Origin: Macrostomum lignano
Taxonomy: Eukaryota
Direction of reading: 5' to 3'
Assembly (NCBI GenBank): GCA_002269645.1
Contig: NIVC01000073.1
Location: 682,001-746,000, forward strand
Length of the DNA: 64,000 nucleotides
Position numbers and translations under genes: made by a program. Under the pieces are notes generated by a model, which ran no database searches, was not told the DNA's origin, and saw only the letters and a program-made list of their open reading frames with translations. Shown piece by piece: positions 1 to 64,000 of the stretch. The stretch's first letter is position 1. Every line of letters begins with the position of its first letter.

Positions 1-135
1 TACACGGCTAATCTGGCCGCGTTTCTCACCGTGAAACGAATGAAATCCCCTATTGAGAATGTTGAAGATCTGAGCAAACAGAATGAGATCATGTACGGCA
101 TTCTAGAGGGCGGGTCCACGTTTCACTTCTTTCAG
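1..135 (+). CDS. Ionotropic glutamate receptor (non-NMDA, kainate-like): M3/S2 exon, 5'-truncated by window
   Basis: Frame 1 reads [45 protein letters not shown] (SYTANLAAF gate motif, GGST ligand motif); donor CAG|GTGAGC at 135/136, phase 0. Confidence 0.95.
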
Positions 136-154
136 GTGAGCACGTTTTAGCGCC

Positions 155-1625
155 ACTGAACACCTACACTCTGGCGCCATAGACACCTATATTCAGGCGC
201 CATGCATAGACACCTATCACGCGCCATATGCACACACCTATATTCAGGCTCCATAGACACATCTATATTCTGGCGCCATAGACACCCAAAATTCTGGCGC
301 CATAGACAAACATATATTCAGACCCCATAGACACATCTATATTCTGGCGCCATAGACACCCAAAATTCTGGCGCCATAGACAAACATATATTCAGACCCC
401 ATAGACACCTATATTATGGCGCCATAGACACACGTATATTCTGGCGCCATAGACACCCAAAATTCTGGCGCCATAGACAAACATATATTCAGACCCCATA
501 GACACCTATATTCTGGCGTCATAGACACCTATATTCTGGCGCCATAGACATCTATATTCTGGCGCCATAGACACCCCTATATTCTGGCGCCATAGACACA
601 CCTATATTCTGACTCCATAGACACCTCTATATTCTGGCGCCATAGACACCTATATTCAGGCATCATAAGACACCTACAGTTGGGTTCGCGAGGAAAGGCT
701 CAATTCTCGTGAGATCGCGCGAGGGGTCTCGCTCGAATCTGTGTGTAACTCGTTTGCCATTGGCTGAGCCATTAAACTGGGGAAGGCTAAATTTGAGCGT
801 TGTTTGAGGTGGCTTGTTTGGAGAGGTTTAACCGCTTATTCGGTGTCCACCTTGACATTTTCTCCCAGTAGTTTAATGGCAACCCCTATCGTGTTGAGAC
901 ATTTTCCCCATCAATTCCCCATCCTGATACGAACTAGCAGGAATTTCACGTAGCTTGCAAATAAGTTGGACATCGTCTGACGGACAAGCAACGTATTGAT
1001 CGACATCCTGTCAAAGTTGGAGATTTTCTAAATCTAGCAAATTTCTGTATAGCTTGTACGAGACCTGATTCCCTCGTTTCCTCATTTCGCACACTATGCA
1101 CCAACCCCTATCCCAGGGGGTCTTCTCTCTCGATTCAGCCTCCAATCTCAATAAACGCTCAGCCAATGGCGAAAGAGTTACACACAGATTCTCTCGAATC
1201 TTGCAAATCTCTCGAGACTCGATTCTTTCCTCGCGAACCCAACTGTAAATTCTGGCGCCATAGACACCTTATATATTCTGGCGCCATAGACACCTTATAT
1301 ATTCTGGCGCCATAGACACCTTATATATTCTGGCGCCATAGACACCTTATATATTCTGGCGCCATAGACACCTTATACATTCTGGCGCCATAGACACCTT
1401 ATACATTCTGGCGCCATAGACACCTTATACATTCTGGCGCCATAGACACCTTATACATTCTGGCGCCATAGACACCTTATACATTCTGGCGCCATAGACA
1501 CCTTATACTTTCTGGCGCCATAGACACCTTATACATTCTGGCGCCATAGACACCTTATACTTTCTGGCGCCACAGACACCTTATACATTCTGGCGCCATA
1601 GACACCTTATACATTCTGGCGCCTC
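155..1625. repeat. ~26-bp minisatellite (CTGGCGCCATAGACACC core) interrupted by a MITE
   Basis: Heterogeneous units 155-676, homogeneous 26-bp units 1250-1625. Confidence 0.9.
677..1245. mobile_element. MITE, Tc1/mariner-pogo-like termini
   Basis: ~100-bp imperfect TIRs beginning CAGTTGGGTTCGCGAGGAAAG at both ends, flanked by TA (675-676, 1246-1247); no ORF. Confidence 0.85.
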
Positions 1626-1724
1626 CAAAACCCAATAGAGCCTAAATATAGGTGCTTCCAATCTCTAAAGAAATTTGCCGCCTATCACATTCTTCCGCTC
1701 CTCCCCATTTATCCTTTTCTCCAG

Positions 1725-1950
1725 AAAGCCACCATACCAACCTACAAAAGCATGTTCGATTTTATGTCGTCGAACTCGGCCAAGTGCTTTGTTAAAAGCA
1801 CGCCCGAAGGCATCGAACGGGTGCTGAACGAGAATTACGCTTTTATACTGGAATCTACTTGGAATGAGTACTATACTCAACGGAATTGCAAGCTGATGCA
1901 GGTTGGCGGGCTGCTGGACTCCAAGGGCTACGGAATCGGAATGCCGGCAG
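1725..1950 (+). CDS. iGluR S2 exon
   Basis: Acceptor TTTTCTCCAG|, reads [14 protein letters not shown]...[38 protein letters not shown]; donor G|GTGAGA, phase 1. Confidence 0.95.
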
Positions 1951-1959
1951 GTGAGATTG

Positions 1960-3232
1960 AGAATGGAGTGTCCTTGTTCTAGGATGGGTGTCCTCTTCTA
2001 GAATGGGGTGTCCACTTCTAGGATGGGGTGTTCACTTCTGGGATGGGTGTCCTCTTCTAGAATGCGGTGTCCACTTCTAGGATGGGGTGTCCACTTCTAG
2101 GCTGGGGCACACTTGTAGGATGGGGTGTCCACTTGTAGGATGGGGTGTCCACTTCTAGAGAATGGGGTGTCCACTTGTAGGATGGGGTGTCTACTTCTAG
2201 GATGGGTGTCCACTTCTAGGACAGGGTGTCCGATTTTAGGACAAGGTGTCCACTTCAAGGATGGGGTGTCCGATTCTAGGATGGGGTGTCCGATTCTAGG
2301 ATGGGTGTCCCTTCTAGAATGGGGTGTCCACTTGTAGGATGGGGTGTCTACTAGGATGGGTGTCCACTTCTAGGATGGGTGTCCTCTTCTAGAATGGGGT
2401 GTCCTCTTCTAGAATGGGGTGTCCACTTCTAGGATGGGGTGTTCACTTCTGGGATGGGTGTCCTCTTCTAGAATGGGGTGTCCACTTGTAGGATGGGTGT
2501 CCTCTTCTAGGATGGGGTGTCCACTTGTAGGATGGGGTGTCCACTTGTAGGATGGGTGTCCTCTTCTAGAATGGGGTGTCCACTTGTAGGATGGGGTGTC
2601 TACTTCTAGGATGGGTGTCCACTTCTAGGATGGGTGTCCTCTTCTAGAACAGGGTGTCCGATTTTAGGACAGGGTGTCCACTTCAAGGATGGGGTGTCCG
2701 ATTCTAGGATGGGTGTCCCTTCTAGAATGGGGTGTCCACTTGTAGGATGGGGTGTCTACTTCTAGGATGGGTGTCCACTTCTAGGATGGGTGTCCTCTTC
2801 TAGAATGGAGTGTCCTCTTCTAGAATGGGGTGTCCACTTGTAGGATGGGGTGTCCACTTGTAGGATGGGTGTCCTCTTCTAGAATGGGGTGTCCACTTGT
2901 AGGATGGGGTGTCTACTAGGATGGGTGTCCACTTCTAGGATGGGTGTCCTCTTCTAGAATGGAGTGTCCTCTTCTAGAATGGGGTGTCCACTTGTAGGAT
3001 GGGGTGTCCACTTGTAGGATGGGTGTCCTCTTCTAGAATGGGGTGTCCACTTGTAGGATGGGTGTCCTCTTCTAGGATGGGGTGTCCACTTGTAGGATGG
3101 GGTGTCCGCTTCTAGAACAGGGTGACCGATTTTAGGACAGGGTGTCCACTTCAAGGATGGGGTGTCCACTTGTAGTATGGGGTGTCCACTTCAAGGATGG
3201 GGTGTCCGATTCTAGGATGGGTTGTCCACTTC
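1960..3232. repeat. ~20-bp minisatellite (GGATGGGGTGTCCACTTCTA)
   Basis: Tandem array filling most of iGluR intron 1951-3704. Confidence 0.9.
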
Positions 3233-3704
3233 TCGGATTGGGGTTTCTCTCCAGGATTTATGAAGTAGAATTTCTTGATTACTACTACCCCGGAAGTGGA
3301 ATAATAAGTGCTTCATGGAATATCGACTTCAAAAACAAAGGTTTTAACAAAGCTTATAAATTCCAAACAAAAAATGGAAGCTAAGATTGTTGTTTAAAAA
3401 GTCTTTGCTGTTTTGCGACAAAAAAATGAAGGATTTTTGGTGCATTAATATTTGCACTTCTTTCGTTAGTTTTCAGTTGTAGATCTGATTTGATTTTAAA
3501 TAGATGTACCAGTACATCGCTTTAATACCGACTTGAAGATTTATTTTTTTGTTAAGTTATTTAAAATGATTTCCAAACTGCGGGCCATTTTTTGCTTCTC
3601 TTTTTGTTTCTCAATTAGTAGATTAGCTAGAAAAAAAAGTTAAATAGACTAGCTAACCTACTGTTGTGAGTAGCCAGTAGCAAACAATGCTATGAAATTT
3701 ACAG

Positions 3705-3970
3705 GTTCACCGTATGTAGACGTATTCTCGGAGACCATACTGGAACTGCAGAAGAGTCAAGCCATTGAGAGCCTGCGACAGAAGTGGTGGCGCAAGTTCA
3801 ACATTAGCAAACCGTGCGACGACACGGACGGCCCATCTGGCAATCGACATCCAACTAACGCGCTGGGCCTCGAACAGATTGGCGGCGCGTTTATCATCCT
3901 GACGGCTGGCATGCTGCTGAGCGTACTCTGTGCCGGCATCGAGTTCTGCTTCAAGCACATCAAACACTCA
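3705..3970 (+). CDS. iGluR S2-end + M4 exon (cassette 1)
   Basis: Phase-1 acceptor ACAG|GT; GSPYVDVFSETILELQKSQAIESLRQKWW...C...LGLEQIGGAFIILTAGMLLSVLCAGIEF; donor TCA|GTAAGC, phase 0. Confidence 0.95.
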
Positions 3971-4094
3971 GTAAGCGTTGGGTGGGACAGCTGAAGCCGA
4001 GCCAAGCTCTATGGGGATTCGCCTAGTCTATAAATAGATTTATTACTACTCGTATCTGCTGACATGTCTTGTGTGTACAGTCCTTATCTCGCAT

Positions 4095-4806
4095 CCTTCC
4101 GATTCATATCTCCGACAATTCATATCTCCGACAGTTCATATCTCCGACACTTCATATCTCCGACAATTCATATCTTCGACAATTCATATCTCCGACAATT
4201 CATATCTCCGACACTTCATATCTCCGACACTTCATGTCCCCGACAATTCATATCTCCGACACTTCATATCTCCGACAATTCATATCTCCGACACTTCATG
4301 TCCCCGACAATTCATATCTCCGACACTTCATATCTCCGACAATTCATATCTCCGACACTTCATATCTCCGACACTTCATATCTCCGACAATTCATATCTC
4401 CGACACTTCATATCTCCGACACTTCATATCCCCGACACTTCATATCTCCGACACTTCATATCTCCGACAATTCATATCTCCGACACTTCATGTCCCCGAC
4501 AATTCATATCTCCGACACTTCATATCTCCGACAATTCATATCTCCGACACTTCATATCTCCGACACTTCATATCTCCGACAATTCATATCTCCGACACTT
4601 CATATCTCCGACACTTCATATCTCCGACACTTCATATCTCCGACACTTCATATCTCCGACAATTCATATCTCCGACACTTCATATCTCCGACAATTCATA
4701 TCTCTGACACTTCATATCTCCGACACTTCATATCTCCGACAATTCATATCTCCGACACTTCATATCTCCGACACTTCATATCTCCGACAATTCATATCTC
4801 AGACAC
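4095..4806. repeat. 16-bp minisatellite (CATATCTCCGACACTT)
   Basis: Tandem array in intron 3971-5050; source of three artefactual ORFs. Confidence 0.9.
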
Positions 4807-5050
4807 TGATTGGCTAGCTGAAGGTTTTGCTCATATTTTTTAACCGCGTCTTTGTCTTACACTCCTTTTTGGAGGTACAGAGATAGAGCTACGGCCTGTC
4901 CTCTGCCTCTAATCAACTCCAAAACTCTTGCTCAGGCGCACTGGGTCGCCTAGGGTGGTGGTTTCACGGTTCCCCTTCCGATTTCAAATATACTGCTGCA
5001 TGTAAACTACTTCCTGTAGAAATATACCGTTAAACACCCCCTTTTCTCAG

Positions 5051-5407
5051 CCCGGCTCGCTCTGCGCCAACATGTGGGAGGAGCTGAAATTTGCTGTCCA
5101 ATGCTGTGTCTCCAGCAAGCGGCGCGCCTCACGTGACCTCTATCAGGCGGCCTACGCGGACGAACAGCCGCAGCTGGCGCAGCAGCCGCTGCAGGCCGGA
5201 CGACCAGCAGACGGCGCTTCCGCTGTTGCAGCCCTCGTCGACGCGCAGTCGGCCTCTTATTCCCTCGGCCAGCTGTCCAGACCGGACACTCTGCTGTCTG
5301 CTCAGCTGGCCAGTGCCAGCTCTTTCGGACACCGTCAGCAGCAGCAGCAGCAGCAGCATCAACGACCACCGAAGTATAACGATTGCGTACCTTCTACGCA
5401 GCTGTGA
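5051..5407 (+). CDS. iGluR C-terminal tail exon (cassette 1)
   Basis: Acceptor CTTTTCTCAG|, in frame PGSLCANMWEELKFAVQC... (similar to the GluK2 SFCSAMVEELRMSLKC segment), ends CVPSTQL-stop. Confidence 0.85.
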   Translation, partial: PGSLCANMWEELKFAVQCCVSSKRRASRDLYQAAYADEQPQLAQQPLQAGRPADGASAVAALVDAQSASYSLGQLSRPDTLLSAQLASASSFGHRQQQQQQQHQRPPKYNDCVPSTQL

Positions 5408-5703
5408 ATGTTTCCACACGAACTCATAACTAACAAAATTTGTGACTCAGCGTTTTTAGTCTCTTAGTCTCGTCTTTTGTGGTTGTTTCTGTTTTGTTGT
5501 ATAGCCTTATTTACTGTGTGTAATGAAGTCAATTCGCTTATTCTGGAGTAAACTCAGTTGAGGCAAAACCCTCCACGCTCTGTATATTTTATAGGCCAAG
5601 GGGCACGGTGGCCCGCGCATGTACATTACCGTACGTACTGCTAGCTAGGCTTACTAAACAAGCTCCACCCCTACCACGCGGTCCCACCCCATAAGTCATG
5701 ACA

Positions 5704-5716
5704 CTTTTCCCCTCTC
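5704..5716 (-). promoter_or_regulatory. Polypurine tract
   Basis: GAGAGGGGAAAAG abutting the 3' LTR. Confidence 0.85.
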
Positions 5717-5735
5717 AGAAGAAGTCCGCTTCCTA

Positions 5736-6915
5736 TCAATCACAGCTCCCGAGTTTCGAGTAGGTCAGCTTCTCAGGTGGCCGTCGCCGGCGTGCAGGCT
5801 GCAGTCCGCAGGGCGCGTCTGGCGGCTCCGGCTCCGGGTGCTCCGCGCCGGTCCCGGTCGAGTCCGCAGCTTCAGCTGGCTCGGTCCCGGCTGCCGGACC
5901 GTCAGGTTGGTCGCTCTCGACTCGCCGGCCCCGCAGTTGGTCGGCATGACGGCGCCAGGTCAGGCCGTCGCTCGTTTCGACTCGGAAGCTCAGCGGCCCA
6001 GTCTGCTCGAGAACTTTTGCTGGTTGCCAGGCCGCCGCATTAGGCCGGTAGTCCCTGGCCTAGGCCTCCGACCACGGCTCCTCCGGCAGCTCCCGCGACC
6101 GCCGGTCGTGCTGTCGTTTCTGGGCAGATTGCTCCCGCAGTACTCGATCCCGGGCTGACGGCCGCAGCAGGTCCATTCGAGTCCGGAGCTGCCGCTTCAG
6201 AAAGAGCTCCGCTGGTGTCCGACCGGTCGTTGGGTGCGGGCTAGCTCGGTAGCCCAGCAGCCAGTTGCACAGGCGGATGTCGAGGTCCGGCTGACTGCTC
6301 CGTGACGCCTCCATGGCCATCTTGAACGACTTCACCAGCCGTTCCACCAGTCCGTTGGTCTTGGCGTGATATGGACTGCTTCTTGTGTGGCGAATTCCAT
6401 TTGCTTTGCAGAAATCGCTAAATCCTTGACTGATGAATGCTGGACCGTTGTCCGATACCAGTTCTCTCGGCAGGCCCCATTGTGCAAACAACACTCGCAG
6501 CTTGCGAACCAGCTCGGCCGATTCGAGTGTTGACACGGCCTCCACATGCGGCCACTTTGAGTGCGCGTCGACTACGAGGAGAAACTGGCGGCCTCGAACC
6601 GGCCCGGCAAAGTCAACGTGGATGCGGTCCCAGGGCTGGTCTGGCCACACCCAGGGGTGCAGTGGAGCCAGCACCGGATGCAGCTTAACGGATTGGCAGG
6701 CTTGGCAGCTGCTGGCAACCGACTCGATGTCAGAATCCATTCCTGGCCACCAGACGAAGGTTCTGGCGACACTTTTCATCCGGGCCATGCCGAAATGTTC
6801 CACGTGTAACTCGCGCAGAACTCCAGGTCGCAACGCTTCCGGAACCAGCACGCGAGTTCCCCAGATCACGCAGCCGTCTTCCACGCTTAGTTCTAGTCGA
6901 CGACGAAAGTAGGGC
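5736..6915 (-). CDS. Integrase (one frameshift at its 5' side, in-frame TAG at 6060-6062)
   Basis: HVEH..CQAC zinc finger, RIHVDFAG, SDNG, NGLVER; continues after the TAG as ARDYR..W..V..GPLSFRV..WRRHADQLR to TGA at 5736. Confidence 0.9.
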
Positions 6916-8401
6916 TCGAGCCCCGGGGAACCGACTCTGGCCAGCCAGTCATTATCATCCGGAGAACATCTCGGAGCTCGTCATCTCGCTTCGTTGCTGC
7001 CGCTACATCCGCCGCCGTCAATGGAAACTCGCCCGTCAGCTGACAGACCCGATCGTCGTCGTCTGGGCTGTCGTCCTTCATCTGCAGGGGCAGGCGAGAC
7101 AGGCCGTCTGCGTTGCTGTGCTGAGCAGTCTTGCGGAACCGGATGCTGTAGCTGTACCCTGACAGCAGCAGTGCCCATCTCTGAAGTCGCCCTGCTGCAG
7201 TCGGCGAGATGCCAACCTTCGGTCCGAAAATCGTCGTCAACGGCTGATGATCCGTAATTATCGTGAAGCTCCGGCCGAACAGGTACTGGTGGAACCGCTT
7301 GATGGCGAACACGATGGCGAGGGCTTCTTTCTCAATTTGTGAGTAATTTCGCTCCGCTGCTGACAGCGTCCTTGAAGCAAAAGTCACCGGCCGTTCCGAG
7401 CCGTCCTCCATCGTGTGGGACAGCACCGCGCCGATGCCGACCGATGAAGCATCCGCGGCCACCACCACTGGAAGCTGCTCGTTGAAATGCGTCAGCACGC
7501 TGTCCGAACTCAGTTCTTGCTTAAGATGGTCCCAGGCTCGGTCCTCCGTCTCAGCCCACCGCCAGTCCGTCTCCTTCCTCAAAAGTTTATACAGAGGAGC
7601 AGCGATCGTGGAGAAGTCCTTGACATGTCGAGCATAGTAGTTTGCGAGGCCCAAGAATGATCGCAGCTCTGATACTGTCGCTGGCCTCGGGCTGTTGACT
7701 ATTGCTTCCACCTTCTGAGGCAGCTTCTTGACTCCGTCCTTGCTCAGCAACGAGCCCAGGTATTCGACTTCTTCTTGCAGAAATTTGCACTTGATTCGCT
7801 TCAGCCGCAGGCCCGCCGCTCTCAGCCTGGTCAGTACCTCGCGAAGCGCTGCTAGGTGCTCACTCATTGACGGACCGGACACCAGGATGTCATCAATGCG
7901 GCAACAGACTCCCGGCACGCCCTTCAAAAGTGTTTCCATCAGCCTCTGGCAAATCGCAGGAGCCGAACTGACGCCAAATGGCAACCGGAGGTACTCGAAA
8001 AGCCCTTTATGTGTGTTGATGGTCGTCAGCTTGCAGCTCTCTTCGTCGAGTGGAAACTGAAGATAACATTGTGACAGATCGAGTTTTGAGAACAGCTGAC
8101 CCCGTCCCATCTGCTCGTAAAGCTCTTCAGGCGTAGGCAGCGGGTACTGGTCGATGTGGAGCTGAGGGTTCAACGTCAGTTTATAGTCGCCGCACAGTCG
8201 GACTGAGCCGTCCGCCTTGAGTACCGGAACCACTGGCGTAGCCCACTCGCTGTAGGTCACCGGGCGGATGATGCCTTTGTTGAGCATGTCCTGGAGCTCG
8301 AGCTCAAGCTTGTCCCGCACTGCGAATGGCACGGGTCTGGCCTTGCAGAATCGAGGCTGTGCGTCACTTTTAAGTCTCAGTGCGACTGTCTGATCCTTCA
8401 A
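6893..8401 (-). CDS. Reverse transcriptase + RNase H
   Basis: WATPVVPVLK, RLCGDYK, LPFGVSSAP, RIDDIL, DASSVGIG, YSQIEKE, TDHQPL, NADGLSRL. Confidence 0.95.
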   Translation of the reverse strand: MKDQTVALRLKSDAQPRFCKARPVPFAVRDKLELELQDMLNKGIIRPVTYSEWATPVVPVLKADGSVRLCGDYKLTLNPQLHIDQYPLPTPEELYEQMGRGQLFSKLDLSQCYLQFPLDEESCKLTTINTHKGLFEYLRLPFGVSSAPAICQRLMETLLKGVPGVCCRIDDILVSGPSMSEHLAALREVLTRLRAAGLRLKRIKCKFLQEEVEYLGSLLSKDGVKKLPQKVEAIVNSPRPATVSELRSFLGLANYYARHVKDFSTIAAPLYKLLRKETDWRWAETEDRAWDHLKQELSSDSVLTHFNEQLPVVVAADASSVGIGAVLSHTMEDGSERPVTFASRTLSAAERNYSQIEKEALAIVFAIKRFHQYLFGRSFTIITDHQPLTTIFGPKVGISPTAAGRLQRWALLLSGYSYSIRFRKTAQHSNADGLSRLPLQMKDDSPDDDDRVCQLTGEFPLTAADVAAATKRDDELRDVLRMIMTGWPESVPRGSSPTFVVD

Positions 8402-9612
8402 CTGCCCAGGCTCTCGTCGAAAACATCAGCGAACTCCTCCAGCATCTGGTCGAGAGGCCCGCTGTTCTGCGCCGGCGCCTGGCTGATCTGGTTGGCAAAC
8501 AACCGAGTCCAGTTGAGTCGCACTTTTTCCAGCCAATTGCGTCCTAGCAATGGGCAGGCTCCGGTCTGACTGGTGACCACCAGCGGCAGCTTATCATGCT
8601 GTCTTCCGTCGTAGTTGACCCTGACCTCGGCTGTTCCCTTGACTTGTATTGGCTCGCCCGTCCAGGTCCGGAGTCGCAGGCGTGTTGGTGTCAGCGGAGG
8701 TCGTCCGAGCTGCTTCCACACCGACTCCGGTACGAGGCTGACGCAGGCACCGGTGTCCAGCTGCATGGTGAGGGGCTGGTCATTCACCAGCAGGCTTACG
8801 CTGATCTTCTTGGCCGATGCAGTGACTTGCGAAATCCAGCCAGTTGCTGCTTCCTCCTCCTCTTCCGTTTGCATTGCGCGCGCTGGTCCGTTCTCTGGCC
8901 GTCCGGCTTTCGTTGTGCTGGAGGCTTTCTTGGCTGAGCGGCAAACTTTCTGCAGGTGTCCAACTTTCCCGCAGTTGTGGCACTTTGCGGTCCTGAAGTG
9001 GCAGGCTGCCGACAGGTGGCCTTTCAATCCGCACCTGTAGCACGCCTTAGAGTCTGGCGCTACCTGCTGGACTGAGCTGACCTCTGAGCTCGATTTCCAC
9101 TGCTCAGTTTCCGACTTAGCAATCTCCGCCGCGAGGGCAATTTTCTTGGCCGTATCCAGCGTGAGCTTCTCCTCCATCAGGAGTCGCTGCTGTGTCCGCT
9201 GGTCCCGAAGACCACAAACGAAACAGTCTCGGAGAGCTTCTTCTCGAAACCCCCCGAACTCGCACGAATCGGCCAGATTCCGCAGCGCAGCCAGAAATTG
9301 AGCAGCCGTCTCTCCGTCCTTTTGTGCTCGCTTGTAGAACTTGAACCGTTCAGCGATTACTGGCTTCTTCGGTTTGAAGTACTTTTGAAGGTGCTCGGTG
9401 AGGGCGCTGTATTGCAGATCTGTTGGCTTGGTCGGACTGCAGAGATCCCGCAGGACTGCGTAGCATCGTTCGCCAATCAATGTCAGAAACACTGCCTTCT
9501 TCTTGTCGTCGCCTTCTATGCCGTTTGCAAGCATGTAAGAGTCCATTCGCTCTTGATAGGCGTCCCAATCTTTGCCTTCCTCGTAAGGCTCTAGTTGTCC
9601 AACTGAAGCCAT
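8398..9612 (-). CDS. Gag (two CCHC knuckles) + aspartic protease
   Basis: CYRCGLKGHLSAAC and CHNCGKVGHLQKVC; LDTGA; ATG at 9612 inside the PBS. Confidence 0.92.
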   Translation of the reverse strand: MASVGQLEPYEEGKDWDAYQERMDSYMLANGIEGDDKKKAVFLTLIGERCYAVLRDLCSPTKPTDLQYSALTEHLQKYFKPKKPVIAERFKFYKRAQKDGETAAQFLAALRNLADSCEFGGFREEALRDCFVCGLRDQRTQQRLLMEEKLTLDTAKKIALAAEIAKSETEQWKSSSEVSSVQQVAPDSKACYRCGLKGHLSAACHFRTAKCHNCGKVGHLQKVCRSAKKASSTTKAGRPENGPARAMQTEEEEEAATGWISQVTASAKKISVSLLVNDQPLTMQLDTGACVSLVPESVWKQLGRPPLTPTRLRLRTWTGEPIQVKGTAEVRVNYDGRQHDKLPLVVTSQTGACPLLGRNWLEKVRLNWTRLFANQISQAPAQNSGPLDQMLEEFADVFDESLGS

Positions 9613-9623
9613 CCTCGTCGCCA
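9609..9623 (-). promoter_or_regulatory. Primer-binding site (tRNA-Ser GCU type)
   Basis: TGGCGACGAGGATGG two nt inside the 5' LTR; complementary to the 3' end (...CCATCCTCGTCGCCA) of eukaryotic tRNA-Ser(GCU) as I recall it. Confidence 0.8.
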
Positions 9624-10204
9624 ATTGTAATGAAGTCAATTCGCTTATTCTGGAGTAAACTCAGTTGAGGCAAAACCCTCCACGCTCTGTATATTTTATA
9701 GGCCAAGGGGCACGGTGGCCCGCGCATGTACATTACCGTACGTACTGCTAGCTAGGCTTACTAAACAAGCTCCACCCCTACCACGCGGTCCCACCCCATA
9801 AGTCATGACACTGTGGAATCTGTAAAATATATTGCAAGTTTTTTTGGGTACGTTACTTACTAACACTTATGTTGCATATAATGCTGCAAGGCATTTTAGT
9901 GTCTATAAAGTTTTTCCTGTTTGCATTCTTATTTCTATCATTTCCTAACATTCGGTTTGTTTCTTGCACGATATACAAGAGAAATTTAAGAAAGTGCTTT
10001 TGTTTTAACAAAATTATATGCATGAAATGCACTTTAGAAGTATACTCGTGGCTAGAATTCTAAATGAAAATTTATTACAATGACCAAAAAATAATTTGGG
10101 GAAATTCTGTAAGGAGACTGCAGATGTACTTCTAGATTCGATGATATTGAAATAGTATAGGGCTGTTTGACCCGGTGACAGGATAGGCTGTATGTAGCCT
10201 CGAT

Positions 10205-11515
10205 GACTGCAAAGGCTGTAGCTCTCAGTGAAAGAAAAGGCTGTAGTCCCAGCGACAGTACAGGCTGTAGCCTGTAGTCTGTAGCCCCGGTGAAAGCAAA
10301 GGCTGTAGCTCTCAGTGAAATAAAAGGCTGTAGTCCCAGCGACAGTACAGGCTGTAGCCTGTAGTCTGTAGCCCCGGTGAAAGCAAAGGCTGTAGCTCTC
10401 AGTGAAATAAAAGGCTGTAGTCCCAGCGACAGTACAGGCTGTAGCCTGTAGTCTGTAGCCCCGGTGAAAGCAAAGGCTGTAGCTCTCAGTGAAATAAAAG
10501 GCTGTAGTCCCAGCGACAGTACAGGCTGTAGCCTGTAGTCTGTAGCCCCGGTGAAAGCAAAGGCTGTAGCTCTCAGTGACAGTACAGGTTGTAGCCTGTA
10601 GCCTGTAGCCCCGGTGAAAGCAAAGGCTGTAGCTCTCAGTGAAATAAAAGGCTGTAGTCCCAGCGACAGTACAGGCTGTAGCCTGTAGTCTGTAGCCCCG
10701 GTGAAAGCAAAGGCTGTAGCTCTCAGTGAAATAAAAGGCTGTAGTCCCAGCGACAGTACAGGCTGTAGCCTGTAGTCTGTAGCCCCGGTGAAAGCAAAGG
10801 CTGTAGCCCCCAGTGACAGCAAAGGCTGTAGCCCCCAGTGACAGCAAAGGCTGTAGCCCCCAGTGACAGCAAAGGCTGTAGCCCCAGTGACAGCAAAGGC
10901 TGTAGCCCCCAGTGACAGCAAAGGCTGTAGCCCCCAGTGACAGCAAAGGCTGTAGCCCCCAGTGACAGCAAAGGCTGTAGCCCCCAGTGACAGCAAAGGC
11001 TGTAGCCCCCAGTGACAGCAAAGGCTGTAGCCCCCAGTGACAGCAAAGGCTGTAGCCCCCAGTGACAGCAAAGGCTGTAGCCCCCAGTGACAGCAAAGGC
11101 TGTAGCCCCAGTGACAGCAAAGGCTGTAGCCCCCAGTGACAGCAAAGGCTGTAGCCCCTAGTGACAGCAAAGGCTGTAGCCCCCAGTGACAGCAAAGGCT
11201 GTAGCCCCCAGTGACAGCAAAGGCTGTAGCCCCCAGTGACAGCAAAGGCTGTAGCCCCAGTGACAGCAAAGGCTGTAGCCCCCAGTGACAGCAAAGGCTG
11301 TAGCCCCAGTGACAGCAAAGGCTGTAGCCCCCAGTGACAGCAAAGGCTGTAGCCCCAGTGACAGCAAAGGCTGTAGCCCCAGTGACAGCAAAGGCTGTAG
11401 CCCCCAGTGACAGCAAAGGCTGTAGCCCCCAGTGACAGCAAAGGCTGTAGCCCCCAGTGACAGCAAAGGCTGTAGCCCCCAGTGACAGCAAAGGCTGTAG
11501 CCCCCGGTGACAGCA
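10205..11515. repeat. Composite satellite: 87-bp higher-order unit grading into 24/25-bp monomer (GGCTGTAGCCCCCAGTGACAGCAAA)
   Basis: 87-bp period 10205-10800; 25-bp period 10800-11515. Confidence 0.9.
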
Positions 11516-11536
11516 CACTACCATTGATAATTGTAG

Positions 11537-11877
11537 GTTCCCCCTACACCGACCTGCTCTCCGAGGAGATTCTGCTGATGCAGCAGTCACAGCAGCTGGT
11601 CAGGCTAAAAATGGCCTACCTCCATCCGGCCAAGGCTGACCTCAGCTGCGCCAGCTCCGGTCATCGCAGCCAAGGAATGCTCGAGCTGTCCATCGAGCAC
11701 GTTGGCGGCGCTTTCCTAGCCCTGCTGACAGGATTAGCGGCTGCCGGCGCTGCTGGCGGGATTGAACTGCTGCTCATGAACTCGGCTGCGGATGGAGGCC
11801 GGCGAAGGCGGCTGCTAAGAGACATGGATCGCGGATTTCAGCCAAGGAGGAGGGTCAGCGGTGCCGAATCGCTTCGG
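11537..11877 (+). CDS. Second, paralogous iGluR S2-end + M4 exon (cassette 2)
   Basis: Same phase-1 acceptor (TTGTAG|GT TCC CCC TAC); GSPYTDLLSEEILLMQQSQQLVRLK...C...LSIEHVGGAFLALLTGLAAAGAAGGIEL; donor CGG|GTGAGA at 11877 (read-through stop at 11932-11934 if unspliced). Confidence 0.75.
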
Positions 11878-11989
11878 GTGAGATTGAATGGGAGGAAAGA
11901 TGATCAGTTGGTTGATGGTGCATACATTTTATGAGTAAAAGAGGAGAATACAGAAATATAGAGATAGCTTGAGTCATGGGAGTAAGAGA

Positions 11990-12229
11990 CAGACACGGAA
12001 AGATTAAAGAGACATAAAGAGAGGGATAAAAAAGACACGGAAAGATTAAAGAGACATAAAGAGAGGGATAAAAAAGACACGGAAAGATTAAAGAGACATA
12101 AAGAGAGGGATAAAAAAGACACGGAGAGATAAACGAGACATGGAGAGAAAGAGGAGAGACATGGAAAGAGATATGAGAGACATGGAGAGAGATAAGAGAG
12201 ACATGGAGAGAGAGAGATAACAGAGGCAT

Positions 12230-12321
<92 letters not shown>
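11990..12321. repeat. 42-bp x3 repeat plus (GA)n microsatellite
   Basis: 42-bp units from 11992; pure GA run ~12233-12321. Confidence 0.9.
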
Positions 12322-12325
<4 letters not shown>

Positions 12326-12556
12326 AAGACATGGCGAGAGAGATGAAAGACGTGGAGAGAGCCGCAGACAAAATAGAAGGAAAGAAGAGTGTGGAGCTGC
12401 TCTCAGGAAAAAGGTAATTAAAGTAAAGTCTTAATTATTGCGTAACTATTGGGAGATAGAGTTGGGAAAAAGATTTCAAAGTTCTCATGCTGGTGTTATA
12501 CACATAGGAATCTTGGAATTTCAACAAATCTCAATGTACTCGCAATCTCACGCTAG

Positions 12557-12760
12557 GAAGCGAGGCTGCTTAGCTCGACACAGTTGGTCTCTGAGGACCA
12601 AGTGCAGATTGACTCTGCAGATGCTGAGGCTGAGCCTTCCGCAGTGCTGCAGCATCCTAGCAACCCAAGTGATGGCGGAACAGGCGCGCAATATTGTCTA
12701 ATGGATCATTGTCGTAGATTTACACAAGTGAACTTTGAGTCCAAGCAGACTCTTGTCTGA
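12557..12760 (+). CDS. Putative C-tail exon of iGluR cassette 2
   Basis: Phase-0 acceptor CTCACGCTAG|, open 67 codons EARLLSSTQLVSEDQVQ...VNFESKQTLV-stop; phase fits the 11877 donor. Confidence 0.55.
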   Translation, partial: EARLLSSTQLVSEDQVQIDSADAEAEPSAVLQHPSNPSDGGTGAQYCLMDHCRRFTQVNFESKQTLV

Positions 12761-13099
12761 TTGGTTTCAACACCTGCTCACTCAACAGATGAACTAAATT
12801 AAATAGTTATGAGCTCACTTATGAGCTTATAAAAATCAGACAATGCAGACTAATTGACCTCATTTTTGCGTTCGTTCTCCGAACACAACGTTTTAATAAT
12901 ATTTTATTTAGATTCAAATAGGCTCGGTAATTCTTGAACCTAGAATTATTTTGATGGATTTGAGTTAGTTGTCGCGACTTTCGTGTATTTGCACTTGGGC
13001 TCCTGTCTCTGCTGGGTGTTCGTGTGTATTTTTGTATTCCTTGCTCTTTGTTCGTCCCTCTGCGTTCTGATTGGCTGTCTCTCTGTGCGCGTGTTAATT

Positions 13100-13630
13100 C
13101 TTTATCTCTCCACCCTGCGTCTTGGTCGCCCACCCCACTGCCAGCGCTCGCTTTTCTGTCCTTATTTTTACGTTTTCTCTCTCCAGCCTACTTGTTTATG
13201 TTTTTATCTGTCTGTCCCTTTTCCCTGCGCGCACTCTTATCTATTTTCTAACCCCCCTTTTTGCGGTCATAGTTTTAACATTAATTTACTCTTATCTCTC
13301 CACCCTGCCTCTTGGTCGCCCACCCCACTCGTTTCTCTGTCCTTATTTTTACGTTTTCTCTCTCCAGCCTAATTGCTCATGTTTTTATCTGTCTGTCCCT
13401 CTCTCCCCTGCGCGCACTCTTATCGATTTTCTAACCCCCCTTTTTGCGGTCATAGTTTTAATTTTAATTTAATCTTATCTCTCCACCCTGCCTCTTGGTC
13501 GCCCACCCCACTCGTTTTTCTGTCCTTATTTTTACGTTTTCTCTCTCCAGCCTAATTGTTCATGTTTTTATCTGTCTGTCCCTCTCTCCCCTGCGCGCAC
13601 TCTTATCGATTTTCTGACCCCCTTTTGCGC
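13100..13630. repeat. ~187-bp tandem repeat, about 3 copies
   Basis: TTATCTCTCCACCCTGC.TCTTGGTCGCCCACCCCAC recurs near 13102, 13292, 13476. Confidence 0.8.
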
Positions 13631-14127
13631 TCATATAGTTTTAATATATACGAGTTTTAAGTTTTAAGGGCTGTGCCCCCATGTATTCCTGCGAAATCGT
13701 TTGCTCTCGCCAGTTCAACAAAAATGTCTTCTCAGTATAGTATGCGTTGCTAAGGTCTAAACTAACAATACAAGCTCAGTTCAGTGCGAAAAGATCTTCT
13801 AAACTTCAGCTGCTAACGTTGCTACCGTTTTACAATATTAGAATAAATCTCTGTTTAACGAAAGCAGTAAAAGCATTCAGAAATGATGAATAGCGTGCAA
13901 TGAACTCCAGGAAGTGAAGCAGTGCACAAGCGGAAGCACACAATAGCTCCCATTGTTAGATGCAGCCACATCACTATGCAATACTGTTTCGCACTATATA
14001 TACGGTTCTCAGTTCTCATAGGCAGTTCACAAGCAGCCTGTCTCAGTCCTAAGTCTATTGTAGCACTTCTATAATATAATATACTGAGCTTCAGTGAGTA
14101 GGCTAGTCTCAAGCTCCTCATAGCAAC

Positions 14128-17025
14128 ATGCTCGCCACGGCCGAGATGGATCAGGAACGGCTCAACTTGGTGAACCGCTTGGCGGAGGAGGCCGTACGGA
14201 TGCGTCTGCTGGTGCTGAGCCTACGCGACGAGGAGATCGCTTTGCTGGAAAATGACTCAAAGATGCTGGACGAAGTGATGGAGAAGATCAAAGCGAATAA
14301 AAAGAAGAATTATCTGCAGAATGTCAAGTACAAGTCGAGTAAGACGTCTTGCTAATGAATTGTGTGTCAAATACTGAACCTTAGAATGGTACGATTAGGA
14401 CTTCAGATTTCAGAATTAAGAAGTAAGGAGGATGATAAAAAGAAAATTATGAATTCTCAACTGAGGGCTTAGGAATCGGTGATCAGGGATCGGGTATCAG
14501 GAATCGAGAATCAAAAATCACTAATTGGGAATCGGAAATCGAGAATCAAAAATCACTAATTGGGAATCGGGAAACGGGAGTCACATATTGGGAATCGGGA
14601 ATCAGGAATCAGGAATCGAGAATCACTAATTGGGAATTGGGAATCAGGAATCGAGAATCACTAATTGGGAATCGAGAATCACTAATTGGGAATCGGGAAT
14701 CAGGAATCGAGAATCACTAATTGGGAATCGGGAATCAGGAATCGAGAATCACTAATTGGGAATCGGAAAACGAGAATCACTAATTGGGAATCGGGAATCG
14801 GGAATCACTAATTGGGAATCGGAAAACGAGAATCACTAATTGGGAATCGGGAATCGGGAATCGAGAATCACTAATTGGGAATCGGGAATCAGGAATCGAG
14901 AATCACTAATTGGGAATCGGGAGTCAAGGATCGGAGATAACGAATCCTTGATTAGGAATAAAATATCAACGATATTCTTTAAACGGTCTCAACCGCACGC
15001 GCGACAGAGAAGGCGCGCGAAGAGTTTGAGGAGCGGCAGCTCCGGTGGCGCCAGCGCGACGCCTCGGAGCCCGACTGGCGGCTGGAGCTGCCGCCGCGAC
15101 AACCGCAGATTCGATTGAACATGCGGCTGCTCTGGCCGGGACAAAAGTGCATCGGGCACTATAGGCAGCTTTATAGGCAGCTGATTCGAAGGCCGGAATC
15201 CAGATTGGGCGAGAAGTGCATCCAGGTAAGACGGAAGTTCAAAAGTCTGTATAAGGACTTTTACAAACTCTGAGCTTAATATTGCCGGACACAACTTCAC
15301 TATTGATAGAAACTATTGAGCTGACAAATTTTAATCTTTTGAAGGAATGAAGAGGTATCGCTTGCTTGTGAACCGCCCCTTAACGAACTCCATCTACATT
15401 TATACTTTTACACTTGCAAAGCACAATGTCACTCTCCACAGTTCTAAAAAATGCTAAATTAAATGCTATATTTAAATTCCTAAATTTAAAAGGCTCTCCG
15501 GGCCCGTTTCAACAACCGCTGTCAAGACGTCGACGGCGAACTGGATAAATCAGCGAGCGGAGTTGTGGACAGGGACGGCGTTTCAAGCCGAGAAGAGAGC
15601 TCGGACTTTCTGCAAGATCATAGGTACCTGTCTGACCTGAGCAAGGAGCTGTTTCAGACCAGCTCAAAGCAGCAGGTCTGCCACTGGCATGCCGATAGGC
15701 AACAATTAGTGCGAACTGAGATGCAGGTAATCTATATGTAATTAATTATATTTGTCATTCCTTATAAAAATAGAACAGGACAAGAGAACTGACAAGAGTT
15801 GTGTGAACTTCTACATGCGTGTCGAAAACAATGTGAGTTTTGAGCTCGCGATAAGTCAGGACTGGTTTTTAGGAGGGACTTCACTTCACTTGTGATTCCT
15901 GCAAGCTGAGACAGAGGGTTGGCGCCTTTCTATCCCTTTTCAGGCCAATCAGTGCGGCCGGCGGGACTGGCAGATTGGGGTGGTGGGGCTTGCCCAGCTA
16001 GACTGGGGGAAGGGAGAGAGAAAGAAAACTGCTCAGCCAATCAGCGAGCGCCGAGAGACATGACTTTTAAATATTGTCGATTTAACTTCGGTTGCGGACA
16101 CAATATCTGCGAGTTGACACACTTAATTTGTAATTTTATCTAATCCAACAAACAAAACCGAATCATTTCGTCAGGAACGGGCGGCGCACAGAATTCTCAG
16201 TCAGATTGCGGAAACTCGCGAATCAATCCAGCACTGGCCGTCCCTACCGCCGTCTGAACGAACTCGCCAGCTCCTCGACGACTGCCGGATAAAGCGACAA
16301 CGGCGAGAGACTGGGAAGTCTAACAGGTAAACAGAATTTATAACTCCTTTAATATTATGCTGCTTTAAATGGCAATTAGCTTCATTGTCTCACATTTTTA
16401 CAGATATTCAGAAATACTCCATGTATCTATGCGCGATTCAAACTTGGCAATGCAACAGCAGCGCCAACAAACCAACAAGCCACCTAGAAAACAGCACCTG
16501 AAGCAGTACAACCGTCAACTAGACCGATACCTGAAACCGCTGACCGAATCAAATAAGCGATCACTTTCTCCGTTGCCTGACGATGATACGGAAGTGTCAA
16601 AAGTACACCGTCATCCTAATAGTACCTCTGTAACTAGTGATATGAAAAAGAATGACGGCGGCGGCATCAAAGAGAATGACGGCGGCGACATAAAAAAGAA
16701 TGACGGCGGCGAGATCAAAGAGAATGACGGCGGCGAGATCAAAGAGAATAACGGCGGCGACTTCAAAGAGAATGACGGCGGTGAGATCAAAGAGAATAAA
16801 TTAGACGGCGAGATCGAAGAGAACGATGGCGGCGAGATCCAACAGAATGACAGTGGTAAGAAGAAACCGAATGACAGCGACGACGCTAAAGGTGATGACG
16901 AGAACGAGACTGCGGTGTGGCGCGAGGTGCTGAGCTGCAAGTACATCCGAGGCTACGAGCCACCGGAGGCACAGCTGCCAGATGAACAATCGGCCATTGA
17001 TTTTGTATTCGGCGGGGCGATTTGA
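14128..17025 (+). CDS. Unknown protein, 6 exons, ~496 aa
   Basis: Exons 14128-14338, 15008-15225, 15493-15726, 15779-15832, 16175-16326, 16404-17025; all GT-AG, phases 1/0/0/0/2 compatible, sum 1491 nt without internal stop; AATAAA at 17295. Exon-2 acceptor is weak. Confidence 0.65.
14480..14925. repeat. GGGAATC/GAGAATCACTAATT minisatellite
   Basis: Variable 21-33-bp units in intron 1 of the unknown gene. Confidence 0.85.
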
Positions 17026-17368
17026 ATGACATAATGACTGAAGAACTATTTTAAAAAGTCAAACTGAATGCTTAGAACCGAAGCATTAGCAAGTGCATCG
17101 AAGATATGACCAAATGTTGCTCTTACTTGTACATGTACGTGCAAAGAGACCTCTTCTGCAAGATAAGGACAGACTATAAGCTCGTGTACTGTAACTCATA
17201 GAGTAGACATAGAAAATCTCCAGAAGTAATGTGCAATCCGAACTCAAACAGCTACTGCTGATAAAATATTTTTTCGCATGTATCCTTAATCATAAATAAA
17301 AAGTAAGAAAAGTTTCAAACCGAATGAAAGTCGATGAGACCAGAAAAGGTTGAGCTAAGCGCTTTAAA

Positions 17369-20300
17369 ATGAGACTTAAAGCTTTCCTGGCATTGAGCCT
17401 CTGTTGCGCGATTGCCAGTGGCAAAGAAATTCGCGTTGAGACCGACTTGGCCGCTTACGTCGGCCTGTTGCTTCAAGGAGATGGCAGCGACAATGACACG
17501 ACTCGCGGCTTCTTCGGGGTGCCCTACGCCCAGCCTCCAACCGGTCAGCTCCGATTTGCGCCTCCGTTGCCATGGCAACCGCCGCGTAGCAACGAACCCG
17601 GCGCCAAGCCCGAGTTGATGGCCAACGCGTCGAAGCCGCGGTGCCTCCAGCTGGCAGCTGCTGGTTCGAGTCTGCGCATGTCCGAAGATTGCTTGTACTT
17701 GAACATCCAGACTCCGGTGCCCCATCAGGCCGACTCAAGCCGACCGGTGATTGCTTGGCTGCACTCCGGATTCCTGGAAACTGGCGGCATCTCCGAGCCT
17801 GAGGCGCCGCTTGGCCGCCAGTTGGTGGCGCGGCAGCGGCTGCTGCTGGTTGAGGTCGCCTTCCGGCTGGGAGTCCTCGGCTTCCTTAGGCCTCCCGGAA
17901 CCACCGGGGGCAACTGGGGACTGCTGGACCAGCAGATGGCGCTAAGCTGGGTGAGATGTTGGCTGGGTGAGATGCGGGTTGGGTGAGATGCGGATTGGGT
18001 GAGATGTGGGTTGGGTGAGATGCGGATTGGGTGAGATGCGGATTGGGTGAGATGCGGGCTGGTTGAGATGCGGGTTGGGTGAGATGCGGGCCGGGTGAGA
18101 TATCACACCAAGAGCGTAATCTTACTTTTCAGATTAGCTCTAACATTCGTGCCTTTGGAGGCGACGCCGGCAGCGTGACGCTGGCTGGCGCGAGTTACGG
18201 CGCCTCGGCGACGGGTCTCCATCTCTTCAGCGCCGGCAGCAGTCGACTCTTTCACAGGGCGCGTTGCTTGGCGGCTCGCCGCTGGCGCCGTGGCTTCTCG
18301 TCACCGACGACGCCGCTGCTTCCGCTATCGCGGACGACTTCACCGCCCGAGCCTCCTGCCGCCGCGCCAACGACTCGGAAACGCTCCGCTGTCTTCGGGA
18401 CGCCGGTGCTGACGCCCTAACAGCGCTGCAGCCGCCGGCCGACCGGCCGCTCGACGTCGCCGCCTTCCCGGTCGTCATTGACGGCCGCTTCATCACTGAC
18501 CGCCCGGCACCGGGCAGCCTCGCCACTCCGAAGCCTGTCGTCCTCGGAGTCGCCGAAAGCGACAGCGACTCGCTCGCCGTTCGCGCCATCGGACACCGAA
18601 ACGTTTCCGGCCTCGCCGGCCAGCTGTATCAGGACGTACTGGACGAGGCGTTTCGTTTCTTCCCCAGCTTCCCTCGCCGTCCCTCCGCCACGGGCCGCCG
18701 GCTTCTGTCCGGCCGCCTCACCGCCTTCCCAAGCGCCTCCGCTGCTCGGCTCAACAAGCAGCTGCTGGCTCGGGGCCTCGGCCTGTGGCATTCCGCGTGT
18801 CCGGTGAACCAACTGTCCGACTGGCTCTGCGGCGCATCTGCGCCCGTCTTCGTCTACCAGTTTGCCGAAGCTCCGCATCCCGGCGGCGACTCCACAGACG
18901 GCCTCGGCGAGGACGCGGCCTACTTCGCTGGCGAGCCGCTGGGCGACCAGAGGTGAAGCTCGCAAGAGTGCAAATCGAATGGGTGCATGGGTTTCTATGA
19001 GTGGAGTCCTATGGGTCTTATTATACCTTCTTGCTTCCTATTTGGTGTTTACTGCGTCAAATTTGGTGCGTTGCAAAGAGCCCAGCAGAGTTCATATAAC
19101 AAAAACAACAACAACAATTTACGCAACCCCGCATGCAAAGTCACAAAGCAGGGTGCGTCTGATGGCAGAGTAAACAGTCGGGCGCCCCGGGGTTGCATCG
19201 GAGGCAGTCCACGCATCGACGGGTTTGGGCCTGACCCCACCTGAATGGGCCCTGCAAGGTGAGCAGCAGGACGTCCTGAACAGGTTGGGGGCAGTAGCTC
19301 TCGGCCCAGATCACGTGGCCCGCCAGTTGAAGTCGCCGCCTGCGCAGGATGATGGACGGGCGCTGCAGCTTGGCCAGATTGCACAGGGCCTCGGTCCCGA
19401 CACTCTCGTCAGCTCGAAAGGCCGCATGGAGCAGCCCTGAGTGCGCCGAGTCCAACTGCTGCTCCAGCGTCCACGTCTCGGCGTTGTATAGCAGGACAGT
19501 ATATAAACCATAGACTAGTGTGCATTCACTGTCCTCTCTCTGTCCACCAGGCTGATTTCAGCGTATGGTCCTCTCTGCGCCATTCATTACTTTTACCATA
19601 CATGCCTTCCAGCTGTGGTCCGAATTGATCGCCTTTAAAATAAATTGATTTCTGTTGTCTATGGCTTTTCCTGGCTACGGTTTGTCTACGTAAAATTTTT
19701 GCCAGGCTCGACAACACGTCAGACTTCCAACGGGCCTCGCACCAATTTAAATGAACGAAACAACCGAATTCCACGCAGTTTTAAAGGTGTAGTTATATTT
19801 CGTCGTGTAGTCTCAACGGTATGAATCGGTGCGCCTGGCACTGCATAACTGTTGAATGCTACTCTTTACAGGTAGACAGAAATTGCTGAAATATATCGAT
19901 GAATACGAGCTATAATCAGTTTTGTTTTTACAATTTCGCAGGTACGACAGAGCGCAGCGCGAACTGTCAAGCCTCATGACGGCTGCCCTGGCCGAGTTCT
20001 GTCATGATGGCAGAATCAGCTCGTTTAACTGGCCGGCTGTGTCTCTGGCCGAGCTGCAGTTCCTCCGACTGTCCAGCACCACCGGTCAGGAGCTGTCCAT
20101 CGGCGGTCTGAACAGACAGGACTGCCAGTTCTGGCAGGACGAGCTGCCCTGGGTGAACTCCTTGGACACCGGCGCGGATGGCGGCACCACCGCCCAGACA
20201 AGCAGGCCGCCAGATCTGGAATCCGAGTTCTGGGCCAGGTGCAATTCAACGGTGAACACCATCAGCCTTGTTGCTCTGTCTGTGGCTGGAGGTCTTCTTC

Positions 20301-20557
20301 TGCTGCTCTGCCTATCGATGTGCTTCGCCTGCAGGCGTCGACCAAGACGGCCGCTTCAGGTGGACAATTTGCGACGAGGTGAAGCCGGTTCGAACACGGA
20401 ACTGCCTTCGCGGACAGCTGGAGGTCGAATTCTGGACGTCACTCGGCCGGGACGTCGACCAGACGGACGATTTCAAGCCGTTGAGGGAGCCGCAGCATCT
20501 GGCCAGCGCACCACGCCCGATGCCTCTCGGCCGGGACTTCGACCAAAGAGAAAATGA
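17369..20557 (+). CDS. Type-B carboxylesterase/cholinesterase-fold, type-I membrane protein (probable pseudo-enzyme)
   Basis: Exons 17369-17950, 18133-18952 (1-nt frameshift near 18262), 19942-20557. Signal peptide, FFGVPYAQPP, SEDCLYLNI, GNWGLLDQ, FGGD..VTLAGASYGA, TM ISLVALSVAGGLLLLLCLSMCFAC then RRRPRR. Confidence 0.85.
17951..18100. repeat. 16-bp repeat GGGTGAGATGCGGGTT
   Basis: About 9 units starting exactly at the exon-1 donor. Confidence 0.85.
19100..19500 (-). mobile_element. 5'-truncated RTE-like LINE fragment
   Basis: Minus frame TVLLYNAETWTL...RRRRLQLAGHV (post-RT region of RTE-type LINEs), (TTG)n tail near 19100-19118, candidate TSD ATATAA (19094-19099, 19501-19506). Confidence 0.75.
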
Positions 20558-20702
20558 TTGCATGGGGGTTTTTTCTGTCTGACAAAGAGACAAATCCTGG
20601 GAGTTTCCTATTTTAACAATTGGAATTTGGAAGTCAATACAACACATCCACATGCTCGTTGATTTGTAAATACGATCTGTTCTCAAATAGTTTAGTTGTC
20701 AC

Positions 20703-21365
<663 letters not shown>

Positions 21366-21519
21366 ATTTCAGCAAATCCAATGCGTCTCAATACAGCTCG
21401 CCATCGAAGGAGGCAAGTTTTTACGTCATCAAGGGACAGAGAGGCTGTCTGTCTGTTAGTTTGTCTGTCTGTAGTTAGTCTGTAGTTAGTCTGTCTGTTG
21501 TCTGTCTGTTGACAAATGA

Positions 21520-21840
21520 CACAACCCAGCTGGTTCGATTCCTTTGGGGCTTGTGCGCACGAAAACTGACCCTGGGGGGGGGGCACGGACTCTAAAGTAG
21601 AACGACAGTGAAGTAGTCCGTGCCTGGGGGTTGTCGTGCAATTCACAGCCATGGCCATGAGGGCCACCCCCCCCCCCCAGGCGCAGAGAGTGTACATACC
21701 TGACGGCTTAAAATGTCAGGGCCGCTGTACACCCTGTGTGAGCGTGTGTATGAGTGCGGGCATGTGTACAGTATTTGCGCGCTTGCATTGTGCTCAGGAG
21801 TCAGGGGAATGGGCAGAATTGCCTCTCACTGCTGTTTGTC
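21520..21840 (+). mobile_element. tRNA-derived SINE copy (A box missing)
   Basis: B box GGTTCGATTCC at 21532-21542; body homologous to 54917-55231. Confidence 0.6.
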
Positions 21841-21889
21841 GGACGATGTCGCCGATGACGTTGCGCCTTTAATGTAAACTATTAAAGTC

Positions 21890-22306
21890 CGCATCTCACC
21901 CAGCCTGCATCTCACCCAGCCCGCATCTCACCCAGCCTGCATCTCACCCAGCCCGCATCTCACCCAACCCACATCTCACCCAACCCGCATCTCACCCAAC
22001 CCGCATCTCACCCAACCCGCATCTCACCCAACCCGCATCTCACCCAACCCGCATCTCACCCAGCCCGCATCTCACCCAGCCTGCATCTCACCCAGCGCGC
22101 ATCTCACCCAGCCTGCATCTCACCCAGCCCGCATCTCACCCAACCCACATCTCACCCAACCCGCATCTCACCCAACCCGCATCTCAACCAACCCGCATCT
22201 CACCCAACCCGCATCTCACCCAGCCCGCATCTCACCCAGCCCGCATCTCACCCAGCCCGCATCTCACGCAACCCGCATCTCACCCAGCCCGCATCTCACC
22301 CAGCCC
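21890..22306. repeat. 16-bp repeat GCATCTCACCCA(A/G)CCC
   Basis: Reverse complement of the 17951-18100 unit. Confidence 0.92.
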
Positions 22307-22441
22307 AAAACGAATGATTTTATTTAGTAAACAGCTTCAACTGAGAAATTCAAATTTATTTACAGTATAACGGACACTTAAGTACGTTGACGGATCATAA
22401 AGTGTGCGTGAACGATGTTTTACCCAACTAATTTTAATACT

Positions 22442-24046
22442 TTAAAACAGGTTCTTTCCTTCAGCATCTTCGGAATGCAGCAGGCGGTCCCCATCCTTCG
22501 AGTCCTGACTGGTTGATGCAGCCTTCCTGATTGGCGGCAGACGGCGGGGCGGCGGGCGCTGCTGGTGGCTCAGCTGCACCGCCTCCGTCGAAACGGAGAG
22601 GACGCGTAATTGCTGCTGCTGCTGATGATGAAAGTCGAAGGTGTCACCTGACTTGTTGGCTGTGAAGAGTTTTCTGTAGAATATGGAGAGTAAATATGGC
22701 TATAGATTAGCAATCCATTCTGTTCCTTCACCCAGCAGATATGGCTATAGATTAGCAATCCATTCTGTTCCTTCACCCAGCAGATATGGCTATAGATTAG
22801 CAATCCATTCTGTTCCTTCACCCAGCAGATATGGCTATAGATTAGCAATCCATTCTGTTCCTTCACCCAGCAGAAATGGCTATAGATTAGCGATCCATTC
22901 CGAATGCCCACCCCTCACACCATGCTCACCTGCTCTCTTCCTGCTGCTCACTCGGCCAGATGTCCCGCTCCCGCTGTCGCGGTCATCGCAGGCCTCCTGC
23001 CATTCTCCGTCGCTAAAAAATCGACCTCGATGCGGCTTTCTATTTTTTATAGAAAGAAACCATTAGAAAATAAACATAAAATGTATATTTTTTCAGAGTT
23101 TATATTTTTATAAGGATAATAGGAAGAGCATCTGCAGGAGAGCATACAGGGGGCGCCAGTTACATAGAGGCTTCAGCAAAATATGCTATACTCAGTTAAT
23201 ATGGCGCGCCTGGTCCTGGCACCCCTGGTGCTAAATCCTCTGGTGCTAAAGCCCCCGGTGCTAAAGCCCCTGGTGCTAAATCCTCTGGTGCTAAAGCCCC
23301 TGGTGCTAAAGCCCCTGGTGCTAAAGCCCCTGGTGCTAAAGCCCCTGGTGCTAAATCCTCTGGTGCTAAATCCTCTGGTGCTAAAGCCCCTGGTGCTAAA
23401 TCCTCTGGTGCTAAAGCCCCTGGTGCTAAATCCTCTGGTGCTAAATCCTCTGGTGCTAAAGCCCCTGGTGCTAAATCCTCTGGTGCTAAATCCTCTGGTG
23501 CTAAAGCCCCTGGTGCTAAATCCTCTGGTGATAAATCCTCTGGTGCTAAAGCCCCTGGTGCTAAATCCTCTGGTGCTAAATCCTCTGGTGCTAAAGCCCC
23601 TGGTGCTAAAGCCCCTGGTGCTAAATCCTCTGGTGCTAAATCCTCTGGTGCTAAAGCCCCTGGTGCTAAAGCCCCTGGTGCTAAATCCTCTGGTGCTAAA
23701 TCCTCTGGTGCTAAATCCTCTGGTGCTAAAGCCCCTGGTGCTAAATCCTCTGGTGATAAATCCTCTGGTGCTAAATCCTCTGGTGCTAAATCCTCTGGTG
23801 CTAAAGCCCCTGGTGCTAAAGCCCCTGGTGCTGGCGCCCCAACAAAAATCCTGACCCCGGTCCCATAACACCCTCAGCTTACTTGTCCACAGTTGCATTG
23901 GCAGTCTGGTATTTCTTTGACCTGGGTGTCAGCGGTCCGAGCAGCTTGAGGCTCTGCTGTGCCTGTTCTGTCAGTTTGGAACTTCTTGACAAATCTCCAA
24001 GTTCGCACTTGGATTTGGAAACGGCAGGGCGGATATTTTTGTCCAT
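22442..24046 (-). CDS. Unknown protein, 3 exons, ~154 aa
   Basis: Exons 24046-23883 (MDKNIRPAVS..., donor AA|GTAAGC), 23012 (or 23039)-22930 (donor G|GTGAGC), 22659-22442 (...DTFDFHHQQQQQ...GKNLF-stop); phases match; AATAAA at 22355-22360. Confidence 0.55.
22695..22900. repeat. 45-bp tandem repeat, ~4.5 copies
   Basis: ATATGGCTATAGATTAGCAATCCATTCTGTTCCTTCACCCAGCAG. Confidence 0.9.
23205..23835. repeat. 15-bp minisatellite (CTGGTGCTAAATCCT / CTGGTGCTAAAGCCC)
   Basis: Two interleaved variants. Confidence 0.92.
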
Positions 24047-24789
24047 TGTAGGGTTTGGTTAGTGTGAAGTAGGATGGGGCAGTTCACTTGGGCAGTCTAT
24101 AGCTGCAGATATTCTACAATGCATTTATTCTTCACTCATCCAAGCCATTGTCTAATTAAGCTCATTCTGCCCAGCATCAGCTGGAAGTGTACACTAGAAA
24201 ATTAGGGATGAAATTATACATCTTTCCCTAAAAATGGTCAGTCACCACAACTTGCGTACACTTCACTCCAAATTGTGACTTCTCATCCCTCTTTCGCAAA
24301 GTTTTTGTTGTCGTTGCTATCCAAACAACCAATGACTAATTATCTGGGCCCTGGACAGAGCATAAAAAATTAATATCGGGATTTTTAATGAAAAACTTAT
24401 ATCAATTTGTATCGAGTATATTACTGTTAGTAGTTTAACTGTTGTTTTACGAGTTTTTTTTGCAATATTTGCTCAGGTGTTATTAGTTGTACCTGTTTAA
24501 AATTGTTCAATAATTTTATGCTGTCTCGTTTTAGTCCAACTAACCGATTTTTTTATAGATAATAATTTCTAGAAAACATAATATTTAAGTGAATAATATC
24601 GTATATATACACTAATACACGAAAACTCGTAGTTTTTAGATGAATAGATTTTTATGTCATCGAGATATCTAGTCATCTAGACACTGAGATATCTAGTTGT
24701 TAGGACATTAAGATTACATCTAGTCATCTCGATATCTAGATTACTAAGATATCTGGATGTCTAGATGTTTCGATATTTCGATTTCTACA

Positions 24790-25470
24790 TGATTAGATAC
24801 TTCAATGCCTAGATGATTAGATATTTCATGGCCTAGATGATTAGACATTTCGATTTCTACATGATTAGATACTTCAATGCCTAGATGATTAGATATTTCA
24901 TGGCCTAGATGATTAGACATTTCGATTTCTACATGATTAGATACTTCAATGCCTAGATGATTAGATATTTCATGGCCTAGATGATTAGACATTTCGATTT
25001 CTGCATGATTAGATACTTCAATGCCTAGATGATTAGATATTTCATGGCCTAGATGATTAGACATTTCGATTTCTACATGATTAGATACTTCAATGCCTAG
25101 ATGATTAGATATTTCATGGCCTAGATGATTAGATATTTCATGGCCTAGATGATTAGACATTTCGATTTCTACATGATTAGATACTTCAATGCCTAGATGA
25201 TTAGATATTTCATGGGCTAGATGATTAGACATTTCGATTTCTACATGATTAGATACTTCAATGCCTAGATGATTAGATATTTCATGGCCTAGATGATTAG
25301 ACATTTCGATTTCTACATGATTAGATACTTCAATGCCTAGATGATTAGATATTTCATGGCCTAGATGATTAGACATTTCGATTTCTACATGATTAGATAC
25401 TTCAATGCCTAGATGATTAGATATTTCATGGCCTAGATGATTAGATATTTCGATTTCTACTTGATTAGAT
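24790..25470. repeat. 72-bp higher-order repeat (3 x 24 bp, CTAGATGATTAGA core)
   Basis: 24-aa periodicity in the artefactual ORF 24744-25376. Confidence 0.9.
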
Positions 25471-26084
25471 ATCTCGATGTCTAGATGCTCAGAAAGTCTG
25501 GTGTCCAGATGTCCGCACTAGATATCTAAATTCCTAAATAACTATTTAGGAATATCTAGAAGTCTAGTGATGCGAATTTTAAGATAATAAAGTATTTCAA
25601 TGCATTGAAATTCCTCTCTGCCCCTAAAAAATTGTTATAAATTTATTTCTGCGGTCACACAGGGTTTGGTTGGCACAATGCCAAGTAAGGAAAATACCCA
25701 ATAGTGCCTAGATAAAAATGTTTACCCAAATTTAAATGTGTCAGAGTGAACTAAATCATGATAATCTAGCTAGATGTAATCACACGGAGCACGTTTTTTC
25801 ATTGCAATCTTTGTTTCCATGAAACCTATTGTTTAAGTACGTGTCTACTCACAGCGATCTTCAGTCAGAGTGCGAATGTTGCTGCTTATAAACAGTTAGT
25901 CTGGATGCATGACTGATTTTTCCGAAAGAAAAAAATAGGACTACAAAAAATATAAATTTGCTCAGGCTAAATCACATGACAGCAACTTCAATGCCGTCAT
26001 TGTGGGACGGGCCGACATTGTTGGGCAAGAGTGGCGGGCATGCAGCTGAGGCATGACCGCGAAACACAAATATCTAGACATTGA

Positions 26085-27480
26085 GAGTCCCAGAGTGCCA
26101 CACAGTCCCAGAGTGCTACACAGTCCCAGAGTGCCACACAGTCCCAGAGTGCCACACAGTCTGACAGTCCCAGAGTGCCACACAGTCCCAGAGTGCCACA
26201 CAGTCCTAGAGTGCCACACAGTCCCAGAGTGTCACACAGTCCCAGAGTGCCACACAGTCTGAGAGTCCCATGCAGAGTCCCATAGAGATCCACAGTCTGA
26301 GAGTCCCATGCAGAGTCCCATAGAGATCAACAGTCTAAGAGTCCCATGCAGAGTCCCATAGAGATCCACAGTCTGAGAGTCCCATGCAGAGTCCCATAGA
26401 GATCCACAGTCTGAGAGTCCCATGCAGAGTCCCATAGAGATCCACAGTCTGAGAGTCCCATGCAGAGTCCCATAGAGATCCACAGTCTGAGAGTCCCATG
26501 CAGAGTCCCATAGAGATCCACAGTCTGAGAGTCCCAGAGTCCCATAGAGATCCACAGTCTGACAGTCCCAGAGTCCCATAGAGATCCACAGTCTGACAGT
26601 CCCAGAGTCCCATAGAGATCCACAGTCTGAGAGTCCCATGCAGAGTCCCATAGAGATCCACAGTCTGAGAGTCCCAGAGTCCCATAGAGATCAACAGTCT
26701 GAGAGTCCCATGCAGAGTCCCATAGAGATCCACAGTCTGAGAGTCCCAGAGTCCCATAGAGATCCACAGTCTGACAGTCCCAGAGTCCCATAGAGATCCA
26801 CAGTCTGACAGTCCCAGAGTCCCATAGAGATCCACAGTCTGACAGTCCCAGAGTCCCATAGAGCTCCACAGTCTGACAGTCCCAGAGTCCCATAGAGATC
26901 CACAGTCTGACAGTCCCAGAGTCCCATAGAGATCCACAGTCTGACAGTCCCAGAGTCCCATAGAGATCCACAGTCTGACAGTCCCAGAGTCCCATAGAGA
27001 TCCACAGTCTGACAGTCCCAGAGTCCCATAGAGATCCACAGTCTGACAGTCCCAGAGTCCCATAGAGATCCACAGTTTGACAGTCCCAGAGTCCCATAGA
27101 GATCCACAGTCTGAGAGTCCCAGAGTCCCATAGAGATCCACAGTTTGACAGTCCCAGAGTCCCATAGAGATCCACAGTCTGAGAGTCCCAGAGTCCCATA
27201 GAGATCCACAGTTTGACAGTCCCAGAGTCCCATAGAGATCCACAGTCTGAGAGTCCCAGAGTCCCATAGAGATCCACAGTTTGACAGTCCCAGAGTCCCA
27301 TAGAGCTCCACAGTCTGAGAGTCCCAGAGTCCCATAGAGATCCACAGTTTGACAGTCCCAGAGTCCCATAGAGCTCCACAGTCTGACAGTCCCAGAGTCC
27401 CATAGAGATCCACAGTCTGACAGTCCCAGAGTCCCATAGAGATCCACAGTCTGACAGTCCCAGAGTCCCATAGAGCTCCA
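26085..27480. repeat. 18-bp then 34/38-bp minisatellite (CAGTCCCAGAGT core)
   Basis: 18-bp units 26085-26260, 38/34-bp units thereafter. Confidence 0.92.
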
Positions 27481-28176
27481 CAGGGTAAGGTTAAGTCCAG
27501 ACAAGTTCGTAAAGCTTTCTGCACCAGATTGCAGCTTCTTTATCTACTCGAACATTTTTCAAATGCGGTCAATCGCCACTTTTGACCCAGCAACTGCAAG
27601 TGGAAAATTTCTCAATTATTTCGAGCCTCGTTCTACGAGCAATTAATTTGTAGACAAAGCAAAAGCTGATAAAAGGTCGAGTTGAAATATGTTCATTCTG
27701 AGATCATGTTTACACTCCGAATTTCACCTTTGACTGGCTCTAACTCTCTAGTAGTTATTCGGGTTCAAACCACTTTTGAGCTGTTTTAAAAATAGAAGCG
27801 GCTGCCAAAATCCATTGACCTTCTTTGGAACATCTGTAAGTTTTTTTTAATTTTTGTTTAAACGTTAACACCGGCCCCGACAATCCCAGTCCGTCGCTCT
27901 TTTTTGATGAAGCCTTGAAACCTGGCACTGCGCATCGCAGTCCGCCTGATTGTCAGCCCCCCTTCTGGCCAATCCGAGGCTGTGCCTGATGAAGACCGGT
28001 TGCGGCCCCCTCCCAGCCTCCGCCTGGCCTGGGAGGTCCGCCAGTTTCTGGCCGGAATTCTTGATATAAATTCAGAAGAGCGATGACGGCTGGTTGTCAA
28101 CGAAAACTCTGACTATTGGATCAGTTTCCTAAAAGATTAAAAAAAACTAATCCAGTTAGTTCATCAAGTCTAAGAC

Positions 28177-30732
28177 ATGTCTAGCTACTGTGCTGGTAAC
28201 TCTCTGGGCGCCATTGCTAGCGGATGTCACGTGCAGCTGGCGGGATACAACATCTACGAACGGAGATGGACACCACAGGGGCCCCGGTGAGATTTGTTAT
28301 TGTTTGTTTTATGTTGGTACATTTCCCCGCCCAATAATCTCACTTAGACCCAGACTTCTGATGTCATTTAGTCCCTGATTCTTAGAATCCCAAAAAACGT
28401 TTAGCTCCAAAATCCTACAGTCCCGAGGTTCAATAGACCTGAGGTCCCGCAGTCCCGAGGTCCCGCAGACCCGAGGTCCCGCAGTCCCGAGGTCCCGCAG
28501 TCCCGAGGTCCCGCAGTAATCTAAAGCCCTCACTGAACCATCTCGCGCACAGGCGCCAGGAGCTGGTGTTTCTGTGTCACGGATTCGCCGAGCACTGCGG
28601 CTATTTTCACCAGCTGGCCGAACCGCTGGCCGCAGCCGGTTTCCTCGCTGTCGGACACGACTTCTGTGAGTTTTGTCGGTCATGTTATTAATTAAAATTT
28701 GTACGCAAAAAGTACGCACTATGGTTCGCTCTGTCTAACAACAATAGAAGCCACAAGCTGCATGGCTATTTATAGAGCTGTAAATATTAAAAAAACTACC
28801 TGACTAAAAAAATAAACCATTTTACATTTCAGACGGCCACGGCCTTAGCGAGGGCAACGTGAACCAGCTGCGGTCTATCGACACCCTTGTGGATGTGGCT
28901 GCTGCTCATTTGGCAAAACTGAAGCTGGAATTCCCGGACTGCATCGTCTACGGAGTTGGGTATTCCATGGTTAGTATGCCTTATATAGTGCCTGTTCAAG
29001 TAAATCCGGCTAAATATTACCCAATCTATCCAAGCATTACCCAGTCTATCCAAGCATTACCCAATCTATCCAAGCATTACCCAATCTATCCAAGCATTAC
29101 CCAATCTATCCAAGCATTACCCAATCTATCCAAGCATTACCCAATCTATCCAAGCATTACCCAATCTATCCAAGCATTACCCAATCTATCCAAGCATTAC
29201 CCAATCTATCCAAGCATTACCCAATCTATCCAAGCATTACCCAATCTATCCAAGCATTACCCAATCTATCCAAGCATTACCCAGTCTATCCAAGCATTAC
29301 CCAATCTATCCAAGCATTACCCAATCTATCCAAGCATTACCCAATCTATCCAAGCATTACCCAATCTATCCAAGCATTACCGTATCTATCCAAGCATTAC
29401 CCAATCTATCCAAGCATTACCCAATCTATCCAAGCATTACCCAATCTATCCAAGCATTACCCAATCTATCCAACCATTACCCAATCTATCAAGCATTACC
29501 CAATCTATCCAAGCATTAGCAATCTATCCAAGCATTACCCAATCTATCCAAGCATTACCCTATCTATCCAAGCATTACCCAATCTATCCAAGCATTACCC
29601 AATCTATCCAAGCATTAGCAATCTATCCAAGCATTACCCAATCTATCCAAGCATTACCCTATCTATCCAAGCATTACCCTATCTATCCAAGCATTACCCT
29701 ATCTATCCAAGCATTACTAAATTATCTACCGTAAATGTACCCAACCGATTGCAAAACAAACAACACTCCCAGGGCGCACTGGTACTGCACCGAATGTGCG
29801 GCCGGAGCCCGCAGCCGCCCCTGTCAGCCATGGTGTGGCTGTCACCCGCTCTGCAGCCGGCGGGCATGAAGCTGACGAAGCGCAGAGTGCAGCTCAGCAA
29901 GTGGCTGCTGCCGCGACTTCCGAATCTGCCGCTGCCCGGTGGCCGATTCCGACCGGAAGATCTCACCAGGAGCAAGGAGACGGTATGGGATGCTTACAAT
30001 ATGCCTATCAATAACACAGTCTGAGTGTCCCAGGGTGCCACACAGTCTGAGAGCCCCAGAGTGCCACACAGTCCCAGAGTGCCACACAGTCCCAGAGTGC
30101 CACACAGTCCCAGAGTGCCACACAGTCCCAGAGTGCCACATAGTCCCAGAGTGCCACACAGTCCCAGAGTGCCACACAGTCCCAGAGTGCCACACAGTCC
30201 CAGAGTGCCACACAGTCCCAGAGTGCCACACAGTCTGAGAGTCCCAGAGTGCTACAGTCTGACAGTCCCAGAGTGCCACACAGTCTAAGAGTCCCAGAGT
30301 GCCACACAGTCCGAGAGTCCCAGATCAGACCCTGCTCGATCCCCTTGCTACCGTGCCAGTAGTTCAAATGAACATGACGCGGCAGTACAACAAAAGTGCC
30401 CCAACCAACTGCAGCAGGAGCAGCTGCACACGGACACCAGCATCAAGCAGCGCGTGCTGTACACTCGGGTGTGCGCCTGGATGCTGGAAGCTATGCTAGC
30501 AACCCAGCCGGGCTCCATCACTCTGCCAACTCTGCTCATCACGGGCACAGCCGACCGCATCGCCGATCCGGCTCGATCTGCCGCTTTTGTGGCCGCCGGA
30601 CAGGCCCTGGGCAAACCGGTGACTGGCCGGGCTTACCTGGGCGCCAGGCACCAGCTGCACACTGATTTGCCTACGGTTGGCGTCAAGCTGCACCAGGACC
30701 TCATGCAGTGGTTTGCAGCCAGTCAGGATTGA
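28177..30732 (+). CDS. MGLL-like: Monoglyceride lipase-like alpha/beta hydrolase (Hydrolase_4 type), 5 exons, 295 aa
   Basis: Exons 28177-28286, 28553-28665, 28833-28969, 29773-29982, 30415-30732 (888 nt, phases consistent). YERRWTP, FLCHGFAEH, HDFYGHGLSEG, nucleophile GYSM|G, GTADRIA, GARHQLH. Confidence 0.9.
29015..29715. repeat. 20-bp minisatellite CCAATCTATCCAAGCATTAC
   Basis: Fills lipase intron 3. Confidence 0.93.
30015..30320. repeat. 18-bp minisatellite CACAGTCCCAGAGTGCCA
   Basis: Same unit as 26085-26260; fills lipase intron 4. Confidence 0.92.
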
Positions 30733-31499
30733 CAGACTGGTAACAATTGAGTCACTGAACACTGAACAAATGACTCTTTTAGGCAGTCAGGATCCTCGTT
30801 TTTAGACGCGTTGCAGCTGACTTCATGATTACTTATTTGTCATTAACTCTTCTTCATCATAATGTCATTAAAGCATTAATCGAGAGCTGCTGAGATGTCA
30901 TGACTCAATGGGGGAGTTGCTGAGATGCCATGGCTCAATGGGGAGCTGCTGAGACGCCAATTGGCTCAATGGGGAGTTGCTGAGACGCCATGGCTCACCA
31001 GATGTCACATGCAGGATTTTATGAAACAATTTACCCAAACTTGCTTATCTTGTCTAAAATGAGGATTCAGAGGACTTATCGCTCGTCTTATTTATACCTT
31101 TGGCAAAACAGGATATTCCAGATATGCTATTATTTTAAACAATTTTTAATGTTTCCTCTTTTTACTGTGTATAAATTTAGCTTTCTATCAATCTCATTGC
31201 GCTGATTATTGATTCGAGCTCTCACTCTGCGTCATCTGTTTGTATTTCTATCTGTAATCGCAGCATTTTTTCGCAAAGTCATTATTTTCTAACTCCTATT
31301 TACACCGCGTGCTTATTTGTGATCCCATTCTTCTGCGTGTAAAGACTTTTGCATATTATTTTATTCTCTATTTTTTTGACAACAGCACAGGATGAATGCG
31401 ACGAAAAATAAACGCTGTATGAAACTAGCCAGTTGTTTTCAGTCTGAAAAACACGGTACTGATTGCCAACCTTGCTATCCGTGGTCTACTGATCCGCCT

Positions 31500-32510
31500 C
31501 TGATCCGTTCTCTACTCGTCCCAATCCGTTCTCTACTCGTCCTAATCTGCTCTCTACTCGTCCTAATCTACTCTCTACTCGTCCTAATCTACTCTCTACT
31601 CGTCCTAATCCACTCTCTACTCGTCCTAATCTACTCTCTACTCGTCCTAATCCGTTCTCTACTCGTCCTAATCCGTTCTCTAATCGTCCTAATCTACTCT
31701 CTACTCGTCCTAATCCACTCTCTACTCGTCCTAATCCGTTCTCTAATCGTCCTAATCTACTCTCTACTCTTCCTAATCCACTCTCTACTCGTCCTAATCC
31801 GTTCTCTAATCGTCCTAATCTACTCTCTACTCTTCCTAATCCACTCTCTACTCGTCCTAATCCGTTCTCTACTCGTCCTAATCCGTTCTCTACTCGTCCT
31901 AATCCGTTCTCTACTCGTCCTAATCAGTTCTCTACTCGTCCTAATCCGTTCTCTAATCGTCCTAATCTACTCTCTACTCTTCCTAATCCACTCTCTACTC
32001 GTCCTAATCCGTTCTCTAATCGTCCTAATCTACTCTCTACTCTTCCTTATCCACTCTCTACTCGTCCTAATCCGTTCTCTACTCGTCCTAATCCGTTCTC
32101 TACTCGTCCTAATCCGTTCTCTACTCGTCCTAATCAGTTCTCTACTCGTCCTAATCCGTTCTCTAATCGTCCCAATCTACTCTCTACTCGTCCTAATCCG
32201 TTCTCTACTCGTCCCAATCTACTCTCTACTCGTCCTAATCCACTCTCTACTCGTCCTAATCCGTTCTCTACTCGTCCTAATCCGTTCTCTATTCGTCCTA
32301 ATCTACTCTCTACTCTTCCTAATCCACTCTCTACTCGTCCTAATCCGTTCTCTATTCGTCCTAATCCACTCTCTACTCGTCCTAATCTGTTCTCTACTCG
32401 TCCTAATCTACTCTATACTCGTCCTAATCCGTTCTCTACTCGTCCTAATCTACTCTATACTCGTCCTAATCCGTTCTCTACTCGTCCTAATCTACTCTCT
32501 ACTCTCTACT
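31500..32510. repeat. 21-bp minisatellite CTCTACTCGTCCTAATCCGTT
   Basis: Tandem array with variants. Confidence 0.92.
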
Positions 32511-33164
32511 CGTTTAAATTCGCTCTTTACTCATTTTAAATAGGCTCTTTACTCATTTTAAATAGGCTCTTTACTCCTCTAATTCTTTCTCGATTTGTTT
32601 AAATTCGCTTTCTACTTTTCCAATTTGTGTCTACTCGTCAAATCCGCTCTCTTCTCGCTGAAATCAGCTCTCTATTTGTCCAATCCGCTCTCTACTCAAT
32701 CAATCTGCTTTCTACTCTTTTTTAAATCCGCTCTCTACTCGTCTAACCCACTCTCTACTTCTAAAACGGTGAAACGGTGTACTACTCGTGAATGCCCGAG
32801 GAGGACGTTGAGTGAAAGTATAAGTTCTTTCCGTTTCTTCACTTCTCTGGTCCAACTCCGCGGCTGAGAACTCGCTTTCTATGTTCAAGAAAATGTCTTC
32901 ACTATTCTGTGAAAAAGAATAAAGTTGTATTGCTTTGTGTGAAATAATGTAAAACTGATGAATTTTGGTAATTACTGAGAGCTCAGCTTATCCACAATGA
33001 GGCACTCTAGGTCTGAGTGGATTTACAGTGCATAGACGAGCATAAATCGGTCAATTTCGTCACGAGCTAAAAATAGGCTGCAGTTTATTGGCAACGGAGT
33101 TTTGTTGGGGGGGGGCGGTCTGTTACTGAAAAGCATTCATATGCTACCTATCGAAGCACAAAGG

Positions 33165-34150
33165 AGACGGAGGAGAGAAGGAGAGAGGGAGAGGGACAGG
33201 AGAGAGGGAGAGGGACAGGAGAAGGAGAGGGAGAGGGAGGGACAGGAGAAGTAGAGAGGGAGGGACAGGAGAAGGAGACAGGGAGAGGGAGGGACAGGAG
33301 AAGGAGAGAGGGAGGGACAGGAGAAGGAGAGAGGGAGGGACAGGAGAAGGAGAGAGGGAGGGACAGGAGAAGGAGAGAGGGAGGGACAGGAGGAGAGAGG
33401 GAGAGGGATGGACAGGAGGAGAGAGGGAGAGGGAGGGACAGGAGGAGAGAGGGAGAGGGAGGGACAGGAGGAGAGAGGGAGAGGGATGGACAGGAGGAGA
33501 GAGGGAGAGACAGGAGGAGAGAGGGAGAGGGAGGGACAGGAGGAGAGAGGGAGAGGGAGGGACAGGAGGAGAGAGGGAGAGGGAGGGACAGGAGGAGAGA
33601 GGGAGAGGGAGGGACAGGAGGAGAGAGGGAGAGGGAGGGACAGGAGGAGAGAGGGAGAGGGAGGGACAGGAGGAGAGAGGGAGAGGGAGGGACAGGAGGA
33701 GAGAGGGAGATGGAGGGACAGGAGGAGAGAGGGAGAGGGAGGGACAGGAGGAGAGAGGGAGAGGGAGGGACAGGAGGAGAGAGGGAGAGGGAGGGACAGG
33801 AGGAGAGAGGGAGAGGGAGGGACAGGAGGAGAGAGGGAGAGGGAGGGACAGGAGGAGAGAGGGAGAGGGAGGGACAGGAGGAGAGAGGGAGAGGGAGGGA
33901 CAGGAGGAGAGAGGGAGAGGGAGGGACAGGAGGAGAGAGGGAGAGGGAGGGACAGGAGGAGAGAGGGAGAGGGAGGGACATGAGGAGAGAGGGAGAGGGA
34001 GGGACAGGAGGAGAGAGGGAGAGGGAGGGACAGGAGGAGAGAGGGAGAGGGAGGGACAGGAGGAGAGAGGGAGAGGGAGGGACAGGAGGAGAGAGGGAGA
34101 GGGAGGGACAGGAGGAGAGAGGGAGAGGGAGGGACAGGAGAAGGAGAGAG
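33165..34150. repeat. 26-bp polypurine satellite (GACAGGAGGAGAGAGGGAGAGGGAGG)
   Basis: ~1 kb almost purely purine on the + strand. Confidence 0.93.
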
Positions 34151-34749
34151 GAGAGAGAGGAACAGTTGCAGTTTGGAAAGTTAAAATCTTCTAATTATAT
34201 TTAAACTCCCGGTACAATCAGTAACTAATTAATCGTATTTTCAGTTAACCTAAGCCTGCCAACAACATAGGGGGGGGGGGTACTGGACCTCATTCCTAGG
34301 GCAGAGTTCCGCAGGAGTTGAGATCAAATGGAGGGGGGTTAGACCATGGGGCCAAAGGTGCATTGATCAAATGTATCAGGCCTGGCCGAGGGGCCTGGGA
34401 GTCAGGAGTCATAAAATATGACTGCCAGCGCTACAGGTGGAGTACAGCTGCCCTGGCTATAGATAGACTCCCGGGTTGATTCTCTCTCCCGTTTTAAAAA
34501 TAATTCCCACAAGAGTCTGTCCAGGGTCAGTTAGTGGGGTTGGACTGACGGAGGCATGCTGGGCTGAATCAATGACAATGCAGGTCTTCATGAGCGCAAA
34601 ATAACGTGCGTAATTTAGTCTCGGGCGCTTGTTTAGCACCAGGGTCGCCAGCACCAGGGGCTTTAGGTACTGCTGGGATGTCAGATGCTTTTGCAAGCCG
34701 GTTAGGGTGTGTGGGGTCATGATTAGAGTCATCGAAATGGGTTTATGGA

Positions 34750-35870
34750 TTGTGAGTGACTGGGATTGTGAGTGACTGAAATTGTGAGTGACTGGGATTG
34801 TGAGTGACTGGGATTGTGAGTGACTGGGATTGTGAGTGACTGGGACTGTGAGTGACTGGGATTGTGAGTGACTGGGACTTTGAGTGACTGGGATTGTGAG
34901 TGACTGGGACTGTGAGTGACTGGGATTGTGAGTGACTGGGACTGTGAGTGACTGGGACTGTGAGTGACTGGGACTTTGAATGACTGGGATTGTAAGTGAC
35001 TGAGATTGTAAGTGACTGAGATTTTGAGTGACTGAGATTGTGAGTAACTGAGATTGTGAGTGACTGAGATTGTGAGTGACTGAGATTGTGAGTGACTGGG
35101 ATTGTGAGTGACTGAAATTGTGAGTGACTGGGATTGTGAGTGACTGGGACTGTGAGTGACTGGGATTGTGAGTGACTGGGACTTTGAATGACTGGGATTG
35201 TAAGTGACTGAGATTGTGAGTGACTGGGACTGTGAGTGACTGGGATTGTGAGTGACTGGGACTGTGAGTGACTGGGACTGTGAGTGACTGGGACTTTGAA
35301 TGACTGGGATTGTAAGTGACTGAGATTGTAAGTGACTGAGATTGTAAGTGACTGAGATTGTAAGTGACTGAGATTGTAAGTGACTGAGATTTTGAGTGAC
35401 TGAGATTGTGAGTGACTGAGATTGTGAGTAACTGAGATTGTGAGTGACTGAGATTGTGAGTGACTGAGATTGTGAGTGACTGAAACTGTGAGTGACTGGG
35501 ACTGTAAGTGACTGGGACTGTGAGTGACTGGGACTGTGAGTGACTGGGATTGTCAGTGACTGGGACTGTGAGTTACTAGGACTGTGAGTTACTCGGACTG
35601 TGAGTGACTGGGATTGTCGTCAGTGACTGGGACTGTGAGTGACTGGGACTGTGAGTAATTGGGACTGTGAGTGACTGGGACTGTGAGTGACTGGGACTGT
35701 GAGTGACTAGGATTGTGAGTGATTGAGAGTGTCAGTGACTGGGACTGTGAGTTACTTGGACTGTGAGTGACTGGGACTGTGAGTGACTGGGACTGCAAGT
35801 GACTGGGATTATGAGTGACTGGGACTGTGAGTTACTTGGACTGTGAGCGACTGGGACTGAAATGATAGGG
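34750..35870. repeat. 16-bp minisatellite GTGAGTGACTGGGA(T/C)T
   Basis: Tandem array. Confidence 0.92.
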
Positions 35871-36409
35871 GTTCAAGTGACTGAGAAGTCACAAAAGTTG
35901 CGGTCTAAAATAGATTGATGCAACTTACAGACATCAGGTTTGTCACCCAGAATGCACACCAGCTGGTACATGGATGTACCGAAACCCGATCAAAAGGACA
36001 AATATTGTACTTTAAAAAAAGGCGAACAAAAAGTTAGCCAATAGGCCTCATTTTCTCCATCAGTTTTAATTGATAATTACAGAATTGTGCCTAACTAGCT
36101 GTTTGATGTCAGACATAGGGTGATATTGTTGTACTGAGCAACAAACCAGCAGTTAATCCAAGCGCACAAGCCCGGTAACTCGCAGTTTTTATGCAGCAAT
36201 TAGTTTTAATGCGGGACAGAGCAGCGTAATTGTTTCTTCGCCATGGGCGAGAGCATTAATCAGCCATGCCGGCTGCCAAGCAAATATCCAGGCCACAGCT
36301 GGATAGTATATTGATACGACACAGAATTTTCCTGTGTTTCAAATGTTTTGCTGCTGCATAAATTCTGCAAGTGCTCATTAAATATGACGCTTTAAAACAG
36401 TGGCAGTGG

Positions 36410-38380
36410 CCCAGCAACTGAGGATCTGGGAGGCTGGCCCAGCAACTGAGGATCTGGGAGGCTGGCCCAGCAACTGAGGATCTGGAAGGCTGGCCCAGCA
36501 ACTGAGGATCTGGGAGGCTTGCTCAGCAACTGAGGATCTGGGAGGCTGGCCCAGCAACTGAGGATCTGGGAGGCTGGCCCAGCAACTGAGGATCTGGGAG
36601 GCTGGCCCAGCAACTGAGGATCTGGGAGGCTGGCCCAGCAACTGAGGATCTGGGAGGCTGGCCCAGCAACTGAGGATCTGGGAGGCTGGCCCGAGGAACT
36701 GGGAGGCTGGCCCAGCAACTGAGGAATGAGGATCTGGGAGGCTGGCCCAGCAACTGAGGAATGAGGATCTAGGGGAGGCTGGCCCAGCAACTGAGGAATG
36801 AGGATCTAGGGGAGGCTGGCCCAGCAACTGAGGAATGAGGATCTAGGGGAGGCTGGCCCAGCAACTGAGGAATGAGGATCTAGGGGAGGCTGGCCCAGCA
36901 ACTGAGGAATGAGGATCTAGGGGAGGCTGGCCCAACAACTGAGAAATGAGGATCTAGGGGAGGCTGGCCCAGCAACTGAGGAATGAGGATCTAGGGGAGG
37001 CTGGCCCAGCAACTGAGGAATGAGGATCTAGGGGAGGCTGGCCCAGCAACTGAGGAATGAGGATCTAGGGGAGGCTGGCCCAGCAACTGAGGAATGAGGA
37101 TCTAGGGGAGGCTGGCCCAGCAACTGAGGAATGAGGATCTAGGGGAGGCTGGCCCAGCAACTGAGGAATGAGGATCTAGGGGAGGCTGGCCCAGCAACTG
37201 AGGAATGAGGATCTAGGGGAGGCTGGCCCAACAACTGAGGAATGAGGATCTAGGGGAGGCTGGCCCAGCAACTGAGGAATGAGGATCTGGGAGGCTGGCC
37301 CAGCAACTGAGGAATGAGGATCTGGGAGGCTGGCGCAGCAACTGAGGAATGAGGATCTGGGAGGCTGGCCCAGCAACTGAGGAATGAAGATTTAGGGGAG
37401 GCTGGCCCAGCAACTGAGGAATGAGGATCTGGGAGGCTGGCCCAGCAACTGAGGAATGAAGATTTAGGGGAGGCTGGCCCAGCAACTGAGGAATGAGGAT
37501 CTAGGGGAGGCTGGCCCAGCAACTGAGGAATAAGGATCTAGGGGAGGCTGGCCCAGCAACTGAGGAATGAGGATCTAGGGGAGGCTGGCCCAGCAACTGA
37601 GGAATGAGGATCTGGGAGGCTGGCCCAGCAACTGAGGAATGAGGATCTGGGAGGCTGGCCCAGCAACTGAGGAATGAGGATCTGGGAGGCTGGCGCAGCA
37701 ACTGAGGAATGAAGATTTAGGGGAGGCTGGCCCAGCAACTGAGGAATGAGGATCTGGGAGGCTGGCCCAGCAACTGAGGAATGAAAATTTAGGGGAGGCT
37801 GGCCCAGCAACTGAGGAATGAGGATCTAGGGGAGGCTGGCCCAGCAACTTAGGAATGAGGATCTAGGGGAGGCTGGCCCAGCAACTGAGGAATGAGGATC
37901 TAGGGGAGGCTGGCCCAGCAACTGAGGAATGAGGATCTAGGGGAGGCTGGCCCAGCAACTGAGAAATGAGGATCTAGGGGAGGCTGGCCCAGCAACTGAG
38001 GAATGAGGATCTAGGGGAGGCTGGCCCAGCAACTGAGGAATGAGGATCTAGGTGAGGCTGGCCCCGCAACTGAGGAATGAGGATCTAGGGGAGGCTGGCC
38101 CAGCAACTGAGGAATGAGGATCTAGGTGAGGCTGGCCCAGCAACTGAGGAATGAGGATCTAGGTGAGGCTGGCCCCGCAACTGAGGAATGAGGATCTAGG
38201 TGAGGCTGGCCCAGCAACTGAGGAATGAGGATCTAGGTGAGGCTGGCCCCGCAACTGAGGAATGAGGATCTAGGGGAGGTTGGCCCAGCAACTGAGGAAT
38301 GAGGATCTGGGAGGCTGGCCCAGCAACTGAGGAATGAGGATCTGGGAGGCTGGCCCAGCAACGAGGATCTGAGAGGCTGG
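36410..38380. repeat. 28/35/37-bp minisatellite (GGAGGCTGGCCCAGCAACTGAGG core)
   Basis: Unit length changes along the array; sister array at 45358-45710. Confidence 0.93.
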
Positions 38381-38859
38381 GGTAGTGTTTCCATTAAGCA
38401 TTGGAGGTTTAATGAAATCCTACTTTGGACAATAGGTGTACATTGTTGACTAACCTGCATGAACTTTAGTGTGGAAACTTAATTTTTGATGTCCAGATTT
38501 TTTGGTCGCTTTCTGAATTTTTAAAGGTTTACTTCAAATAATAAAAATAATAAATGTATAATTCTTGCCTTCGATGAGAATATATTTTTGCGTAATAATG
38601 CATAGGAATCGTTCAACACTGGAATTTTCAAGACTTCTCTCTTTTGGGACTGGATGATGAGCGCTGCGCCGTGTGGAAGCCCGCGTGACGCTCTGACCCC
38701 GGCATTCCGGCAAGCATCTGCGCTGTGTACAGACAGCATGGTTGAGACTGATCGGCGAGTGACCTACAGTACATATATGAATATAGCAGTATGATCCTGA
38801 GAACATGCGGCAGTTAATCATGTAAATTTGCAGACACGAATTCGCAAGTCAAATTATGT

Positions 38860-39395
38860 CTGTCAAACTGTGGAAGTCGAATTGAGGCTGTCAAATTGTG
38901 GCTGTCAAATTGTGGCTGTCAAATTGTGGCTGTCAAATTGAGGCTGTCAAATTGAGACAGTCTAATTCTGGCTGTCAAACTGTGGCTGTCAAAGTGAGGC
39001 TGTCAAATTGGGACTGTCAAATTGTGGCTGTCAAATTGTGGCTGTCAAATTGTGGCTGTCAAATTGTGGCTGTCAAAGTGAGGCTGTCAAATTGGGACTG
39101 TCAAATTGTGGCTGTCAAATTGGGACAGTCTAATTCTGGCTGTCAAAGTGAGGCTGTCAAATTGTGGCTGTCAAATTGTGGCTGTCAAAGTGAGGCTGTC
39201 AAATTGGGACTGTCAAATTGTGGCTGTCAAATTCGGGCTGTCAAATTGTGGCTGTCAAATTGGGGCTGTCAAATTCGGGCTGTCAAGTTGTGGCTGTCAA
39301 ATTGGGACAGTCAAACTGTGGCTGTCAAATTGGGACAGTCAAACTGTGGCTGTCAAAGCGAGGCTGTCAAATTGGGGCTGTCAAATTGGGGCTGT
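38860..39395. repeat. 14-bp minisatellite GGCTGTCAAATTGT
   Basis: Tandem array. Confidence 0.9.
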
Positions 39396-39934
39396 TCCAG
39401 AATTTCATGTCGCATAAAATTGCGATTGCAATTAGATTCACTACTTAAAGAAAAGCTTGTCCCCAATTAACTCATGACAAGTGTCTCATATCTTGGTATT
39501 TATTTTGCTAAGTGCTAACACTCTCATCTTCCATTAAAATTGGCTTCACTTGGATACAAAGGTTGACTACAATACAAAAATGTCCATTCGACCTACTGGG
39601 GCTGCTAGCGTGGGCGGTAGTTAATCGTGTTGCATTACCGACCGAAGCCACTTCAACACACTTTACTACAAAGTTAGAACCGGTTGAAGGTAAAAGTTCT
39701 CAGACACGCCCACGCAAGGTTTGTCTTGTTGCTAAATATACCAGCACACAGTTTGCACAAGTGCTAATCTGTTAATGCAATGCATTACAAGCTAGAAGCA
39801 AACAGGTTTTGGAGTTCCCAAATTCGATATTTTTGGCAGTGTTGATTCAGTTTGCACTGAATTATTGAACCAGTTGGCAATAAGAAAATGGAAGCTCAAC
39901 TATAATAAGAGTACCTGAAATCGGAGAATGAACG

Positions 39935-40375
39935 GAGCCAGGTGAATTGTAGTGAAAGTAAAGGGAGTGAGATGAATTGTAGGGAAATGAAGGGAGCAAG
40001 TGAATTGTAGGGAGAATGAAGTGAGCGAAGTGAGCTGTAGGGAGAATGAAGTGAGCGAAGTGAGCTGTAGGGAGAATGAAGTGAGCGAAGTGAGCTGTAG
40101 GGAGAATGAAGGGAGTGGAGTGAATTGTAGGGAGAATGAAGGGAGTGAAGTAAATTGTAGGGAGAATGAAGGGAGTTGAGTGAATTCTAGGGAGAATGAA
40201 GGGAGTTGAGTGAATTCTAGGGAGAATGAAGGGAGTTGAGTGAATTCTAGGGAGAATGAAGGGAGTGGAGTGAATTGTAGGGAGAATGAAGGGAGTGGAG
40301 TGAATTGTAGGAAGAATGAAGGGAGCGAAGTGAATTGTAGGGAGAATGAAGGGAGCGAAGTGAATTGTAGGGAAA
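39935..40375. repeat. 30-bp minisatellite
   Basis: GTGAATTGTAGGGAGAATGAAGGGAG.. units. Confidence 0.9.
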
Positions 40376-40741
40376 TTACAATGGAGGAAGTTATAACAGT
40401 GCCTTAGAACATAGTCAATATGTAGTTATACCGGTAGAGATGCTTAATCTAAAAATTAAGTGATTTTAAATTCCTGGCTGTGAACACAAATACAGCAACC
40501 AGTTTTAACTGATTAATGGTAAAAAAATCAAGCCATAGAAAAAAAGCTAAAAAAATTAAAGTGCACTAAATTCTGTGCTTGTTTGTAACATATTTTGAGG
40601 CTTTATATTAAAAATAAAGGATATAAAAGAATGACTTAAATAAGGACAGAATGTTCCGTCTAACTGACAAGAGAAAGTCAAATTTGAATTGCAAAATTTA
40701 TAAAAAACTAGCTATTTATAAACATTAAAATCGTCCCTGAA

Positions 40742-41240
40742 ATCAGTGACAACTGGCATCAATGACACCTGACATCAGTGACACCTGACATCAGTGACAC
40801 CTGACATCAGTGACAACTGACATCAGTGACAACTGACATCAGTGACAACTGGCATCAGTGACATCTGACATCAATGACACCTGACATCAGTGACACCTGA
40901 CATCAGTGACAACTGACATCAGTGACAACTGACATCAGTGACACCTGACATCAGTGACAACTGGCATCAGTGACATCTGACATCAATGACACCTGACATC
41001 AGTGACACCTGACATCAGTGACAACTGACATCAGTGACAACTGGCATCAGTGACACCTGACATCAGTGACACCTGACATCAGTGACAACTGACATCAGTG
41101 ACAACTGACATCAGTGACAACTGGCATCAGTGACATCTGACATCAATGACACCTGACATCAGTGACAACTGACATCAGTGACAACTGACATCAGTGACAA
41201 CTGACATCAGTGACACCTGACATCAGTGACAACTGACACT
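40742..41240. repeat. 16-bp minisatellite TGACATCAGTGACA(C/A)C
   Basis: Tandem array. Confidence 0.92.
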
Positions 41241-41929
41241 AACAAGCCAGTATTGACTCTTTTGATAAGAGACAGCCAAATCCAATATAAATCCAAAATA
41301 TGGAATTAAACAGAATTTGAGCTAGAATGACGACCTTATTATTTAAATTAGTTTAAAAAACTGATAAATTGTTATACAAACTAGAAGAGACCTGGCACTT
41401 ATTAAAATAAGTCTAGAAAATGGTTAAAACAGGGTACTGCTAAAAGTAAAAAATTTAGCATCAAGCACGATAGACGTAATAAAATAGAATTCGAAGTCTC
41501 CGTTACATAAAAATCATAGAAATGAAAATAGATTAAAGTATTAAATTAATATTACAATGCAAATAATTAAAACGACTAATAATGCAAAACGGAAACAACA
41601 ATAAGATAATGCATTGGATAAAAATACAACTATGCGCTAAATAGACTACTGAAAAGTAGAAAAATAATTATCTGCTTATAAGCTGGTAGATAAAAGTAAA
41701 TATCGGCTATCAATATCGAAGTGCCGTGAATTACTTCTTACTGATTAGAAAGTTTCAAAACAACAGAGTAAGTAAAAACAACTTTGTGCTATATTTTAGT
41801 TTCGAAGTTTTAATATTCCGAGGGGATCAAATGGATAATTCCATTAAAATTCTGCCAGAAGTGCAAAAATGAAGTTATGTAGCCAGAATGCTTGCTTTGA
41901 AATTCTTTACTTAATTAATTGTCTTTTGA

Positions 41930-42630
41930 TTGGCTTTATTGTCTATGGCCGAGTGCAGTTCTGTGGCTGTGGCTTTGATTGATAGGCTTTATTGTCGATG
42001 GCTGAGTGCAGTTCTGTGGCAGTGGCTTTGATTGACTTTATTGTCTATGGCCGAGTGCAGTTCTGTGGCTGTGGCTTTGATTGATTGGCTTTATTGTCGA
42101 TGGCTGAGTGCAGTTCTGTGGCAGTGGCTTTGATTGGCTTTATTGTCTATGGTCGAGAGTAGTTCTGTGGCAGTGGCTTTGATTGGCTTTATTGTCTATG
42201 GCCGAGTGCAGTTCTGTGGCAGTGGCTTTGATTGGCTTTATTGTCTATGGCCGAGTGCAGTTGTGTGGCAGTGGCTTTGATTGGCTTTATTGTCTATGGC
42301 CGAGTGCAGTTCTGTGGCAGTGGCTTTGATTGGCTTTATTGTCTATGGCCGAGTGCAGTTCTGTGGCAGTGGCTTTGATTGGCTTTATTATCTATGGCCG
42401 AGTGCAGATCTGTGGCAGTGGCTTTGATTGGCTTTATTGTCTATGGCCGAGTGCAGTTGTGTGGCAGTGGCTTTGATTGGCTTTATTGTCTATGGCCGAG
42501 AGTAGTTCTGTGGCAGTGGCTTCGATTGGCTTTATTGTCTATGGCCGAGTGCAGCTCTGTGGCAGTGGCTTTGATTGGCTTTATTATCTATGGCCGAGTG
42601 CAGCTCTGTGGCAGTGGCTTTGATTGGCTC
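41930..42630. repeat. 49-bp minisatellite
   Basis: TTGGCTTTATTGTCTATGGCCGAGTGCAGTTCTGTGGCAGTGGCTTTGA units. Confidence 0.92.
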
Positions 42631-42974
42631 GGTTCTTAATAACTTATTCATACTAGGCAACTAAATGGTGACTGTTTACTAGGAACTACTTTAAAATCGT
42701 CAAAAAATATATGCTTTTCATAGAATATATTATAATTAAATATATAATATTTAGTGCCATTTTAATTATGCCAGGACAATATTTAATTGACTTTAGTAGA
42801 TTTAACACAACAAAAACAATATAAAATTAATATAAAAAAACCAAGTAGTCAAAAAGACGCACAGAGGTCGTGGCCACGGCTATTTAACGAGGGATATAAA
42901 TGATTTAACGCACAAATAGTGCCACTAAGTCTATTATTGTATCTTTGGTGTCTGAGCACAGGTCTCAAACCAGC

Positions 42975-45900
42975 TCAGGACACGTGCATTGAGCTGCCAG
43001 CCACAAAGCCCTTAGTCCCGTAGCTTTTAGCATAGCAGCCGCGGCAGTAGACTTCGCCTTTGTGCTCGGACTCTCCGCCGGCTTCAAGCGGCTTGCCGCA
43101 GTCGGCGCACTTGAAGCAGCTTCGATGAAACACCCGGCCGCTGGCTTGCACGCGTTCGTTAAAGTACACGGTTGACTGGCAGCGGCTGCGCTTTTCTCCG
43201 CCACCGCCGAATTTGGTGGATAGAGCGGCGACGGAGGCCCCTCCAGCAGATGCCGATTGCTCCTGCTGCTGGCCTCTGATTAAAAAATGGTGACAGAGAT
43301 GGAAATCTGTTTAAGATGTAAGATAATCGTATTTTCTGCAAGCTCTGTTCAGTTCTGTACGCCGTTCCTGCGCAGTTCTGTACACTCCGTTTGTTCAGTT
43401 CTGTACGTTCTGTTCTCTACGCAGTTCTGTACACTCTGTTTGTTCTGTTCTGTATACTCTGTTCTGTACTGTACACTCCGTTTGTTCTGTTCTGTACAGT
43501 TTGTTCTGTACTGTACACTCTGCTCTTTACTTTCTTTGAACTTTTTTTGCTACGCAATTTCAAACTAAAATATTTAGTGCGTAGACATACCTCGTAACTT
43601 GACATCGTAACCTTGTAACTTTCAGATGCTAGGCTTAGCTTATCTTGTTTATTCAACCAAGAATGTATATTTTCAATAAATTACTGTTCTTAATTATTGA
43701 AAATTGGATCCTGATACCAATAAAAGTGTTGATAACATGCCATTAAATTGTCAGACAACGGTATCTGTTAAGCGTATTATCTTCAGAGTATAGAATTTGC
43801 TGATAATATAGGTTCTCACCAATACACTAACTATCATTTGACTAAGCTATAAAATAGCTTTTTAAAACGAAAAAATGCCAATAAAAAATTCATGCGTTTA
43901 GTAGCAATTATGTCGCAGAGCATCCATCACCTGTTAGATTATACATTTATACTAATTAATAAGCGCTACTAGCATAAAAATTAAACACTGATTAAAGTAT
44001 TAATTTTTTTTCATCACTTAATAATCACTCTGTACATGTACACCACAATAAACGCAGTCTCATTGTTTGGACTTCATCGCTTCTTCTCCCTTATAACTTA
44101 CTTCAACCGTCGATGCCAAAATTCCAATTCAGGCTCCAGCACAGTTCTGACGCTATAAAGTACATACAAAAATAACAAAAAAGTTTAATAATTAGCACTC
44201 TAGAAATGAATATTTCTACTCATAAGTAGTATTGTGGGGATGTTATGTTAAAAATAGATTATCCGAAAAATTCTTTAAAATACGGATTTTAAATAGAATA
44301 CAGGTGAGTATAGGGGACTGTTTGACTATACTAAAATGCAAGAAAAACAGAGAAGAACTAAAAGACTTCAGATCGAGAGAAGGCGCGCCCATTACACAGG
44401 GCGGGTTCCGGGATTAAATGGGTATAATATATTAAGGGCGTGGCCCAATCTCAAACTGCCACGCCCAACAAAGTAAATCTATCCAGACTAATTATGATTA
44501 TTACTGGTGGCCACTTTCGATGTCAAGGCCACACAGCTGCGTCAATAATCTATTAGTTTCCTTTATGTAGCTTTTCTTAAGGGAAACACGATACTTTTAC
44601 ATACGCTTGAATAGACAATGAAATGAGATTAACAATTTGTGCTTGTTCAAAATACAGAATGGAAATAGCGGGTAATAATAACAACGATTGATTACACCTG
44701 CGGACCTGCCCCATTCGGGCTAAGATGTGCAACCGACAGCCCAGCCGCAGCCATTGCGCGGCGCATCTGAAGGCTGCGTACGGCTGTTCAGTCCAAGGAC
44801 TGGGGAGGGGGGGGGGTCACCACACAGCCTCAATTACCCCAGCTTATGCTGGCACCCATTTTACAGCTGGGTGAACTGAAGCAATGCAGAGTTAAGTGTC
44901 GGTTGCTCAGGGAAACAAATTGTTTCTAGTGGGTCGGGAATCGAACCCCCGACCTATAAGTCGTGAGTCCGACGCTCTAACCACTAGGCCTCAACCCCCA
45001 GAATGCCAAATGAGACGCTTGATAGCAGCCTCACTGACTGCAGTGGTGCCATGGATGTAAAGCGGTTATAGCATTGCAAAGAAAGTTACTGCAATGCTAT
45101 AACTTTATACTTTCGACAACAAAGTAGACAAACAATACGTAACTGATACGATTCAAAACTACAATCAACTGTGCTATACATTTAATTTACTGCTTTGTGC
45201 TATTTAAGGAATTGCTAAAAACTTACTTTTCTATGACAAATCTGTGGATTAATTAATCGTTTATAACAGTACAGTGATACAAATAATAAGGAAAAATTAA
45301 CAATAAAAACTTCCATTAGAAACTGAAAGTATTCATAGTGTTTGGAAAGGCCGTCTAAGAACTGAGGATCTGGGAGGCTGGCCCAGCAACTGACACTCTG
45401 GGAGGCTGGCCCAGCAACTGACACTCTGGGAGGCTGGCCCAGCAACTCAGGATCTGGGGGGCTGGTCCAGAAACTGACACTCTGGGAGGCTGGCACAGCG
45501 ACTGAGGATCTGGGAGGCTGGCCCAGCAACTGACACTCTGGGAGGCTGGCCCAGCAACTCAGGATCTGGGGGGCTGGCCCAGCAACTGACACTCTGGGAG
45601 GCTGGCCCAGCAACTGAGGATCTGGGGGGCTGGCCCAGCAACTGACACTCTGGGAGGCTGGCCCAGCAACTGACACTCTTGGAGGCTGGCCCAGCAACAG
45701 AGGATCTGCGACTGAAACTGTTTCTGATCAATACCTGTCTGCTTTAAGTCAAGATTTATAAAACCTACAGTGTAGAAATAGATAAGGCATTCTAAAAGCT
45801 ATTAAAACAAAAACACATACAGTTAACTAGACTGAGGTCAGAATTAGCTGAAGCATCACAGAATGTTAATTAAGAACTTTAGGCAAGTGAAGCACTCACG

Positions 45901-46255
45901 GGTTTCCCTCGGACAGTAGCCCAGCCCCACCAGAGGCGTATCCGTAGCCTTTGGGGCCAAAATTTTTGCCATAGCAGACTCGGCAGTAGATGCTGCCATT
46001 GTGGTCATTGACAGTCGATGAGTCCAAAGTTTTGCTGCAGCTAGCTGTTGAATAGAAAATATTTAGTAACTATATTTATTTTTAGTATATGGAAGTCATA
46101 TATGATTATTTCACAGAAGCGCATACTGTAAAGATTTACTTACAGCACTTTAGACACAGTTTATGATAAGAATTATTCAGGCATTTCACCTCCTCAGCAA
46201 AGTAAACTTTTTGCTGACAGACTGGACAAGTTGGGGACACTCCAAATGTGGGCAT
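42975..46255 (-). CDS. CSRP-like: Cysteine-rich protein / muscle LIM protein family, two LIM domains, 4 exons, 200 aa
   Basis: Exons 46255-46144 ([30 protein letters not shown]), 46044-45900 ([26 protein letters not shown]), 44146-44102 (45-nt linker), 43275-42975 ([11 protein letters not shown]2..YGTKGF); 603 nt, phases 1/2/2 consistent. Confidence 0.92.
44675..45000 (-). mobile_element. tRNA-derived SINE with CORE-like central segment
   Basis: A box GGCCTAGTGGTT, B box GGTTCGATTCC, then CCTGAGCAA..CACTTAAC..CAGCTGTAAAATGGG, and a GTTGTTATTATTA tail. Confidence 0.75.
45358..45710. repeat. 28-bp minisatellite, sister of 36410-38380
   Basis: GGAGGCTGGCCCAGCAACTGA core, located in CRP intron 2. 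Confidence 0.9.
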
Positions 46256-48024
46256 TTTGACTAAACTGAAATATCAAATGGATTGTTAAAAACATTTTTA
46301 CTACTACAAATTAATGAATTGCGGTTGTGTCAAAGATGAAATTATGATGCAAAATTCTCCTAGAAACTCTGCTTCTATTATCAAAACCAACAATTGTTAA
46401 AATGAATAGAACCTGGCCTATGTAACCTGACCTATTAGCTTCCCAGGCATTCTGGTATCTTAGTTTCCTTACTAGTGCCTAACAGTTTTGTGTATAACAT
46501 TCATGGTAACATATATTTATATATAGCATAAATTTGTTGGACCAAGGCACTTGTCTTAATAATTCTCCAATTGCTTTCATATCATTAGTTTATAACTTGA
46601 GACCCTTGTATATTTAACACATTTTCATTGTTTTAGTTAGTGTGATGTCTGTGATGATAATATTTTATAGTTTCCTAGTTTGTTATTGCCTAGTATTTCT
46701 TGGCATTTCCTATTCTTTTATTAAGTTACAAACTCCCATATAAAAATTATTATTATTTGAATATAAATAACTCCCTAATTCAATAATATTTTGGAGAAAT
46801 GTTTGGCTAGTTGTTATCAATATATTTATATAAAAGTTGGCATATAAGACACTTTACTATTGGTATGAAATGGCTTTTAGTTTACTTGTACTTGTACTTT
46901 TTTTATTCACATTCTAGCATATTACATGTCATGATTTAGGCAGTTCCAAATCATTTTTGCTACTAATTTGGCTACTGGCAGATGAAGTGACCAGTAGAAT
47001 AAACAAAAAAGGAACTTAGGAGCAGACAAATTGAACAAATTTAAAAGATTAACAAGTTGTTAAATTTTGCATAAAAATTTGTAGAATATTTTAACTGATC
47101 CAGTTAATATATTTCATACATGCCATAGTCTAGATCATGACAAGCATATACTCATACTAAAATGAAAATTCAAGTTTTTTTTTCAATTTTAGACTGATGT
47201 AATTAAAAAAAACTGACATTAAGCATAAAATTGCTAATACACTAATTTTTTAAAGAATAATTTTTTTTGAAAGTTAAAGAGTTAAATTGAACATTAAAGT
47301 GTCTGTTTTTTGCTATAAATTATTTTTCTTTGTTTTAATTTTGTTTTCTTTATAAATTTTGCATTATTATTTTCTATTTTGGTTTCCACTTATTTTTAGA
47401 AAGATTTCTTTGATATTTAATTATACTTATAGACACTAAGCCTGAACTAGGCTATTTTTATACCAACTATGTACACTAATATTGAGCCTGAAAATTATAT
47501 AGTATACCAAGATTGTCAGCTAGGGCAAAATTTGTCTGAATTTTCTAGTGTAAATGCCACCTTCCAGAGTATAGCTTGTATATATACGGCTTATAACAGC
47601 TTAGAAAATAAAATGCTCATCCAGCTATTTCCAAAAATGTTTGCAAATTTGCTTGAGTTGAATTGAAATAGTCCATGTTAAATTAAAAAAATACAGTTGC
47701 CAAATAAAAAACAACTATAATGTCAAATGTCAATATCAGCCTTAAAGATAGGAAAACACATTATACTTTAATATAAAAGATTAACATTTAGTAGTTTTAT
47801 CCAATTAAAGAATAAAAGTTTTTCTCAAAGATAAACAAGCAACATGTGCATATATATGCAACCTTTTTGTAATTGAATCAATGCATTTGGAAATTCACAA
47901 AATGGCAAAAAATGGTTGCTAAACTGATGGGTAGATACAATAATTGTACTTAATTTCTATAAGCCTAGTTAAGGTAATGTTGCATAAAATTTGAAGACTA
48001 GTTCCTAATATTAACCCAATAAGT

Positions 48025-48660
48025 TTTGTCCTATATTTTGAACACTGAGTAGAAGGCAATCTGGAGGGTCTTACAAATGCTGGTGTTTGTGGCTGTTATT
48101 TTCACTGGACTCAAGCAGTTTGGTGCAAAGTCCAGAGCATTGGAACTCAACAGTCCTATCAAGAAGATGAAGGCATGCAAAAGTTTGTTTAAAAAATTAT
48201 GGCTTTGCCTTATTTGCCTGCAGACACTATTATGGCAGCCTTTGATAAGCTTCAGTCAGGAAATGCCATTGCAGCTGATGAATATCTAGTTGAGCTCTGC
48301 AATTATATTAGTAGCACCTGACTAATGGAGGACTATCAATGAACTCCAAGAGACATTTCTCTATTTGGCCAGCAAATACAAATACAAACCAAAAACAACT
48401 TAGAAGATTAGCATTATCACTTTAATTGCAAGGTGGGACAATGGAACCTGCACTGCTACCTATTGTTATATAATGAGGCTGCCCTAGTACCTCTTTAATC
48501 TAATCTGCTATCTAGATTCTAGAGGTATGCTTTGTCATGAGCAACAGAAGACATATAGAACTATTTAGTCCTATCTGTTCCATTGGCCTTATTGGACAGA
48601 GTTCAATTCTAGGAACCAAATGGTATAACAACTTCTTTGAGCCTGTGGTTGGCTATATAA
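48025..48660 (+). pseudogene. Fossil MULE/Mutator-type transposase
   Basis: FVLYFE..GCYFHWTQAVWCKVQ..*KIMALPYLP..ST*..*TP..QTKNNLED*H..LF..W..QLL*AC; stops at 48190, 48319, 48340, 48409. Confidence 0.8.
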
Positions 48661-50234
48661 TCTCAAATGAGCCCTTTTAGGACAATGGCCTATCACCTAT
48701 GTGCTGGATGACAGCCACAGAGATGAAGCAGATTAGTTGGATAGCCACCTGTGCTAAAGGTTAGTTGCCTTCTAACTTTCTAGTTCTAACCTAGTTGCTG
48801 GCCATCATACATGTTGTACATCATTTAATTTTGAAAGGACCTTTTGTTGTACATGCCATACCATTGTATATATTGGTCACAGTGTCCTATATTACATGTA
48901 TTCACAAGTTCATAACAAGACTTAGTGAATTGATGAGTGGTTACATTACTACTATCTACATTACTTATAAAATAATTGTAATATTTTAGCATGGTACACT
49001 ATATAGTACTTAATAATTATTACACTCAAATTTCCATGCTTTTTCCTAGAATGTCTATGGTATATATGTCCCATAGTTTGGATTGTGTATTAGTATATGC
49101 TGGGTTTAATGCTAGGAAAAATGACAAGACCTTATGTAGAACGGCCTACATTTTATTCAACAAAATTATTATTATTCTTAAAAGTTAAATTCCCACCAAA
49201 TAACAAATACTGTATATTTTTGTTTTAATGCATTGTTTTGTTTTAAATCTAGAAATTTTGTTTTAGTAAGGCAAAATAATTTTGTTTTAGTTAACTGTTA
49301 TTTAAATGCATGATACACAAACCAATAGGACAAGACTTTGTCTACTATAAATACAAGGCCAAAATTACAAAATAGAACATTTCTTTAACTTTTTGGGTTC
49401 AATACTCAGTAACCTAGAAATTAAGATTTCTCTGGTTTTTTGACTTGGTCATTTAAGCAAGATTGCGAGTTGGGCATACAGTGTTGGATAGAAAGGGCAT
49501 TTTGTCAATGCAATTAAGCAGGGATTGCCAAATAAGCATTTTGCTCAGTAAAAGAAAGGGCAGATTGCCCAGTAAAAAGAGAGGATTTCCAAGAAATAGA
49601 TTCAGACTGCTGTAGCAGTATGCAGTATTAGTCAGGAGAGACAGTATTAAAGCCGGAAACCTCTTAGTCTCAGTCCATGGTAACGCCATGTTTGGACTGT
49701 AAAGTTTAAGAGTTTAGTAGTAGTCAGCACTGTCTTGTCACTCAGGCACTGAAGCTACCCAGGGTAATTTGTACCAACAATAGCCCATAGTGTATAAAGT
49801 ACATATAAGTATAAAAGTAGGATTTTTTAGAAATAATAGGCTTAATACATTTTCTTAGAATAGGATAGACAATTTCTAATACAATTTGATAAAGAAACTG
49901 CAGGACTAAATAGACAAAGGAATTAGGATTGCAATAATTTGGTGACAAATTGATAGGATATTATAAAATAGTGAAGGGGCCTAGAACATTTGTTTGTATG
50001 CTAGGTTTGTTTGCCAATATAAAAAAATTGTCATTTGACACAATATATCTGCTGTTATGTATACCAGGATATATCTTGATATATGCTAAAAATGGTAAGA
50101 CCCTTGTTGTATGCTAGGAAATCTTGGCATATATGTTGCCTTCCAAACTATAGTATATAATGTGCATTGTTGTATAGACTATAGCATAGCCAAAGGAAAA
50201 ATATTTGATTATTGTTATACTCTCATATATCATA

Positions 50235-53200
50235 TCCTATATACTAAAAATGAAATGTGTGTCTCTGTGAGATAGATTTCAGAAAAAACGGCTTAACCGA
50301 TTTTCTTCAAACTTGCACCATTCGATCAGAAATTTTCCTGGGACGGTACATGCATCTTGGCTAAGAAATTGCTCAATTTTAAAGGGATTAAATATTCGAA
50401 AAACATGCTTTTTTGCAAAGGTCAAGCAGCTCTTTCGACCTGAAATGCATTGTAAGAATGCTAGAGAAAAAACTGACTGACTGAATTCTGATTCTGACAA
50501 AGATTGCATCACAACAAGTTGAAAACAGTGCCGAAGAAATGCACACACGACTTGAATGAAATTGCGTAACCATATTGGCAACTTAAATTGAGACTGATTC
50601 TGGCTGACTGAGAAATTGATTATGTCATAACTTTTTACTCCAATTGACTTGCTGTAAGAATTGAATTATAAGGGCCACAATTTATGTTCTCCAATTGAAA
50701 AAGATAGCCCAGATGCGAACAGACTGGAATGCTAATGTAGCGACTTGGGTTCGAATCTTAGTAGGGCAAAAAAGATTTTTTTTACTAAAACACCTTAAAA
50801 ACACAAAACTTCTAAACATAAAAGAAGCGCAATGTCAAACATAGAAGAGCCACCATGTCGAACATAAAAGAGCTAACATATCGAATATTAAAGAGCCACC
50901 ATGTCAAACCTAAACGAGCCACCATGTCTAATATTTAAGAGGCACCATATAAAACATATAAGTGACTTTATGTCAAACATAAAAGAGCCACCATTTCTAA
51001 CATTAAACAGCCACCATTTCGAACATTAAAGAGCCACCATTTCGAAAATAAAAGAGTCACTATTTCGAACATCAAAGAGCCACTATGTCAAACATTTAGG
51101 AGCCACTTTTTCGAACATTAAAGAGCCACCATGTCAAACATAAAAGAGCCAACATGTCAAACATAAAAGAGCCAACATGTCAAACATAAAGAGTCACCAT
51201 GTCAAACATTTAAGAGCCACCATGTCAAACATATATGTGACTTTGTGTTAAACATTAAAGAGCCACCATTTCGAACATTAAAGAGCCACCATGTCAAACA
51301 TGAAAGAGCTATAACATGAAGAATATTAAAGAGCCACCATGTCGAACATAAAAGAGCTGCCATGTAAAATAACAAAGAGCTACCAAGTTAAACATAAAAG
51401 AGCCACCATGTAAAACATTAAAGAGCCACCATGTGAAACATTAAAGAGCCACATTGTCAAACCTAGAAGAGCCACCATGTCGAACATAACAGAGCTACCA
51501 TGTCAAACATTAAAGAGCCACCATGTCAAACATTCAAAAGTTACATTGTCAAACATTGAAGAGCCACTATGTCAAACATTTAGGAGCCACTTTGTCGAAC
51601 ATTAAAGAGCCAACATGTCAGACATTAAAAAAGCCACCGTATCAAATAAAAAGAGTTAACATGTAGAACAAAAAAGAGCCACCATTTCGAACATAAAAGA
51701 GCCAACATGTCAAACATAAAGAGCCACCATGTCAAACATTTAAGAGCCACCATGTCAAACATATATGTGACTTTATGTCAAACATTAAAGAGCCACCATT
51801 TCGGACATAACAGAGCTACCATGTAAAACATTAAAGAGCCACCATGTCAAACATTAAAGAGCCACCATGTCGAACATAAAAGAGCCACCATGTCAAACCT
51901 AAAAGAGCCACCATGTCGAAAATAAAAGAGCCACTATTTCGAACATTAAAGAGCCACCATTTCGAACATTAAAGAGCCACCATGTCGACCATAAAAGAGC
52001 CACTATTTCGAACATTAAATATCCACCATGTCAAACATAAAAGAGCCAACATGTCAAACATAAAGAGCCACCATGTCGAAAATGAAAGAGCCACTATTTC
52101 GAACATTAAAGAGCCACCATTTCGAACATTAAAGAGCCACCATGTCGAACATTAAAGAGCCACCATGTCGAACATTTAAGAGCCACCATGTTAAACCTAA
52201 AAGAGCCACCATGTTAAACCTAAAAGAGCCACCATGTTAAACCTAAAAGAGCCACCATGTTAAACCTAAAAGAGCCACCATGTTAAACCTAAAAGAGCCA
52301 CCATGTCAAACCTAAAAGAGCCACCATTTCGAACATATAAGTGACTTTATGTCAAACATTAAAGAGCCACCATGTCAAACATTAAAGAGCCACCATGTAA
52401 AACAAAAGAGCCACCATTTCGAACATTAAAGAGCCACCATGTCAAACATTTAAGAGCCACCATGTTAAACATAAAAGAGCCACTATGTTGAACATTAAAC
52501 AGCCATCATGTCAAACCTAAAAGATCCACAATTTCGAACACTTAAGAGCCACAATGTAGAATATTAAAGAGCTACCATGTCAAACATTTAAGAGCCACCA
52601 TGTCAAACATTTAAGAGCCACCACGTAAAACATTAAAGAGCCACCATTTGAAACATTAAAGAGTCACCATGTCAAACATTTAAGAGCCACCATGTCAAAC
52701 ATTTAAGAGCCACCATGTCAAACATAAAAGAGCCACCATGTCAAACCTAAAAGAGCCACCATGTCGAACATAAAAGAGCCACCATGTCAAACCTAAAAGA
52801 GCCACCATGTCGAACATAAAAGAGCTATACCATGAAAAAAATTAAAGAGCCACTATCTCGAACATTAAAGAGCCACCATGTCAAACATTTAAGAGCCACC
52901 ATGTCAAACATTTAAGAGCCACCATGTCAAACCTAAAAGAGCCACCATGTCAAACCTAAAAGAGCCACCATGTCAAACCTAAAAGAGCCACCATGTCGAA
53001 CATAAAAGAGCTATACCATGAAAAACATTAAAGAGCCACTTTCTCGAACATTAAGGAGCCACCATGTCAAACATTTAAAAGCCACCTTGTCAAACATTAA
53101 ATAGCCACTTTGTCGAACATTAAAGAGTCACTGTGTCAAACATAAAAGAGCCACTGTTTCAAACATAAAAGAGCCACCAGGTTAAACATTAAAGAGCCAC

Positions 53201-54006
53201 CATGTCAAACAATAAAGAGGCACCATGTCAAACATAAAAGAGCCACCATGTCTGACATTAAAAAGCCATCGTTTCAAACATAAAACAGTTGCCATGTAGA
53301 ACTTAAAACAGCCACCATGTCAAACATAAAATTTACACAATTTCAAACATAAAAGTAAGCGAATTTTAAAGGAGCCACTATAATGCTAAGGAAATTATCG
53401 CACTAGCTACTTATTGTCTGGTGGATGCTTGCTATTTGGGGATGCTATCTATGTAGGGGATGCTTGCTATCTGGCGGATGCTTGCTATCTGGGGGATGCT
53501 TGCTATCTGGGGGATGCTTGCTATCTGGGGGTTGCTTGTAATCTGGAAGATGCCTGCTATCTGGCGGATGCTTGCTATCTGGGGGATGCTTGCTATCTGG
53601 GGGATGCTTGCTATCTGGGGGATGCTTGCTATCTGGGGGATGCTTGCTATCTGGGGGTTGCTTGTAATCTGGAAGATGCTTGCTATCTGGCGGATGCTTG
53701 CTATCTGGAAGATGCTTGCTATCTGGCGGATGCTTGCTATCTGGGGGATGCTTGCTATCTGGGGGATGCTTGCTATCTGGGGGATGCTTGCTATCTGGGG
53801 GATGCTTGCTATCTGGGGGTTGCTTGTAATCTGGAAGATGCTTGCTATCTGGGGGATGCTTGCTGTCTTGGGATGATTTCTTTTTGCTTCCTTTGAGTAT
53901 TTTGTCGGTTTTTTTTTGTGAAGGCCTTTTTTGGCTATCTTTTTGTTACTTGTAGAGAACAGAGGTTCTATACAGATGTCCCCCAACGGGGGGCGAAGAT
54001 TGCTAG
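50235..54006 (+). mobile_element. Non-autonomous Helitron A with internal 23-bp and 18-bp satellites
   Basis: A|TC CTATATACTAAAAATG 5' end; CCCCCAACGGGGG hairpin then CTAG|T 3' end; 23-bp array ~50840-53330, 18-bp array ~53430-53870. Confidence 0.8.
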
Positions 54007-54916
54007 TAATAAGAGACTAAAACTGAAGTTTAACTTTCGTATGCATAGAAATCTTTCTACACTATGCCTATGGAAATATAGTTAGGGGCCTATTTTATTG
54101 CCAATTGACTATTACTTTCAAGTTTCACTTTTTGCTACCAATTTTCTAAGACCAAATGTCTGATTTCAACATCATAAAACCAATCAATTTAAGCTGCATA
54201 TGAACTAAGTATTAGCAAATAATGTCTGTTAAAATATGTACTTGTAAAAATATTATCCTTTTTAAAGTAAATTTGCTTGACTTTTCATTATAATCAATAT
54301 AATAATAGGCCCTAAATCTTATATTTCATAAAATAAATTGTCACTAAATTGTCACGAATTTGTCAAATGTCCAGGGACCATTGCAGGACTCAGCTGCGAT
54401 GGTCCTATAAACCTGACTTGATGACCTATTATTGACTATGACAACTTTGAATATGACGACTTTGGCTAGAGCCTACCCTATGGCTCATACTAATACTAAT
54501 AGGCATACTAGCCAAAGCCAAAAAAGCCAAAAAGGCAATTATGTTAAAAAATCTGAAAATATACATGTTATATTTGATAGGATTTATAAAAATGAAAAAA
54601 TTAATACCATAGTACAAAAGGTGGAAATTTTTCACTGGAATAGTTGAGTAGTTAGTTATTTTACTCTTGTAGACCAACCAAGGTGGTAACCCCAGTTGTT
54701 TCACCTACAAACTATCCCTAGGCCCTAGGCCTACATCATTTCACCCATAGACCATTTCACCCACAGGCCATAGACTGTTTCATCCTCGTCCATAGACAGT
54801 TTTGGCCATGGACTGTTTCTAAACTTTACAGTTTTAAACTCTGTGCTTTGATTTTTAATTTTGGTGAGAAATCTTATTCTTTTAGAATTTCCAGCTTTGC
54901 CTTTCTATAAGTATAA

Positions 54917-55231
54917 GGGGGCCATAGCCCAGCAGTAGTGCAGCTGCTCTGGTGTGCCAGCGACCCAGGCTCGATTCCAAGTGCAGTCACATTAAATTTG
55001 GGGCTGAATTGGAATCTTGGCTTGGCTCTGCTTGTGTAATTAACGGCCTTGAGAGCCAACCCCCCGCCCCCAAGGTGCAGTGAAGTGTACATGCCTAACG
55101 ATAAAATAAAATTAGGGCCGCTGTACACTCCTGTGTGAGTGTGTGCCTGCGTATGTATCCGCGCGCTTGTATGCCTGCTCAGGGGAGTTGGCGGAATGGG
55201 CAGTAATGCCTCTCGCGGGTTGTGTGCCTAT
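54917..55231 (+). mobile_element. tRNA-derived SINE
   Basis: GGGGGCCATAGCCCAGCAGTAG (A-box-like), GGCTCGATTCC (B-box-like, 54968); body shared with 21520-21840. Confidence 0.65.
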
Positions 55232-58200
55232 GACAGTACATGCATCGTGGCTAAGAAATTGCTTGATGCTAAAGGGATTAAATATTCGAAAAACATGCTT
55301 TTTTGCAAAGGTCAAGCAGCTCTTTCGACTTGAAATGCATCGTAAGAATGCTAGCAGAAAAACTGACTGGTTGAATTCTGATTCTGAAATAGATTGCATC
55401 ACAATACACTTTATTTATCGTCTGTGTACTGGCTGAATTTGACACTCAATTGAATTGCGTCACAGCTTTGAGTGTGAAAGCATAGCGCAGTACTGAATTT
55501 ATATTACGTAACCATATTGTAAACTTTCATAGACACTGGTACTGACTTGCCTAAGAAATTGATTATGTCATAACTGCTTCGTGAGACTTTTTACTCTACC
55601 TGACTTGGTGTGAGTGTTGAATTATATAAGTGGTACAACATCACTGATAACTTCGATGAGAGCTAGCCTAGAGCTGAACAGACCAGACTGCTAATGCAGC
55701 GACCTAGGTTCGAATCTAAGTAGTTTAAAAGTAGTAGTGTAAATTTTTTTATTAAAAGGTTTTATTAAAGGACTAAATAAAAACACTTAGATTACTGCAC
55801 TCGATAAGCCAAGGATTATTGCTATTAATAAACCAAGGACTACTGCACTCGATAAACCAAGGACTATTGCTCTTGGCAAACCAAGGATTACTGCACTCAA
55901 GAAGCCAAGGATTATTGCTATTAATAAACCAAGGATTACTGCACTTGGAAAACCAAGGATTACTGCACTCGATAAACCAAGGACTATTGCTCTTGGCAAA
56001 CCAAGGATTACTGCACTCAGGAAGCCAAGGATTATTGCACTTGGAAAACCAAGGATTACTGCACTCGATAAACCAAGGACTATTGCTCTTGGCAAACCAA
56101 GGATTACTGCACTCAAGAAGCCAAGGATTATTGCTATTAATAAACCAAGGATTACTGCACTTGGAAAACCAAGGATTACTGCACTCGATAAACCAAGGAC
56201 TATTGCTCTTGGCAAACCAAGGATTACTGCACTCAAGAAGCCAAGGATTATTGCACTTGGAAAACCAAGGATTACTGCACTCGATAAACCAAGGACTATT
56301 GCACTTGATAAACCAAGGAATATTGCACTTGATAGGCCAAGGATTACTGCACTTGATAAACCAAGGATTATTGCACTTGATAGGCCAAAGATTACTGCGC
56401 TTGATAAACCAAGGATTATTGCACTTGATAAACCAAGGATTATTGCACTTGATAAGCCAAGGATTACTGCGCTTGATAAACCAAGGATTATTGCACTTGA
56501 TAAACAAAGGATTATTGCACTTGATAAACAAAGGATTATTGCACTTGATAAACAAAGGATTATTGCACTTGATAAACCAAGGATTATTGCACTTGATAAG
56601 CCAAGGATTATTGCACTTGATAAGCCATGGATTATTGCACTTGATAGTAAAGAATGTTGCACTTGATAAGCCAAGGATTAATGCACTGGATTATTCAAGG
56701 ATTATTGATATTAACAAACCAAGGACTACTCCACTCGATAAACCAAGGATTATTGCTCTTAATAAACCAAGGATTATTGCACTTGGAAAACTAAGGATTA
56801 CTGCACTCGATAAACCAAAGACTATTGCACTTGATAAACCAAGGATTATTGCACTTGATAGGCCAAGGATTACTGCACTTGATAAACCAAGGATTATTGC
56901 ACTTGATAGGCCAAAAATTATTGCGCTTGATAAACCAAGGATTATTGCACTTGATAAACCAAGGATTATTGCACTTGATAAGCCAAGGATTATTGCACTT
57001 GATAAACCAATGATTATTGCAGTTGATAAGCCAAGGATTATTGCATCTGATAAACCAAAGATTATTGCACTTGATAAACCAAGGATTATTGCACTTGATA
57101 AACAAAGGATTATTGCACTTGATAGGCCAAAGATTACTGCGCTTGATAAACCAAGGATTATTGCACTTGATAAACCAAGGATTATTGCACTTGATAAACC
57201 AAGGATTATTGCACTTGATAAACCAAGGATTATTGCACTTGATAAACCAAGGATTATTGCTCTTGGCAAACCAAGGATTACTGCACTCGATAAGCCAAGG
57301 ATTATTGCTCTTAATAAACCAAGGATTACTGCACTTGGAAAACTAAGGATTACTGCACTCGATAAACTAAGGATTATTGCTCTTGGCAAACCAAGGATTA
57401 TTGCACTTGATAGGCCAAGGATTACTGCACTTGATAAACCAAGGATTATTGCACTTGATAAACCAAGGATTATTGCACTTGATAAGCCAAGGATTATTGC
57501 ACTTGATAGGCCAAGGATTACTGCGCTTGATAAACCAAGGATTATTGCACTTGATAAACCAAGGATTATTGCACTTGATAGGCCAAGGATTACTGCACTT
57601 GATAAACCAAGGATTATTGCACTTGATAGGCCAAAGATTACTGCACTTTATAAGCCAAAGATTACTGCACTTGATAAACCAAGGATTATTGCACTTGATA
57701 AACCAAGGATTATTGCACTTGATTAATCAAGGATTATTGCTATTAATAAACCAAGGATTATTGCACTAGCTGAGAAGCTGATTACTGCGCTGTCTAAAAA
57801 AGAGATTATTGCGCTCGCTGAGACGTGGATTGTTGCACAACCTGAGAAAGCGATTATTGCATTAGCGGAAGTAACATTTGCACTAGCTACTTGCTGTCTC
57901 GTGGATGCTTGCTCTCGAGGGGGGATACTTGCTATTTGGGAGAGGGGGTACTGGCTACATGCATGGGATTCTTTCTATCCAGGGATGCTTGCTATTCAGG
58001 GATTCTTGCTATCTGCAGGATGCTTGCTATTTAGGGATTCTTGCTATCTGCAGGATGCTTGCTATCTGGGTGGATGCTTCTATAATATCTGGGGGGTGCT
58101 TGCTATCTGCAGAATGCTTCTATAATATCTGGGGGTGCTTGCTATCTGCAGAATGCTTGCTATCTGGGTGGATGCTTCTATAATATCTGGGGGGTGCTTG

Positions 58201-58545
58201 CTAATCTGCAGATGCTTGCTATCTGTGGTGATTCTTGCTATGAGCATTAGAGGATGCTTGCTATCTGCGATTGTTCACTTTTGGAGGGGGTTGCTTGCTG
58301 TCTTGGGAATATTTTCTATTTAGGGAAACGATATTTTGTTGACTGTTTGTTAATTTTAGAGAAAAAGTGATTTTTTAATTTTGCAAACATCTTAGTCCAT
58401 GACAATTTTACACGAATAAGGTGATTTTTAAAATGTGAAGAAGGAATTAGTGTTTAAGAAAATGTGTTTTTTTATTGTTTTCCATGAACTATTTTTGCTC
58501 CTTTCTTATTGGGCGCCCCGAAGGGGGGCCGCACTAGATTGCTAG
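55232..58545 (+). mobile_element. Helitron B (5'-truncated) with internal 24-bp satellite
   Basis: 55232 onward aligns to Helitron A from ~50342; 24-bp GATAAACCAAGGATTATTGCACTT array ~55790-57780; GGATGCTTGCTATCT repeats; CCCCGAAGGGG hairpin, ends GATTGCTAG. Confidence 0.75.
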
Positions 58546-60321
58546 TCCTATATACTAAAAATGAAATGTCTGTGTGTATGTGTGAGATAGATTCCAGAAA
58601 AAACGGCTCGACCGATTTTCTTCAAACTTGCACCATTTGATCAGAAATTTTCCTGGGACGGTACATGCATCCTGGCTAAGAAATTTCTCACTGTTAAAGG
58701 GATTAAATATTCGAAAAACATGCTTTTTTGCAAAGGTCAAGCAGCTCTTTCGACCTAAAATTCATTGTAAGAATGCTAGAGAAAAAACTGACTGGCTGAA
58801 TTCCGATTGTGATAAAGATTGCATCACAACAAGTTGAAAACAGTGCCGAAGAAATGCACACACGACTTGAATGAAATTGCGTAACCATATTGCTAACCCA
58901 AATTGAGACTAATACTGGCTGACTGAGAAATTGATTATGTCATAACTTTTTACTCCAATTGACTTGCTGTAAGAATTGAATTATAAGGGCCACAATTCAT
59001 GTTCTCCAATTGAAAATAGATAGCCAAGATGCAAACAGACTGGAATGCTAATGTAGCAACCTGGGTTCGAATCTTAGTAGTGCAAAAAAAAGATTTTTTA
59101 TCAAAACACCTTAAAAACACAAAACTGCTAAACATAATAGAAGCGGAATGTCAAACATAGAAGAGCCACCATGTCAAACATAAAAGAGCCACCATGCCAA
59201 ACATAAAATAAGCACTATGTCAAACATATATGTGACTCCATGTCAACGATTAAAAAGCCACCATGTCAAAACTAAACGAGCCACCACGTCTAACATTTAT
59301 GTGACTTTATGTCAAACATTTAAGTGTCACCATATCAAACATCAAATAGCCACTTTGTCAAACATTAAAGAGCCACCGTGTCAAACATAAAACAGCCACC
59401 ATGTTAAACATAGAAGAGCCACCATGTCAAACATAAAATAGCCACCATGTCAGACATTAAAAAGCCACCGTATCAAACATAAAAGAGCCACCATGTAGAA
59501 TATTAAAGAGCCACCATTTCAAACAGTAAAGAGCCACCATGTCAAACATAAAAGAGCCACCATGTCAAACATTATAAAGCCACCATGTCGAACATAAAAG
59601 AGCCACCATGTAGAATATTGAAGAGCCACCATGAAGAACATTAAAGAGCCACCATGTCAAACATTTAAGAGCCACCATGTCAAACATTTAAGAGCCACCA
59701 TCTCAAACATATTTGTGACTTTATGTCAAACCTTAAAGAGCCACCATTTCGAACATTAAATAGCCACTATGTCAAACATTAGAGAGCCGCCGTGTCAAAC
59801 ATAAGGAGCCACCAGGTTAAACATTAAAGAGCCACCATGTCAAACAATAAAGAGCCACCATGTAAAACATAAAAGAGCCACCATGTCAGACAATAAAAGC
59901 CACCGTGTCAAACATAAAAGAGCCACCAGGTTAAACATTAAAGAGCCACCATGTCAAACAATAAAGAGCCACCATGTCAAACATAAAAGAGCTACCATGT
60001 CAAACATTTAAGAGCTACCATGTCAAACATTTAAGAGCTACCATGTCAAACATTAAAGAGCCACTATGTCAAAACATAATAGTGCCATCATGTCAAACCT
60101 AAAAGAGTCACCATGTCAAACATAAAAGAGCCACCATTTCGAACAGTAAAGAGCCACCATGTCAAGTATAAAAGAGCCACCATGTCAACATAAAAGAGCC
60201 ACCATGTCAAACATTAAAGAGCCACCATGCCAAACATAAAAGATACACAATTTCAAACATAAAAGTAAGCGAATTTTAAAGGAGCCACTATAATGCTAAG
60301 GAAATTGTCGCACTAGCTACT
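58546..60321 (+). mobile_element. Helitron C (3'-truncated) with internal 23-bp satellite
   Basis: TCCTATATACTAAAAATG start, ~600-bp 5' region nearly identical to A, same 23-bp array; homology stops after GCACTAGCTACT. Confidence 0.8.
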
Positions 60322-60593
60322 GGCTCATTCCATATAAGCATGGTCGTAACATGACAGGTTATTTTTACTTATAAAATGAAATCTAATAATAGAATAGGCC
60401 TAGGCCTATACTAAACCAATATTTTAAATGAAAGATTATTTTGTCTAGAATATATTTATAGTTTCATATAGATATCATCATTAGTATAGATGCTATTAAA
60501 CCTTAAATGACACTTATGGTCGTAACGACAGGATTTTTGACATATAGAAACTAAAAGGTAAAAGTCTTATAACATTTTTCATTTTTGATATTT

Positions 60594-63500
60594 CCCGCCT
60601 GGATAGCCGATCCGGTTGTCGTCCGGCCGTCGTCCGCATTGGTCCGCGTTTGGTGGTCGATTCCGGACAAATGCAGCTTTTCGTCCGGTATTCATCCAGT
60701 TTAAGCTGCCGGACAAAGTAGCGGGCCAGTTTCCGGATCAGAGCCGGACAAAGTGGTGATTTTTTTACTTAATTGGTCCATTTTAGTCCGGAATTATATC
60801 CGCTTGTTTACCCGGACAAAAACCGGATGAAGCATCAGATGACTTTACGGATGACTAGCCGGATGAATTGTCACTGTCGTCCAGAAAGTCATCCGCATTT
60901 TAATCCGGGCTGTCGCCCGCCTAACAACCGGACGAAGAGCGGATATGTTTCCGGGTGATAGTGGAGCACGTGGAATTGAATAGTGGAAAATGGCACCTTT
61001 CTCCTACTTGTATGCCCACAGTTTGTAACACATGTTCCAGAAACAGCAGCACAACGTGTTCTATTTCTTATGCTCCAAGTTCTACAGAAAAATATACTTC
61101 TCCGTATGACATTTCCCACGTTCTGATTTTGATGGGAGACTTCGATGTTGTTCGATGCCTTCGCATCTTTTGCATGTGTGCAACACATTAGATAGTACAC
61201 TATGTTAGATAGGGATCATAGAGGTCTTGGAAACAGCGGGTATTGTTGGACAAAATTGGTCTCGTCCGAGTTGTTACTGAAATGCAGAAATTCAGAAACA
61301 TGTTGTCCATTCTATATGTGGATAGATGAATAGGTCACACAGCAGATAGTGCTACAGTGAATATGCGCATCTAGACATCATAAACCAACCCAATCTCTTT
61401 CAGTACTGCACGACTCGAAAACTGCATGGACAATTCAGATTTACCGCCGCGGTTACAGCGGAGGCAGTACATGCGAGAGTACATGCGGCAGCGTGCGTTG
61501 GCCAATTCAAATAGTCGACAAGAAGGTTCGCGATCACCTCTGCGTCCAACCGCAGGAACTTCTGCAGATGTCGACTCCGGCGAAGTCCAGTCCGGCGGCG
61601 CAGGCACCAGTGGGACTGCTGCAGTCGTCGCAGCTGCAAGCAGATCCGCCTCTACATCTACAGTATCTCGAGATGAGCAGTCTGTATACCTGCCTATAGA
61701 CAATCCAGAGTCCGACGACGGTGGCGCACAGGCCGATGGCCGCAATGGGGACCCGGTGTCGAGCTCTGACAGCACTTCGGACGGGGATTCTTCCTCTAGT
61801 GGTGAGTCCCAGTCAGAGAGTTGGCTTATCGTGGATTGTGGATCCATCCCAATGGCTCATGTTTGATACTTTTGTGTTACCTGCACGTTGCACTCACACT
61901 GTCCACCGAACACATGCGCACTACGCTCACCACACACAATATATTCCTCCCAGGTTCGCAGTCTGATGACGGCCAGAGCACAGACTCCGACAACGACGAG
62001 GACGTCCCGGGGTTTCCAGGAGTCAATTGGCACGACGCTCTGCCCGTTTTGCTCGGAGAGGCAATTTGTGAGGTCAGCTCCTGCGCGAGGAAACTGAACC
62101 TGACAGTTAGCGGGACGACAAGGCTGCTTTCACTACTGCACAGGCTAGTACCCGACAACCGCCTTCCTCAGCACGGACGAACATTGCGTGAAACTTTGAA
62201 GAAGAGGGGAACAATCTCGGGGTCGTCAACATGTTACACTGTCTGCAACGACTGTTATCTACATTCCGAGCAGCGCTGCGATCAAGGAAACTCTAATTGT
62301 GCGCACTGTATGTCGGAAAATGTGGCCAACTTCTGGTTATTCGATATACCTGCGCAGATCCGAACATTCGTTGAATCTCGCGGTCTTCTACAGAGCGTAA
62401 CATTTCCGATTGAACGGCTTGCACTGGATGAAGAGAAGCTGCACTTTGCCAACAGCGAACTGTACAAGTCGTTTCTCGAGAACATCGAACCCGAGACTCG
62501 GAGCGACCTTACATACACCATCTGTGCAGACGGATTTCCTCTTTTCTGCACTAGCAATGTCGAGGTGTGCCCCGTCTATCTGAGTATTAACGAAGTGCAC
62601 GAGCGGCTGAAGCTCCGATTTGTGATGAAGTGTGGCGTGTGGGCTGGCAAGAAAAAGGTCCATGCCGCCGCCTTTCTGCCAATCGTCGTAAATGCACTGA
62701 ATACTCTGCGCTTCGATGGTGTACAGTATATCGACAGCCTCGGGGTTCAGCGTCGATTGCATCTGCATCCGCTAATGGCGCTGTTCGACGCTCCAGCAAG
62801 AGCGGACGCTCTGTGCATGAAGCGTTTCTCGGCTATCTACGGATGCGAGAAGTGCTACATCCGGACATCATTGCATCCATCAGGCCATGGACGAGTCTAC
62901 GGCGTCGGGGTTACTGACGCAATGCTTAATCAGGCCAGACGTCTAGGATGCGTTCAGACTGTAGTGCGGTCGACCAGCGACACTCACACTCTCGCTGAGC
63001 AGCACGCACAGCAGGGTGGCGACATTCGGACTGACGTCCTCGGTGTCCGTGGCCTGTCACCGCTGTCTCGACTGCACGGGTTTGACTTTGTCCGCGGCTG
63101 TCCACCGTGTTTCCTGCACCAGTTGTGCTCCGGCCTGGTACGCAATATTTTGTACCAGCTGTTCCTCGTGCGTCATGAAAAACCGGATCGAGGCGCCACA
63201 AATTGTCCGGACCTGCACGCGCGGCTGAGCCACATCGACCAGCGTCTTCGGCGCATTCGCATTCCTTGCACTGTTCAGCGTCACACTGTCAGGCTTCTCA
63301 AGGACATCAGACACATGCGCGGCCACGAATACGCAATGTGGTTGTTGGCGTTCGCGCCTTTCGTCCTTGATGACTTCCTGCCAGAGGAACACTACTGGCA
63401 CATTTTAATCCTCTCCACGTGCATCTTCTGGATGTCCTTAGAAGGTGCGCCGCGTGCAGAATTGCGCCACGTTGAAATCGGGCTGAGACACTTTCACGCG

Positions 63501-64000
63501 AACTTGTCGCGCCTTTATTCGCTGCGATTTCTGTCATACAACGCCCATCAAGTCTGCTGCCACATGCTGCCGTATGCCATACTGGCAGGTCCTCTGAACC
63601 GTCAATCCGCCGGGCTGTTTGAATCGATGCATACCAGACTGCGTCGCCAGATTCACGGGTCCCGCCGCACGGATGTGGAGATTGTTGGAGCCGTTGAGCG
63701 CGAGCTGGCAGTCATGCAGGCTGAGGAGCTTCTCCGCGACAACGACCAGCAGCCACGCGCGCGGCACAGAACGACATGCATGCGCGCGGCGTCTGGCATT
63801 CTACTACGGCATCCTAACAACATGGCCCACGGCTGGCGTTCGGCGTCTCTCCCGTCAGGGTTGTATTTCGAGGAGTATCTACCGGAGATTGAGACGCGGG
63901 CGTCATCTGCCTTTGTAGCCATTGCTGGATGCCAGCCGACGAGCTTTCAGTTCGGCCGCGTTCTAGTAATCGAGTGCGACAACGATGAGGTGTATGTCAA
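60594..64000 (+). mobile_element. CMC/EnSpm (CACTA-superfamily) DNA transposon, left part
   Basis: Abrupt AT-to-GC switch at CCCGCCTGG (60594), ~360-bp cluster of CCGGA/TCCGG motifs in both orientations, then the transposase; exact terminus inferred. Confidence 0.6.
61426..64000 (+). CDS. CMC/EnSpm-type DDE transposase (2 exons, runs off window)
   Basis: Exon 61426-61801 (donor G|GTGAGT) and 61954->64000 (acceptor CTCCCAG|), open for ~680 codons: ADGFPLF, GVWAGKKK, FDAPARA, YGCEKC, GVRGLSPL, FLHQLCSG, YNAHQ, GPL..SAGLFES. Confidence 0.9.

Follow-up and report, generated by a model that had tools for sequence, protein, structure and literature searches.

Does a glutamate receptor gene of the flatworm Macrostomum lignano carry a second, alternative 3′ end, or are the receptor-like sequences behind its terminal exon the remnant of something else? 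We addressed this question within a 64-kb window, the whole stretch of DNA that was analysed, in which all exons discussed here lie on the forward strand. Judged by its sequence, the gene, of which the window contains the 3′ portion, encodes a kainate-type ionotropic glutamate receptor (iGluR) of a macrostomid flatworm, with a Pfam Lig_chan match at E 4e-13. Its first exon, e0 (positions 1–135), is cut by the window start and encodes the end of M3 with the SYTANLAAF motif, followed by the beginning of the S2 lobe. In the translation of the window it ends in FFQ at the donor gtgagc in phase 0, and its residues are all (100%) present in the M. lignano protein P0001. The next exon, e1 (1725–1950; acceptor ctccag, donor gtgaga), encodes a further part of S2 including a Cys (RNCKL); its end is in phase 1, one base into a Gly codon. 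Exactly here (GIGMPA) the sequence of A0A1I8JEP0 (P0003), a protein of M. lignano, comes to its end, while in the M. lignano proteins P0001 and P0165 the e1 part is followed by GSPYVD. Searches by tblastn with both conceptual isoforms as queries revealed no further iGluR exons elsewhere in the 64-kb window, so that the second set of 3′ exons, as the initial annotation had stated, lacks private upstream exons in this stretch.

The first set, cassette 1, follows the canonical arrangement. Exon c1a (3705–3970; acceptor ttacag, donor gtaagc at 3971) is entered in phase 1 and left in phase 0. Its translation, GSPYVD...KWW...C...GGAFIILTAGMLLSVLCAGIEFCFKHIKHS, comprises the end of S2 with the KWW helices, a Cys, the linker and M4, and then KHIKHS. 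The end coordinate 3970 was missing from the initial annotation. The junction between e1 and c1a is confirmed by protein P0001, and the best PDB matches of c1a in phmmer are GluK3, GluK1 and GluK5 (E 1e-18), with scores of 67–70 bits for GluK3, GluK1, GluK5 and GluK2, ahead of GluD1 (58) and GluA (55). The terminal exon c1b (5051–5407; acceptor tctcag, stop codon at 5405–5407) encodes a Q-rich tail ending in -STQL, a class I PDZ-type terminus; in the c1b comparison P0001 was 93% identical. Close to the membrane, c1b contains the kainate-type motif GSLCANMWEELKFAVQC, which aligns to VSVCQEMMTELRSIILC of GluK4. The corresponding pattern after M4, S-x-C-x-x-M-x-x-E-L, is present in c1b and was not found in cassette 2. 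GC3 is 0.69 in c1a and c1b.

Cassette 2 begins with exon c2a (11537–11877; acceptor ttgtag, donor gtgaga), again entered in phase 1 and left in phase 0, for which e1 is the only in-frame partner. It is translated as GSPYTD...KMAYL...C...GGAFLALLTGLAAAGAAGGIELLL...RRRVSGAESLR and encodes a divergent S2 end with KMAYL in place of KWW. The Cys is conserved, the M4 that comes after the linker is rich in Ala and Gly (GGAFLALLTGLAAAGAAGGIELLL), and the proximal tail is rich in Arg (RRRR, PRRRVSG). The two phase-1 exons, annotated initially as paralogous, are true homologues: BLASTP aligns the cassettes with 28 of 81 residues identical (E 8e-11), at an overall amino-acid identity of 31–35% between c1a (266 nt) and c2a (341 nt). 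They lie in tandem on the same strand of one gene. Over its full length, exon c2a can be aligned to the S2-end/M4 region of GluK5, GluD1 and GluK2, scoring highest against GluK5 (44 bits), followed by GluD1 (36), GluK2/3 (35) and GluA2 (25), and the end of the Pfam Lig_chan profile is reached in both isoforms (47.6 versus 49.7 bits). AlphaFold2 predicted the same two helices for c2a as for c1a plus a long M4 helix, with block pLDDT values of 85/83/74 and 88/87 for c2a compared to 76/81/74 and 85/94 for c1a. The maximum Kyte-Doolittle score of the c2a M4 is 1.71, above the usual threshold of 1.6. Both cassettes are bounded by AG and GT sites and join in phase 1, the boundary of the proposed last exon of cassette 2 (c2b) being uncertain. 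The acceptors of both cassette 2 exons end in TAG, compared with CAG at all others in the gene, a point against the use of cassette 2.

Several properties of c2a are signs of long-term purifying selection. It shows the family majority residue at 15 of the 26 alignment columns that are at least 90% conserved, compared with 10 of 51 other columns (Fisher p=0.001), and so departs at 11 of these 26 positions (c1a at 6); among the retained residues are the disulfide Cys and, in M4, GG.F, G and E. With 0.70, its GC3 resembles that of c1a and c1b, whereas the flanking unique DNA has a GC content of 0.31–0.40, and GC falls to 0.39 directly after the c2a donor. When neutral decay by substitutions only was simulated down to the identity of c2a, 4.8% of the runs remained free of stop codons. 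The best-conserved part comprises residues 1–14, before the first Met, nine of which are identical to c1a (GSPY.D..SE.IL); c2a was therefore translated from its first base, which calls for an upstream phase-1 exon. Between c1a and c2a synonymous sites are nearly saturated (pS 0.59, dS ~1.15), therefore the copy is old. The mean identity to the family is 28% for c2a, the longest branch, and 40% for c1a, a divergence that could reflect relaxed constraint. The marks of a pseudogene fragment (disabling mutations, lost splice sites or a neutral pattern of substitution) were not seen in c2a, with 114 open codons, AG and GT in place, p=0.001 for the conserved columns and a GC3 of 0.70; a very young relic would present the same picture.

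The gap between the cassettes consists, as initially annotated, of a retrotransposon, AT-rich DNA and a satellite. The LTR retrotransposon (5519–9810, reverse strand) lies 111 nt past the c1b stop codon, antisense to the receptor gene, and encodes gag (zf-CCHC, aspartyl protease), RT-RNase H and integrase in reading frames broken near 8400 and 6890. Its LTRs of ~185 bp are 100% identical to each other, and it is flanked by the target-site duplication CTGTG at 5514–5518 and 9811–9815; its insertion is very recent. Without it, the distance from the c1b stop codon to c2a is ~1.8 kb. The following ~380 bp of AT-rich unique DNA (9816–10192, GC 0.32) are probably the continuation of the cassette 1 3′ UTR, split by the LTR element, and contain poly(A) hexamers only as weak variants. 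The satellite (10193–11515) is composed of 87-nt units and then of 25-nt units (CTGTAGCCCCCAGTGACAGCAAAGG). The first canonical AATAAA hexamers past the c1b stop codon occur in its 87-nt units (10319–10730), and the array ends 21 nt before c2a.

For the 3′ end of cassette 2 there are two candidates. The initial annotation had given each cassette its own terminal exon; this holds for c1b, while c2b (12557–12760) is doubtful. It corresponds to a 67-codon stop-to-stop reading frame behind the acceptor gctag, with a stop codon at 12758–12760 and an ATTAAA hexamer past it at 12798. Because it starts with an in-frame TAG formed by the same bases as the proposed acceptor, contains other in-frame AGs (12584, 12596, 12608 and more) and has a GC3 of 0.48 compared to 0.69–0.70 in c1a, c1b and c2a, we regard c2b as a guess rather than an observation. 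The single feature that speaks for it is the C-terminus -KQTLV, so that both proposed tails would end in a class I PDZ-type motif (-TQL in c1b, -TLV in c2b). Alternatively, if the c2a donor is not used, translation would continue over 11878–11934 for 18 extra codons (VRLNGRKDDQLVDGAYIL) to a stop codon at 11932–11934, downstream of which ATTAAA hexamers lie at 12003–12087. As to the whole tail, the proposed replacement of the S2 end, M4 and the entire tail depends on the weak exon c2b.

The label "mutually exclusive", under which this arrangement had been filed, denotes the wrong class. No downstream exon is common to both cassettes and each would have its own stop codon and poly(A) site, which places them in the class of alternative 3′-terminal cassettes. 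A pair of the flip/flop type was rejected, as c1b contains a stop codon and c1a, left in phase 0, cannot be joined in frame to c2a, entered in phase 1. We also looked for docking/selector RNA pairing; the longest complementarity between the intron 1951–3704 and the DNA upstream of c2a was 9 nt, not above shuffled sequences. Such competing pairing is not obligatory, since none is known for flip/flop (PMC8257547).

We consider it about an even bet, at a probability slightly below one half (0.47), that cassette 2 is an alternative 3′-terminal cassette of the receptor gene. An old tandem duplication of the 3′-terminal module (S2 end, M4 and tail) would have placed two cassettes in series. The canonical mRNA is spliced from 1950 to 3705 and from 3970 to 5051, with polyadenylation downstream of 5407. 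A further mRNA, probably a minor one, would be spliced from 1950 to 11537, past cassette 1 with its poly(A) site, and would end in c2b or, by read-through, at 11934. A point against this reading is the 9.6-kb intron that it requires, in which an entire terminal exon, poly(A) hexamers and the retrotransposon would lie. The choice between the cassettes would be made by competition between splicing and polyadenylation. M4 is a peripheral helix required for tetramer assembly and surface expression of iGluRs. In isoform 2 the pore would be unchanged, as would most of the ligand-binding domain; the exchanged parts would be the final two helices of S2 (the flip/flop region, situated at the dimer interface of the ligand-binding domain), the linker to M4, M4 itself and the complete tail. 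By analogy, effects on desensitisation, subunit assembly, trafficking or anchoring would be expected. The sequence itself shows the homology, the reading frames, the dinucleotides at the splice sites, the marks of past selection and the lack of upstream exons. We infer from it that 1950 is joined to 11537, where isoform 2 ends and what its functional consequences would be; that one gene yields two subunit isoforms which, through exchanged S2 helices, linker, M4 and tail, differ in gating, M4-dependent assembly and anchoring is a plausible but tentative proposal.

Possible too, though we are inclined to doubt it, is that c2a, with or without c2b, is the 3′ remnant of an old tandem paralogue, as the initial annotation had also considered, or a former cassette, which lost its upstream exons or its usage only recently and is now part of no mRNA. 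It would look intact because there was too little time for disabling mutations; by our estimate, a 340-nt exon stays open over roughly 2–4% of neutral divergence. All signs of selection on c2a would fit this history, as they record past and not present function. With c1a ranking fourth of 104 in closeness to it, c2a is not specifically closest to c1a and is as near to other flatworm or mollusc kainate-type receptors. Moreover, its W-W is replaced by Y-L, a conservative replacement by which the near-invariant WW is lost, and c2b looks weakly coding. M. lignano has a redundant genome that was duplicated recently, with 180 Mb in blocks of at least 95% identity (PMC5730564), hence the loss of a paralogue copy would be tolerated. 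Against this reading, there is no trace of degenerate upstream exons in 5408–11536, and a deletion must have taken the whole multi-exon 5′ part, halting just short of both neighbours within the ~1.8 kb that remain without the LTR element. A full-length homeologue of the cassette 2 type would then also be expected; the M. lignano database entries include two models with a cassette 1-type 3′ end (P0001 and P0165) and none of the cassette 2 type, which speaks more for a minor isoform than for a full-length paralogue. No protein close to cassette 2 was found among 5.8 billion and 1.8 billion proteins, which would agree with a relic, but is weak evidence because Macrostomum is barely represented in these collections. 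Finally, intact relics are short-lived and working cassettes persist, which favours function. In flatworms that are only very distantly related, the Schistocephalus locus showed no further cassette in the 10 kb that follow the homologous exon, and the Paragonimus locus yielded a single partial cassette match and no second one in the ~12.4 kb of fetched sequence after it.

An assembly artefact is improbable. Two paralogous loci could have been joined, or a tandem pair collapsed, in the satellite 10193–11515, so that cassette 2 in reality follows the upstream exons of another gene. The M. lignano genome, more than half of which consists of repeats, is difficult to assemble (PMC5730564), and the join would fall into the 1.3-kb array, just 21 nt from c2a. 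Yet long reads easily span an array of this size, and unique sequence lies on both of its flanks. Each intron of the receptor gene holds a different satellite of similar size, thus a satellite beside an exon is normal here. For a gene encoding a single-pass protein of an S2 remnant, M4 and a tail we know of no precedent. That cassette 2 is such a small gene, receiving a spliced leader at 11537 and translated from Met15 of c2a, is very unlikely: 38.8% of M. lignano genes are trans-spliced, ~7% of transcripts are polycistronic precursors (PMC5730564) and codon 15 is an in-frame ATG, but the 14 codons before it are the best conserved, hence translated and dependent on an upstream coding exon, and a signal peptide is absent.

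If cassette 2 is used, S2-end diversity would have arisen here independently of the vertebrate flip/flop exons, and the locus would represent the first splice-controlled exchange of M4 in an iGluR known to us. It would constitute a natural experiment in which M4 and the linker are exchanged on a constant pore and ligand-binding core, in a flatworm model open to transgenesis, and an independent case of receptor diversity by tandem exon duplication. As a relic, the locus would simply exemplify the turnover of gene fragments in a repeat-rich, recently duplicated genome. Like an unprocessed pseudogene fragment or a truncated tandem paralogue, cassette 2 is a gene piece lacking a 5′ part beside a complete paralogue; unlike these, c2a has no stop codon, frameshift or lost splice site, its substitutions preferentially spare family-invariant positions and its composition is coding-like.

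Among known systems, the alternative tails of GluK1-2a/b/c, GluK2a/b and GluN1 (C1/C2/C2′) resemble the two cassettes in their differing trafficking or PDZ motifs. These kainate and NMDA receptor variants start after M4, whereas with cassette 2 the exchange would extend to M4 and a portion of the ligand-binding domain. The RRRR and RRRVS of c2a are reminiscent of GluN1, whose C1 cassette has RRR sites for retention and phosphorylation. To our knowledge, including the literature searched, vertebrate iGluR splice variants alter the segment before M4 or the tail after it, never M4 itself. The AMPA receptor flip/flop exons are duplicated as well, affect the final helices of S2 and the linker between S2 and M4 and tune desensitisation (PMC8257547), and the first ~40 residues of c1a and c2a form the equivalent region. 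They are internal, strictly mutually exclusive exons of equal length (115 nt, 38 amino acids, 8–10 of which differ) that, as correctly noted at the outset, stop before M4 at the S2 end and are followed by a shared M4 exon (PMC8257547); c1a and c2a, in contrast, measure 266 and 341 nt, are ~31–35% identical, include M4 and share no downstream exon. If cassette 2 is used, the event is of a kind already known from GNAO1 and NECTIN2. In human, 77 C-terminal substitutions derived from tandem exon duplication are described, including the last two exons of GNAO1 (PMC8373072), and in the literature searched we found none of this type that includes M4 in an iGluR. The human events come with transcripts, peptides and conservation, whereas cassette 2 is a prediction from genomic sequence. 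The layout is shared: homologous sets of 3′ exons in tandem, each with its own stop codon, between which splicing coupled to alternative polyadenylation would choose. The two cassettes present a picture like that of the multi-exon C-terminal swap of NECTIN2, in which similarity is kept only around the transmembrane helix, with weak homology elsewhere, and both ends carry PDZ motifs (PMC8373072).

Sequence reading and translation identify positions 1–5407 on the plus strand as the 3′ portion of an ionotropic glutamate receptor (iGluR) gene. It starts with two shared exons, e0 (1–135, +), which begins within the motif of membrane segment M3, and e1 (1725–1950, +), which encodes S2, the ligand-binding segment before M4, and whose last base is the first base of a glycine codon. 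Exon c1a (3705–3970, +) completes this split codon and encodes GSPYVDVFSETILELQKSQAIESLRQKWW, the second disulfide cysteine, a linker and membrane segment M4 (GGAFIILTAGMLLSVLCAGIEF). Exon c1b (5051–5407, +), which together with c1a forms cassette 1, encodes GSLCANMWEELKFAVQC and a Gln-rich tail ending in -STQL before the stop codon. All junctions between these exons show AG/GT and compatible phases. The ranking of PDB matches and the tail motif identify the receptor as kainate-type.

The entire conceptual product is 93% identical to a UniRef protein (P0001), in which the e1–c1a junction is present. Two further M. lignano proteins, both in one 90% cluster, are about 80–87% identical to the shared exons; A0A1I8JEP0 terminates exactly at GIGMPA and A0A1I8GAL0 goes on into a c1a-like exon. 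By these matches, the source is M. lignano or a species very close to it. At the c1a/c1b junction, P0001 contains 12 additional residues (VSVGRTGSPKGA instead of P), and reading past the c1a donor in the window (3971–3994) leads to a stop after 7 codons. Therefore, either this boundary varies between copies of the gene or the P0001 model is imperfect.

The initial annotation had described a second cassette encoding the end of S2, M4 and a tail, and this observation was borne out by sequence, translation and the homology of the two cassettes (28/81 residues identical, E 8e-11). Its first exon, c2a (11537–11877; GSPYTDLLSEEILLMQQSQQLVRLKMAYLHPAKADLSCASSGHRSQGMLELSIEHVGGAFLALLTGLAAAGAAGGIELLLMNSAADGGRRRRLLRDMDRGFQPRRRVSGAESLR), starts in phase 1 and is flanked by the acceptor ttgtag and the donor gtgaga. 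Searching by tblastn with both conceptual isoforms (isoform 1, e1 to c1a and c1b; isoform 2, e1 to c2a with or without c2b), we detected no further iGluR exons anywhere in the 64 kb, so that cassette 2 indeed lacks upstream exons of its own within the window. The donors after e1 (1949–1961) and c2a (11876–11888) have 12 bases in common, GGTGAGATTGA and the following A, which may reflect chance or a remnant of the duplication breakpoint.

Several independent measures, all of which read past selection only, say that c2a is a genuine coding exon now, or was until very recently. Together with 13 shared residues, it can be aligned over its whole length with the S2-end/M4 region of GluK5 (E 2e-10), GluD1 and GluK2/3; for both isoforms the Pfam Lig_chan match extends to the final profile position, and the two scores are almost the same. 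We also aligned 100 relatives from outside Macrostomum: of the 26 cassette columns with at least 90% conservation, c2a has the family majority residue at 15, but of the 51 others at only 10 (Fisher p=0.001). Among the residues retained are G-S, D, I-L, Q and Cys, and in M4 GG.F, L, G, L and E; Y-L stands in place of the near-invariant W-W. GC3 is 0.70 in c2a and 0.69 in both c1a and c1b, the surrounding unique non-coding DNA has a GC content of 0.31–0.40, and GC drops to 0.39 directly 3′ of the proposed c2a donor. When neutral decay of c1a to the identity of c2a was simulated by substitutions only, with indels uncounted, the frame stayed open in 4.8% of runs. AlphaFold2 with family alignments gave c2a the two S2 helices and the long M4 helix of c1a at similar confidence; because the alignment drives the fold, this model indicates only compatibility, not proof, and suits a working exon and a young relic alike. 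The hydrophobicity of M4 is lower in c2a (1.71 vs 2.25 in c1a) but still exceeds the usual threshold.

The duplication of the cassettes is old, since the synonymous divergence between c1a and c2a is high (pS 0.59, dS about 1.15) and the same codon is used at just 10 of the 28 identical residues. With synonymous sites this close to saturation, the dN/dS of about 0.64 carries little information. Since dS between the cassettes is above 1 and the c1a of the A0A1I8GAL0 paralogue is 74% identical, cassette 2 should be older than this paralogue. No branch in the family is longer than that of c2a, whose mean identity is 28% vs 40% for c1a, and c1a ranks only 4th of 104 in closeness to c2a, some other lophotrochozoan receptors being as near. 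Both exons share six rare states (E130, S138, Q139, A182, G198 and I199). We rejected these as proof of a local duplication because the Schistocephalus exon has the GSPY/SE/SQ states too, and family members otherwise share up to eight non-majority states with c2a.

The 3′ end of cassette 2 is less clearly marked. The candidate c2b (12557–12760), a stop-to-stop ORF whose acceptor TAG doubles as the upstream in-frame stop, has a GC3 of 0.48, and several in-frame AGs further on are equally possible acceptors; it is thus a weak candidate for the terminal exon. Suggestively, c2b ends, as c1b does with -STQL, in a class I PDZ-type motif (-QTLV). Should the c2a donor be unused, the protein becomes 18 residues longer than c2a and ends at 11934. 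The hexamer ATTAAA occurs at 12003–12087 and 12798, available for either ending.

Directly 3′ of the c1b stop lie 111 nt of unique DNA, followed by an LTR retrotransposon (5519–9810, −). Its frame is broken twice, near 8400 and 6890, and its three ORFs encode gag (including a zinc knuckle and protease), RT-RNase H and integrase. The two LTRs, each about 185 bp long, match at 100% identity, and CTGTG was duplicated at the target site (5514–9815 including the duplications); the insertion is very recent and may be polymorphic. About 380 nt of AT-rich DNA separate the element from a 1.3-kb satellite (10193–11515) that stops 21 nt short of c2a. Before the insertion, the distance from the c1b stop to c2a was about 1.8 kb. 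No poly(A) hexamer precedes the element downstream of the c1b stop, so that it probably splits the 3′ UTR of cassette 1 in this haplotype. The earliest canonical AATAAA 3′ of that stop is found inside the satellite, in each of the 87-nt units at 10319–10730.

Each intron and the downstream spacer of the receptor gene contain an unrelated satellite of their own (160–676, 1249–1623, 1977–3244, 4103–4807, 10193–11515, 11971–12361 and 13102–13647; units of 25–26, 20, 16, 25/87, 21–42/GA and 183 nt). In the first intron, a MITE-like insert (676–1248, about 570 bp) splits the 25/26-nt satellite; its terminal inverted repeats, ACAGTTGGGTTCGCGAGGAAAG, are perfect over about 22 bp. Further downstream, an ATG-initiated ORF (14129–14340, +; MLATAEMDQERLNLVNRLAEE...) extends as far as a gtaaga site; visual inspection suggests the next gene's first exon, which would mark the 3′ limit of the receptor gene. 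Two ORFs at 17369–18956 (+) have matches to PF00135, the carboxylesterase family (E 2e-39 and 7e-9). Elsewhere, the window holds dispersed and inverted repeat families unrelated to the receptor locus, one of them a 1.7-kb pair with 84% identity; the repeat pairs are 50235–51951 and 58546–60265, 17946–18101 and 21893–22304, 26082–27470 and 30014–30332, and 36407–36979 and 45360–45708.

We searched protein collections with the whole isoform 2 and with cassette 2 alone, by a word-indexed search that allowed E values up to 10 and by HMMER against 1.8 billion representatives. No c2-like protein was found there, which weighs little because these collections hold just three Macrostomum proteins of the gene family. 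The word-indexed search with cassette 2 alone gave no match, nor did a scan of metagenomes with c2a. Exact look-up of P0001 and A0A1I8JEP0, aimed at homeologous Macrostomum loci, gave no match either. GRIK4 seemed to cover 96% of isoform 2, a match that was rejected because the tails align with gaps and insignificantly. HMMER returned only one repeat protein and an iGluR exon that is 40% identical. The latter, the closest database match to c2a, is the M4 exon of a eukaryotic iGluR encoded at 1049–1719 of a Logan contig (L001, run SRR29215647), where a 56-nt intron lies at exactly the same phase-1 position ahead of GSEY. We do not regard it as a c2 orthologue, since L001 has one cassette and its upstream exon is just 46% identical. 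At the homologous Schistocephalus locus, e1-like and c1a-like exons meet at a boundary identical to that in the window, and the 10 kb downstream contain no second cassette. The Paragonimus locus has an e1-like exon, and the cassette is matched just once and in part, at its S2 end; the roughly 12.4 kb of retrieved sequence beyond this match contain no second copy. These comparisons show the phase-1 intron position to be ancient; they say little on Macrostomum itself.

We consider it plausible but unproven, with a probability of roughly 0.47, that cassette 2 is a used alternative 3′ cassette. Two homologous 3′ modules derived by tandem exon duplication would lie in series, and e1 would be spliced to c1a with subsequent polyadenylation or skip ahead to c2a. 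The main rival, which has an appreciable chance of being correct, is that cassette 2 is a young relic of a truncated tandem paralogue or an abandoned cassette. The signs of selection on c2a would then record past function only, and such a loss would be tolerated in the recently duplicated, redundant M. lignano genome (PMC5730564). Against the relic stand three points: the gap is free of degenerate upstream exons, c2a is located very near the end of cassette 1, and two c1-type models are known but no c2-type gene. An assembly join inside the satellite at 10193–11515 is unlikely, as every intron of the gene has its own satellite of similar size. A trans-spliced (spliced-leader) mini-gene starting at c2a is very unlikely, because the best-conserved stretch of c2a is the 14 residues ahead of its first Met, so that translation has to enter from an upstream phase-1 exon.

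The reading as an alternative 3′ cassette retains the switch proposed in the initial annotation, but not its name. The cassettes are not a strictly mutually exclusive pair: they have no common downstream exon, and selector/docking RNA complementarity at the locus did not rise above chance. In contrast, flip and flop of the AMPA receptors are internal 115-nt exons of equal length that end before M4 (PMC8257547). Architecture and selection signs fit instead a C-terminal substitution derived from tandem exon duplication. There are 77 such substitutions in human genes, among them the last two exons of GNAO1, and in NECTIN2, where the C-terminal swap comprises several exons, similarity persists only near the TM helix and each end has a PDZ motif (PMC8373072).
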